A DNA stretch of 64,000 nt from the NCBI GenBank assembly GCA_951406725.2, contig OX597841.1, forward strand, positions 17,980,001 through 18,044,000, given 5' to 3'. The translations under genes and the position numbers were made by a program. The notes beneath the pieces were generated by a model. That model did not search any database. It was not told where the DNA came from and saw only the letters and a list, made by a program, of their open reading frames with translations. This DNA is from Octopus vulgaris. Its lineage: Eukaryota. This document shows, piece after piece, positions 1 to 64,000 of this stretch (the stretch's first letter is position 1; each line of letters starts with the position of its first letter).

Positions 1-17
1 CACACACCCACTCCTGC

Positions 18-62
<45 letters not shown>

Positions 63-93
63 GAAAACAAAAGTGTTTAATACTTTACTTCCT

Positions 94-149
<56 letters not shown>

Positions 150-1118
150 CAGTTTTATTAAAATATCCCCGTCTTCAAAGCAGAACCTTTGAATGCCGGT
201 CGTCTGCCTTTCAAGTTCTCCGACTTTGACCCTCATCCACTCCATTCGTTGTTTTACTCTTTCCCAATACATTTCTTCTTATACGTAAGTTAATAGGATT
301 TCTTTAATATCGAATGGCTACGGGATTCCAATAGAGTAAAATATAAATCAAAGGGGCCCTTAAGTGAAAAAAAAAAAGAGGGGGCTGAGAAACATTGAGG
401 GTGAAAATGTTTCCTTTATCAATATTTTCTCTCTCCTAATGTGATATAAAAAAATCTAAACACCTAATATTGGATGCTATGACTTTGTTGATAATAAGTT
501 TCTCCACCTTTTGTAAAGTGTCCTTCATTTTAAAAGACGATAGTGTTATTTGTCTACTATTTCTAGCGCATCAATGAAGCAGGAACAGCAAACTTACCTC
601 CCTTAAAATTATGAAAATCCAACAAGAGTTATGTCCCATTGGACCTAGGTTAAAAAAAGTCTCTTACACATGAGTGTGTGTGTGTGCGTACATATGCATG
701 TGTGAGTGTGTGTGCTTCTGTATATGTGTATGTCTGTGTTTGTGTGTATGTGAGCATGTGAGTGTTTGTGAGCATGTGTGTGTATGTGTATCTGTGCGTG
801 TGTGTATCTATATGTATACGTGTTTACGTGCGTGTGCATGTGTGTATACGTGTGTGTGTGTGTGTGCACGCGCGTATGTGTGTGCGTATCTGAGAGGAAC
901 CTTTGTCGGAGGGCAATTGTATAGCCCTAGGCTAGATATGTAAGGAATACGACCGTACGTAAGGTGACAGTAATGTCTCCTTTTAAACGCCGTACGATCG
1001 TCCCACAAAAGAAGCCAGCCAAAATACATGGCATAAAAGAATAAGGGCGAAGAGGAATTAATGCGAACGACAACCGTTCTGCTGTTTGAGAGAAGAAGAC
1101 TTTATTTACGGAAGTGTA

Positions 1119-1179
<61 letters not shown>

Positions 1180-1531
1180 TGTGTGTGTGTGTGTGTGAGT
1201 GCTAGCAGAGTGTAGTGTCTATGTGCATGCGACAAGTGTTTGTGTCTGTGTGTTCGTGTGTGCGACAGAAGTTCAAACAAGGTGTATGCGGGCAAAACAG
1301 AATACAGAGCATAGGAAAGAGTCTCTCAGGGTATTTTAGACAAGTTCGTAGTAAGGTACATAATAGCAGTTTGTTCTGTAAGAGGATGTTGGGGTCACAA
1401 GGCAGAATGCCGGTTGAACACATAGCGTGTAGCGGTTGGGGCTTCAATGCCGTGCCAGGTCCCTTGATACAGGAATTCTCGCAGGTAATGCTGTGTTGTT
1501 TACCTCGGTGAATATCCCAACAGGAAAAAAG

Positions 1532-1691
1532 CTAAACCTGAGCGAGTGCTGTGTACGTATTGCTGAAGTCGACGGAGATGGAGACGACGTAGAGTTGAAG
1601 GACGACGATGGTGATGACAGAGAAAAGCGTCGTCGAAATGAAGGTGTTGGTGGTGGAAAGATCCTGCTTTGCATGTTGACTGTCGCTCGAG
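1532..1691 (-). CDS. Candidate terminal exon of a minus-strand gene; its first nucleotides (3566-3572) appear separated from it by the Penelope insertion. Reading frame uncertain.
   Basis: Strong acceptor ...ctcttcccatcttcttctacAG at 3574-3573. Rejoining the flanks across GGTG gives CAACACCAGCTCGAGC.... One frame reads NTSSSDSQHAKQDLSTTNTFISTTLFSVITIVVLQLYVVSISVDFSNTYTALAQV* (stop at 1532). Another reads TPARATVNMQSRIFPPPTPSFRRRFSLSSP...RH* (stop at 1444) and is S/P-rich. Confidence 0.4.
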
Positions 1692-1697
1692 CTGGTG

Positions 1698-3565
1698 AAA
1701 TTAACTTACTATGAGAAATTAACACATTACAACCCACAGAAAACACTGAAAAACTTATCCTCCTTGCTCCAAATTCATGGAAAGGGTCTCACTAAACTTG
1801 AAATAGACTATTTATCCAATTTTAAATACAGTCTTAGTCTATTCTACCGATTACCCAAAATACATAAAAATCCACACATTTGTGAAGCCTGCAAAGTCTC
1901 TTCAAGCCTATGCATTAATGTCCCTCCCCCTACTGACCTCAAACTGAGACCCATCATAGCTGGCCCTTCTTGTGAAACCCACCATTTGAGCAACTTCCTC
2001 GACATATTACTCAAACCTTTTTAAAAATATGTGAAAAGCTTTATCAGGGATGACCTAGACATGCTGAACCACCTCCCGAAGACAGTAAAGGAAGGAACCC
2101 TGCTGGTATCTTTCGATGTGGTGAATCTGTACACCAATATCCCACACGACTATGGTATTGAAGCAATCACTTTCCAGCTAGAAAAATACCCAGAAGAGAT
2201 CCCAGTTTTATAATCGAAGCACTCAAATTCATCCTGCTGAACAATTTTTTCATGTTCGATACAACCTACTATCGACAAAAATGTGGAATCGCAATGGGAA
2301 CCAGAGCTGCTCCAGTGATTGCAAACCTTGTAATGGGTAACCTAGAACTCAAGTTATACCAATCATCACTAGAAAAATATGGTGCCTCTTTTAATTGCTA
2401 TTTAAAGGAAAACTGGAAGAGATATTTGGATGATTGCTTCATACTTTGGAAAGACAGCATGGACAAACTCCTTGATTTCAAATTAATGCTTAACAACATA
2501 CACAGCAATATGCAATTCACTATGGAACACAACAGTAAACAACTCCCTTTTCTAGACATCTTAATTAAAATAGTTAACAACCACATAGAAACAGATATCA
2601 TTTATAAACCCACAGATTCTAAACAATACCTATTATTTAACTCTTGCCACCCCAAACACACAAAAATTAATATACCTTTTAATCTAGCGAAAAGAATCTG
2701 TACCATAGTTTTGGATACATATACTCGTGAACAAAGATTCCTTGAACTTAGATCAACACTAACTAAAAGACATAACCCAATCTCATTAATAAATGAAAAC
2801 ATCAAAAGAGCTAAGGAAATAGATATACAAATGTTAAGGCAAACCGGCCGAAATACTAAACCAGACTTTAAAATACTCCTGTACATTTCCACACATACCC
2901 CTAGAAACAACGAAGCCATCAACATTATCACCCAAAATCTTCCCATCCTCACAGCAGACAAAACAATGAGCGAAATTTTAAGCTCTCACAAAATTATAAA
3001 AACCAAAAGGCAACCGAAGTAACTGAAAAAAAATTAACCAGCGCAGGACTATATCCACTAACAACAGAGCCAAAAGTTAAAAAATGTGGTTGTCCTAACT
3101 GTGGAACATGCCCCCACACTTTGGGGGTTTCAGAATTTCACTACAAACAAGGAAAAATATTTAAGATCTAATCAAATTTCACCTGCGCCTCGGAAAATCT
3201 AATCTATGTCATGACATGCTTAGGATGTGGTAACCACTATATTGGACAAACAGGAATATCACTCCGTCGAAGAACCACCATCCACAAAGAGCAAATCTGC
3301 CACCCACAATACAGACAGTTACAGGTTAGTGAACACATAGAAAGGTGCGCCAGGAATCTTAATCCCAATTTCCAAATATTCCCCTTCTATCAATGTTCAC
3401 AGAACATCACAATGCAACAAAGGCTGAATAAAGAGGGAATTTTCATCAACAAATATCTTCCCCAACTAAATATGAACACATAATATAATACAGAACACCA
3501 CTAACCCAACGGGGGCTCGATTTTGCGATCGGCAAGATCCTTTCAGTTGATGTGTCTGAAGAATG
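1698..3565 (+). mobile_element. Penelope-like retroelement (RT + Cys-rich linker + GIY-YIG endonuclease), 5'-truncated and decayed
   Basis: ORF pieces carry FYRLPKIHK, LRPII, SFDVVNLYTNIP, GIAMGTRAAPVIANL, WKRYLDD, LPFLD, CHPKHTK, KCGCPNCGTC and NLIYVMTCLGCGNHYIGQT. Stops at about 2024, 3022 and 3171, frameshift near 2210. Ends in a truncated CTGAAGA motif. Confidence 0.92.
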
Positions 3566-5214
3566 GGTGTTGCTGTAGAAGAAGATGGGAAGAGAAACGA
3601 TGAGAGGGCAGAGAAAAGAGAGAGAGAGAGAGAGAGTCATCTAACAAAGCCATACCATCACTGTAACAATACCATACCCTCAGCATACCATTTGCATACC
3701 ATAAACACATCACATACCATCACCTTACTCTCTCTCTCTCTCCATACTGCCTCGTACTACCACCTTACTTTCAGCCATCCACCCACCTCCAATCACCATA
3801 CCATCCAGTGATACACAATCATGTTATCACTTCCATACCATCACCATACCATTAGCTGGTACCTGGCTATTAATGTCATCACAAACCTTACAGTCATATT
3901 GTAGAGCTATATATGTGTGTGTGTGTGTGTGTGTGTCCTTTGTCTGTAGAATAGTGAATAAAAAGTAGAGAGAGAAAGAAAAATGAGAGGAAGAGAGAGA
4001 GAGAGAGAGAGAGAGAGCACACACCACACACACGCCTTGGATAGGAAAGCAGACATAGGACAGTAACGTTCCAAGGTGACCTTGTGCATCACTCAACAAC
4101 AATACCAATTCCAGCAGAAAAATTGAGGAAAGGCGTGGTGAAGTGAAGTAAAATCTACCTCCTGGAAGGAACGTCAGTCCCTCTCAGCCTATCGACAGCA
4201 TCTAATGCACGTAGAAGCAGAGGCAAGCATGAACATAGAAACACAGATTAGAAAAGGCACTTGTGTATGCATATATGACAGAGCACAGGTTTTGGGCCGA
4301 AGCAATGCAGCATAAGGAATGGTTTGCTTCTGGAAGATCTTTACAATGCAATACAAGAGATGAGAAGCCAGAGATTTCTCTCTCTCTCTCTCTCAATAAC
4401 CTTTTAAGAAATACATTTTCTGCATTGTAACAAGCTTAGCAAACACCTGTGTGTGTGTGTAATTAACATGAAGTCATTATTTTTAAGCAAGATAAAGAAT
4501 GACAACAGAACAGTGACTGGTTGATGAAACGAAGTTGCAGTCAACATGAATTCTACAATATCTAACAAAGCTATCCACACACACACATTTATTTGATTGT
4601 TTCACAAGATTCCTGATGTGAAATTGTGTGTTGAAACAGACATTGTTATCCATGGGGATGGTCATATGTTTGCCAATTAACCAAACGCAGTCTTCCCTTC
4701 ATTCTTATTATTTTCCATCTCAGCTATTTCCTCACACATCCTGTGACCTCTTCAGTCACTCTCCATCCCATGTGTCTCCTCTTAAAATATTAAAAAGCTC
4801 ACCTGAAAAAACAAATTGGCAAAATACGACCATTCCCAAGTATATATATATCATCATCATCATCATCATTTAGTGTCTGCTTTCCATGCTGGCATGGGTT
4901 GGACAACTTGACTGAAACTGGTAAACAGGAGGGCTGCACCAGGTTCCAATCTGATTAGGCAGGGTTGCTATGGCTGGATGTCCTTCCTACCTTTTCTCTT
5001 ATCTTTTACTTCTTTCTCTCACTTGACCACAGCTAGCACTCATTTTTGTAAAGCCTCCTGTTTATTTTGTCAGTGTCCTTTGCCCCACTGCTAAGTTACA
5101 TCGATGTAAACACACCAACACTGGTTGCCGAGTGGTTGTGGGAGACAAACGCAAAGACATGCACACATAGATATATACACACCTACACAGACACACGTGT
5201 GTGTGTGTGTGTTC

Positions 5215-5413
5215 TTTTACCTGTTTCAGCCATTTGACTGTAGCCATGCTGGAGCAGCACTTTAGTCAAACAAATCAACTCTAGAACTTATTCTTTGTAA
5301 GCCTAGTGCTTATTCTATCGGTTGCTTTTGCTGAACCACTAAGTTACAGGGAAGGGCATAAACACACCAACATCAGTTGTCAAGCAGTAGTGGGGTACAA
5401 ACACAGACACAAC

Positions 5414-5461
<48 letters not shown>

Positions 5462-5590
5462 CAGGCTTCTTTCAGTTTCTGTCTACCAAATCCACTCACA
5501 AGGCATTGGACAGCCTGAGGTCATGCAATGGGACTGAACCCACAACCCTGTGGTTGGGAAGCAGGCTTCTTACCACACAGCCATGCCTGC
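5215..5590 (-). mobile_element. SINE family A copy (tRNA-like head, internal microsatellite, AAAGAGT-type tail)
   Basis: Matches the copies at 42535-42900, 48245-48645, 48959-49385 and 60445-60868. Confidence 0.75.
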
Positions 5591-5967
5591 ACCTATATAT
5601 AATGTACATAAAACGATCAGCATCCTCATCATTGAAGCTCCATTCTCCCTGCTGGCATGGGTTGGATGGTTCGATGAGCTGGCATGTCAGAGGGCTGCAC
5701 TAAGCTTTACTCTCTGCTTTGCAATGGTTTCTAAAGCTGGATGGCTTTCTTAATGCCAATCACCACAGAGTGGACCTGATGCTTTCTACATGGCACCAGC
5801 AGGGTCACCGAGTAACTTACAAGACATGGCCACCACAACGGAGAGCGGAGTTGTGTTGTTGGGGCTTTGTGCCAGGTGAGGAGAGTTTTGAGAGCGAAGG
5901 GGGGGACCAAAAGAGGGGTCTTGCTCCGGAGGAGATACGCGGCCACTACAGTTGGAAGAGGCACATC

Positions 5968-6004
<37 letters not shown>

Positions 6005-6690
6005 GGACAAAGGTGTGTCAGGGTGTACCCCCAAGGCACAGGGGGTGGGGGGAGTTTAATATAAAGTGGTAGACGGGTGTGAAGAGGGTGAGAGAAAATG
6101 CAGGGGGTGGATACAGGTGAAGGGGGACAGGGGTTAGGAAGACAAGTCGTGAGGGAGGGTTCATCCAGGAAAGATTGTATGCAGGGGCCCAGTAGACATA
6201 AACAACATGGCTTCAGGGTCTCAATTTTACTTAGATGAACAAGTGTGTGCGTGTGTATATACACATGTGGACACATATATATCATTATATACATATATAT
6301 ATATATACACACACACACACATACATAATGTATATGTATTTGTGTATATATACATGTATACACACATGCACATACATGTATGGATGCAACGACAAAAGAT
6401 TGAGACGTTTGCTTGAGAAGAAGACCCATGAAGCCAAGGAAAATTGTAGCCGTGGCAGATGCTGGTGTCACACAAATGGCACCCGTGCCAGTGGCATGTA
6501 AAAGCACCCATTACACTTTCAAAGTGGTTGGCATTAGGAAGGGCATCCAGCCATGGCAATCATGCCATAACGAACGTTACATAATGGACAACGGACATTA
6601 CATTAATGATGATGGTAATGATACACACACACACACACATATACACTCCCATGGATATACACAAGTACATGGACACATACTTATACATGC

Positions 6691-6745
<55 letters not shown>

Positions 6746-6917
6746 AGTAAATCTAAGGATAAGCCAAATGCTTGCCCCTACATTTACTCCTCCACCTGTG
6801 CTCAGTTGAAACCCCTTGAGCATTACAAAGTATATTCTACACGAAGAATATCTGATTCTCATCATACATGTGTATGTGTGTGTATGGAGTTCTTGGTGCA
6901 GAATAATATATTTGAGA

Positions 6918-7233
6918 AAATGAGTAGAGATGGCTTTGTGGGGGAATAATTTTTATTTTAATGGTAATGTTTACAGTTACTCCAAAGAGTTTCCAGCTTT
7001 TCAATAGCCATTTTCAAACTGAAATTCTGGGGTTTAGAAGGTTGTTTATAGAGCAAAAGATTTTTTTTTCTTATAAGAATATGAATAGAAAATAAAAAAT
7101 ATATAAAAACTAATATAAAAAATGATATAAAAACAATAATAAAAGAAAACAAAAAGTACAACAAAAGTGAAAAAAAGAAAGAAAAAAAGGTGGAAAGGAA
7201 AAGAGTAAGAGGCTGTATATGTATGAGTGTGTG

Positions 7234-7273
<40 letters not shown>

Positions 7274-7922
7274 CATATGATTGCTTATATATATCTGTGC
7301 ATATGTGTGTGTGTGTGTATATATATATACACACACACATGTGTATGTGTGTATGCATATATGTATATCTATGCGTGTGTATGTGTGTGGATATTTGTCC
7401 ATATACTTATGTGCATGTGGGTGTATGTGCAAATGTATGTGTGTGTGGATGTCTGTATACATGTGTGTAGAGGTGTGTATATGTGTCTGTGTGTGTGTGT
7501 GTGTGTGTGTGAGTAAATAAGGACACACCATACCAACTGTGAAAGATGAATAAAATGACCTCAAATCAAAAGATTCACAAAGGTCATCTTCTGACAAGAA
7601 CCCAACATCTTTGACCACTCCTAAGAATATTCCGTTCCTTTATTCCTCATAGACTAATCTCTTCTCCCTACCATTTCCAGCTACTTTTTGTCTTCTTCCT
7701 CTTACTCTTTACCTTTTATCATTGCTTTTATATTTTTTTGTTTTCCATTTTAGTTTTTAGTTTTTTATTTACATACTTGTTAGAAAAAAAATCAATTGCT
7801 ATATAAGCAACCTTCTAAACCCCAGGATTTCAGTTTGAAAAGCCTGAAACTCTTTAGAGTAACTGTAAACATTACCATTAAAATAAAAATTATTCCCCTC
7901 CAAAAACGATCTCTACTCATTT
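6918..7922. repeat. Inverted repeat, arms about 6918-7075 and 7776-7922, Penelope-type non-autonomous structure
   Basis: aatgagtagaga...ggggaataatttttattttaatggtaatgtttacagttactc is mirrored by gagtaactgtaaacattaccattaaaataaaaattattcccc...tctctactcatt. Confidence 0.85.
6974..7021 (-). ncRNA. Candidate type I hammerhead ribozyme with U3-A8 core
   Basis: Minus strand reads cagt TTGAAAA tggct attgaaa agctg GAAA ctct tt ggag TA actg. All three stems pair. Confidence 0.5.
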
Positions 7923-7927
7923 ATATA

Positions 7928-7973
<46 letters not shown>

Positions 7974-8696
7974 CATGTATGCATGTGTGTTTGATTTCAT
8001 ACTCTCTTGTCTCATGGGTGTTAGCTGATTTGTAACCCCTCCTCCACCCGATGATCATATGTGCTGGTGCTATCCTCCAGTCAACCGTAAAAGCACATCA
8101 AGGGTTTCGGCAACGTCTGAACATGTTGAGCAATCATTGCAAACAAACAACGAAAGAGAAAAACTGTCTCACGATCTTGCCTGGCTTGGTTCATTGTTTG
8201 AAAAGCCAAGGGTATTCTCATGCCATTAGGACATAGGTGAAGCTTGGCAACAAGAAGTGCATCTGGCCAGAGAGAAACGACCCTTAGGGGATTGCATCTG
8301 ACCCATGCAAATATGGAAAAGTAAATGACTCAAGAGGGATTTCACTGCCATTTCTAGCTGAATCATGTGACTACATCGAAGCTCCTTTGCTGAGGTGTTT
8401 TGTCATTGTAAGCCCAGGTGTGCCATGCTTGACAAGATCCAGAATCAGACATTCCAGCCATGAACATCTCGTCTTTTATGTCGAGCATAGTGTAGCTTAG
8501 ACTCCATATGTTAAAGTGTTCTACGTTGTTAAGGAGGGAATTAGATGGAGTGTTGCTGCTACTGCTAGCAAATCAATCCCCTACGCAGACCCCTGCTCAG
8601 TGCTTATTGTGTACGTGCAAGCTTGTCAATAGAGGTGCAAAGTGGTGCAGATGAGGTTGCAGAAGCCGACTGAAAGAAGACAAACAGTGCACCCAC

Positions 8697-8744
8697 CTTT
8701 ATGGGCGTGGCATCGTTACGCTCCAGAGAGTTCCGCTTCAAGTG
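8697..8744 (-). CDS. S6K-like exon variant 3 (HLKRNSLERNDATPIK), 48 bp, phase 0/0
   Basis: Acceptor ccttccattctttttAG, donor AAG|GTGGGT. Homologous to exon 13858-13920. Confidence 0.55.
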
Positions 8745-8933
8745 CTAAAAAGAATGGAAGGAGAGGGAGAGAAAGAGAGAGAGAGGGAGAGAAAGAAAGA
8801 AAGAGCGTGATAGATTTAGAAAAACTGTTTTAAAACTCATAAATTTCATGAATTATCTGTGTGTGTGTGTGGGTGTGTGTGTTTAGAAGTTCAATGAAAT
8901 CAGAAACTATACAGATACACAAACACACATGTA

Positions 8934-8985
<52 letters not shown>

Positions 8986-9182
8986 AATGCATACAAACGT
9001 ATACACATATATATATTTACATATACATACATATACACATATATATACATATACACATATATATTTACAGTAAATTCAGGGTGAATACTTGATAAGTGTA
9101 AGCACCTGTATATGCCAGCTAGTAGCAGAGGTGAGAGGACATATGTATCAAATGAAATAAAAAACAGGACACAAAGGATGTC

Positions 9183-9274
9183 GCGGTACACGTGTTTCAA
9201 GCTTTATAAAACAACTTATTCTTACATCAATGTATAATCGACATAACAGATGGTTTAAAGCTCTCTTCAGCCGC
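9183..9274 (-). ncRNA. Type I hammerhead ribozyme candidate with palindromic stem III
   Basis: gcgg CTGAAGA gagcttta...taaagctt GAAA cacgtg TA ccgc. An inverted partial copy lies at 9487-9578. Confidence 0.7.
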
Positions 9275-9869
9275 ATACAATTGCTACACCAAAGACCTGT
9301 ATCACATTATGAAAAGTCCGAAAAGGAACATTTGCTATTATCTATAATGCTAGGTATATTGAGTTTCACTGGGAAAATATGTTTGTAAATCTTCATAATC
9401 AAATAGGTGTGCAGGGTATTATTGGACTTTGAAAATCCGTCCATACTGTATCATCAGTCAATATAGAGTGAATGTTGAGTAGATTCCGGGCTTTTCATAA
9501 TGTGATACAGGTCTTTGGTGTAGCAATTGCATGCGGCTGAAGAGAGCTTTAAACCATCTGTTATGTTGATTATACATTTGCCAGACAATTGCCATCCGAA
9601 GAAAATGAGGCAGTGAAAGGGGAAGAGGGAGAAGAGCTAAAACTTTGGAATTTATTGATGAGATGAAAGAAATGAGGAAGAGAAAAGATTGGGTAAAAAT
9701 GAAACACAGTTGCCAAATGGCCAGAAACAAGTGGAAAGCTGCTGAAGTATTAGAAAGAAAAAGGGCGCAGGAGAGATAAGAAGACATTGGATAGGAAAGG
9801 AAGATGGGTGGAGGCGAGGAAAGAGCAAATGGAAATGCTTCCAGGAGACCTATCATGAAGTGCAAGATT

Positions 9870-10900
9870 TGAATGGTACAGAGGCAATACAAGTTGGTGA
9901 AAGACAAGAATGGAGGAAGTGTGAAAGAGCTTGAATCATCTGGTACCATTACAGAAGCTGACCAGGTGGCATTAGAGTTTGGAGTTAGCAGGGTCCCTAT
10001 TGGTGGAGACGAAGTCATCCAGGCTCTCACAACATTTGAAAGGCCAGGACTGGATTATATCTCAAATGAACTGCTAAAGAACGGCTGGAGGAAATGCTGC
10101 CAAGATACAAGAGCTAAGCAATTTGTGTGATGCCTGTTGGGAAAACAGAGCAGAACCAGAAGAGTAGATAACGAGTGTCATAGGTGCCAAAGAAAGGTAA
10201 ACTCAACAAGTGCAGCAACTTCACCTTTTGATGTTGGTGTCCGGCAGGGTCTTCTGCTCAGTCCTGCTACAATGTTTGAAGGAAGCACTGGATGAACCAT
10301 TCAAAGAAGAGCAAGCAGGATTCCAGGCTGGAAGATCATGCATCAAACAGATGTTTGTACTGCAAAACTCTGTCGAGAAATGCATAGAATTCCAGCCACC
10401 ACTGGTCATTGAATCGATTTCTAAAAAAACCTTTACGAGAGAAATGCTGGGCTGCACTGGCAAGGCATTTACTATACCTCCATCCTTAAGGGTCTGTACA
10501 CCAACTGAAGCTGCAGTGAGAGAACTGAAAGCGGGAACAGAATTCTGCAACATCATCACAGGAGTGAGACAAGGTTGTCTCCTGTCATCTCTGCTGTTTC
10601 TTCTAGTTATAGGCTTTTGTCTTGTGGTGAGCCATAAATGGACTGTTTGCATGAATGCAGTGGACTGTGGGTAGACCCCTAACAAACCTGGTCTATACCA
10701 ATGACATTGTGCTCCTTTCAGGGTCCAGTACTCCAACAAATGACAACCAGAGTGTATGAGGAGGCAACAAGTGCAGATTTAAGAATCACCTCCAAGAAAA
10801 CCAAGGTGGGCCAGGAGGGACGCAGATTTGTGTGAATCAAGGATCCATACTGAAGATGGCACCAACGAAAACCTACCTGGGCAACATGATTCCATGAATC
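9870..10900 (+). pseudogene. Highly decayed non-LTR retrotransposon RT fragment (RTE-like)
   Basis: PGLDYISNELLK, EEQAGFQAGRSC, GVRQGCLLSSLLF, with many stops and frameshifts. Confidence 0.75.
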
Positions 10901-11442
10901 TGATTAGAAACCTGCATGTGAGAGTTTGAATAAGAGACAAAACAAAAACGGTTCCTTTCCATACCAACCTGTATGACATTACAACTGGATTTAGGAAAAC
11001 AAATTTTCAATAAAAAAAGGTGAATCTAAAACTTTAAATCAAAATTTCATGTTAATGTAGGTTCTAAACACAAAATTAATTAACGACAAAGTTAATTTAG
11101 AAAATACGTTACTTGTTTTTTTTCAAATTCAATTGAAACAAAGGCAGTGCATTACCACAGGAATTTGGTAAGAAAGCATTCCAAGACAATTGTCTGGCTA
11201 AAGAAATAATATACAGAGTCAAATTCCAGGCTGACAACAAACAAATTAACAGAAAACAATTATCAAATGTGAAACTCGTTAAATACCAGCCATCCACTTC
11301 CACCTCCTATTCCCAGATTTTGTCTTCTAGCTCGAAACTCAGAGAATCAGCCTCAGGAATTCTGGTGAGTTTCTTGTTAAACCTGATTTTTTCAGTCTTA
11401 AGACTTTTAGTATTGAATATGCTTTCCACCCCTTTGTAGACA

Positions 11443-11491
<49 letters not shown>

Positions 11492-11779
11492 TCCTACCAC
11501 TGCTTGACAACCCAAGCAGGTGTGTTTAAGTCCCATAACAGAGCAGTTTGGCAAAAGAGACTGATAGAATAAGTCCTTGGTTCAAAAAAAAAAAAAAATA
11601 GTAAGCCCTGGGGTTGATTTGTCAAAACTAAGAACCCTTCAAGGTGATGCCCCAGCATGGCCGCAGTCAATTGACTGAAACAAGATTGCTTATGCAATGA
11701 CTTGTATGTGATAAGCATCTGTTTTCCGCTGGCAGAAGAAGGGTGGAGGTGGAGAGGAGGTGAGAGACGATGAGAGAAT

Positions 11780-12690
11780 GGGGCAGGGCATCTGAGCTGG
11801 TTGCACGGTTCTCTGGATGAAGACTGCCATGTGTCTATAAAGACAATTAGCATAGAGTTTGGAGTTGGTGTGGCAACTGGACACAGAATTATTCGTAAAG
11901 ATCTGAGCATGTGCAAAGTTTGTTGCTGAGGAACACCGTGATGAACAGAAGGAAAGACATGTTGGTGAGAGGAGGGAAATGGTTGAGCCCCTTAATCGGC
12001 CATTCAAGATGGAGTCTATTGGGACTTGTGACAAAAGCTGGATCTGCTGTTAGGATTGACAGAGAAAGTGAGAGAGAGGCCAGTGGAAGTCTCTTGGTTT
12101 CCCAAACCGAAAAAAAGGCCAGGCAAAGCAAGTCCACCAGAAAGCTCATGATGATTTCCCACTTTTCGACAACAAAGGCCTCATCTACATCCACTGGGTT
12201 CCCTCTAGCCAGATGATCAACAAAGAGTACTTTGTAGAGGTTTTGAGGGGGTTCAGGAAGAGATTTGAATGCCAAAGGCCAGAGTTCTTTCCACTCGGGT
12301 CAGTAGCGCCAGCAGCAGGACAATGTCCCAATTGACAATTCCATCATGGTACCCAAATTCTTGACAGAGATGAACATCAAAACTGTCCCTCACCCACACC
12401 CCTCTTAAGACCAGACCTTGCTCCCTGTGAATTTTGTTTGTGTCTCCAAGCTGAAGGAGAACCTTAGGGAATAGTCGTTTTAAAGATGAAAGAAGCTGTG
12501 ACAAGGGTCCTGGACACCTTCACTTCGGAGGACTTTCCTGGGGCCCTTCATGAAATGGCTGGATTGCAATGACAAGTGCATTGAAGTGAGAGGACCCTAA
12601 TTTGAAGGAGGTTAGAGTTTTGTTGTAGTTCTTTGAAATTAATGAATGTCTCTCCTAAAAGAGTCTCAAAACATCTGGAATGCATCTTCT

Positions 12691-12692
<2 letters not shown>
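11780..12692 (+). mobile_element. Mariner transposase remnant
   Basis: Across frameshifts: HRIIRKDLSMCKVC, KKARQSKSTRKLMMI, FDNKGLIYIHWVP, INKEYFVEVL, QQDNVP, DLAPC. Confidence 0.85.
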
Positions 12693-12725
<33 letters not shown>

Positions 12726-12961
12726 ACAGTACTTATATGTATATATATATATACTCCCTGGCATGCCCACACACGCCCCATCCTAATTCATATACGGCAT
12801 TCAAGCAGTACCTGCAAGCACACACACACACACACACAACTACACACTTACGCACACAGTCCCATGTTGTTCCACCTACCACACACACACACTTACTGCT
12901 GTACAGCTACACATATTCCACAATAATGCTAAACACTTACACACGCATCTACAAAGCTATA

Positions 12962-12993
<32 letters not shown>

Positions 12994-13023
12994 TACTGCC
13001 ACACAGCTAGATACACAACCAAC

Positions 13024-13065
13024 CTTAATAGGACTGGCCTCGGCAACCCCAATTATCTTCAACAG
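13024..13065 (-). CDS. S6K-like exon variant 2 (LLKIIGVAEASPIK), 42 bp, phase 0/0
   Basis: Acceptor (tc)n...ctctctAG, donor AAG|GTTGGT. Same LLK...PIK boundaries as 13858-13920. Confidence 0.5.
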
Positions 13066-13262
13066 CTAGAGAGAGTGAGAGAGAGAGAGAGAGAGCTATA
13101 CATATATATAGAAAGAGAGAGAGAGAGGAGAAAGGGAGAGGTGGATGGATATGTATGTGTGACTATATGATATATATGTACGTGTGTTTATATATATGTG
13201 TGTTTATGTATGGCAGTATGAGTGTGTGAATGTGTGTGTGTGTATATATATGTGTATGTATG

Positions 13263-13301
<39 letters not shown>

Positions 13302-13857
13302 TATAGACATACACACACATAAAAAGGGGGAGGGAGAGAGAGAGAGAGAGGAGAACAACAAGCTACAATGAAATACAGAAATCAGTAAAAACAACAACAG
13401 CAACAACAATAGATTTTTCCGAATTGATTTTGCAGACTTTTCCAAGATGAGAACTTCTATCAACAAAAGGCCAAGTCACATGTAACCCTTTTCATTCGTT
13501 GCTTCTGTCATATTATGAAACGAAAGTGAAAGTAGAAGACTCTCATCCAAGAAGGTGAGTGACAGGAGAGGAATTAAAACAGGACTGAAATGGAGTAAAA
13601 AGGGGCTTACACTGGGCTGAGTGGTACAATAACAAAGGGGAAAACAGACTTCAATTCATTTCATGCAACAGAGTCCCTTCTATCTTTAAATTAAGGAGCA
13701 CATGAACCAGTGAGGGAGCTCTGATATAATCACTTGAGCCTTACTCAAGTAAACTGCTAAATTTCAGCAGTAACAACGACAACAACAACAGCAGCAATAA
13801 CAACTCCCGCGCCTCAAAAAAAGAAGAAAAAACGTAAAAAAGAATTCAGTGACCAAC

Positions 13858-13920
13858 CTTGATGGGTCGTGAGTCATCCTTGCCACCTCCTAACCGTTCC
13901 TCTGGGTTCTTCTTCAAGAG
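13858..13920 (-). CDS. RPS6KB: p70 S6 kinase-like exon, subdomain XI (LLKKNPEERLGGGKDDSRPIK), 63 bp
   Basis: Acceptor tatctgtttgtccAG, donor AAG|GTTGGT. In phase with exon 18122-18187; LLKxxxxxRLG is the AGC-kinase motif. Confidence 0.85.
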
Positions 13921-14149
13921 CTGGACAAACAGATAATTACTTATGTATAAGAGGATCAATTATTTATGTATAACAACAAGGTGTTCATTAACGACTGGGA
14001 ACATTATTCTTATGTAAATATAATTCGTAACGAAACAAAACCATTCCGTTTGCTCAGGCAACATTCAGATGGATATTTTCAGGTAATATTCCACCAAATA
14101 TTCGGCCAAAATATCATCTGAAGAAATGGGTGGCTATGTAACAATACAA

Positions 14150-14557
14150 GTAATGTTTAGCACCACATCAATATGGCTGTTTGATATTACAAGTGTTTTT
14201 AACCCCAGGAAGAGCCTCCTCCAGCTGCTTATTGATGCAGTCTGCACCCTGTATATATTGCAATCAAGGGAGCGAACTCTTACTGTCTTCTAGCAGATGA
14301 CAGGATCACCAGACTGAATGGTTTCAGGCTATTTGTGCCAATATTCAGTGGTGAACATCCGGCTGCTAGAAATAGTGGGAATTCCCTCCAGCTCGCAACA
14401 TCTAGAAAAATCAAGTGACAATCAGTCACTGATCTTGCAACAAGCAAAGTAGCTAGTTAGAAAAATCTCTACAAGAAATGACAGAAGCAACTCTACTGAG
14501 TATTCTCCGTAGAGTTACTACTTTCATCTCCTCTTGAAATTGTCTGGCTACTTTGCT
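14150..14557. mobile_element. 408-bp insertion with a 15-bp target-site duplication and a long terminal hairpin
   Basis: TATGTAACAATACAA at 14135-14149 and 14558-14572. Hairpin agcaaagtagctag...aactctac / gtagagtt...ctggctactttgct at 14443-14557. Confidence 0.75.
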
Positions 14558-15217
14558 TATGTAACAATACAAATTCACATAATGTTATCTCTTAAGTTAT
14601 GCAATAAAATCATACGTCGAAACAGGTGTAGGGATGTTTTTCGATTGAGCCAGTCATTTTCATTTACTAAATATTACACCACACAAAATGTACTAAATAG
14701 GGTTTTTTGATACAAGCATGGATTAGCAACACACCCGGCACTAATGAACAACTGTTCAATTCTGTGCAGACTGCTGAACTGACCAGCTGAGTTACCAGGA
14801 AGACCCCTTTCTGCTCTGTTTTCAGAGGACTCTGCTGAGCCAAAGCTACACAGAGGTGCTTTACGTTAATTTGCCAACATCTTCTTTGTTTCACTATAAA
14901 AAAACACACACACACACACACATAGGTGCAGGAGTGGCTGTGTGATAAGAAGCTTGCTTCCCAACCACATGGTTCAGGGTTCAGTCCCACAGTGTGGCAG
15001 GTGTCTTCTACTATAGCCTCAGGCTGACCAAAGCTTTGTGAGTGGATTTGATGGACAGAAACTGAAAGGCGGCGGCAAGATGGCGGAAATGTTAGCATGC
15101 TGGGCGAAATGCTTAGTGGTATTTCATCTGTCTTTACATTCTGAGTTCAAATTCCACCGAGGTTGACTTTACTTTCGGGGGTCGATTAAATAAGTACCAG
15201 TTATGCACTGGGGTGGG

Positions 15218-15586
15218 GGGACCCTGTCAAAGGCTTTCTCCATGTCAACAAAAGCCAGGTACAGAGGTTTATCTTTGGCTAGGTATTTCTCCTGCAGCTG
15301 TCTTACCAGAAATATAGCATCAGTGGTGCTTTTCCCTGGCACAAACCCAAACTGCATCTCATCTAGGCTGACTCTCTCCCTAATTAGTTAGGCTATGACC
15401 CTCTCCGTGACTTTCATTACCTGATCCATCATCTTGGTACCTCTGTAATTATTCCTATCTAATGCATCGCCTTTACCTTTGTAGCAGTTGACTATGGTGC
15501 TGCTACACCAGTCATTGGGTATGACTCCTCCATGTATCACCTGACTGACTACATGGGTGTCTAGACTATAGTCAACACCACCAGAT
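15218..15586 (-). pseudogene. RTE-clade LINE RT fragment
   Basis: MQFGFVPGKSTTDAIFLVRQLQEKYLAKDKPLYLAFVDMEKAFDRVP, preceded by IPNDW and YKGKGDALDRNNYRG. Confidence 0.88.
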
Positions 15587-16008
15587 AAATGATAATATAA
15601 ATGATTATATATGAATATAGGGACCTCTACTCATTAGTCACTGTGAATAATCCTCATTTAAATATCTTCAAATCTTGTGACTTCTGAAAACTAGTAATAT
15701 TTTGATATCCATTAATTCTATATCTATGGCGTTCTATAAGTTATAGTTATTGTAGCTCCAAGTTTATCTTCAGATTTATTATGGAATCCTCTGTCCAATA
15801 AATTAAGGAAATAGAGAACATTTTTGTTGGGTTTCTCTTCATATTTATTATGGAATTCTCCCTCTGATAAACAAAAATTATGAAGACCATTTTTTTGTTA
15901 GTTACTTTCAACAATTTTTCTGTATACCAGTAACTTTCATTAAAAGAGTTGTTATATATTACCAGTATAATAGTGTATGGTTCTATATTTTTGAGATGAG
16001 GAATTCAG

Positions 16009-16530
16009 GACATTATCTACGTCGGATGGATACGTGTCCTCATCTTGCTTGTTGTTACAATGTTTCAGTTGATTTACTCTCCAGCTTTCATCAGATCTCC
16101 TGGTGGAATTTTGAGCCCAGCCCTGGGTTCTCGTTTCAAAGGGGTTTTTTTTTGTGCTGATGTTATTATTATTATTTATTCAAGGCAATGCCTGGAATTG
16201 AACTCGCAATCTTGGAGTTAGTAACCTGCGCTGTTAACCATTACGCTATATGCAATGCAGATATGAGTAGAATATGGGAACCGTTATTAATGAAGGACAT
16301 ATAAATATTAGGTTTATAAGCCCTAAAATTCACTCTATAATTGCCCTCGGGCATATAGCATAATGGTTAAGAGCATGGGCTACTGACTCCAAGATCAGCA
16401 AATAAAACCAAAAGTCTTAGGAAGGAGATTCCAGGGTTGGGTTTAAAATTCTACCAAGACCCCTGATGAAGGCTGGAGAGTAAATCAGTCACAAGATGGG
16501 GACACATATCCGTCCAATGTAAATAATGTC
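16009..16530. mobile_element. Inverted pair of a short element with a tRNA-like head followed by a hammerhead-like motif
   Basis: Arms 16009-16253 (-) and 16351-16530 (+). A box TAGCGTAATGG, B box GAGTTCAATTCC, then CTGATGA a(g/a)gctg gagagtaaat ca(g/a)ct GAAAC. Confidence 0.65.
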
Positions 16531-16870
16531 GATGACAGTATATTATCATTTATATTTATTTACACGTTTTATTAGAGTCTCCAGATTAAGACCCTGATAC
16601 TTTATTTATAGATTGTTGTTGTATGTTATTATAAGAGCCAAAGACTATCTTCGACCTAAACAAATTTGGATTAATATTATTTAAGATATATAGAAATATA
16701 TTTTGATAGTTGTAGATTCTATTTACTTAAATATCCGTTATAATCTTGGTTTTTTTAAAAATTGTAATTGATATATAATTCGATAGTTAACGCTCACAAT
16801 ACATAGGCATTTGAATGAATTTTTTCACAATCCAGCCATCCTTTCACACGGAATTTCGTCTGTCTATAAA

Positions 16871-16958
16871 CCAAAGCTCTGAAGAGACTTATATATAAAG
16901 GAATTGTTTATATGTCACAAAATGTATCCAAGTCGAAACAAATTGTTGGCTCTTTTGG
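16871..16958 (+). ncRNA. Type I hammerhead ribozyme candidate
   Basis: ccaaagct CTGAAGA gactt...aagtc GAAA ca aat tg TT ggct(cttttgg). Surrounded by AT-rich decayed sequence that may be Penelope-derived. Confidence 0.6.
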
Positions 16959-17532
16959 CTTTTTTATGATGTTTTTCTATGTTATCTTATATTATATTCA
17001 TAGTATTTTGTTTTATAAATCATTGGATTGTCAATTGAATCTCTCTAATTTATTGTTTATATATATATACGAGGAAGCAATATCCACGTAAGGGATTGTT
17101 AAAAACAATCCGGACGCTAACTGGGTTTACCCAAATATATTGATAGAAACTTCCTCAATATATATGTATAAACAGTCTTGTAAAATTAAAAAGCCAATAA
17201 AAAGAAAATTCCTAAACATAATCCTCAAATAAGTCGTTTCACAACTCAAAACTAAAATATACTTATTTTTCCTGCAGAGATCTAACAATATACAAATTAT
17301 TACATCTTCAAAACTTGCAATTATTGATGATTCGAAAATATTGTTGTATTGAAACATATGTAGAATATCTTTTTGGAGATTTGGGGGTTATTTTGTTGAG
17401 GCGGTTCCTTTTATACTTGTTCTTATAGGTATATCGTTTAATCTTTTAATTTGCATTACTTTTCCAATTGTGATACAAAGAAAATGAACCAAGCATCTTT
17501 TTCTTCTCCATTTTCTTTTATTGACTTTTTAA

Positions 17533-17569
<37 letters not shown>

Positions 17570-17653
17570 AACATATTTGCATATTTACATATATACGTAT
17601 TTATATATCCTTATATATACATAGCTATATATATATATGTATTATATCCTTAA

Positions 17654-17690
<37 letters not shown>

Positions 17691-18121
17691 AACACATTTG
17701 CATATTTGCATATATATGTATTTATATATCCTTATATATACATAGCTATATATATATATGTATTATATCCTTATATATATATATATACACACATGTACAT
17801 ACAAAGTGTGTATATGCAATATTTATTACACATACATTATAAACATATTCATTTAGTGTGTTTATTACCAGAATATGTATGCACATACATACGTATTTGG
17901 AGTGTATATATTTAGTGTGTACATGTGTGTGTGTGTATACATGACAGACTTCTTTTAGTTTTCATCTGTCAACTCCACTCACAAGGCTTTGGTCAACCAG
18001 ACGCTGTGCAGTGGGGCTGAACCCAGGACCATGTGGGTGGGAAGTGACCTTAACCACAAAGCCATGCCTCTGACTATAAACACACACACAAAGAAAAGAG
18101 TATATGGAGAACAGTTCTTAC

Positions 18122-18187
18122 CTTTTTGATAAGGTTACGCGCTTCGTTTGTCAAATAGGGGGGAAAATTTAATTTACACTTTAATAT
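18122..18187 (-). CDS. RPS6KB: p70 S6 kinase-like exon (ILKCKLNFPPYLTNEARNLIKK), 66 bp
   Basis: Acceptor tttttctctccAG, donor AAG|GTAAGA. Close to the S6K1 sequence [22 protein letters not shown]. Confidence 0.92.
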
Positions 18188-19911
18188 CTGGAGAGAAAAA
18201 GTTCAAAAGAGGCAGAGAGAAAATTAGATTTTTATTATTAATGAGTTTTAAACAGATAACAAAACATTAAATATGCAATATTATATCTTTAACTAGCAGT
18301 GGCTCATCGTATATACATATGTACACATCCTCTTTCAGGCATAAACTACCCAGGCATGGTCGTCTGTGTGTGTGTGCCAAAATACATCCTCTTAACCTTT
18401 AGCCCACTAATTTGCCCATAGAATAGCTTCCTTTGCCCCCTGTATTATTTTGAGGGGAACAAAAGAAATGAACACCTATTATGAAATTCACAAAACTTTC
18501 ATTGTAATGTGTGTAAGGAACTGATTAAAAAAATATTTTTTTTTGTATACTAATAACGGAATGGATGAATGATATTTTTGTGTAATACATTAAGGCATGG
18601 ACGAAGGAGTTGCTCCTCCGAAAAGTACCTCGTTGGGGCCAGTACTTTCCTTAAATCAGCCAGCCATAGATGACAGTAGCCACTCAGTACATCGTTCTCA
18701 ATAGAACTGTAAACACAGTCTACATCCTCATCATCACCTCAAATAATTTCACCCTTGATTTGGCCTCGGTTCTATCGAACTTTGTTTTTTCTCTTCCTGG
18801 ATGAAGATGGCTTCTCCTGCATTTGAAGCTTCCTGATTCTGAAGGATAGTCACATGACTGGTCTTGGAAACTTTTGTCGGTCCCCCCCCCGCTACGTCCT
18901 TGTATTAGTATCAAGTGACAATGTTTAGTGTTGTAAGTTAAGGCTGACACGGTTGACTGAACAAGTCTAGTGGCACTACAAAACGATCAAGGCTCCACAT
19001 GCTCTCTGTCAAGCGTTTGTAGAGAACGAACACGTGATTCAGTTTAGAACCTTCCTATGTCCGTGTGTTAGTGTCCCATGGCTGTATATTTTGCCCCTAA
19101 TATGATGGCCAACACCGCTGAAATCTACACATTTTTCCCATTCTCTCTCTGTCTATTTTCTCTTATTCCTTTCTGTTGAAGAACATAGGATTGAAACACA
19201 AAAGACTTTTTCATTTTCCCCAACAACAAACTAATACATTTGCTTGTTGATCACACACCTGTCTTTGTCTTTCTACAAATTAAAACTCTCTATATGTATA
19301 TATGGCTTCTAACCCACAGGCTGTGAGTTCACATCCCACCAGGGATGATTTATTTTCAGTTGTCCAACCCATGCCAGCACGGACAATGGATGTTAAATGA
19401 TGATGGCAATGTATGTGTGTAGAGACATGCTTGCATATTTGCATGCACAAGTGCTCCAACACTCACACACGCATGCACATAGAACATCACACACGTACAC
19501 ACACTTCATGCACAAACATGCTACTTGCACACAGCTGTTACACATATGCATTTGCACACACAAACACACATCTGGTAGCCTCACATACTATACACACCCT
19601 CCCACATACTCGTTTACTTATTATACACTCGCATACATGCTCCCATACGCACACACAATCTCACATAATCTTAATCTTGCCTGCACACACATACACACAC
19701 ACAGACTTGTGCCCCCTCCCCCCCAGTTTGGGCAGGTCACTCTTATCTCCCTTTCCATTGGCCCCTTTCTTCTTGTCAGCTCAACATGGGAAACTGTTTT
19801 TGTAAATCTGGTACTTATTCTATTAGTCTCTTTTGTTGAATCACCAAGTTATGGGGATACGAACAAACAACACCAGGTGTTAAGCAGTGATGAAGGACAA
19901 ACACACGCATG

Positions 19912-21030
19912 TCTCTCTATATATAAATGGCAGTTTGTCTGTCTGTGTGTCTGTCAGGTTGTACCCTCACCCTGACCACGGCTTTCAACCGATTCTGATG
20001 AAACTTGACACACATAGCCCATTGCCATAATTCAGAAGGCAGCGAAAATTTTTAAAAGTTCCCCCAGTTCTGAAGAAAATCGATAAATTCGACATGGGGT
20101 CGAGAATCTAAGCTTTTTATATGCAACACATTTTCTGTTGTAGTTTTCGCAACTTGCAATCGATTTTCACCAAACTCATGGTGAAGCTTAATGTTACCCT
20201 AAGAAACTTAATTCTGACGTTAGTTTTCCATGCAATACCTTAACATCAGAAAAAAATCGATAAAATCATGCCATTTTGGGAAATCGCGTTCAAATTCAAG
20301 ATGACATATTTTCGACAATATCTTTCACAAATTGGCAGGAATTTTTTTTAAATTCACAGTGAGCATCATGTCTGCTCCAAGGAGCTATATGGCCCTTTTT
20401 ATTCCAATAGGATACTTTATTACTGGAAAAAATTGGTTAATTAAATCAGATGTGACGCACATAGCAAACCAATTTGTGTATTGAACACAAACCACACACT
20501 GTCTAGGGGACGCAACTAGACCTTTTTAACTCTCGGAACATGTGGGGTAAGTATCCCAAAATATATAAAAATGTACAAAACCGGCAAAAAAGCGGGCAGC
20601 AATGTGAGTGACAACAACGAAAAAGTCAAAAGTGACCAAACTGAACAAACGAATGGAAAAGGTTTTTTGGTGCACACGACAAAAGCGGTCTATAATAAAC
20701 CAAGAGTTTGCAAAAATTTAAGGTAAAACGTTTGGGGTGGTAGATATAAAGAAAGTTTAAACAAAAAAAGTATTCGAATAACTTGCAGCTGCAGCAGCTA
20801 TTAGCAGAAGTGGCGGTGTTGGGGGTAAAGTCTTGAATATAATTTCTTCCTGGTAGGAATTGGTTCCGTTGAATTATCGATAGCTGGTTGATAGTTATTT
20901 GGGAGTGAAGAGAAGACATTGCAACCTACACATGCGCCTTCGTTCCCTAGAGAGAAAGGACTAGATTGGGATTAGTCGTTGCCTACTAGGGGCTCTTACA
21001 TACCCGGGCAACGCCAGGCTATGCTGCTAG
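19912..21030 (+). mobile_element. Non-autonomous Helitron
   Basis: 5' TC(TCTCTATATATAA), subterminal hairpin cccgggcaacgccagg, 3' CTAG|T. Shares its 5' region with 41696-42065. Confidence 0.8.
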
Positions 21031-21253
21031 TATACTATAAATGCATCACAACACATGTTTCTCCCTCTCCATTTTCCAAGCTGGTTTGGGTTGGACAGCT
21101 TAAAAGGAACTGGCAGGGTCAAGAGCCCTACTGGGTACCCTGATCAGTTTTGGCTTGGTTTCGACAGCTCGATGCTCTTCCGAGCGCCAACCACTTTACA
21201 GAGTGTATTGGGTGCTTTACACATGACACCAGCACCCAGACCAACATATTTCA

Positions 21254-21310
<57 letters not shown>

Positions 21311-21314
<4 letters not shown>

Positions 21315-22470
21315 TCATCATCATTTAACATCTGCTTTCCATGCTGGCATGGGTTGGATAGTTTGACTGAGGACTGCCAAGGCACAAGGATGTACCAGGC
21401 TCCAATCTGGACTGGCAAAGTTTCTACAGCTTGATGCCCTTCCTAATGCCAACCACTCCAAGAGTGTAGGGGGTGCTTTTTACATACCACTGGCAGGAGG
21501 ACCCATCAGGCGATACTGGCATTAATCACACTTGAATGGTGCTTTTCTGTGCCACCAGCATGGGAGCCAGTCAGGCGGCACTGGCAATGACCAAGCTCAA
21601 ATGGTGCTTTTTATGTGCCACCAGCACGGGACCAGTTAGGTGGCACTGGCATCAGCCACGACAATGACAATAAAAAGAAGTGCTGATCACTTAAAGTGGA
21701 AGGAAATTGTGGAAGTGAGAAACCGAGGAAGACATGGGGCAAAGTACTGAAAACTGATCTCAAAATGCTGGGCCTTACAAAGAAGATGAAAGGGGACTGA
21801 GATATGTGATGCATTGCTGTTCTCAAGAAGACCTGCCCACCACAACAGAACCGAGATCCGAAAACCAAGGCAGCACATAAAAAGCACTGGTGCTGGGGCC
21901 ATGAAAAAAGCACCTGGTACACACTGTAAATTGGTTGGTGTTATGAAGGGGATCCAGCTGTAGAAATTAGGCCAAAACAGAGCATGGGTCGTTGTGCAGA
22001 CCTTAGCCTTGCCAGCTCCTGTCAAACCATCCAACCCATGCCAGCATGGAAAGCACATTAAAAGATGATGATGATGGTGATGATGATAAACTTGCTTTTC
22101 TTAGAATATTCTATTTCCTCTTAGAAATATATATCTGGAGATATTTTCTGAGATCTCTTTGAATTTAATCAATTTTGGGTCATCATCATCATCATCGTTT
22201 AACGTCTTCCTTCCTTGCTGGCATGGGTTGGACAATTAGACAAGAGCTGGCCAAGCAGGAGCCCACACCAGACTTGTGTGTGTTTTGGCAGGGCTTTTAT
22301 GGCTGGATGCCCTTCCTAAAACCAACCACCCCATGGAGTGGACTGCATGCTTTTTACGTGGCACAAACACAAACGTGGTCGGTTTGACATGCCTTTTACA
22401 GCCGGACGCCCTTCCAAATGCCAAACACTTAACAGTGTGGACTGGATGCTTTTTAAGTAGCACCAGCACT
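21311..22470. mobile_element. Cluster of RTE-tail-type short repeats in both orientations with (CAT)n/(GAT)n tails
   Basis: The motifs catgctggcatgggttgga and ggatgcccttcctaatgccaaccac recur here and at about 4850, 5630, 6400, 43250 and 46950. Confidence 0.65.
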
Positions 22471-22729
22471 CTGGGACAACCTTGATAACATTGTCTTAAG
22501 ATGCATATTTTCAGATGTATTGATTTGAATAATATTTTCTACAACAGAAATGATCGGCGGCATTGTAGAGTGAAATTCTACAATTAAAGCTGTGATTTTC
22601 TCCGTTCTTATTTTTGTTATATACGTATATATTTAAATGCATACTTCCATACCCATATTTACATATATGCATCCATACATCCCTACACCCACGTGTATCT
22701 CCACCCCGATCAGGCTATTCGAATACTTA

Positions 22730-22852
<123 letters not shown>

Positions 22853-23509
22853 TTAGGCAACCTGACAGCAATGCTGGCTTCTCAGCAAAACTGAAACGGT
22901 CACAAAAACAGAATTAACACAGAAAGAAAAAAAAAAAAAAACCAAAATAAAATACATGAAAATTATGATCACCAAACCATGCAGACATGGCTCTGCGGTA
23001 AGAAGCTTGCTTCCCAACCACATGGTTGCAGGTTCAGTCCCACCTTCAACAAGTGTCTTCTGCTATAGCCTCAGGCCAGCCTTCAGGGTGGATTTGGTGG
23101 AAAGAAACTGAAAGAAGCCTGTCACACACACACAGATCATCATCATTTAGTGTCCATTCTCCATGCTGGCATGGTTGGACCAAGGCTGGTAAGCTGAGAG
23201 GCTACACCAGAAATCAGACTGGAATCTGGCACAGCCCCTCAGCTTACCAGCCCTAGTCCAGCCCATGCCAGCATGGACAACAGACAAATATTTATATATG
23301 TACGTATATGTCTGTGAATTTACGTCCCCCCTCCCACCGACCTAGTGGTTCACCAAAAGAAACTGATAGAATAAGTCCCAGTCTCTCCCCTCCCTCACCA
23401 CCAAAATGTACTGGGGTTAATTCATTGCAATAAAAGTCCTTTTGCTCTTCAAACCATCCAACCCATGCCAGCATTGACAACAGATGTTAAATGATGATGA
23501 TGATTATTA

Positions 23510-24215
23510 TTGGTAAGGTGCCAACATGGCAGAATTGTTCGCAAGCCAGGAAATAGATTTTAGCGACATTTTTCTCCATCTCAATTCCGATCCCGCCATG
23601 GTCAACTTTGCCTTTCATCCTTTCAGAGTCGATAAAATAAGGACCAATCAAGCATTAGGGGTTGGTGTAATTGACTAGTCCCCTTCCTCAAAATTCCAGG
23701 CCTTGTACAAAGGTATGAAAATAGAAAGGATTATTATTATTATTATTATTATTTAGGCACCAAGCTGGCAGAATCGTTAGCACGCTGGGCAAAATACTTA
23801 GTGGCATTTCGTCTGCCGCTATGTTCTGAGTTCAAATTCTGCTGAGGTCGACTTTGCTTTTCATCCTTTCGGGGTCAATAAATTAAGTACCAGTCAAGTA
23901 CTGGGATCAACATCACTGACTATCCCCCCACAAATTCCAGGCCTTGTGCCTATAGTAAAAAGGGATTATTATTCTTATTATTAATATTTTGGTGAGCTGG
24001 CAGAGTTGTTAGCACGCTGGGCAAAATGCTTAACAGTGTTTCATCTGTCTTCACATTCTGAGTTCAAATTCTGCCAAGATTGATTTTGACTTTCATCCTT
24101 TCATAAATTAAGTACCAGTTGTGTACTGGGGGTTAATCTAATCGACTGACCCCCTCCCCCAAAATTTCAAGCGTTGTGCCTTTAGTAGAAAGGATTATTA
24201 TTATTATTATTATTA
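23510..24215 (+). mobile_element. Three tandem copies of SINE family B with (TTA)n tails
   Basis: Repeated gagctggcagaatcgttagcacg...ttctgagttcaaattc...gcctttcatcctttcggggtcgataaa. Also at about 15070, 28890, 60225 and 63850. Confidence 0.8.
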
Positions 24216-24300
24216 GGTAATTTTATTCAAATCTGTTATTGTACAGGGTAGACTAAAAGTCTTGTCACTACCCGTATTATTTTAAGTTTCTCTTATGAAG

Positions 24301-27300
24301 GAGAGAGTTTCACGGGAGCGATACCAGAATATGGACAAACACGAATGTTCGTGGAAACTTAATGAATTCGAATTATGTAAATTTGCATATAAGTGATAAT
24401 AGTTTGAATGAAAATTGCAGGAACTCAGAAGTTTGCGGAAATCAGACGAACACGAATCACAAAAAGGAGAAGGCAGAGGAAGAGAGGGAAAAAGAAGAAG
24501 ATGAATCTATGAAACCCGACAACAGCACGAGTGGTTTAGTTGAAACGGACCCTAGATGCCAACCCACTGAAGTTCCATTTCTGTACTATCCTGCAGCCAG
24601 CGAGAAAGAAAATGTTTATCACAGAAGCTGTTCCAAGATGAATAATCTTAAGGGTTGTTGTGAGGCTGAATTAGACGATGAACACACCAATAAAGATGTA
24701 CTCAGAAATGATGAATTTTATCTTAAAATCCAAGTAGATGAGAAGAGGAGGAATGAAAAGAAAGCAGGGAGTGTGGAAAGCAATGACTGCTATTTAGCAA
24801 AATCACAGTTTATTAGTCAATCCGTTGTTGATTCACTTAAAAGCAGAGATGTCCTGGAACACAGTAGAAATGACGCTGGTAAAACATGCTCGAATAACGC
24901 TAGCAGTTTTTACAATGATAGAGCTGTCTTCACCAATTCAGATGAGGATTATGAAAGAGCCGAATCCTTAATGAGCACCAACGTGAATAACAGAAATTCT
25001 GACGTAAGTGGAGAACAAACGATGAGAGTCAATCACGGAAATTTGTACGTAAGTGGAGAACAAACGATCCCAAATTACGGAAACTTGGATGTAAGCGGCC
25101 AACAACAAAACGGAGACTCAAACTTGAACGGAACTCGAATGAAAACAAGCTACAATAAACCTGAAGGAAAAGAAGAAGAAGAAGAAGAAGAAGAAGAAGA
25201 AGAAGAAGAAGAAGAAGAAGAAGAAGAAGAAGAAGAAGAAGACGACCAACAAGGACAAGAATGTTTGGAAGTCGACGATAGAAAGAAAAGTTTAGTTGGA
25301 ATGGAATGTCATCGTGATGTCGTTCTGTTGACGTGTAGTGATGCAACCATTGAAAGAACAAGCGTTTCTCACACAAGCAGTTCACAGATGGTCGTCTTTA
25401 ACGACGGCACTAACGCTGTCTCAGATTATGGTCCCACCCACGAAGATGTGACAAGAAATGATCGATTTCACCCTACAATCCTGGCTGGCGAAGAGGATCG
25501 AAGAAGCAAAACTGAAGGGGAGGAGTGTGTGGAAGTCGATAACAGCAGCATACGTTTAGAACCAGCAGACTCGTGTAAAGGTGTCACATGTAGATCACAG
25601 GCGAATATCCTTAACCAGAACAGAAATGATATTATCGAAGCGTGTTCAGGTGAGGTTCACAATTTCTGCAATGACGTCCCTATCCTCAAAAATGTAGAAG
25701 AGTTCAAAGAAAAAGTCCAATCCTTAAAGCGTACGAACTCAGATTATGGAAATCCGCACGCAAGTCAAAATCCGACGAAAGAAAATCCCAACAACCCAAA
25801 TGTATGTGGAAATCGAATGAATGCTAATTACGGAACATCAGGTGTAAATGGAAATTTGACAAACAAAAACTGTGGAAAGTCAGACATCACTAAAATTCCA
25901 GCAACAGAAGAAAATTGTGGGAAATCGAAAGAAAGTGGCAAACTGGTCGACGCAAATTTCAATGAGTTAAACGTAACTACAAATCAGATGAACACAAGTT
26001 ATAGAATCTCAGAATTAAGTGGAAAACTAACGAACGAAAAGCTCAGCATCACGGAAGACGGCAACGATGAGGAAAAAGAAAAATCTAATAAAATTCACAA
26101 AAGTACGAAAAATTTAGTTGAAACGGAACGGAAGCGTCATCTGGTTGAAGTTTCGTTAATGTGCAATGAATGCAACGGGAATGCAAACTTTTCTCACACA
26201 AGCAGTTCACAGACAAAGATTGTTAATGGCTGTAGTTGCACCAATAAAAATGTTGTCAGAAACGACGAGGAGAAGCAAAGAAGACAGAAGGTCGAAGAGC
26301 ACGAGAAGAACAATAAGAGAAGAAAAGCAGAGTGGAAGTGTCAGTCCGTTGTAAGTCTATCCAGAGACAGAGATGTTAGCATACACGGCTTACAGACGAA
26401 TATCATGAACTGTGGCAGAAACGGTTTTGTCCAAACGTTTGCGAATGATGTCCTTAATTTCTGCAATAATGTCCATGCAGTCGGCAATGTAGAAGAAAAG
26501 GAGAACGAATCAGGGCATTGTTCATCGAGGATAAACTCAAAATATGGAGATTCAGGCGTTTGTCGAAACCCGACGAACGCAGACGTATGTGGAAATTGGA
26601 ATAACACAAATGATGGAAACTCGGTAAATTCAAAATGCAAAAAATCAGAAGCGAACGGGAGTCAGACAAAAGCAGACGACAAAACCTCAGAAAAAGGAGA
26701 TAAGGAAGGAGAAGGGAAACTAGTAAGGAAAATCCTCAAAGGCAACGGTGAAATAGAAACAGACCGTCACACCATTGAAGGTCATTACGGAAATAATGCA
26801 GCCAGCGACAGAGCCAACATCTCTTACAGAAGCAATTCACAGATGGATAGATTTAATGGTGACACCAATAGTGACGTCACCAATGATCGATTTTATCCCC
26901 AAACCCAGGAAGACAAGGAAGCCCGAATAAGCCGAAAAGAAGGAGGACATACGGAAACTGATAACTGCCGCAGCACTTTAGCAAATCTTGGTTCCCTATG
27001 TCAATCAGTTGGTATTCCACTTATTTGCAGTGATGCCATAAGCAGCTTGCAGACGAATGTCTTAAATCAGATCAGTAATGACCGTGTCGAAGGGGGTTCA
27101 AATAACGTTTACTCCTTTTGCAATAATGTCCCTGCTCTCATCAGGGCACAAGATGACGAAACAAATCAAAGCTCAAACAGGATGAATGCAACTAACGGAA
27201 ACTTGGATGTAAATCGAATTACATCCAATTGCGGTAAGTCAAACGACATTGGGAAGCGGACGAATTCCATCTGCGGGAAATTAGAGGCAGATGAAAATCG

Positions 27301-28874
27301 GGTGGACGCCAGTTGTGGAAACTGGAATGTAAATAGAAAAAGAACGAGTGAATATTGTGAAAATCTGCACGTAAGTGGAGATCAACCGGGAAACGCAGAC
27401 GTAAGGGAACATTCTAGAAATTCGAATTACGTTTACTCAGATATAAGCGGGGATAGAGTGAATTTATATCACGGAAAATTAGAAAACGGAGATAAGGAAG
27501 GAGAAGAAATGTCAATGAAAATCCACAAAAGCAACAATGATTTAGTTGAAACGGAACCGGAGCGCCATCCAAGAGAGGTTCCATTTCCATGCAATATTAC
27601 AGGAAACGCGAAAGCAAACTTGTCTGAGGTAAACAGCTCAAAGGTGAATAGCTTCAACGGTTGCAGAGACGTTGTCTCAGATACTGGCCTCGTCATTAAA
27701 AATGCAACTAGAGATGATCGATTTTATCTGAAAACCATGCCTGGCGATGAAGATGAAAGGGAAAAGGAAGTGGAAGTAGAATACGTGAAAACGTTCAATA
27801 GCAACAGTTCTTTAGCAAAACTAGAGTTAAGATGTCAACCTGTTGATAATTCAACTATGGATTCGCATACCACAGTACATAAGTCACAGGAGGCCAGCTT
27901 AAGCAACAACAGCAGCAGTGATATCGTCGTTGGACGTTCGAATGTCAGTCGAAATTCTGGCAGGGCTATCCCTTTTCTTAACAATGCGGAAGATAATTCA
28001 CCAAGAAAGTTCTCAAACGGAACTAACCCAAATTACGGAAACTCAGACGTAATTGGAAATTTAACGAATAGAAATTACGGAAATTCGGAATATGAAGATA
28101 AGGATCAAGAAATATCTAAGAAAATCGACAACAGCAACAATTATTTAGGTGAAGCGCAACCTAAGCATAATCTCACGAAGGTCCCATTTCTGTGCAATGC
28201 TGCAACAAGCAAGAGGACAGACTTTCCTTACACAAGCAATTCACTGATTCACAACTCTCATGGCTGCACTGATGTTGTCTCAGATTATAACCTCATTGAG
28301 GAAGATGTGGCCAGAGATGATCGATTTTCTCCTAAAACCCAGGCAAACAAGGAGGCCCGAGGAGGTCAAAAGGAAGAAGAGTATGTGAAATCCGACAAGA
28401 GCAGAAACAGCTCTTTACCTACAATAAGTCCTGTTTGCCAGCCCGTGGCTAATCCACCTGGATGCAGTGATGCCATAAATTGCTCACAGAGCAGTAATGA
28501 TGCTGTGAAAAAGAGTTCGAATGACGTTCGTAGTTGCCGCAGTAATACTCTCTCTGTTCTCCACGATGCTAACGACGGTGGCTTAATAGGAGAGATATCG
28601 AACAGAACGAATAGAAATTGCAAAACCATGGATGCGGATGGAAATCGGACGAATGTAAAGAACCTCGCTCAAGATTCAAGTGGAAAGTCGACAAATGCAA
28701 GTTACGGAATCTCAGACTTAAATAGGAATCACGCGAATACACCGCTATTCCGGATTGAAAATCCCAATTGCTCCGATGATCAGCGTGTACCTGCGGCCAA
28801 TGACAAGACAGCCTCCTTCCCGATCATCCTCTCAATCGATCAGCAAGAATCTTTCTATTCTGATCTCCCACCAA
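24301..28874 (+). CDS. Giant internal-repeat exon of a RAD51AP2-like gene (first ATG at 24362)
   Basis: Uninterrupted 4.6-kb frame in a repeat-rich genome. It opens right after TGA at 24296-24298, at acceptor tttctcttatgaAG (24300), and has a consensus donor CCAA|GTAAGT at 28874 (phase 1). N/S/E/D/C-rich, with poly-Glu from (GAA)n at about 25171-25240. Confidence 0.85.
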
Positions 28875-29451
28875 GTAAGTATTATTATTTTGGCTGTCTT
28901 TACGTTCTGAGTTCAAATTCCGCCTTTCACCCTTTCGGGGTCGATAATGTAAGTACCATTTGAGCACTGGAGTCGATATCATCGATTTACTCCCGTCCCC
29001 TCTAATGCTGGCCTGACACCAAAATTTGAAAAGCAAAATATTGTTGTTGTTGTTCTTGTCATGTCAAGCGCATTTGAATCCCTCCACGTTTCCCTGCGAT
29101 CCATTATATCTGGAACCCATTTTTAAAAGCTTTGTATCCTACAACAGATGCTGCACATACGCTAGACAATGTTTCTTTTTCTGTCACATACTGGTCCCTA
29201 TAGTCATAATTAACGTCCAATTTTATCTTTTCTTCGCCAACACTGCCCGACAGACGACGGGCTTCTTTCAGTTTCCGCTTAGCACATCTTCTCACAAAGC
29301 TTCAGTCGGCCCTGAGCTATACTAGAACACACTCGCCGAAGGCGCTGCGCAGTAGCACTGAACCCAATGACCACAAGATTGAAAAGCAAGCTTCTAACCA
29401 CACAGCCACGTCTGTAAATAGTTTCTTCTTCATTGATTTTAGAAGAGAAAT

Positions 29452-29481
<30 letters not shown>

Positions 29482-29482
<1 letters not shown>

Positions 29483-30035
29483 GTCAACGATGACGCTTAT
29501 AGCAGCGACGACGGGAGTATTAACTCGTGTCCGAGTAACTAATCTGTAGCGAGTGATTAAACCTCTTCATCCTGAAGGGTGCGAAGAGTGCCGGTGCCTG
29601 AGGAGGCTGTTAAGGCCAAGTGTTGTATAGAAGAGCCGGGGGGCGGCATATATTGCAGGGGAGGGTTGGTTGGGAGAGGAAGTGCGAATCGCTCTTTGCG
29701 CCTTCGACATCCTATTTCTTCCTCTCGTCTGTTATATTCCATCTTGTCCGTTCCCTTCACGATGTCATGCCGCTGTTTTGGCGGTCACTTGGCGAGTGTC
29801 TCCCAGGTATTTGGACTAATGGAGCAACGGAAGAGAGTGGCCTTGAGCTCGTCTCGAAAACGGAATTCACAAATGGCCTTCAGGTGATATTGTTTAGGGT
29901 GGATCATGTATTGCGATCATCAGAACCAAGCACTCGGTCATCCGCCTTCATCAGCGGCACCCTTGGCATTGGTGACATGCTGGACCTGGTTACAGGTGTT
30001 GCAGTGGATTGCCGGATGCTTCAGGTATAATCGAG
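29482..30035 (-). mobile_element. 5'-truncated RTE/BovB-like LINE 3' end with a (CA)n tail
   Basis: Minus strand: QHVTNAK, FRDELKATLFRCSISPNTWETLA, RRRKER, CNIC, GLNSLLRH. Confidence 0.75.
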
Positions 30036-30036
30036 A

Positions 30037-30360
<324 letters not shown>

Positions 30361-31247
30361 GCTAGCTAGATGCCTAGCTAACTTTTATACACCCCCCCAC
30401 ACACACACACTACATATGTGGGAAATTTTGATGAAACTTGACACGTGAATAGAACTCATGCCTGGAAACCTCATGGCATACTCAGATTGTTGAAAAAAAA
30501 TCGTTGCTAAGGCCCCTGGAAGGTATCCTTATATATATCTAATGTATTTCATTTTAACAGCCAAGGGAAATAACCCATTCATTTTTCCGAAATCATTTGA
30601 TATAAATCAAATTGTGTATGCTTTATTTCTTAGTATTTGAAATGTGAGAGTTATTTTCACAATTTCTCCAGTACAACCCTTAAACAAGTAAATAGTAGTT
30701 TTCTTAACAATAGATCCACTCATTTCAGTTAGTGACTTATTCACGAATATACCAACACTAGCGCTGCTGAGGGTAATATTCTCTGCGAATGCACAAAAGT
30801 CCTTTTCAGAGTTATTTACTATGAATTGTTATTATCTCATATCTGATTAGCCTGTTATTACATAACATGCATCAAGATTTTAGTATACATACCTTATTGG
30901 TATTTCCCCCTAAGTTAAAGTCCTTTCTTGTATATAGCCCTTTCTGGGTCAACAATACTTGAATTCTTACTATAAGGTAACTAATTTCATGTTATAATTC
31001 TTATTATAAGGTAACTAATTTCATGTTATTATATAACTGACTTCACAATTTGCATATTCATAACTTATTAGGAATTCCTAAAAGCAAGGTCCTGTGTAAG
31101 ACAGTTCGGTATTTTCTGTAAATGCACAAAAGCCATTTTAAGGGCTACATACTTTGTATTGTTGTTATTGGATTAGCGAAACAGTTATGAGAACGGAACT
31201 AAGAGATAAGCCCGGCTTTCCCGAGAATTCCCGGGAACGTTAGCTAG
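30361..31247 (+). mobile_element. Probable non-autonomous Helitron (second family); 5' end uncertain
   Basis: Hairpin ttcccgagaattcccgggaa followed by CTAG|T at 31244-31248. Shares ttgatgaaacttgacac with the other Helitron copies. Confidence 0.5.
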
Positions 31248-31260
31248 TATGTATATGTAT

Positions 31261-31810
31261 ATTGCACCTCCCCCACACACACGCACTGACAGGGAAGCTA
31301 TCCGCCCCATGACCGTCTTTGGAATGTACATATATATATATAAAAGGAAATGAAGAAAATGCTGACAAAATAATTTAAGTAAGGGAGAGTGTATTTAATT
31401 AGGTGAAAGTTCTTTTTTTAAACAAAAAAAGAGAAAAATTGGGTTAGAATACAATGTACATTTTTACCGGTTGCGCATTTGTTATGCTTATCAAAAGATA
31501 TTTTGAGTGAGATAGAGTTCCTTTCTGATTGATTTTTTTCTCTTATCTGACTTATCTTATCAAAAGTCAGATAAGAGAAAAAATCAATCAGAAAGGAACT
31601 CTATCTCACTCAAAATATCTTTTGATAAGCATAACAAATGCGCAACCGGTAAAAATGTACATTGTATTCTAACCCAATTTTTCTCTTTTTTTGTTTAAAA
31701 AAAGAACTTCACCTAATTAAATACACTCTCCCTTACTTAAATTATTTTGTCAGCATTTTCTTCATTTTCTTTTTTTATATATCATAACTCGTGTTCCACA
31801 TCTCCTTTTT

Positions 31811-31848
<38 letters not shown>

Positions 31849-31915
31849 ATTTTCCAAAGACGGTCATGGGGCGGTTAACTTCCCTGTCAGTGCGTGTGTG
31901 TGGGGGAGGTGCAAT
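31261..31915. repeat. Long fold-back palindrome: inner arms about 210 bp and near-perfect, 10-nt loop at 31554-31563, outer arms about 64 bp
   Basis: 31342-31553 is the reverse complement of 31564-31772; 31261-31324 mirrors 31852-31915. Confidence 0.95.
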
Positions 31916-32058
31916 GGTGCAGTGGTTAGGGCAGCGGACTCGCAGTCGTAGGATCGCGGTATCGATTCCCAGACCGGGCAAGTTTTTATAGAGCAAAAAA
32001 TCTAAAGTTCCACGTGGCTTCAGCAGGGGGTGGTGGCGAATCCTGCTGTACTCTTTCG
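31905..32058 (+). mobile_element. tRNA-derived SINE head
   Basis: TGGTGCAGTGG (A box) and GGTATCGATTCC (B box). A related element lies on the minus strand at about 62460-62730. Confidence 0.65.
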
Positions 32059-32060
32059 CG

Positions 32061-32560
32061 TATGTATGTATGTATGTATGTATGTATGTATGTATGTATG
32101 TATGTATGTATGTATGTATGTATGTATGTGTGCGTGTGTGTGTATGTATGTATGTATGCATGCATGCATGTATGTATGTATGTCTGTATGTATGTGTGTA
32201 TGTATGAATGTATGTATGTATGTATGTATGTATGTATATATGTATGAATGTATGTATGTATGTATGCATGCATGCATGCATGTATGTATGTGTGTGTGTG
32301 TATGTGTGTGTATGTAGGTATGTATGTATGTATATGTATGTAAGTATGTGTGTATGTATGTGTGTGTGTGTGTATGTATGCATGTATGTATGTGTGTGTA
32401 TGTATGTATGTATGTATGTATGTATGTATGTATGTATGTGTGTATGTATGTGTGTGTGTGTGTATGTATGCATGTATGTATGTATGTATGTATGTATGTA
32501 TGTGATTGTGTGTGTATGTATGCATGTATGTGTGTGTATGTGTGTGTATGTATGTATGTA

Positions 32561-32597
<37 letters not shown>

Positions 32598-32851
32598 ATG
32601 TATGTATATGTATGTATGTATGCATGCATGCATGCATGCATGCATGTATGTATGTGTGTTTGTGTATGTGTGTGTATGTAGGTATGTATGTATGTATGTA
32701 TGTATGTATGTATGTATGTATGCATGCATGTATGTATGTATGTATGTATGTGTGTATGTATGTATGTATGTGTGTATGTATGTATGTATGTATGTGTGTT
32801 TGTGTGTTTGTGTATGTGTATGTATGTGCACGCGCGTGTGTGTGTGTGTGT
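32061..32851. repeat. (TATG)n/(TG)n compound microsatellite
   Basis: Seen directly. Confidence 0.95.
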
Positions 32852-33712
32852 GTTTTAATAGCTATGACGACTTTTCCACGTGAAAACTGTTTCGTTTTTA
32901 TCAACAATCTTAAATTAATTCTGTTGCTAAGCAACTAACGAATTAGCGGAGTCATTAGGACAAATCGCCTGGATCTCTGTGCACTGAGTTCAAATCTCGC
33001 TAAAGTCAACTTTATCTTTCAGAACTGATGAGAAACCACCAGTCCCGGAAGGTGGACTCAATACGTGGCGCCACATATTAAACTCGGTACTTTGTGGTTT
33101 CTGAGTTTTTCAAATTCCTTACCTGGTTTAACAAATACTATTTTACTCTTGGCTGCCTTTAGTGGAAATCGTTTTGTGCCACCATTCTTTTCGCCACTCC
33201 CTCAGACTCAAAAAAAATTTTAATTAGTAAAAAAAGAGGCGGTGTTATCCTCCTATCGCTAATTAAACGAGTAAAACAAAAAAATATACATATTTACATA
33301 AAATATTTTACTGAAGCTAACAAGGGAGGCAACCCTTCAATAACCAGGTCATACTCGACATTATTATTATTGGGCTTATGTTGTTACCTCCCTTGTACAT
33401 ATCTTACTTGTTTCGGTCTTTAGACTGCGGGTCATGCTGGCCACTGTCTTGATGGGTTCGAGTCCAACAAATCGACCGCACGGCTTACTTTTTCTAAGCC
33501 TGGTACTCATTCTGTTAGTTTTTTAAAAAAAATTTTTTGTCGAACCATTGAGTTACGAGTATGTAAACCAACCAAACTGGTTGTCAAGTAATAAGGCTGG
33601 GAGGACAAACACAAAAACACACACACACACACAGTTTTATATATATATACGTATATATATATATACATTTATATATATATATATATATACATACATATAT
33701 ATATATATATAC

Positions 33713-33751
<39 letters not shown>

Positions 33752-33758
<7 letters not shown>

Positions 33759-33977
33759 TTAGAGATAAATCCATTATTAGGTAAATCAAACAATGAAAAA
33801 CTTAAGCCAATACATAAAATTAATTCATTTATATTATTTTAAATATATATCATTATCTTTTATTTTAATACTTTTGATATATATTTAAAATAATATAAAT
33901 TAATTAATTTTATGTATTGGCTTAAGTTTTTCATTGTTTGATTTGCCTAATAATGTTTTTATCTCTAATTTAATATA
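33752..33977. repeat. AT-rich inverted repeat with arms of about 100 bp
   Basis: taaattagagataaa...cttaagccaatacataaaatt is mirrored by aattttatgtattggcttaag...tttatctctaattta. Confidence 0.85.
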
Positions 33978-34265
33978 ATATAATATTTTACTATAAAATT
34001 GGATTTAATCCTAAATCTGATTTTTCTCTGTAAGTTTGGATTTATTCCCTAATATTTTATTATATATATATATATCCCAGATGAACCAACTTCATGGCAG
34101 GAGGTGCAGATGAGGGCTGCTGCATCGAACTCTCTCATGCACCAAATGGCAATTGCTAAAAAGCATTCGTGAAGTAAAATCATGTAGCAACACCAAATGG
34201 CGGTGCCCCAGCATGGCCACAGCTTGTGAGCTGAAACTAGATAAATAAAAATAAAATAAATAAAA

Positions 34266-34344
<79 letters not shown>

Positions 34345-34367
34345 ATATATATGTATATATATAAATG

Positions 34368-34398
<31 letters not shown>

Positions 34399-34427
34399 GT
34401 ATATATGTATATATATATATGTATATA

Positions 34428-34475
<48 letters not shown>

Positions 34476-34665
34476 CACACACACACGACAGGCTTCTTTC
34501 AGTTTCCGTCTACCAAATCCATTCAGCTCTGATTTGAAACTGGAATTATGTGGTTGGGAAGCAAAGCCCTTACCACACGGCCAAGACCTTACCTACCAGC
34601 CACTCCTGTGTGTGTTCCTTTAAGGGAATACCAAGTTCAAGCCCATGTTCTTTTCTCTCCTTATA

Positions 34666-35544
34666 CATTGGTCTGATCAATAAGTATTCGAACATGTTGT
34701 CATAGTAACGAAGCTAAAGCACACAGAGTAAAGCCACTTGGTACATATTGACCTTGAACTCTGCTGTGCTTGCACACTAAGTTTTAACGTTCTAGCTCAC
34801 TTCCGCTGTTTATAGCAGTGCTTGGAAGGACGGTGTGTAGCGTGTGATTGTTGCAACGACCACAACAGAGAAAGTTGGGCAGAGAATCTGCATCAAATTT
34901 TGCCAAAAGCTTAGCGATCCCTGCTCAGGGGCCTGCACAAAGTTTTCAAAAAGTTCTTATTGTTTCCGACACAATGAAGAAGATCTGCAACTGAAACCTG
35001 GGTGGTTTTTTTTTTTTTTGTCAATTGAAAGCAGTTTTGGCAGAACCTTAGTAGACATGCACCTCATACCAAAATCTTCAGTGATAAAGGACTGAACTGA
35101 ACCAGAACTAATCCGCACATCCTCTGATAACTCTGGATGGTGATTCGATGGTTTCCCTCCTCAGCTGCATACACTGTGATGTTTTTCTCTGTTCGACTGG
35201 TTGCGGGTCTCCCAGAATGCTCGTCAATAAGGACATTTTTTCAGCCATCTTGGAAATGTTTCAACCACTTGTAGACCTGTGTTTCCTTCATACACTCCTC
35301 TCCATACACTTTCTGCAACTTTGTGTAAGGCCTCTGAGCAGGTATCACCATGACAACTTTCTCTGTCATGGTCAATGCAATGATCACACACTACACACCT
35401 TCCTTCCAAGCACTGCTGTAAACGGTAGAAGTGAGCTAGAACCTTAAAACTTAGTTCACATGCACAGCAGAGGTCAAGGTCAATCTGTACCAAGTAGCAT
35501 TCATTACTATGGCAACGGTCTGGATACTTATTGTTCAGAACTTG
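34666..35544. mobile_element. Non-autonomous mariner derivative with long (about 230-280 bp) inverted ends and TA target duplication
   Basis: TA at 34664-34665 and 35545-35546. Left arm encodes TEKVGQRICIKFCQKL. The interior (minus strand) encodes the HTH remnant QKVYGEECMKETQVYKW...SGRP. Confidence 0.85.
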
Positions 35545-35660
35545 TATAGGTGTGAGTGAATCTGTGTGTGTGTGTGTGTTCCTCGAAATTGCAGGCCTTG
35601 TGCTAAAATTTGAAATTTTACCCTTCCCCTTCTTATTTTTACAATCTTCTTACTTTTTAG

Positions 35661-35750
35661 AGAGACATTTCAACTACAAAGGGAACTTTACATGGAAGAA
35701 ACCTTTAGAAGACTGTTCTGTGACTGTGAGGACGAATTCAGCAGAAACAG
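35661..35750 (+). CDS. Internal 90-bp exon of the RAD51AP2-like gene (KRHFNYKGNFTWKKPLEDCSVTVRTNSAET)
   Basis: Long pyrimidine tract ...tcttcttactttttAG, donor CAG|GTAAAC. Phase 1/1 and open, matching both neighbouring exons. Confidence 0.75.
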
Positions 35751-36179
35751 GTAAACTAAAGCAGTATGATTACCATTGTTGTTTGACCTCCTCATCAGGC
35801 TCGCCTTGGCTGTGGCCTTCTCATCATTTATTTAGATTTAGCCTTGAGATGAATTGTTAAGAAGATAAGAATGTCCTTCAGTGGCTTAGTGGTTAGGGTG
35901 TTGGATTCACGACCGTAAGATTGTGGTTTCCATCCCTGGACTGGGTGAGCCATTGTGCTCTTGAGCAAAACACTTCATTTCACATTGCTCCAGGCCACTC
36001 AACTGTAGATATGAGTTTAGCCCGGGGAGAGGGATGGGCTCTGCCAGGCTTTCTCACCCCAATGACAGCCAAGGGGTTTAGGGACTTGGCATTGTCATTA
36101 CCTTGTCAGTAGCCCAGTGAATAAGAATACCTTGCTGCAGGGTTATCATTATCAGGGAGAGAACTCATGACAAGAAAGA

Positions 36180-37230
36180 CCCTAAACTGAGAGACAAGAT
36201 CTGGCAGTTATTATTGCTCCCAAGAAGACAAAAAGTCATCTTCCTCAAAGCAACAACTGAAAGTGTGCAATTTTAGGGATCTGAAAGTTGGACCCTAACA
36301 AAAATGTTGCAGGAACTTCTAGACAGATGCTACACCCACTAACTCCGACGTGTACGAAAATATTGAGTGGCAACAGAGGGTGACCAGTAAAGACCTCTAT
36401 AGGAGACTTTCCCCTGATAGCAAAGGTGGTCAGAGCTGGAAGACTGTGTTTTGCTGGGCACTGCTACCAGGCCAGAAGCGAATGCATCAGGGATGTGTTA
36501 CTCTGGGAAGCAACACATGACCAAAGAAGCAGAGATTGACTGGCCACAACATATGTTAACAGACCAATGGGCGACACTGGCTCATCGGTTTCCAAGTTCA
36601 AGTCAGCAATGGAAGGCAGAGACTCTTGGAAGAACGCCTGTGCAGATGAAAGAAACTGAATCTAAGAGGTAGACTAGCATTTTAGAAATAAAGATCCCTA
36701 GTTCAATTTGTGTCTGGTACCCTGTACATATTAAGTGATAGGAATCAGCATGGATGTGTGGTAAGAAGCTTGCTTCCCAATCACATGGTTTGGGGTTCAG
36801 TCCCACTGCATGGCAGCTTGACCAAAGCCTTGTTTTGAATTTGGTATGCAGAAATTGAAAGAAGCCTATCATGTATGTATTTATATACATACATATTTAT
36901 AAACAAGGTGCAGGTATGGCTGTGTGGTAAGAAGCTTGCTCAACCACATGGTTTCAGGTTCAATCCCACTGCATGGCACCTTGGTCAAGTGTTTTCTGCT
37001 ATAGCCTCAGGCCTTGTGATTGAATTTTGTATGCAGAAGATCCTGTCTGAGTCCCTGTAGAGGTCTTTATTGGTCACCCTCTGTTGCCACTCAATATTTC
37101 AGTGCATGTCAGAGTAGCATCCATCTTGTAGTTCCTGCAACTTTTTTGCCAGGGTCCAAGTTTCAGATCCCTAAAATAGTACACTTTCAGCCATCGCTTT
37201 GAATATCATGACTTTTTGTCTTCTTGGGAA
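36180..37230. mobile_element. Two decayed RTE-type 3' fragments in opposite orientation (about 36180-36670 +, about 37045-37230 -)
   Basis: aatattgagtggcaacagagggtgaccagtaaagacctcta and its reverse complement. GSESWTL and FAGHCY motifs. Confidence 0.65.
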
Positions 37231-37749
37231 TGGTGACTGCCAAATCCTGTGGTGTGAAAGTTCTTGTACCACCTAACAGACAGGTGAGAAAAAAGATTTG
37301 ATAACAATTACAATCAGGTATTTGGCCAGTCAAAGTGTAAAATGTACAATAATCTATGTTTTAAAAGAAAGTTTGAACTTCAGTCTGGTACTATATAAAG
37401 ACCCAAGAGTGAGATGCATGGATTCTAGAACAAAATGATGAAATCAGAATATAGGGTGGATGTAGATATTATGAGTATGCATACTTAACTGGTACACTTA
37501 AGTTTAAATATAAAGGCTGCGAGTTCAAGTCCATTCTGATACTGTGTATAGGCGCAGGAATGGCTGTGTGGTAAGTAGCTTGCTAACCAACCACATGGTT
37601 CCGGGTTCAGTCCCACTGCGTGGCATCTTGGGCAGGTGTCTTCTGCTATAGCCCCGGGCCGACCAATGCCTTGTGAGTGGATTTGGTAGACGGAAACTGA
37701 AAGAAGCCTGTCATATATATGCATATATATATATATATATATATATATA

Positions 37750-39415
37750 CTAGCAGTATCGCCCAGCGTTGCTCGGGTTTGTTTCGACCCACTGGAATTG
37801 TAATTTTGAAAAGTAAAAATTTTGTGAACATTTTTCTGGTCGAAATACACCGAAAAGTGGCGACACAGCAGTGAAAAAATCGTAAAAAATAGGGATTTTC
37901 ATAGAAAAAAGCATCTTTTTGATGTAAATAATTTTTGGTGTTAACATGGTCCGATTTGAATTTTATGTTCTACGGAAGGAAGAGCAACCCTTCTTCTACC
38001 ATACTCTCAATTTTGGTCAACTTGCGCCGCAGGGTCTCGGAGGAGATAGTTTTAGTTGAAGGTTACCATTGTAGGTGCCTGAGTAACAACCTCGCGGATT
38101 TACAGATAAATGAATAAATTACTATTTTACAGAATAAAATTAAATAATTCTTGAAAATTAATTAATATTAATATTTTTTGAACAAAGTAAATAATTTTTA
38201 AAACTTAAATAATAATTTTTTTTTACACAAACGCGAACGGGGAAAAGGGGTGGCGAATTCGATTTACATACCTAAATTTTTTCTTTTTCATGACATTGTA
38301 GCAAAATAGTAGTGAATTATATAAATACCAGCAGTACATTTTTTTTTCTGGGGTATTTTTTTTCAACCTCGTCACATATTTGCCCCTTTCAATTTAAACA
38401 AAGTCTTAATTAAGCAATTACGGCAGCTTAGCAATGGTTTCAATACAGGCGTGACATGTGTATCTCAATTGTTCAAAACCCTTCGAATTTTTTTACACGT
38501 GATGATATCATAGTGAAAACTTTCAATTACGCGCGCTTAGAAGTACGCTCGCAAATTAATACTACCAAAATTTTGAAGTTCGCGTTCCGCTTGTGTGTGT
38601 GTGTGTGCGTGCTTTAGGTGTACGTAGGTATGTGTTTTTGTGTGTGTGTGTCACTGAAGCCATACATACATATATACATACATAACCTCTCTCTCTCTTT
38701 TCTCTCTCAGTCACTCACTACAAAAAGTGAATAAAAAAAAGTTCAGTTATTTCTGTCTTTCACTCTGTCTGTCTCTTTACACACACTAACAAAAGCACTT
38801 CACTTACACACCACACTTTCTGTGTCACACAACCCATCAAAGTCACACACACACACACACACACTCACGCACGCACACATGTACATCAATGCTTTAGGAG
38901 TGAAATGTTAAAATATTGAGTTTTCTCGAATTTTGTCTTAATTGGGGGTGAAATTGAAAGAAATATATTATGGCATGACCGAATGGAGTACTTTGAAAAA
39001 TCTTAGGTAAACTCTAATTGAAGAAATTGTGTGAGGAGTAAATCGTTATGTATTTATTTGTTTCTGTTTGCTGTGTTTTTTTATTTTTTGAGCAGTGGTT
39101 TAAATACTGTCAGTTTAGTCTTCCTCAAATAACTCTGTCGCTATTTACTTTCATTTTATTCGTTGCACACTGTGTGTGTGCGTGTGCGTGTGGTGTAAAC
39201 CACATTAAGAAAAGCATTTGACATACACACCAGAATGTGAGTTTTCTGTAAATTTTGCTTAATTGGAGTTTAAATTTTAAAAACTGGACCTGGCATGACC
39301 CGATGCATTCTACTCTTAAAAATGCTAGGTAAATTGTAATTGAAGAAATCCTATATTGTAGATTTCTATAAGTTACAAAGGGAGGCAGATAAAATCTCCC
39401 TTTTATAATAAGAGA
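37750..39415 (-). mobile_element. Non-autonomous Helitron inserted in the (AT)n of a family-A SINE (SINE halves about 37551-37740 and 39416-39655)
   Basis: On the minus strand: A|TC start at 39415, hairpin cccgagcaacgctggg, CTAG|T end at 37750. The SINE halves rejoin. Confidence 0.8.
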
Positions 39416-39661
39416 TATATATATATATGTATGTTTGTGTGTCTGTGTTTGTCCCCCTAGCATTGCTTGACAACCGATGCTGCTGTGTTTACATCCCCGT
39501 CACTTAGTGGTTCGGCAAAAGAGACCGATAGAATAAGTACTGGGCTTACAAAGAATAAGTCCCGGGGTCGATTTACTCGACTAAAGGCGGTGCTCCAGCA
39601 TGGCTGCAGTCAAATGACTGAAACAAGTAAAAGAGTAAAAGAGTAAAAGAGTATTAGACAC

Positions 39662-39907
39662 ATGATGATAATGATGATAATGATGATAATGATGATAATG
39701 ATGATAATGATGATAATGATGATAATGATGATAATGATGATAATGATGATAATAATGATAATGATGATAATGATGATAATGATGATAATGATGATAATGA
39801 TGATAATGATGATAATGATGATAATGATGATAATGATGATAATGATGATAATGATGATAATGATGATAATGATGATAATGATGATAATGATGATAATGAT
39901 GATAATG
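39662..39907. repeat. Near-perfect 9-bp tandem repeat (ATGATGATA)n
   Basis: Seen directly; one ATA variant unit. Confidence 0.95.
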
Positions 39908-40051
39908 CCCAACACAAAATGGAGATTTGGCCTCTGATGTCGCAACAAAATTGAATTCTTCTTTGTTGGTTTACACACACAAACACATACATGTATAGAG
40001 AGAGAGAGAGACATAGAGTATGATAGCACACACACACACACACACACACAC

Positions 40052-40270
40052 ACAGGGTTGGCCGGAAGTCACTGGACAGTAAATCAAAATTCCATAAATA
40101 CTTAATAATCAACTTTTATTTATTCCTTCCAATTAAGAATGTTTAATAATTTTGAATCCTGTCAGATAAAATCACTGCTTTTTTGTTTTCCACATTTGTC
40201 TATTTATTAGTGAAGTCTCATATAAAATCATTTTTTGTCTTAATCTTGGAATTTTGATTTACTGTCAGGT
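40052..40270. mobile_element. Small MITE-like element
   Basis: Inverted ends gacagtaaatcaaaattcca / tggaattttgatttactgtc. Confidence 0.55.
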
Positions 40271-40274
40271 GTAC

Positions 40275-41620
40275 ATGTATGTATGTATGTATGTATGTAT
40301 GTATGTATGTATGTATGTATGTATGTATGTATGTATGTATATATGTAGGTATGTATGTATGTGCGTATGTATGTATGTATGAATGTATGTATGTATGTAT
40401 GTATGTATGTATGTATGTATGCATGCATGTATGTATGTATGTATCTGTGTGTATGTATGTATGTATGTATGTATGTATGTATGTATGAATTATGTATGTT
40501 TGTATGTATGTATGTATGTATGTATGTATGTATGTATATATGTATGTATGTATGTATGTATGCATGTATGTATGTATGTATGTATGTATGTATGTATGTA
40601 TGAATTATGTATGTGTGTATGTATGTATGTATGTGTGTATGTATGTATGTATGTGTGTATGTATGTATGTATGTATGTATGTATGTATGTATGTATGTAT
40701 GTGTGTATGTATGTATGTATGTATGTATGTATGTATGTATGTATGTATGTATGTATGTATGTATGTATGTGTGTGTGTATGTATGTATGTGTGTATGTAT
40801 GTATGTATGTGTGTATGTATGTATGTATGTATGTATGTATGTGTGTGTGTATGTATGTATGTGTGTATGTATGTATGTATGTGTGTATGTATGTATGTAT
40901 GTATGTATGTATGTATGTATGTATGTGTGTATGTATGTATGCATGCATGTATGTATGTATGTATGTATGTATGTATGTATGTATGTATGTATGTATGTAT
41001 GTATGTATGTATGTATGTATGTATGTGTGTGTGTATGTATGTATGTGTGTATGTATGTATGTATGTGTGTATGTATGTATGCATGTATGTATGTATGTAT
41101 GAATTATGTATGCATGTATGTATGTATGTATGTATGTATGTATGTATGCATGTATGTATGCATGCATGTATGTATGTATGTATGTATGTATGCATGTATG
41201 TATGTATGTATGTATGTATGTATGTATGTATGAATTATGTATGTGTGTATGTATGTATGCATGTATGTATGTATGTATGTATGTATGTATGTATGTATGA
41301 ATTATGTATGTATGTATGTATGTATGTATGTATGTATGTATGTATGTATGTATGAATTATGTATGTGTGTATGTATGTATGTATGTATGTATGTATGTAT
41401 GTATGTATGTATGTATGTATGTATGTATGTATGTATGTATGAATTATGTATGTATGTATGTATGCATGCATGTATGTATGTATGTATGTATGCATGTATG
41501 TATGTATGTATGAATTATGTATGTGTGTATGTATGTATGTGTGTGTGTATGTATGTATGTGTGTATGTATGTATGTATGTGTGTATGTATGTATGTATGT
41601 ATGCATGTATGTATGTACAT
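40275..41620. repeat. About 1.35-kb (TATG)n microsatellite with recurrent TATGAATTATG interruptions
   Basis: Seen directly. Confidence 0.95.
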
Positions 41621-41695
41621 ACATACATACATACATATATATATACATATATATATGTGTGTGTGTATATGTATATATCTGTCTATGTATATATA

Positions 41696-42065
41696 TCTCT
41701 CTATATATAAACGGCAGTTTGTCTGTGTGTGTTTCTGTGTGTCTGTTAGGTTGTACCCTCACCCTGACCACGGCTTTCAACCGATTCTGATGAAACTTGA
41801 CACACACATAGCCCAATGTCATAATTCAAAACTAACGCAGCGAAAATTTTGAAAAGTTCCCCCAGTTCTGAAAGAAATCGATAAATTCGACATGGGGTCG
41901 AGAATCAGAAACACAAACCACAGACTGTCTAGGGGACGCAACTCGACCTTTTTAACTAAAAAAATTTTACCATCATTTTTTTCCCATTTTTTGGCTATAA
42001 CGCTCTAAAAATGCTTTATAGTTATTTCCCTTACAAACCCGAGCAACGCCGGGCGATACTGCTAG
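41696..42065 (+). mobile_element. Short non-autonomous Helitron
   Basis: A|TC start, hairpin cccgagcaacgccggg at 42038-42053, CTAG|T end. Confidence 0.85.
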
Positions 42066-42174
42066 TATATATATATATATATATACATAGACAGATATAT
42101 ACATATATATATATATACAGATATATATATATATATATATTTGTATATATATGTATATCTATCTCTCTCAATCT

Positions 42175-42227
<53 letters not shown>

Positions 42228-42534
42228 GGTTTGGAGGTGATGTACAGGTATTATATATAAGAAGAAATCTGGATGGTTTTATATTTACAGATTTTTATTA
42301 ATGTCGCATGTTTTTATAAATCATAGATTAGTGGTGTATAAAACCATCCAGATTTCTGAGTACCTTATTTCTTCTAACATATATATACATATATATATAT
42401 ATACACACATATATATTACTTTTTTCTAATTTATGTATGTATGTATATATGTGTGTGTGTGTGCATGTGTGTGTATGCGTGTGAGTGTATGCATGTTTCT
42501 ATATATATGTATGTGTTTGTGTGTGTATATATAT

Positions 42535-42900
42535 ACTCTTTACTCTTTTACTTGTTTTAGTCATTGGAGCACCGCCTTTAATTAAGCAAATCGACCCCAG
42601 GACTTATTCTATCGGTCTCTTTTGCCGAACCGCTAAGTAACGGGGTCATAAACACACCAGCATCGGTTGTCAAGCAATGCTAGGGGGACAAATACAGACA
42701 CACAAGCACACACACACGCATATATATATATATATACACATATACGACGGGCTTCTTTTAGTTTCCATCTACCAAATCCACTCACAAGGCTTTGGTCAGC
42801 CCGAGGCTATAGTAGAGACACTTGACCAAGGTGCCACGCAGTGGGACTGAACCCAGAAACATGTGGTTGGTTAGCAAGCTACTTACCACACAGCCACTCC
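42535..42900 (-). mobile_element. SINE family A
   Basis: Reverse complement of 48959-49385. Confidence 0.85.
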
Positions 42901-42921
42901 TATATATATATATATATATAT

Positions 42922-42974
<53 letters not shown>

Positions 42975-43636
42975 AAAGACACTAAGGTGTAATTTGAAAG
43001 AAATCCAGTCGCTATTTCTGGCAGGATGAGTGACCACATTGACACAGTAATCAAATATAGTGCAGATGTAAAAAAAAAAAACAGACAAAAATAAGTATAG
43101 AAATAAAGGTTTGTAGTTCAAATAGAGTTGGGTACCCTGTAAACACCCAGGAATAAAACATAAAGTGCTTATAACGACAGATAGATGTAAGTATTAAGAA
43201 ATCCTCCATGTTGAGGTTTATGACAAGTCCTGAAAATGTTCAAGTTTAATGCCTGTGTGGTGACATGGAAAAGTACCTGTACAGTGTCACATAAAAGTGC
43301 CATGAAAGAGTGTCACGAAAAAGTGTCACATAAAAGTGCCATGAAAAAGTGTCGATGTGGTGTCACATAAAAGTGCCCCTGTTATAGCATGTCAAAGCAG
43401 CCACGTGGTGCCATGTAAAAGTGCCTTTGTGGCACTACATACAGAACCCAGCACACCCTGTAAAGTGGTTGGCATTAGGAAGGGCCTCATCCAACCATAG
43501 AAACCAGATCAGACTGGAGTCTGGTGCAGCTCCCCAGTTTGCCAGGTCTGGTCAAACCGTCCAACCCATGCTAGCACGGACAATGGGCATTAAATGACGA
43601 TGAATAACCATAAAATTTGTTTCTTGTCTTCGGCAG

Positions 43637-43755
43637 CAATTGTTGATTCTCCAACAATGAATATTAGAAAGATTTTACGCATTGGGCTTTCAAAGCGACA
43701 GAAAATACCTGCACTACATCCATATATTAAGAGAAGAAGAATTGATGATGAGTGA
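43637..43755 (+). CDS. Terminal coding exon with a RAD51-interacting motif (IVDSPTMNIRKILRIGLSKRQKIPALHPYIKRRRIDDE*)
   Basis: Acceptor tttgtttcttgtcttcggcAG, phase 1. R(I/L)GLSxxxxxxxLHP is the C-terminal motif shared by RAD51AP1 and RAD51AP2. Too short to appear in the ORF track in this frame. Confidence 0.85.
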
Positions 43756-44099
43756 TGTATACAAGAGTTCTGTTGTTTATACTTTATACTTTTTATACCT
43801 TTTAGCACTTACGTTCAAAGTGTCCAGATCTGGTCTCTCACTCTTATCCTACCATGTCATTCTAAAAGTAAGCAATCACATCATCAAAATCTTGAAGCTT
43901 CAAGCAATTGCATGATTCATTTAAAGTAATATAAATACATTCGACAGAGTTACCTGAATGCTAAAGGGTTAAGGAAAGAGTAGTGGTGATGGATTTGTGG
44001 AGTATTTTAGGGTTTTCAGTTTTCTATAGCCCCAAGATGACCATAATTTGTGAGTGGATTTGGTAGACAGAAACTGAAAGTCTCCTGTAGTTTATAAAT

Positions 44100-44138
<39 letters not shown>

Positions 44139-44283
44139 TGTGTGTGTGTGTGTGAGTGTGTATGTATATGAGTGTAAGTGTGTATGTGTGCGTGCGGAAG
44201 TGTGAGTGTGTGTGTATGTACATGAGTGTGTGACTGTGTGTATGTGTGCGTGTGAAAGTGTGAGAGTGTGTGTGTATGTACAT

Positions 44284-44325
<42 letters not shown>

Positions 44326-47252
44326 ATGCGTTTCTGTCTCTTTGTCTTGATATTGCATGAGACTCGTAAACGAGTGTCACTGTCGTACAAGCAGTGTCAT
44401 TCATTTCCAGTATTCTGTGAGAACATGGCTGACCATAGGAAAATGCTACCTTGCTTGGAAGGGCAGCTGGTTATAGAAAATCTGCCTCAGACTCTGTCCA
44501 ATCCATGCAAGCCTGGAAAAGTGGGCACTAAAAGATGATGATGATGATGATGATGGTTGCTGTTGTTGTTTTTGTTGTTGTTGTTGTTATGGTGGTGGTT
44601 GCCTGACCCAAAGTTAGCCTTGCTGAATGAGACATTCCATCAAAGACATTCCTACCATGACCACCTTGCCATTTTGTGTAGCCAAGACTACATTATTCAA
44701 GGCGTCCCTCCATTTCTTTTTTTTGAGACATGATGATGCGATTTCACTGCCAATTGTAGCAAGTCAAGCCACCACTTAGAAGTTCCCTTCAAATGACATG
44801 GCAAGTTGTGGGGGAAAAAGACCAAAATACTCCAGATCTGTTAATGTTAAATTAAAATTTTGTTGTTGTTGTTGTTGTTGTTGTTTAATCCTGTCTTTTA
44901 TTCCGGCATCGAGTCTCTAGGACTACATTATCTAATGTGTCATTTCTTCTTCTTTTAAGATATAAGAGCTGTGTGTCATGTTCTTGAGCAAGACTCTTTA
45001 TTTTCACCTTGCTCCAGTTCACTCAGCTGTAGAAATGAGTTGCAACATCACTGGTTTCCAGCTGTATCGGCCCCTTTGCCTTTTACCTTGGACAACATCA
45101 GTGATGCGTAGAGGGGAGGCCGGTATGCATGGGTGACTGCTGGCCTTCCACAAAACAACCTTGCCCAGACTTGTGCCTTCATCAGTGAAGGGGGATCTTT
45201 ACACAAGAAAGCAATGTGATTAAGTTATCGTTACTATTTCCTACAAGTGGCCACATAAAAGCTGCTTTGTTAGTTTCTGGTGCTGCCATTCAAGTGGAGG
45301 TGTATGACCTCTAGTGGAGGTGCATGGCTTAGTGGTTAGGGTGTTGGACTCATTCACAACCATAAGATTGTGGTTTCAATTCCTGGACTTGAGCAAAACA
45401 CTTCATTTCATGTTACTCCAGTCCACTCAGTTGGCAAAAATGAGTTATCCTGTGATGGACTGGTGTCCGGTCCAAGTGAGGAATTTATACACCCTGGAAA
45501 CCAGGAGACTGGCCCTTATGAGTTGGCCTGACTCAAGAAGGTACCTTCACCTAAGTTTACTTATCTCCAGAGTGTGCATCTCAGCCTATATTGCCTCAGT
45601 TCCAATTCGGACCTATAATCAAATAGAGGTTCCAGCCATAGACATCCCATCTTTATTTAGTCAGCGTATCTAAGAATAGTCATTGAATACATTTAGGGGT
45701 TCATTCCAAAGTTGGTCAGAATGGTTTCTTCTGGTCAGTGTCATAACACATTAAGGATTCTTCTGGGTGGGTCATTGGTCCTCCACAGAGTAGTCAGGTG
45801 ATAGGGCAGCTATCCTGATGATGTGCTGTGGGTCACCATTTGTCTGGGACCTCGTCAGAACACCAAGAATACCAGAACACCCAGGGTGGCCCTTGCCAGG
45901 AGCAAAACTCCAGATGGTAGTGCTCTCTTGGATCTATGGAGCATGCAAAGCCCCGTCACTATGACAAGAGCAGACCCAGGAGGGAGATGCAGAGAGGTTG
46001 GCACAGAATTACCAGCGATGGAGAGCACTGGTCAGCTGTACACATGATGATGCCTCTGGGACCAGCATCCTGGGATGACCCCAGCCCCTTTAAGCAAGCA
46101 TCTAAAGATCCATTATTCAATGTGTCATTCCTTGTTGGCATCAACTTTGACAAAACAATTCTATGATCAAATAGATGTTCCATACATGACCAACCTGTCT
46201 TTATTCAGACATAGCATTTATGGAAGACTACATTATCCTTTCTTCTTAAACAGTCAGATGCCATTTTAGGGAAGCTTGGCTGTTGTTTCTTTTTCAGCAG
46301 ACTGAGTGATTAAATAAAACTTCATGTACAAGTGTTAAGGGTGTAGTGTTGTGGTTGTGTTATATCAATAACACACACACACACACTTATGCATGCACAC
46401 ACACACACACATACACACTCATACACTTATGCATGCACATACACACACATAGGCACACACACATGCACACATAACATACACACACACACATGCACACACA
46501 CATGCCCACACACATAACATACACATGCACACTCATGCATACACACACTCATACACATACACACACACACACATACACAAGCACACACACACACACACAG
46601 AGGTTGAGTTCTGAGATGAGAAGTTAAGCCAGTCCTCTTCCTTCCAATCAATTCATCACTACACATTTTTTTCTCTCCCCATTTTTTCCCCTCTCAATCC
46701 TTCTTGTGGAAGAGCAGAGGCACAAAACATCAAAGACACTTTCAGTCTTCCTGGGCATCAAACTAATACACCTGATTGCTGTTCCTTCACCTGTCTTTGT
46801 CTTTTGCTTTCTATAAATTTGAACCACACACACATACTCTCTCTCTTACTCTCTCTCTCTCTCTCTCTATTTCACCCTCGCCCTCCTTCCCTTCTCCATC
46901 TCCCTCTCTCTCTCCCTCGCTCTTTCTCCCCCCTCTCTCTGTGCCACATAAAAAACATCCAGGCCTCACTGTGAAGTGGTTGGCATTTGGAAGGGCATCC
47001 AGCTGAAAATCCATGTCAAAAATACCTCACCTGTACTGGTGCCATGTAAAGAACTTTCAGTTCACTCTATGCCATAAAAACCCTGCCAAAACAGACACAG
47101 TAGCCTGGTGTAGTCTTCTGCCTGGTTGGTTCCTGTCAAACCATTCAACCCATATCAGCATGGAAGACAGATGTTAAATGATGATGATGATATATATATA
47201 CACACACATAGATAGATAGATTTTTTAGGAAGTTGATTGTTATGGCTGGTCA

Positions 47253-47830
47253 GAGGGTAACCATTGGTTTCACACCTATAAAGTGCTTGGCTGTATAGGT
47301 GACTCGTCACACTCAAATGGCTGAAGGCACATAGTCTTTGTAGAACCGGAGGAAGGAAGACATCATGGTCAGTTAGGTTTGTAAACAAAAAACATACAAC
47401 TAAAAAGGCCATGCAGTAGGTGTTTTCAGACAGGACAGGGTTATACCAGTTACATCAGTTCCAATCGTTGTGATATTCAAAGTTGTTGTTGTGGCTCAAT
47501 TTGGTGAATGAGGAATTCCATGCTTGTAACAGAAAATGTGTCAGATGAGAACGTTGACTAAATACCTCTTTCCTGGAGTTTAAAAAGGCTCCAGGTTGAG
47601 TAAGTTTTTTGTAGGATTCTTGCTCTCTCTCTGCCAAGCAAAGCTGACATCATTTGCTCCCATTTATATATGTCCCCGGTTCAAGGAACTTCCATTTTAT
47701 TATGTGTAGGGTGCCCTCTTCTAAGCACCATATGTGGCTGGCCAGGGGCATGATGTTGCACCTGTATTACTGCTCTGATGTTTTATAGTGCTTCTTTTAT
47801 GGATATATGAACTACTGATGATAGATAAGG
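47253..47830 (-). mobile_element. Penelope-like 3' fragment (GIY-YIG C-terminus) with a degenerate hammerhead in its 3' UTR (47253-47314)
   Basis: LASHIWCL, IKWKFLE, CQLCLAE, FLNSRKEVFS. Then gagt GTGACGA gtcacctata...tataggtg t GAAA ccaatgg TT accctc. Confidence 0.65.
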
Positions 47831-47878
47831 GTTAGGGTTACATACAGACATACATACATGCACACACATACACACACA

Positions 47879-47949
<71 letters not shown>

Positions 47950-48244
47950 AAAAATAGCAAAAGATTAAAGGGCAATATTTTTTGTTTCCTATAAAAAAAA
48001 ATTTTTTTATTCATTTCAGTTTTAATATAAATAAAAAGAAAAAAAATCGTTTTTTTGTTGTTGTTGTTGTTGTTGTTGTTGTCTGTTATTAAAATGAAAA
48101 TAAAAACAAAGTTCAATATGAACAATAAAAACTCTTTCAACTGTTCAGCTGTTGTCATAATTATTGTTGGTGTTGTTGTTCTTTAGTCAGTTGGTCATCT
48201 CTGATCTGGGAAGACTCTAATGAAGGCCTCCGACTTATGACTCT

Positions 48245-49385
48245 CCCTTACTCTTTTACTTGTTTCAGTCAGATGACTGCGGCCATGCTGGAGCACCGCC
48301 TTTAGTCGAGCAACTGGACCCCGGAATTTATTCTTTGTAAGCCCTGTACTTATTCTATCGGTCTTTTTTGCCGAACCGCTAAGTGACGGGGACGCAAACA
48401 CACCAGCATCGGTTGTCAAGCAATGCTAGGGGGACAAACACAGACACACAAACACACACGCACACATATATATATATACATATATACCATGGGCTTCTTT
48501 CAGTTTCCGTCTACCAAGTCCACTCACAAGGCATTGGTCGCCCCGAGGCTATAGTAGAAGACACTTGCCCAAGGTGCCACGCAGTGGGACTGAACCCAGA
48601 ACCATGAGGTTGGTAAGCAAGCTACTTACCACACAGCCACTCCTTACTGTTTCAGTTTATTTTCAGATTTGATTAATCCAGTACAACATTAATATATAAT
48701 GAACTTAGTTAATTAGTTAATTTTTTGGCTCAAAAAGCAAAGAGCAAGGCCATGTAGGGGGACATGGAGTTATGTACAGGGTGGTGTTCATGTAAAGAGT
48801 TCAGGCCACTTGTGGTCAAGGGAGACTTTGAACCGAGCAGTCGTCGGCATCTTCACCATCTCGTCCGGCAGCTTACTTGTTGTATACAGTGCTCAGGTGC
48901 TGCAGTACAACTCATCAGTAAAAGTAAGCAAAACTGCAAGAACAGTGCATAGTATATGCACAGGAGTGGCTGTGTGGTAAGTAGCTTGCTAACCAACCAC
49001 ATGGTTCTGGGTTCAGTCCCACTGCGTGGCATCTTGGGCAAGTGTCTTCTGCTATAGCCCCGGGCCGACCAATGCCTTGTGAGTGGATTTGGTAGACGGA
49101 AACTGAAAGAAGCCTGTCGTATATATGTATATATATATACATATATATATATATATGTATGTGTGTGTGTATGCTTGTGTGTCTGTGTTTGTCCCCCTAG
49201 CATTGCTTGACAACCGATGCTGGTGTGTTTGCATCCCCGTCACTTAGCAGTTCGGCAAAAGAGACCGATAGAATAAGTACTGGGCTTACAAAGAATAAGT
49301 TCCAGGGTCGATTTGCTCAACTAAAGGCGGTGCTCCAGCATGGCCGCAGTCAAATGACTGAAACAAGTAAAAGAGTAAAAGAGTA
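48245..49385. mobile_element. Inverted pair of well-preserved family-A SINEs (48245-48645 -, 48959-49385 +)
   Basis: High-identity reverse complements about 310 bp apart. The spacer holds a CR1/L2-type tail (KLPDEMVKMPTTARFKVSLD). Confidence 0.88.
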
Positions 49386-49389
49386 GGAA

Positions 49390-49660
49390 GTGAAGAGTGA
49401 ATAGGTCTTTAAAAAAAACTGGGGAGTCAATGGCCTTAGGTATTCTGTTGGTGAATTTCAGGAAACATGGAAATTTTGAAGGATGTAGTGTCTCGGCAGC
49501 CGACAACTGATGTGGGTAGTTTATTCCATGCTTCGGCAATTATGAATGTGATAAATGTTCCCCAAAGGTCATTGGAACTGTGTTGTTGCTTTGATTTCGT
49601 AGCATGTCCATGAGAGATAGACACATGGAATTCAAAAAGATGCCCAAGGTTGTTGGAAAG
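49390..49660 (-). mobile_element. CR1/L2-type LINE 3' fragment
   Basis: AEAWNKLPTSVVGCRDTTSFK motif. Confidence 0.65.
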
Positions 49661-50138
49661 ATTATCAAATGTGTTTCATCTATTCTAAGAGAGCAAAGTG
49701 TGATTTTGGGAGGAATTTAGCTGCTATTTCTAGTGGACTGATCAACCACGTAGAGGTTCTCAGATATTCAGAAAGCAAGAAAGAGAAGAAAGAGAGAGAG
49801 AGAGAGAGAGTATGTGTCAATGTGTTTATTATTACTAATACCATTTTGTGCTGTACTGTATTGCAGAGGTCCCCAACCATGGGCTATGGGTCACTTGCAT
49901 CCATGGGCCATGGATCATTTGGTACTGGGCTGCACAGAAAGAATAAATTTTAAAATATTATTTCTATTTTATTGACAGGAATGGCTGTGTGATAAGAAGC
50001 TTGCTTCCCAACCACATGATTCTGAGTTCCATTCCACTGCATGGCACATTGGGCAAGTGTCTTCTACTATAGCCTCTGGCCAACCAAAGCCTTGTCGGTG
50101 GATTTGGTAGACAGAAACTGAAAGAAGCCCAGTGTATA

Positions 50139-50636
<498 letters not shown>

Positions 50637-50938
50637 ACTTTTTATTGTAGCCACACAGGGCTAAACACAGAATAAAAATGGACGAAATACAATGTAGAAT
50701 TTTTTCTTTTCGAGGTGGGATGGGTGGGGCAAAAAAAAAAAAAAAAAAAAAAAACGTTTGATCAATAGAGATCTGTGGGTTGTGTGGTGTATAAAAAAGC
50801 ACTATATATATATATATAAGGTTCACAGTTTAGGTGTAACCTTGGAAAGAAAAACCTACAAAAAAGACCAAGGTCACCTCAGACAGTTCGAAAAAGAACA
50901 CATGAGTAAGTCGCCTTACTTCTCGTTGTCTCTTTTGG

Positions 50939-53900
50939 TTACAGATTTATGCTTAAAATAGTGTCGTCTTTCATACTGACCATTTTTGCCACTTTTACCC
51001 ACTTTTTATTAAAACATTCGTTCGACAAAGCCTTCCTCTCTATTCTCATCCTCCTTTTCAAGTGGTACTTGAAAAAGTTGACGAGAGACTGACCAGAGAG
51101 GAAGATGTTTGTTTGCAGTCCTTTCAAACGCGTCCACCACACACATTCTTTCGCCATAGCCATCAGCGTAACGAAAACCGTTTTCCCTTCCCGTTTAAAG
51201 GAAGGTGGTGGAACAATATTCACGATAGACTCGGCCGATAGGCGAGCCTGACCTACACGTGACAACAGCTGTTCGACGAAGGACCACAGCTCTGAAATAT
51301 CTGGACACTGCACGAGTGCGTGCAGAACGGTTTCGTCGCTCTGACCGCATCTCGGGCAGGTCGGTCCGGTGATGGTTTTCGAACCGTGTCTGTAGCTCTT
51401 CTCTCGAACAGGTAGTGCGTCTCGATAGCACTGCCAAGCCAGGGATTTCTGGAAGTTATCCATAGGCCCCGGCCCGAACGTCGTCCTGAACAGGCGGGTT
51501 AGGAATTCCTCGTCGACGCCCAGGTTTGCCCCGAGTGTGTCGTCGGACCTCCCCTCCACTAGTCCTCTATAGAACGCTTTAGTCGTTTGGAAGTTGCACA
51601 AGTTTGACCCCGGTCGGCAGAGCTGCTGTAGAGCTTGGCGACACTCTCGGTGCCAATCGCCCAGTTTCGGTCTCTTTTTGATCCACGTTTGCAGTTCGGT
51701 CAGTGAGACGAGCTGCGGGAAGTCGCGCCTCACAAACGGCGCCCACACCTGTTCACCGTCGTCGATGAATTTCCAGAGATGTCGCAGTCTCAGCGCATGC
51801 CTGCGCATCATCAACCACGGCATGCCCAGTCCTCCATTCAACGGATGTTGACAGCAAATGGACTTCCTCACCATCGGAACGCCACCCTTCCACAGGAAGC
51901 GGAAGAGTATGCGTTCCAGTTTGGTGATGGTGGCGTCGGGACAAGGTACGACGGTCAGGCGGTAATCGATGACGGATGCGATGTACGCGTTCGCCACCTC
52001 CGCCCGGCCTTTTAGAGACAGCTTTCTCTCGGCCCATGTTTGGCTGAGAGCGACCACTCTACTCGTGATCTCGTCCCAGTTCTTATCCATTTGGAGGTCC
52101 GGACTGAACCAGACTCCGAGCAATTTAACCGGTCCGTCCGTCCAGCGTCCCACTACTGAGCCGCAGTCGGACGGCATGGGCTTGCTTCTCCAGGTGCCGA
52201 GTAGCAAACCCACTGACTTTTCCGGGTTAATCTTTGCTCCCGTCACCGTTTCATATTTTCTTAGTGTCTCGCCGACCAGCTCGATGTGCTGGTAGCTCGA
52301 CACTATGACGGTGACATCGTCCGCATATGCCGACACGCTCGTCCCGCAACCCAGTTCCCGTGGGATGCCCCTCAGTGTCGCCAGCTTCCGCAGTAGCGGC
52401 TCGAGAGTCAATACATACAGAAGCGCCGACAGGGGACACCCCTGACGGACCGAACGCGTGATGTCAAACGGTTTAGACAGGTGACCGTTTACCCGAATCA
52501 CCGATCGGATGCCGCTATACAAGGCAGCGATCCAACCGCGGAAGACGGGACCGAAGCCAGCCGCCCTGAGGACGGCCGCCAAGTACCGATGGTCGACCCT
52601 ATCGAAGGCTTTAGACTGATCCAAATTTATCAGCGCCCCACCCATGCCAGGATCCTTAACTACCCTGTCCACAATGTAGCGCATCAGATGGAGGTTGTCA
52701 TGTATGGTTCTGCCCGGCACGGCGCATGTTTGCGCCCTGTCGACCAGTTTACCAATGACAAGCGCCAACCTCTCGGCTATTACTTTGGCCAAAATTTTCA
52801 AATCTGCGTTGAGCAGAGTGATGGGCCTGAAATTATCTATAAAATTCCCCTTGTTTGAGTCTTTCTTCAGCAACGTCACTGCACCTCGGCTCACGAAACC
52901 GGGGATTCTCCCGTTTTGTTGCCAGTTGCAGTAGACTGATGCCAAGAGTTCGCCAAACAAGTCTGGCATTCGACAATACAGCTCGTAGGGTAAACCATCC
53001 AATCCAGGCGACTTATCCCTCGCGCAGCCCGCCATCGCATCCCACACGTCAGCGGCTGTGATGGGACTTTCACAACACTCCGCCTCTCTTGCCGAGAGCC
53101 GCGGCAGGTCGGTCAGGTAGGCACTGAAATCCATCCCTCGTTCCGACCCACCACTCGCACCAAACAGTCGAGCAAAGTGCTGTTGAAAGGCCTCACACAT
53201 CCTTTCGGGTTCGAGTAAACTGCATCCCTGTTGATCTATTAGAGACCGAATGGTTGATCTGTTGCCACGCTGCGCCTCCGCTACCCGGGCCTCTCGCGCA
53301 GCTTCAATCCCTTCGTTCCTTAAGGCACGCATTTTAGCTCTGACGACGCAACCTTCGTGCTTGGCGTTGAGGTGTTGGTCGAGGGCCATCCTCGCAGCTA
53401 GCACGTTGGTTGCGCTGCCAGTGGTAAGTGCCTCTTCTAGTTTCTTAACTAAGTCTCCCTCTACTCTATTTCGTTCTATCGCTAATTCCTTGCTAAACCT
53501 AATTGATTCCGATTTTATTGCCATTTTCAGGGCGTACCACCAGCGGTTGTTAACGACCGCTCCCGTCAGCGCCCTCTTAATTAACTCGCTAATCCGGTTC
53601 CTGTAAACCTGTCGCGCTAACAGCGACGTGTTCAGTTTCCAGTAACCGGGACCCTGCCTATGTGTTTTATCTAAGTCGAGCGTACACGTAACAAATTTGT
53701 GATCTGTGTAGCTGACTATTTTAAATTGTGGACATCCTACACTATCCCTATCCGCTGTCCTGCATAGAATTCTATCTAGATAAGATCTCGACGATCCGAC
53801 GCGGTTTGTCCAAGTCCACGTTGGCACGTTCGGATGGTCGAGTCGGAACCTGTCAGACAAATGGAAACGTCTGAGCAGGTCTTTGAGGCTCTTACACCCC

Positions 53901-54379
53901 CTTCTATTCCTATCCCTTCCCACATAATCTAGATGCGTGTCCAAGGTAGCGTTCCAATCCCCTACTAACAATAAAGGTCTAGACGTACCCAGGAAAACCT
54001 CTAGACGTCTGAAGAAATCCGCCCGACCCGTTAAGGACGGTGCATAAACTGCCATCAGACGGAATGCACACCCATTTCTGCCATCCACGTCCAAGACAAC
54101 CAGCCTACCCTCCGGGTCTAGGAATATTGCTCTTACTTTTATCTTTAGACTCTTTCGAAAAAGCACCGCAGTACCTCCACCACCCATGTTCGGCAGACAG
54201 GGAGAAAAATAAATGTCAAATTGATTGCCAAACATGGACTCGAGGGCCCGCGGCTTACTGAGTCTGGTTTCGCTGATAGCTACTATATCCACGTCCAGTG
54301 ACTTGATGTCGTTTAGAAGGTAACCTTGCTTCCAAGCCGACGCCAAGCCACGCGCATTCACACAACCTAATTTAAGCAT
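50939..54379 (-). CDS. LINE ORF2: APE endonuclease + reverse transcriptase + C-terminal zinc finger
   Basis: VNARGL, AISET, VGDWN, SYLDRI, YTDH; SPGLDG, FRPITLLNADLK, LDQSKAFDRV, RQGCPLS, YADD; CPRCGQSDETVLHALVQC. No stops. Confidence 0.96.
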   Translation of the reverse strand: MLKLGCVNARGLASAWKQGYLLNDIKSLDVDIVAISETRLSKPRALESMFGNQFDIYFSPCLPNMGGGGTAVLFRKSLKIKVRAIFLDPEGRLVVLDVDGRNGCAFRLMAVYAPSLTGRADFFRRLEVFLGTSRPLLLVGDWNATLDTHLDYVGRDRNRRGCKSLKDLLRRFHLSDRFRLDHPNVPTWTWTNRVGSSRSYLDRILCRTADRDSVGCPQFKIVSYTDHKFVTCTLDLDKTHRQGPGYWKLNTSLLARQVYRNRISELIKRALTGAVVNNRWWYALKMAIKSESIRFSKELAIERNRVEGDLVKKLEEALTTGSATNVLAARMALDQHLNAKHEGCVVRAKMRALRNEGIEAAREARVAEAQRGNRSTIRSLIDQQGCSLLEPERMCEAFQQHFARLFGASGGSERGMDFSAYLTDLPRLSAREAECCESPITAADVWDAMAGCARDKSPGLDGLPYELYCRMPDLFGELLASVYCNWQQNGRIPGFVSRGAVTLLKKDSNKGNFIDNFRPITLLNADLKILAKVIAERLALVIGKLVDRAQTCAVPGRTIHDNLHLMRYIVDRVVKDPGMGGALINLDQSKAFDRVDHRYLAAVLRAAGFGPVFRGWIAALYSGIRSVIRVNGHLSKPFDITRSVRQGCPLSALLYVLTLEPLLRKLATLRGIPRELGCGTSVSAYADDVTVIVSSYQHIELVGETLRKYETVTGAKINPEKSVGLLLGTWRSKPMPSDCGSVVGRWTDGPVKLLGVWFSPDLQMDKNWDEITSRVVALSQTWAERKLSLKGRAEVANAYIASVIDYRLTVVPCPDATITKLERILFRFLWKGGVPMVRKSICCQHPLNGGLGMPWLMMRRHALRLRHLWKFIDDGEQVWAPFVRRDFPQLVSLTELQTWIKKRPKLGDWHRECRQALQQLCRPGSNLCNFQTTKAFYRGLVEGRSDDTLGANLGVDEEFLTRLFRTTFGPGPMDNFQKSLAWQCYRDALPVREKSYRHGSKTITGPTCPRCGQSDETVLHALVQCPDISELWSFVEQLLSRVGQARLSAESIVNIVPPPSFKREGKTVFVTLMAMAKECVWWTRLKGLQTNIFLSGQSLVNFFKYHLKRRMRIERKALSNECFNKKWVKVAKMVSMKDDTILSINL

Positions 54380-54445
54380 ACTTGACAATTACGAAAATTG
54401 TGTTTTACACACTATATTAGAAGAGACAAGAGGCAAGAAGTGAGG

Positions 54446-56185
54446 TCACTTACTCATTTTAAAAGTTTCATTTTTTTCTTCTTCTTTTGTATCGTTTTTG
54501 ATGAGGTGTTTGTATAGTTTTTTCGACAGGTATCGTTGATACCCGCCTACCGCATTCGGAAATAATGTTTTCAGTATGTGGTGTTGTGCTTGTGTTATGT
54601 GTAAAATTCTGATGTGTTTCGGTGGTGTGGTGTGCGGATGATTGTTTGTCTTAAAATCATCTTCACAGACGACCATGTTAGATTTGATGTAGTCCATTAA
54701 TTCTTTATTGTCTGTGTCTATTGCAGTTAGTTGTGTGTGTGGTTTTACGGGTTCATTACTTTTTTGATTGTCTAGGGGAATGTTGTCCTGAGTGAGATAT
54801 CTCCCTGCTTTAATTCCTTGTTTGGTGGATTTTTTTGATCTTTTTCTTTTACCCCCTGTGGCTATTTGCCATTCCGTCGAACTTTCATCGTCCGAGGTAT
54901 CAGTATGGGGTAGAGGAAAAAGAACAGGATCACTATGTATGCTTGTATAAATTGTTGATGTTTTGTGCGGTGTTTGTGTTGTTGTGGTGTTAGGGGTAGC
55001 ATTTGTCTTCTCGTCAGTGTTTTCTGTCTTTTTAATTGTCGTCCTGGGTGTGGGTGTGGGTCGATTTTTTGAAGATTCAACAAGTTTAATTGGTTGTGAC
55101 GTCAACGGTGATTGAGTTGGTACTGTTTTTCTTGGTGATGTTGTTGGGGTTTGTTGTTTTTCTTGGCGTTGTTCCATAATTGAGTGTGTTGGTGTTGGTG
55201 TTGGCAACAAAGGGATTTTATTTGTTTTCTGAATTGTTCTTTCTTGTTTTTTCTGTACCAGATCGCACTTGGCAATCAAATGTTCGGGGCTGCCACATTT
55301 GTAGCATCTAGGCTTTTTGCCTTCTGCCATAACATATAGGCATTGCCCATTCTCCAAGTATATCTTGTCGGGTAGGCTCTCGATAGAGGCCCCCTCAATC
55401 TGGATGGTCACAACTACTGTTTTTCCACCCCAATTGTCGTTTAGGTACACGGCTGTTTCTAGAATATTGATCTTTTTCAAGTGGTAACAGATTGCCCCTG
55501 TTATCCATTTGTTCGGCATATCGGGGGGTACATTTCTGATAGTAATTCTACTCACCCTCTGGTTTTTATAATAAGGGACCATGATGATTTCATCATTTCC
55601 CAGAGACTCAGTAGAGTGAGCTTTTGCCACTTCCTGGTTAGGGAAGCGGACCACTACTGTGTTAAACTGTGGACCCCAGTTTATATACTCTTTTTCTTTC
55701 ATTATATTTTTTAAACATTTCTCCACATCAGTTTTTGTAATCTGTTCATTTGGTTTTTTGTTTTTTCTAATAATTTTATATACAATTGTCTTATTTTCTA
55801 TTTCTTGTTTTATATGTTGAGGTGTATGCAGGACTAAATCTTGTCCACGGGTTGTAAAGAGAGCTCTTGTTTCTATGAGCTCTTCATTTGTGAATGTAAA
55901 AATCTCCTTTTTCTGGCGAAGAATATCTGCGAAATTTACTGTTGTTGACTTTTTTGTATTGGCATCTTCACTATTAGATAGTTCATTTTTATTGTTGTTC
56001 TTGTTGTTGCTGTTGTTTTTGTCAATAGTTTTCGTTTCAGTTTTATTTTTATCATTTATGTTGGTAGTGGTGGTGGTGGTGGTGGAGGTGGTGGTGGTAG
56101 CAGTTGTTGTCTCGTGGTTGCTGTTGTTAGTGGTGGTGGTGGCGGTGGTGACAGGGCTGTTAACGCACGTGGTTGCAGCGTTCAT
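54446..56185 (-). CDS. LINE ORF1 (gag-like) with a CCHC zinc knuckle
   Basis: CYKCGSPEHLIAKC; RRM-like segment RITIRNVPPD; T/N-rich ends; lies directly upstream of ORF2. Confidence 0.9.
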   Translation of the reverse strand: MNAATTCVNSPVTTATTTTNNSNHETTTATTTTSTTTTTTTNINDKNKTETKTIDKNNSNNKNNNKNELSNSEDANTKKSTTVNFADILRQKKEIFTFTNEELIETRALFTTRGQDLVLHTPQHIKQEIENKTIVYKIIRKNKKPNEQITKTDVEKCLKNIMKEKEYINWGPQFNTVVVRFPNQEVAKAHSTESLGNDEIIMVPYYKNQRVSRITIRNVPPDMPNKWITGAICYHLKKINILETAVYLNDNWGGKTVVVTIQIEGASIESLPDKIYLENGQCLYVMAEGKKPRCYKCGSPEHLIAKCDLVQKKQERTIQKTNKIPLLPTPTPTHSIMEQRQEKQQTPTTSPRKTVPTQSPLTSQPIKLVESSKNRPTPTPRTTIKKTENTDEKTNATPNTTTTQTPHKTSTIYTSIHSDPVLFPLPHTDTSDDESSTEWQIATGGKRKRSKKSTKQGIKAGRYLTQDNIPLDNQKSNEPVKPHTQLTAIDTDNKELMDYIKSNMVVCEDDFKTNNHPHTTPPKHIRILHITQAQHHILKTLFPNAVGGYQRYLSKKLYKHLIKNDTKEEEKNETFKMSK

Positions 56186-56552
56186 CTCACCGAATTTCAC
56201 GTTGGCATTTTCCGTGCGAACGTTCTTTTTTTCTCTGTCGTTTCCAGACTAGGAAAATGTTGTTCCAAAAAAGAACGCGACCAGCGTTCAACAATAAAAT
56301 TTCTAGACATTTTCTAATGTCGAGAAGAAAATAACAGAAATGAAATGGGGTCGAAACTGCCCCTAGGGGCGAATTCCTCCCTTGCAAAAGCACTCAAATG
56401 AAAGTTGGTTGCCTTACACACCTTATTTGCAAAAATCTACACAAAAATTGGCCTATAAATAGTCAAAATAAATGATTACCTTCGGAGCTGAAACGACATC
56501 ACATCCGTCAATAGATAGACAGATAGATAGATAGACAGATAGATAGATAGAC

Positions 56553-56583
<31 letters not shown>

Positions 56584-56584
56584 C

Positions 56585-56713
<129 letters not shown>

Positions 56714-56714
56714 C

Positions 56715-56747
<33 letters not shown>

Positions 56748-56765
56748 CAGATAGATAGATAGATA

Positions 56766-58369
56766 TGTTTCTTTATTAGCCACACAGGGCTGCACACAGA
56801 TAGAACAAATTACAAGGTAGAGCTTTTCTTTTGAAGGTTTAAAAAAAAAAAAAAAAAAAAAAAAGTAAGGGGGAGTTTCGATCAAAAGGGATCGTAAAAG
56901 GAGAGGAGGACAAAAAAAATGGGGTTAAAAAAAAGGGGGAGAGGAAAAAAAATTGATCAATAGGGATCGTTATCACAGAAATGTCAATATGAAGTGTAAA
57001 GGGGAGGACAGGTGAGGTTTACCCGTGGAAAGAAAAGCCTACGGAAAAGACCACGGTAACCTCGGTCAATGAAGTCACATTTTATATTTCTTTTTTTTTT
57101 TTTTTTTTTTTTGCAAATAAGCAACTCTCTGTTTTTGATTTCTGGGTTCATAGGACTATGCTCAAGGTGGCTTCGTCATTCATACGTGCCATTCTTGCTA
57201 CATTCACCCATCTTTTTTTAAAACATTCGCTAGACAAAACTTGCCTCTCTACTCTCACTTTCCTTTTCAAGTGGTACTTGAAGAAGTTGATGAGAGATTG
57301 ACCAGAGAGGAAAGTGTTTGTTTCCAATCCTTTCAGACGCGTCCACCAGATACATTCTTTCGCCATAGCCACAAGGATGATGAAAATAGCTCTTCCTTCC
57401 CGTTTGAAGGAAGGAGGCGTGACAATATTGACGATAGTCTCAGCTGATAAACCGACTCGTCCCACACGTGACAGCAGTTGTTCGACACAAGCCCATAGGT
57501 CGGAAATTGTTGGACACTGAACGAGTGCGTGCAGAACGGTTTCGTCGCTCTGACCGCATCTCGGGCAGGTCGGCCCCGTGTTTCTCGAGCCGTGTCTGTA
57601 GAGCTTATCCCGAACGGGTAGCGCTTCCCGGTAGCACTGCCAGGCCAGGGATCTCTGGAAGTTGTCCATGGGCCCTGGCCCGAAGGTCGTCCTGAACAGG
57701 CGGGTCAGGTACTCCTCGTCGACGTCCAGGTTCGCCCCGAGCTCGTCGTCGTACCTCCCCTCCACTAAACCCCTATAGAATGCTTTGGTTGTGTTGAAGT
57801 CACTTAAGGTCGACCCAGGACGGCAGAGTTGCTTGAGAGCAACGCGACACTCGCGGTGCCATTCGCCCTTCCTCGGCCTCTTTTTGATCCACGACTGCAG
57901 TTCGGTCATGGAGACGAGCTGCGGGAAAGCGTGCCTCACAAACGGCGACCACACCTGTTCACCGTCGTCTACATAGAGCCAGAGATGTCGCAGTCTCAGC
58001 GCGTGTCTGCGCATCATCAACCACGGCATGCCCAGCCCTCCTTTTAACGGGTGTTGACAGCAAATGGATCGCCTGACCATCGGGACGCATCCTTTCCACA
58101 AGAAGCGAAAGAGGATGCGTTGTAGTTTGGTGATGGTAGGGTCGGGACAAGGTACGACGGTCAGGCGGTAGTAGATGACGGACGCGATGTACGTGTTCGC
58201 CACCTCCGCTCGACCTTTTAGGGACAGTTTCCTCTCGGCCCATTGCCGGGCGAGAGTGACCACCCTACTCGTTATCTCGTTCCAGTTCTTCTCCACTTGG
58301 AGGTCCGGACCAAACCAGACCCCGAGCAACTCAACCGGGCCGTCGGTCCAGCGTCCCACGACGGAGGCG
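56766..58369 (-). mobile_element. 5'-truncated Tx1-type LINE, second subfamily
   Basis: 403-aa ORF homologous to the ORF2 C-terminus. 3' end CCCTGTGTGGCTAATAAAGAAACA then (TATC)n. Confidence 0.93.
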
Positions 58370-58464
<95 letters not shown>

Positions 58465-58465
58465 C

Positions 58466-58504
<39 letters not shown>

Positions 58505-58526
58505 CAGATAGATAGATAGACAGATA

Positions 58527-59611
58527 TGTTTCTTTATTAGCCACACAGGGCTGCACACAGATAGAACAAATTACAAGGTAGAGCTTTTCTTTTGAAGGGT
58601 TAGAGAAAGAAAAAAAAAAAAAAAAAAAAAGGAAGGGGGGAGTTTCGATCAAAAGGGATCGTAAAAGGAGAGAAAGAGGACAAAAAGGGGGTTAAAAAAA
58701 GGGGGGAGGAAAAAAAAAAAAAAAATTGATCAATAGGGATCGTTATCACAGAAATGTCAATATGAAGTGTAAAGGGGAGGACAGGTGAGGTTTACCCGTG
58801 GAAAGAAAAGCCTACGGAAAAGACCACGGTAACCTCGGTCAATGAAGTCACATTTTATATTTCTTTTTTTTTTTTTTTTTTTTTGCAAATAAGCAACTCT
58901 CTGTTTTTGATTTCTGGGTTCATAGGACTATGCTCAAGGTGGCTTCGTCATTCATACGTGCCATTCTTGCTACATTCACCCATCTTTTTTTAAAACATTC
59001 GCTAGACAAAACTTGCCTCTCTACTCTCACTTTCCTTTTCAAGTGGTACTTGAAGAAGTTGATGAGAGATTGACCAGAGAGGAAAGTGTTTGTTTCCAAT
59101 CCTTTCAGACGCGTCCACCAGATACATTCTTTCGCCATAGCCACAAGGATGATGAAAATAGCTCTTCCTTCCCGTTTGAAGGAAGGAGGCGTGACAATAT
59201 TGACGATAGACTCAGCTGATAAACCGACTCGTCCCACACGTGACAGCAGTTGTTCGACACAAGCCCATAGGTCGGAAATTGTTGGACACTGAACGAGTGC
59301 GTGCAGAACGGTTTCGTCGCTCTGACCGCATCTCGGGCAGGTCGGCCCCGTGTTTCTCGAGCCGTGTCTGTAGAGCTTATCCCGAACGGGTAGCGCTTCC
59401 CGGTAGCACTGCCAGGCCAGGGATCTCTGGAAGTTGTCCATGGGCCCTGGCCCGAAGGTCGTCCTGAACAGGCGGATCAGGTACTCCTCGTCGACGTCCA
59501 GGTTCGCCCCGAGCTCGTCGTCGTACCTCCCCTCCACTAAACCCCTATAGAATGCTTTGGTTGTGTTGAAGTCACTTAAGGTCGACCCAGGACGGCAGAG
59601 TTGCTTGAGAG
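58527..59611 (-). mobile_element. Shorter 5'-truncated copy of the second subfamily
   Basis: Nearly identical to 56766-57838 (two amino-acid differences seen, T/I and T/S) with a different 5' breakpoint. Confidence 0.93.
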
Positions 59612-59681
59612 ACAGATAGATAGATAGACAGATAGATAGATAGATAGATAGACAGGTAGATAGATAGATACATAGATAGAG

Positions 59682-59720
<39 letters not shown>

Positions 59721-60444
59721 CAGATAGATAGATAGACAGATAGATAGATATGTATATATATCTGTGTGTGTGTCTATGTTTGTCCTCCTGCCATCACTTG
59801 ACAACCGATGCTGGTGTGTTTACATCCCTATAACTTAGCCATTCAGCCAAAGAGACTGATAGAATAAGTACTAGGCTTATAAAGAATAAGTCTTGGGTTC
59901 GATTTCTTCAGCTAAAACCCTTTGAAGCAGTACTCCAGCATGGCCACAGTCAAATGACTGAAACAAGTAAAAGAATAAAAGAACCGAACAACCACAGTGT
60001 GTGGAGTGTTACATTTTGGAAAGTCCACACTTCTGCCATTGCCTGTGACTTGTCTAAATCTCAGTTTTTTCCTCAACTGATAAATTGAGCCAACAAGTTA
60101 ACTGTGACAATCTAACAACACTGCTACATTTCTTTATATATATTACAATGTAATGATTGTAGAGACAAAGAGCATAATATACAATGTCATAATTACGTTG
60201 GCAATTAATATATGTAGTAATTAAGGTGGTGAGTTGGTAGAATTGATAGAATGCCAAGCAAAATGCTTAGCAGTGTTTTGTCTGTCTTTACATTCTGAGT
60301 TCAAATTCCACCAAGGTCAACTTTAACTTTCATCGTCATGAGGTCAATAAAGTCAATACCAGTCATTAGACTGGGCTCGATGTAACTGACTCATCTCCTT
60401 CCCTGAAGTTTCTGGCCAAGTGCCAGAATTTAAAACCAATATAT

Positions 60445-60674
60445 TACTCTTCACTCTTTTACTTGTTTCAGTCATTTGACTGCGGCCATGCTGGAGCACC
60501 GCCTTAAGTCGAGCAAATCGACCCCAGGACTTATTCTTTGTAAGCCTAGTACTTATTCTATCGGTCACTTTTACCGAACCGCTAAGTTACGGGGACGTAA
60601 ACACACCAGCATCGGTTGTCAAGCGGTGTTGGTCGGACAAACACAGACACACAAACATACACACATATATATAT

Positions 60675-60716
<42 letters not shown>

Positions 60717-61510
60717 GAATGGCTTCTTTCAGTTTCCGTCTACCAAATCCACTAGGCTTTGGTCGGCCCGAGGCTATGGTAGAAGACACTTGTCCAAGGT
60801 GCCATGCAGTAGGACTGAACCCGGAACCGTGTGGTTGGTAAGCAAGCTACTTACCACACATCCACTCCAATATGTCATTATTAAATTATGTATTATATGT
60901 GTTTTATGTGCATGGTCTCCCAGACAGGAAAACAATTTTCTTGCATGAATCCAGTTCATACTGCAAAAATTGTAGGGGATTACTGCTCCACTGCTCTGCA
61001 TACCATCCTTGGATGGCATTTAGTGGCATACCAGGGGTTTTTTCTATGAGATAAGGTTGCTGGCCACTCATTCAATCATTCTATATTTCTGGAGAAAGGG
61101 ATACGATTAGTGGTCTCCCACAGCCTTTCTCACAGGGCAATATATAAGGTATATGTATGCCTGTCTTTGTGGTAAGAAGCTTGTTTTCCAACCAAATGGT
61201 TCTGGTTTCAGTTCCACTGCATGGCACCTTGGACATATCTCTTCTCCTATTGCCTTGAATCGACCAAAGCCTTGTGAGTGGATTTGGTAGACAGAAACAG
61301 AAAGAAGCTCATCATATGTGTGTGTGTGTGTGTGTCTTTGTGTCTGTGTTTGTCCCTCACTAACAGTTCGGCAAAAGAGACTGATAGAATAAGTACCAAG
61401 TTGAAAAATAAAATAAGTCCTGGGGGGGGGGATTGAGTCATTTGACTAAAAATTCTTCACGGTGGTGCCCCAGCATGGCCACATTCTAATGACTGAAACA
61501 AATAAAAGAA
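60445..61510. mobile_element. Family-A SINE copies (60445-60868 -, about 61165-61510 +)
   Basis: Same motifs as the other family-A copies. Confidence 0.75.
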
Positions 61511-62812
61511 TATATATGTATATTCTTTTATTTTTTAGTCATTAGACTGCGGCCATGCTGGGGCACCACCTTAAAGGGTTTGGTCAAACAAATTGATCCC
61601 AGTGCTAATTTTTAAGCCTGGTATTTATTTTAGCAGTTTCTTTTAGCCAAACCGCTAAGTCATGGGGATATAAACAAACCAACACCACTTGGTCAAACTG
61701 GGGCAAGGGAAGGGGGGGGGGCTACCATTATGATTGCATTTAAGACAAAAATCCAAAGATATTTTTTTTACATTTGTTACTTTTCATTGAATATTTATAT
61801 TTTAAACGAAAATAGGTTTGGGAGTAATAAATTGGTTTTGAAACATGATTCAACTTCAATGTAGTCTACCAACATAAACAGTTTTACTTCAACTGACTTA
61901 GATGTAGTATCCATCCATGACCCTCTTTTAGAGCTTCCAACCCTAAAGGGAGGAAATAATTGTCTGACCCCAGCATCTGACTTAAATGCTTGCAAGAGAG
62001 AAGATTCTTATAGAAGCATCCAAAGTACCTTGCATTGGGCTTGAAACCCAATCAATGTAATAATGAACTGGGCCGGTGCTAGGAAGTGCAGGACCCATTT
62101 AGAAAATTATTATTGGGCCCCCCTCTATTCTACAAAAGCTAAAGATCGATGTTTTATGCTTTGTGTAGTATGCCAAACCTAACCAAAAAATGTTAAGGGC
62201 TTAAGACCCCACCATTAGCCATAATGATTTACTAAAAATTGAAAGCTCATATGAAAGTTTTAATGTTTTATTACAAGTCAAGATAAGAAAATTGTATTGA
62301 ATTTGTAAATGTTTCAAAGATACAATTTCAAGTTCTCAAGTCGTGTTTTACTGAAGAGTCTAGGATAAGGGTGAAATAGCACTATCTACAACTACAGGAA
62401 TGTCTAATAAAGGGATTTTATGGGAAAATGGAAGCACTCTATTTGTTGTTGTTTGTTCCTTCTTGAGCCATGCCTGGCTCATAAGGGCCAGTTTCCCAGT
62501 TTCATTGGATGGGACACTGGTCCGTCACAGGTGAGCTGCTACATGCAGGAGGAAAAAGTAAGAGAAAGTTGTGACGAAAGAGTCAACAGAAGTTCACCAT
62601 TCCCTTCTCCTGGAGCCACATGGAGCTTAGGTGTTTCACTCATAAACACACACATTGCCTGGTTTGAGATTCGAACCTACGATCCCTTGACCACAACTCT
62701 GCTGCTCTGACCACTAGGCCATGTGCCTCCACCAAACAACCTATACTCTTTCCCTAATAGGAAAAAGACCTCTCAAGACAAAGAAAAAGCACACACACAC
62801 ACACAAAGAAAA

Positions 62813-63608
62813 AGATAAGATGCAAACCCTAAAACATTTCTCCCTCCTTAAGGAGAATTCTCATGGTCTCTGTCCCCTTACAGCAATCTCTCTCTCTCTT
62901 TCTATGGTCATCAGGCAAGTCACCCTGTGTTTGTGAAGAGGCCTTCTATAAACATACATTTCTGGCTGTCAAAGGGTTTTAATTCACCAAAGCATTTTCT
63001 GCTCAAGGCCCAGTTTGAACAAACCTCTCCAATTGGCTTAAAACCAGCCTTAGTCGTGAATTCCTTAACCATACAGCCATATCAGTGGCCAGGTTTCATT
63101 GTCAAATCATGGAAACTCTTCACCTCACCTGCAATTGTAAGAAACACCTGCCAAATCCCCCTCACATCACTGACTGCCTGAGAGTCGGGAAGGACACATT
63201 GGTCAATGTAGTCCTCGAAAGACTTGGCATAATCACATTGGAATGCTGGTGCTAAGCTGGCAGAATCATTCATCATCATTGTTCGACCGTGATCGAGACA
63301 ATGGAATTTACCATGCTACGCCAGACTTCAAGGTCCATCATAGCATTACGGAGGTCCTGTTGCTGGATGCCATCCTATTGGAGCAAGAAGACCACAGATG
63401 ACAAAGTAAACAGCGTAAGATGAAAGATTTTGCGATTCCCTGTGATAGCAGAATCGATGCCAAAGAAATGGTAAAACATTGAGAAATACGAGGAAAGAGC
63501 TGGAGAGGTGAGGAGAGTGTGGAAGACCAACACAATAATTATTCCTCATCATCATTGTTCGACCGTGATCGAGACAATGGAATTTACTATGTTACGCCAG
63601 ATGACCAT

Positions 63609-63648
<40 letters not shown>

Positions 63649-63716
63649 GTAAGGGGACAGAGAGCATGAGGATTCTCCTTAAGGAGGGAGAAATGTTTTA
63701 GGGTTTGTATCTTATC
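62813..63716. repeat. Inverted duplication (62813-62912 vs 63600-63716) with directly repeated retroelement tail pieces
   Basis: gataagatgcaaaccctaaaacatttctccctccttaagg... is mirrored. catcatcattgttcgaccgtgatcgagacaatgg occurs at about 63271 and 63547. Confidence 0.8.
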
Positions 63717-64000
63717 ATTTGACTATGGCCATGCATTACGGAGGTCCTGTTGCTGGATGCCTGTATCCCTGGAGATTACGTCAGGGTAGGAGAGCATGTG
63801 CCTTCTGGTATTGCGAGCAGATGGCTTCCAGAGGAGGAGAGTAGAGTACCATAGCATGCTAGGCAAAAGGCTTAGCAGCATTTCGTCTGTCTCTAAGTTC
63901 AAATTCCACTGAGGTTCACTTTGCCTTTCATCCTTTTGGGGTCGATGTGATTAACAAGACCCTCCCCTAAAAAAATTTCAAGTCTTGTGTCTGTTGTAGA

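Follow-up and report, generated by a model that had tools for sequence, protein, structure and literature searches.

The loop between helices alphaH and alphaI of the kinase C-lobe supplies the Arg for the Glu208/Arg280 salt bridge and includes an AGC-specific insert (described in the available portion of PMC2823524), and it has been named a tethering site (available portion of PMC11616992). The described systems closest to the locus analysed here are the p70 S6 kinases themselves, the tandem exons of FYN, the short isoforms of human S6K1 and the loop insert of PKA. Our analysis covered a window of 64,000 nucleotides, in which a sequence-only reading had noted three tandem versions of one S6 kinase (S6K) exon. 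Based on sequence comparison, we consider it quite probable that the tandem duplicates of this exon are add-on cassettes that lengthen the alphaH-alphaI loop, and that the window's own copy of the gene is likely a broken duplicate. These exons were not described in the literature searched. S6K goes unmentioned in the main text of PMC9699675, PMC10700109 and PMC9068888 and in the supplements searched for PMC9699675 and PMC9068888; the octopus isoform annotation of PMC9699675 (data file S1) may include the isoforms at issue.

Exon set and its use in cephalopod records

On re-reading of the minus strand, the coordinates, translations, frame and homology previously given for the three exons (A, B and C) were borne out. 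With the S6K exons around them, they are as follows.

Exon K, 22731..22821, minus strand: S6K DFG/activation loop, 91 nt; tblastn match to cephalopod S6K residues ~212-241.
Exon U, 18122..18187, minus strand: S6K alphaG-alphaH, 66 nt; upstream partner of A.
Exon A, 13920-13858, minus strand: 63 nt, acceptor CAG, donor GTTGGT; canonical, always included, with the invariant Arg (R316, P0012 numbering).
Exon B, 13065-13024, minus strand: 42 nt, acceptor TAG, donor GTTGGT; shortened duplicate, optional after A, ending S-P-x-K.
Exon C, 8744-8697, minus strand: 48 nt, acceptor TAG, donor GTGGGT; shortened duplicate, optional after A, ending T-P-x-K.
Exon D, 3508..3572, minus strand: broken, with a TGA at 3545-3543 in place of the Trp that is invariant in S6K.

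Exons A, B and C are each phase 0/0 and stop-free, have working splice signals and are separated by introns of 792 and 4279 nt, with 10.3 kb from A to D. A 14-letter pattern made of their shared exon end and donor matches the window three times, at A, B and C (expected 0.02). Three matches were reached in 0 of 100 shuffles, although this test is optimistic since the pattern was derived from these same copies. When aligned as DNA, the three share their starts and ends and the deletions are internal; at the protein level there are 7 residue identities between A and B, 9 between A and C and 6 between B and C. No fourth copy was found in the window.

Cephalopod proteins with exons in common with the window have Pkinase and Pkinase_C domains, and their best solved-structure matches are to human S6K1 (E down to 4.6e-174). 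Judged by these domains and by their closest named or solved relatives, they are p70 S6 kinases (RPS6KB).

We then consider which exons occur together. The protein collection, consisting of cluster representatives and the members read, yielded 17 listed cephalopod S6K records, or 16 spliced ones once a single-exon genomic ORF was left out. Exon A, with its invariant Arg, is present in all 16; a B- and/or C-type cassette follows it in eight, and B or C without A occurs in none. These eight insert-bearing records comprise three Logan proteins and five gene models, the latter being of a kind that can join exons without RNA support. The combination A+C is found in Argonauta (GAB1611103.1) and O. 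vulgaris (CAI9742779.1, CAI9742821.1 and CAI9742841.1), and A+B+C in O. bimaculoides A0A0L8H6M9 (gene model P0008). Seven of the eight thus carry a single cassette type and only gene model P0008 carries both, a count in which rare inclusion would mask co-inclusion; B and C may exclude each other.

The three full-length Logan proteins (P0012, P0127 and P0125), which show A+B or A+C, come from two cephalopods that probably lie outside the octopods. Each is identical to P0123 or P0124 at 489/489 aligned residues and adds a 16-residue insert, giving isoform pairs with and without the cassette and with unchanged flanks (P0012 and P0127 against P0123, P0125 against P0124). Their contigs are short (1836, 1767 and 2332 nt, each for 505 aa) and therefore likely represent spliced mRNA. 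Each insert form rests on one contig (3 of 49 contigs over seven Logan records), and contig counts are not expression. Of 24 sequencing runs listed, 20 carry the window's sequence or a portion of it, their kind being guessed or unknown; none is registered as RNA, which speaks neither for nor against the transcripts.

State of the window's S6K copy

No complete S6K open reading frame is present at the window's S6K locus. The incompleteness of this copy had been missed by the sequence-only reading. Besides the broken exon D, two features bear on it.

K-U gap, 18188..22730, minus strand: 4543 nt, in which the APE/alphaF exon and the next 14-codon exon are expected and absent.
Decayed retroelement, 1680..3483, plus strand: RT fragments and GIY-YIG; its 3' end lies directly at the point where exon D is cut.

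Neither the APE/alphaF exon nor the one following it had a match in the gap or the rest of the window, whether by a six-frame motif scan or by tblastn with five full-length proteins (E of 50 or less, matches of at least 45% identity considered). The homology of exon D ends after 21 of the normal 26 codons, the normal end being taken from P0248 and P0249; the normal donor is missing, and the remainder of the exon has 0 matches elsewhere in the window. Upstream, no S6K exon was found in 41 kb of the window. In view of the recoding known from cephalopods, A-to-I editing that would turn the TGA of exon D into TGG was considered, but it was set aside: genome-based models of O. vulgaris carry the Trp, and the exon is also cut. 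In the retroelement, RVT_1 (E 0.0011) is followed by GIY-YIG (E 0.00032), both below Pfam cut-offs, in RT-before-endonuclease order; we presume that it is likely Penelope-like. A 1554-aa ORF upstream had no Pfam match and no Atlas match, and its self-comparison gave only the trivial diagonal.

Ten partial S6K models of O. vulgaris, none of them complete, lie on one 29.19-Mb contig (accessions CAI9742753-850). Three that share a non-kinase start differ from one another (247/255, 180/186 and 182/186 identical), as diverged copies would. The window's copy likely belongs to a group of several partial and broken duplicates of S6K in an Octopus vulgaris-like genome, and therefore the working cassette probably sits in another S6K copy. 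It is conceivable instead, if somewhat doubtful, that faulty assembly, or collapse within a region rich in repeats, accounts for the absent exons, the stop and the truncation of D, and that the window holds the sole working S6K gene. The window is indeed dense in microsatellites and mobile elements, and ten incomplete models out of ten would fit bad assembly or annotation too. However, the four lesions are independent and of different kinds (two exons gone, a nonsense codon, a retroelement at the cut and no upstream exon in 41 kb), and the models on that single contig differ mutually in the manner of diverged copies. As annotated in the O. vulgaris group, S6K is split over several partial copies, and this annotation should be used with caution.

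The lengthened loop and the fate of the inserts

The cassettes add 14-16 residues, ending S/T-P-x-K, to the alphaH-alphaI loop. Among the 185 S6K-like records that span this loop, out of 304 stored, its length is 11 in 177, 12 in 2 and 27 in 6, the last all from cephalopods. The loop is 11 residues long in 59/59 spanning non-cephalopod records of the mollusc cluster (14 of the 73 such records do not span it), and in these S6K-like records neither the exon duplication nor a loop insert was found outside cephalopods, 179 of the 185 spanning records being without an insert. R316 is invariant in 47/47 aligned S6Ks and is encoded by A only. Aligned with human S6K1, the insert appears as a clean 16-residue gap directly past the Arg turn. 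Inserts of 30-50 residues at the same place occur in 4 of 109 spanning distant kinases; these long loops were judged by eye not to be exon-repeat-like.

Structural models of the isoforms had been named in the sequence-only reading as one check of its claim, and conservation in other cephalopods as another. In the AF2 models, pLDDT is ~89-90 at residues 301-310, 48-54 at 321-340 and 88-92 at 341-360. The kinase fold is kept in the models, with matches to S6K1 4l45 at a Z of 27.9 and an rmsd of 2.8 over 283 aligned residues and at an E of 3.6e-36. Mean pLDDT is 58, and since the models follow the register of the alignment, they give no independent evidence of where alphaI lies.

The sequence just past exon C also deserves mention.

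Intron start past C, 8577..8696, minus strand: four TGCAC words; candidate splicing element, the motif having been chosen after the fact.

Four TGCAC in ~120 nt are found nowhere else on the window's minus strand. Read-through of the C donor is open for 30 codons before a stop, and the peptide after C is similar in O. bimaculoides P0008. We think it unlikely that the insert is a brake, lowering activity or stability through a disturbed alphaI or APE salt bridge, or that C sometimes acts as a last exon giving a tail-less inactive form. Such effects would be consistent with the coupling of the loop to the activation segment (available portion of PMC2823524), with the near-fixed loop length among S6Ks and with the short S6K1 isoforms on record as activating mTORC1 (available portion of PMC3775402), and gene models P0007 and P0008, from two species, do stop after C at the same stop, through read-through or a nearby acceptor. 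Nevertheless, this early stop is confined to those two models and occurs in 0 transcript-type records, both may simply end where the assembly or the copy ends, and the closest AATAAA words lie ~900 nt beyond the C donor. Continuation into exon D in frame, on the other hand, is seen in 3/3 Logan insert forms and 3/5 gene models, and the distant kinases noted above, active or not, bear long inserts at the same place.

As for conservation, B and C were found in two Octopus species and among the two Logan cephalopods, and C also in Argonauta. The window's B is identical to that of O. bimaculoides P0008 at 14/14 residues, and it shares 11 residues with the insert, 16 residues long, of P0012 and P0125, against 7 with A. 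C is identical at 15/16 residues to P0008, at 14/16 to Argonauta P0122 and at 8/16 to the P0127 insert, its orthology to the last being weak (score 39, alternatives 34 and 31). The grouping of Argonauta with Octopus, without the Logan species, has support of only 83/60. No Nautilus or named squid or cuttlefish S6K surfaced in the homologue searches. There is very little room left for the suggestion that B and C are decaying duplicates that persist by chance and are included as splicing noise only. Insert forms do look rare (one contig each), parts of A are lost in both copies, and Octopus B has lost two more residues than B of the Logan species; the short variants are nonetheless conserved to the extent just given and present in transcript-type records, and every copy seen retains its frame, its splice sites and its S/T-P-x-K end, which together make decay unlikely.

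Hardly credible is the proposal that A, B and C are mutually exclusive, the choice of B or C removing the Arg or the following loop to give kinase-impaired isoforms. Tandem homologous exons in one phase with near-identical donors are the usual anatomy of substitution (available portion of PMC9741552), but A is kept in 16/16 spliced records and B and/or C follows it in 8/8 insert-bearing ones, the subdomain-XI Arg is retained in every isoform seen, the exon lengths are unequal (63, 42 and 48), and introns of 792 and 4279 nt give no steric exclusion. Rare junctions of U with B or C may nonetheless occur. RNA pairing of the docking/selector type was likewise discarded: judged by the 25 longest of 338 inverted pairs, the repeats lying between these exons consist of nothing but paired microsatellites and one local hairpin of 95 nt. 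Of the sequence-only reading, then, the duplicated-exon cassette in p70 S6K stands, being conserved in other cephalopods and seen in transcript-type records, and the mutually exclusive replacement of A is not supported.

Probable add-on cassettes and known systems

Our preferred reading is that exon A of the cephalopod p70 S6 kinase was duplicated twice in tandem, and that the shortened copies B and C, found in the database proteins behind A and never in its stead, are likely optional cassettes. The 14-16 extra residues would give a longer alphaH-alphaI loop on a kinase predicted to be still folded. Lacking the Arg segment, B and C would be of no use as substitutes and do no harm as additions; they may have been kept because this loss made substitution impossible but addition harmless. 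In minor isoforms they would likely serve as a loop for docking or phosphorylation that can be tuned. More tentatively, we can speculate on a coleoid-wide splicing switch, ~275 million years old, in S6K, the principal effector kinase of mTOR. Truncated duplicates of one of its core exons would have been reused as regulated add-on exons, giving the C-lobe two alternative docking loops open to phosphorylation, probably in nervous tissue, and linking S6K to new partners or to proline-directed kinases; the O. vulgaris group would in addition have gained partial S6K copies in a recent burst.

Read as add-on cassettes, these exons would be a clear case of exon duplicates retained as additions in a kinase core where loop length is near-fixed from cnidarians to mammals. 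The three isoforms would differ by 14-16 residues on a surface that is known for docking and lies beside the APE salt bridge, which bears on whether splicing altered cephalopod mTOR-S6K signalling.

The closest relatives are the p70 S6 kinases (RPS6KB1/2, AGC), which give the best structural matches; in contrast, no non-cephalopod S6K examined has the loop insert, and the window's S6K copy is incomplete. The tandem homologous FynT/FynB exons of FYN, as far as the available portion of PMC9741552 describes them, are similarly single-phase, old and conserved and alter a kinase surface region, whereas the cephalopod copies are added rather than swapped and are too truncated to replace A, so that the outcome is insertion. 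The short human S6K1 isoforms h6A/h6C, under SRSF1 (available portion of PMC3775402), likewise involve S6K splicing that could change mTORC1 signalling. They are truncating, however, whereas the cephalopod cassettes are in frame and arise from exon duplication, and transcript-type records keep the kinase domain and tail whole. Finally, the alphaH-alphaI insert of PKA (residues 282-286; available portion of PMC2823524) lies at the same place, beside the Arg of the APE salt bridge. Unlike the loop of cephalopod S6K, which optional exons lengthen by 14-16 residues, the PKA insert is fixed and short.

Use of exons A, B and C in S6 kinase proteins

Our analysis has shown that the S6 kinase (S6K) exon duplicates are real and conserved. 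When exon K (DFG/activation loop) was used as a query, the matches were S6 kinases, with O. vulgaris and O. bimaculoides highest among real relatives, and solved-structure matches were to human S6K1. The sequence-only reading had placed three versions of one exon correctly in coordinates, strand and phase:

Exon A: 13920-13858, minus strand, phase 0/0, AG acceptor
Exon B: 13065-13024, minus strand, phase 0/0, AG acceptor
Exon C: 8744-8697, minus strand, phase 0/0, AG acceptor

The acceptors are preceded by pyrimidine tracts and the donors are nearly the same; the exon-end-plus-donor pattern common to the three, derived from these copies themselves, has 3 matches versus 0.02 expected. Alignment of A, B and C shows that both ends match and that deletions are internal. 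The Arg of exon A is invariant at its position in 47/47 aligned S6Ks and absent from both B and C. Its loss had been recognized in the 42-bp version (B); in the 48-bp version (C) the turn after the Arg is indeed missing, but so is the Arg itself, only other arginines being present.

Seventeen cephalopod-type records among the stored proteins span this region, and 16 were compared after one single-exon genomic ORF was left out. Exon A was present in all 16, alone in eight and followed by an extra unit in eight, while B or C without A occurred in 0/16. These counts speak against the proposal that A is swapped for B or C in mutually exclusive fashion. The strongest evidence comes from Logan assemblies. 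Two of their proteins, P0123 (38 contigs) and P0124 (6 contigs), contain A without an insert and come from two species (identity 471/488). P0012 and P0127 each equal P0123 plus a 16-residue insert, which differs between the two, while P0125 equals P0124 plus the first type, as in P0012. Since the insert-form contigs are only 1.8-2.3 kb per 505-residue protein, they are very likely spliced mRNA. In predicted gene models, A is followed by C in Argonauta hians and in three O. vulgaris records, and the O. bimaculoides model is A+B+C. The O. vulgaris models probably stem from a chromosome-level annotation that combined long and short RNA reads with ab initio models (PMC10700109). Another Logan isoform, P0126, has 12 extra residues near residue 440, within the C-terminal autoinhibitory region; it represents a further alternative splice of the same cephalopod S6K gene.

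Conservation and structure of the insert

The short variants are conserved in other cephalopods: B and C in O. bimaculoides, C in Argonauta and a B-like insert in the Logan proteins. Exon B of the window does not differ from that of O. bimaculoides, and it has 11 identities with the P0012/P0125 insert (score 41, versus 13-25 for A- or C-type units of other records). Window C is exactly the O. vulgaris form, with 15/16 identities to O. bimaculoides, 14/16 to Argonauta and 8/16 to the P0127 insert, a best but weak match; the first two values suggest an O. vulgaris-like octopus as the source of the window. A tree built from 33 S6Ks places the Logan pair (support 98/92) inside the cephalopod clade (100/100), beside Argonauta+Octopus, itself supported at just 83/60. 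The pair is likely decapodiform, in which case at least B is older than the octopus-decapodiform split, dated to ~275 Mya (PMC9068888); O. bimaculoides and O. vulgaris diverged ~50 Mya (PMC9699675).

In the alignment with human S6K1, the insert shows up as a gap of 16 residues directly after the Arg turn. AF2 models of A+B (P0012) and A+C (P0122, Argonauta) match S6K1 structures; mean pLDDT is 58 because of long disordered ends, and near the site alphaH and the post-insert segment are confident and the region between is weak. The fold is kept in the models; their register is that of the input alignment, so they indicate compatibility of the insert with the kinase fold rather than proof. The alphaH-alphaI loop, which has been termed a tethering site (PMC11616992), contains an AGC-specific insert as well as the Arg that forms the APE salt bridge (PMC2823524). 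Outside cephalopods, loop length stays at 11-12 residues across the 179 other records that span it, including 59/59 in other mollusc clusters; 30-50 residues are found here in 4/109 spanning distant kinases. All B and C units terminate in S/T-P-x-K, an ending that A does not have and that we take to be a candidate proline-directed, CDK-type site.

State of the gene copy in the window

A tblastn search of the 64 kb with five S6K proteins recovered exons K, U, A, B and C and a portion of D, and nothing else of the gene. Two exons were not found in the 4.5-kb interval that separates K from U, the APE exon and the one after it, nor was any earlier S6K exon in the 41 kb upstream of K. Exon D (3572-3508, minus) has TGA where S6K has an invariant Trp, and its homology ends five codons early, at the end of a decayed element that is likely Penelope-like. 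The stop and cut are either pseudogene lesions or an assembly fault. Ten O. vulgaris S6K-like models (P0007, P0009, P0121, P0242, P0243, P0246 and P0251-P0254) lie on one 29.19-Mb contig (records CAI9742753.1-CAI9742850.1). Each lacks different exons, 0/10 are complete and 0/10 have the 14-codon exon; no complete O. vulgaris S6K model was among the records retrieved. Three share a non-kinase start segment, presumably helicase-fragment-like and without a Pfam match, yet differ among themselves. The ten partial models suggest a local multi-copy expansion, and the window probably holds one broken copy of such a region; that its apparent lesions are assembly errors is the less likely alternative.

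A 95-nt inverted repeat (9229-9323 / 9484-9578, 96% complementary) lies in the B-C intron and could be an editing substrate. On the plus strand, 1.5 kb upstream of exon K, a stop-free, N/S/E-rich ORF of 1554 codons (24299-28963) contains a poly-E run and, by eye, degenerate internal repeats; Pfam and Atlas searches gave no match, and it is possibly an exon of a lineage-specific gene. An apparently intact LINE (50939-56248, minus; ORF1 600 aa, ORF2 1149 aa) carries endonuclease, RT and zinc finger, with truncated relatives at 57148-58533 and 58920-59819.

Proposed mechanism and comparison with known systems

With fair confidence, we propose that exon A is constitutive and that B or C would occasionally be spliced in after it; the protein would retain the salt-bridge Arg and gain a surface loop of 14-16 residues, likely tuning docking or phosphorylation. 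O. vulgaris alternative splicing peaks in neural tissue (PMC9699675). Directly after the C donor (8577-8696, minus) are four TGCAC words, the sole such cluster on the minus strand, in a stretch apparently conserved in O. bimaculoides, judging from its read-through peptide; with the motif chosen post hoc, the cluster is a candidate splicing element.

No earlier description of these add-on exons was found in the literature searched, mostly papers free of subscription. Their origin is like that of tandem duplicated exon substitutions (PMC9741552), but the swap defining that class is not seen in the cephalopod S6K records compared. They also differ from the truncating human S6K1 isoforms (PMC3775402), and amount to a milder story than kinase-dead switching.
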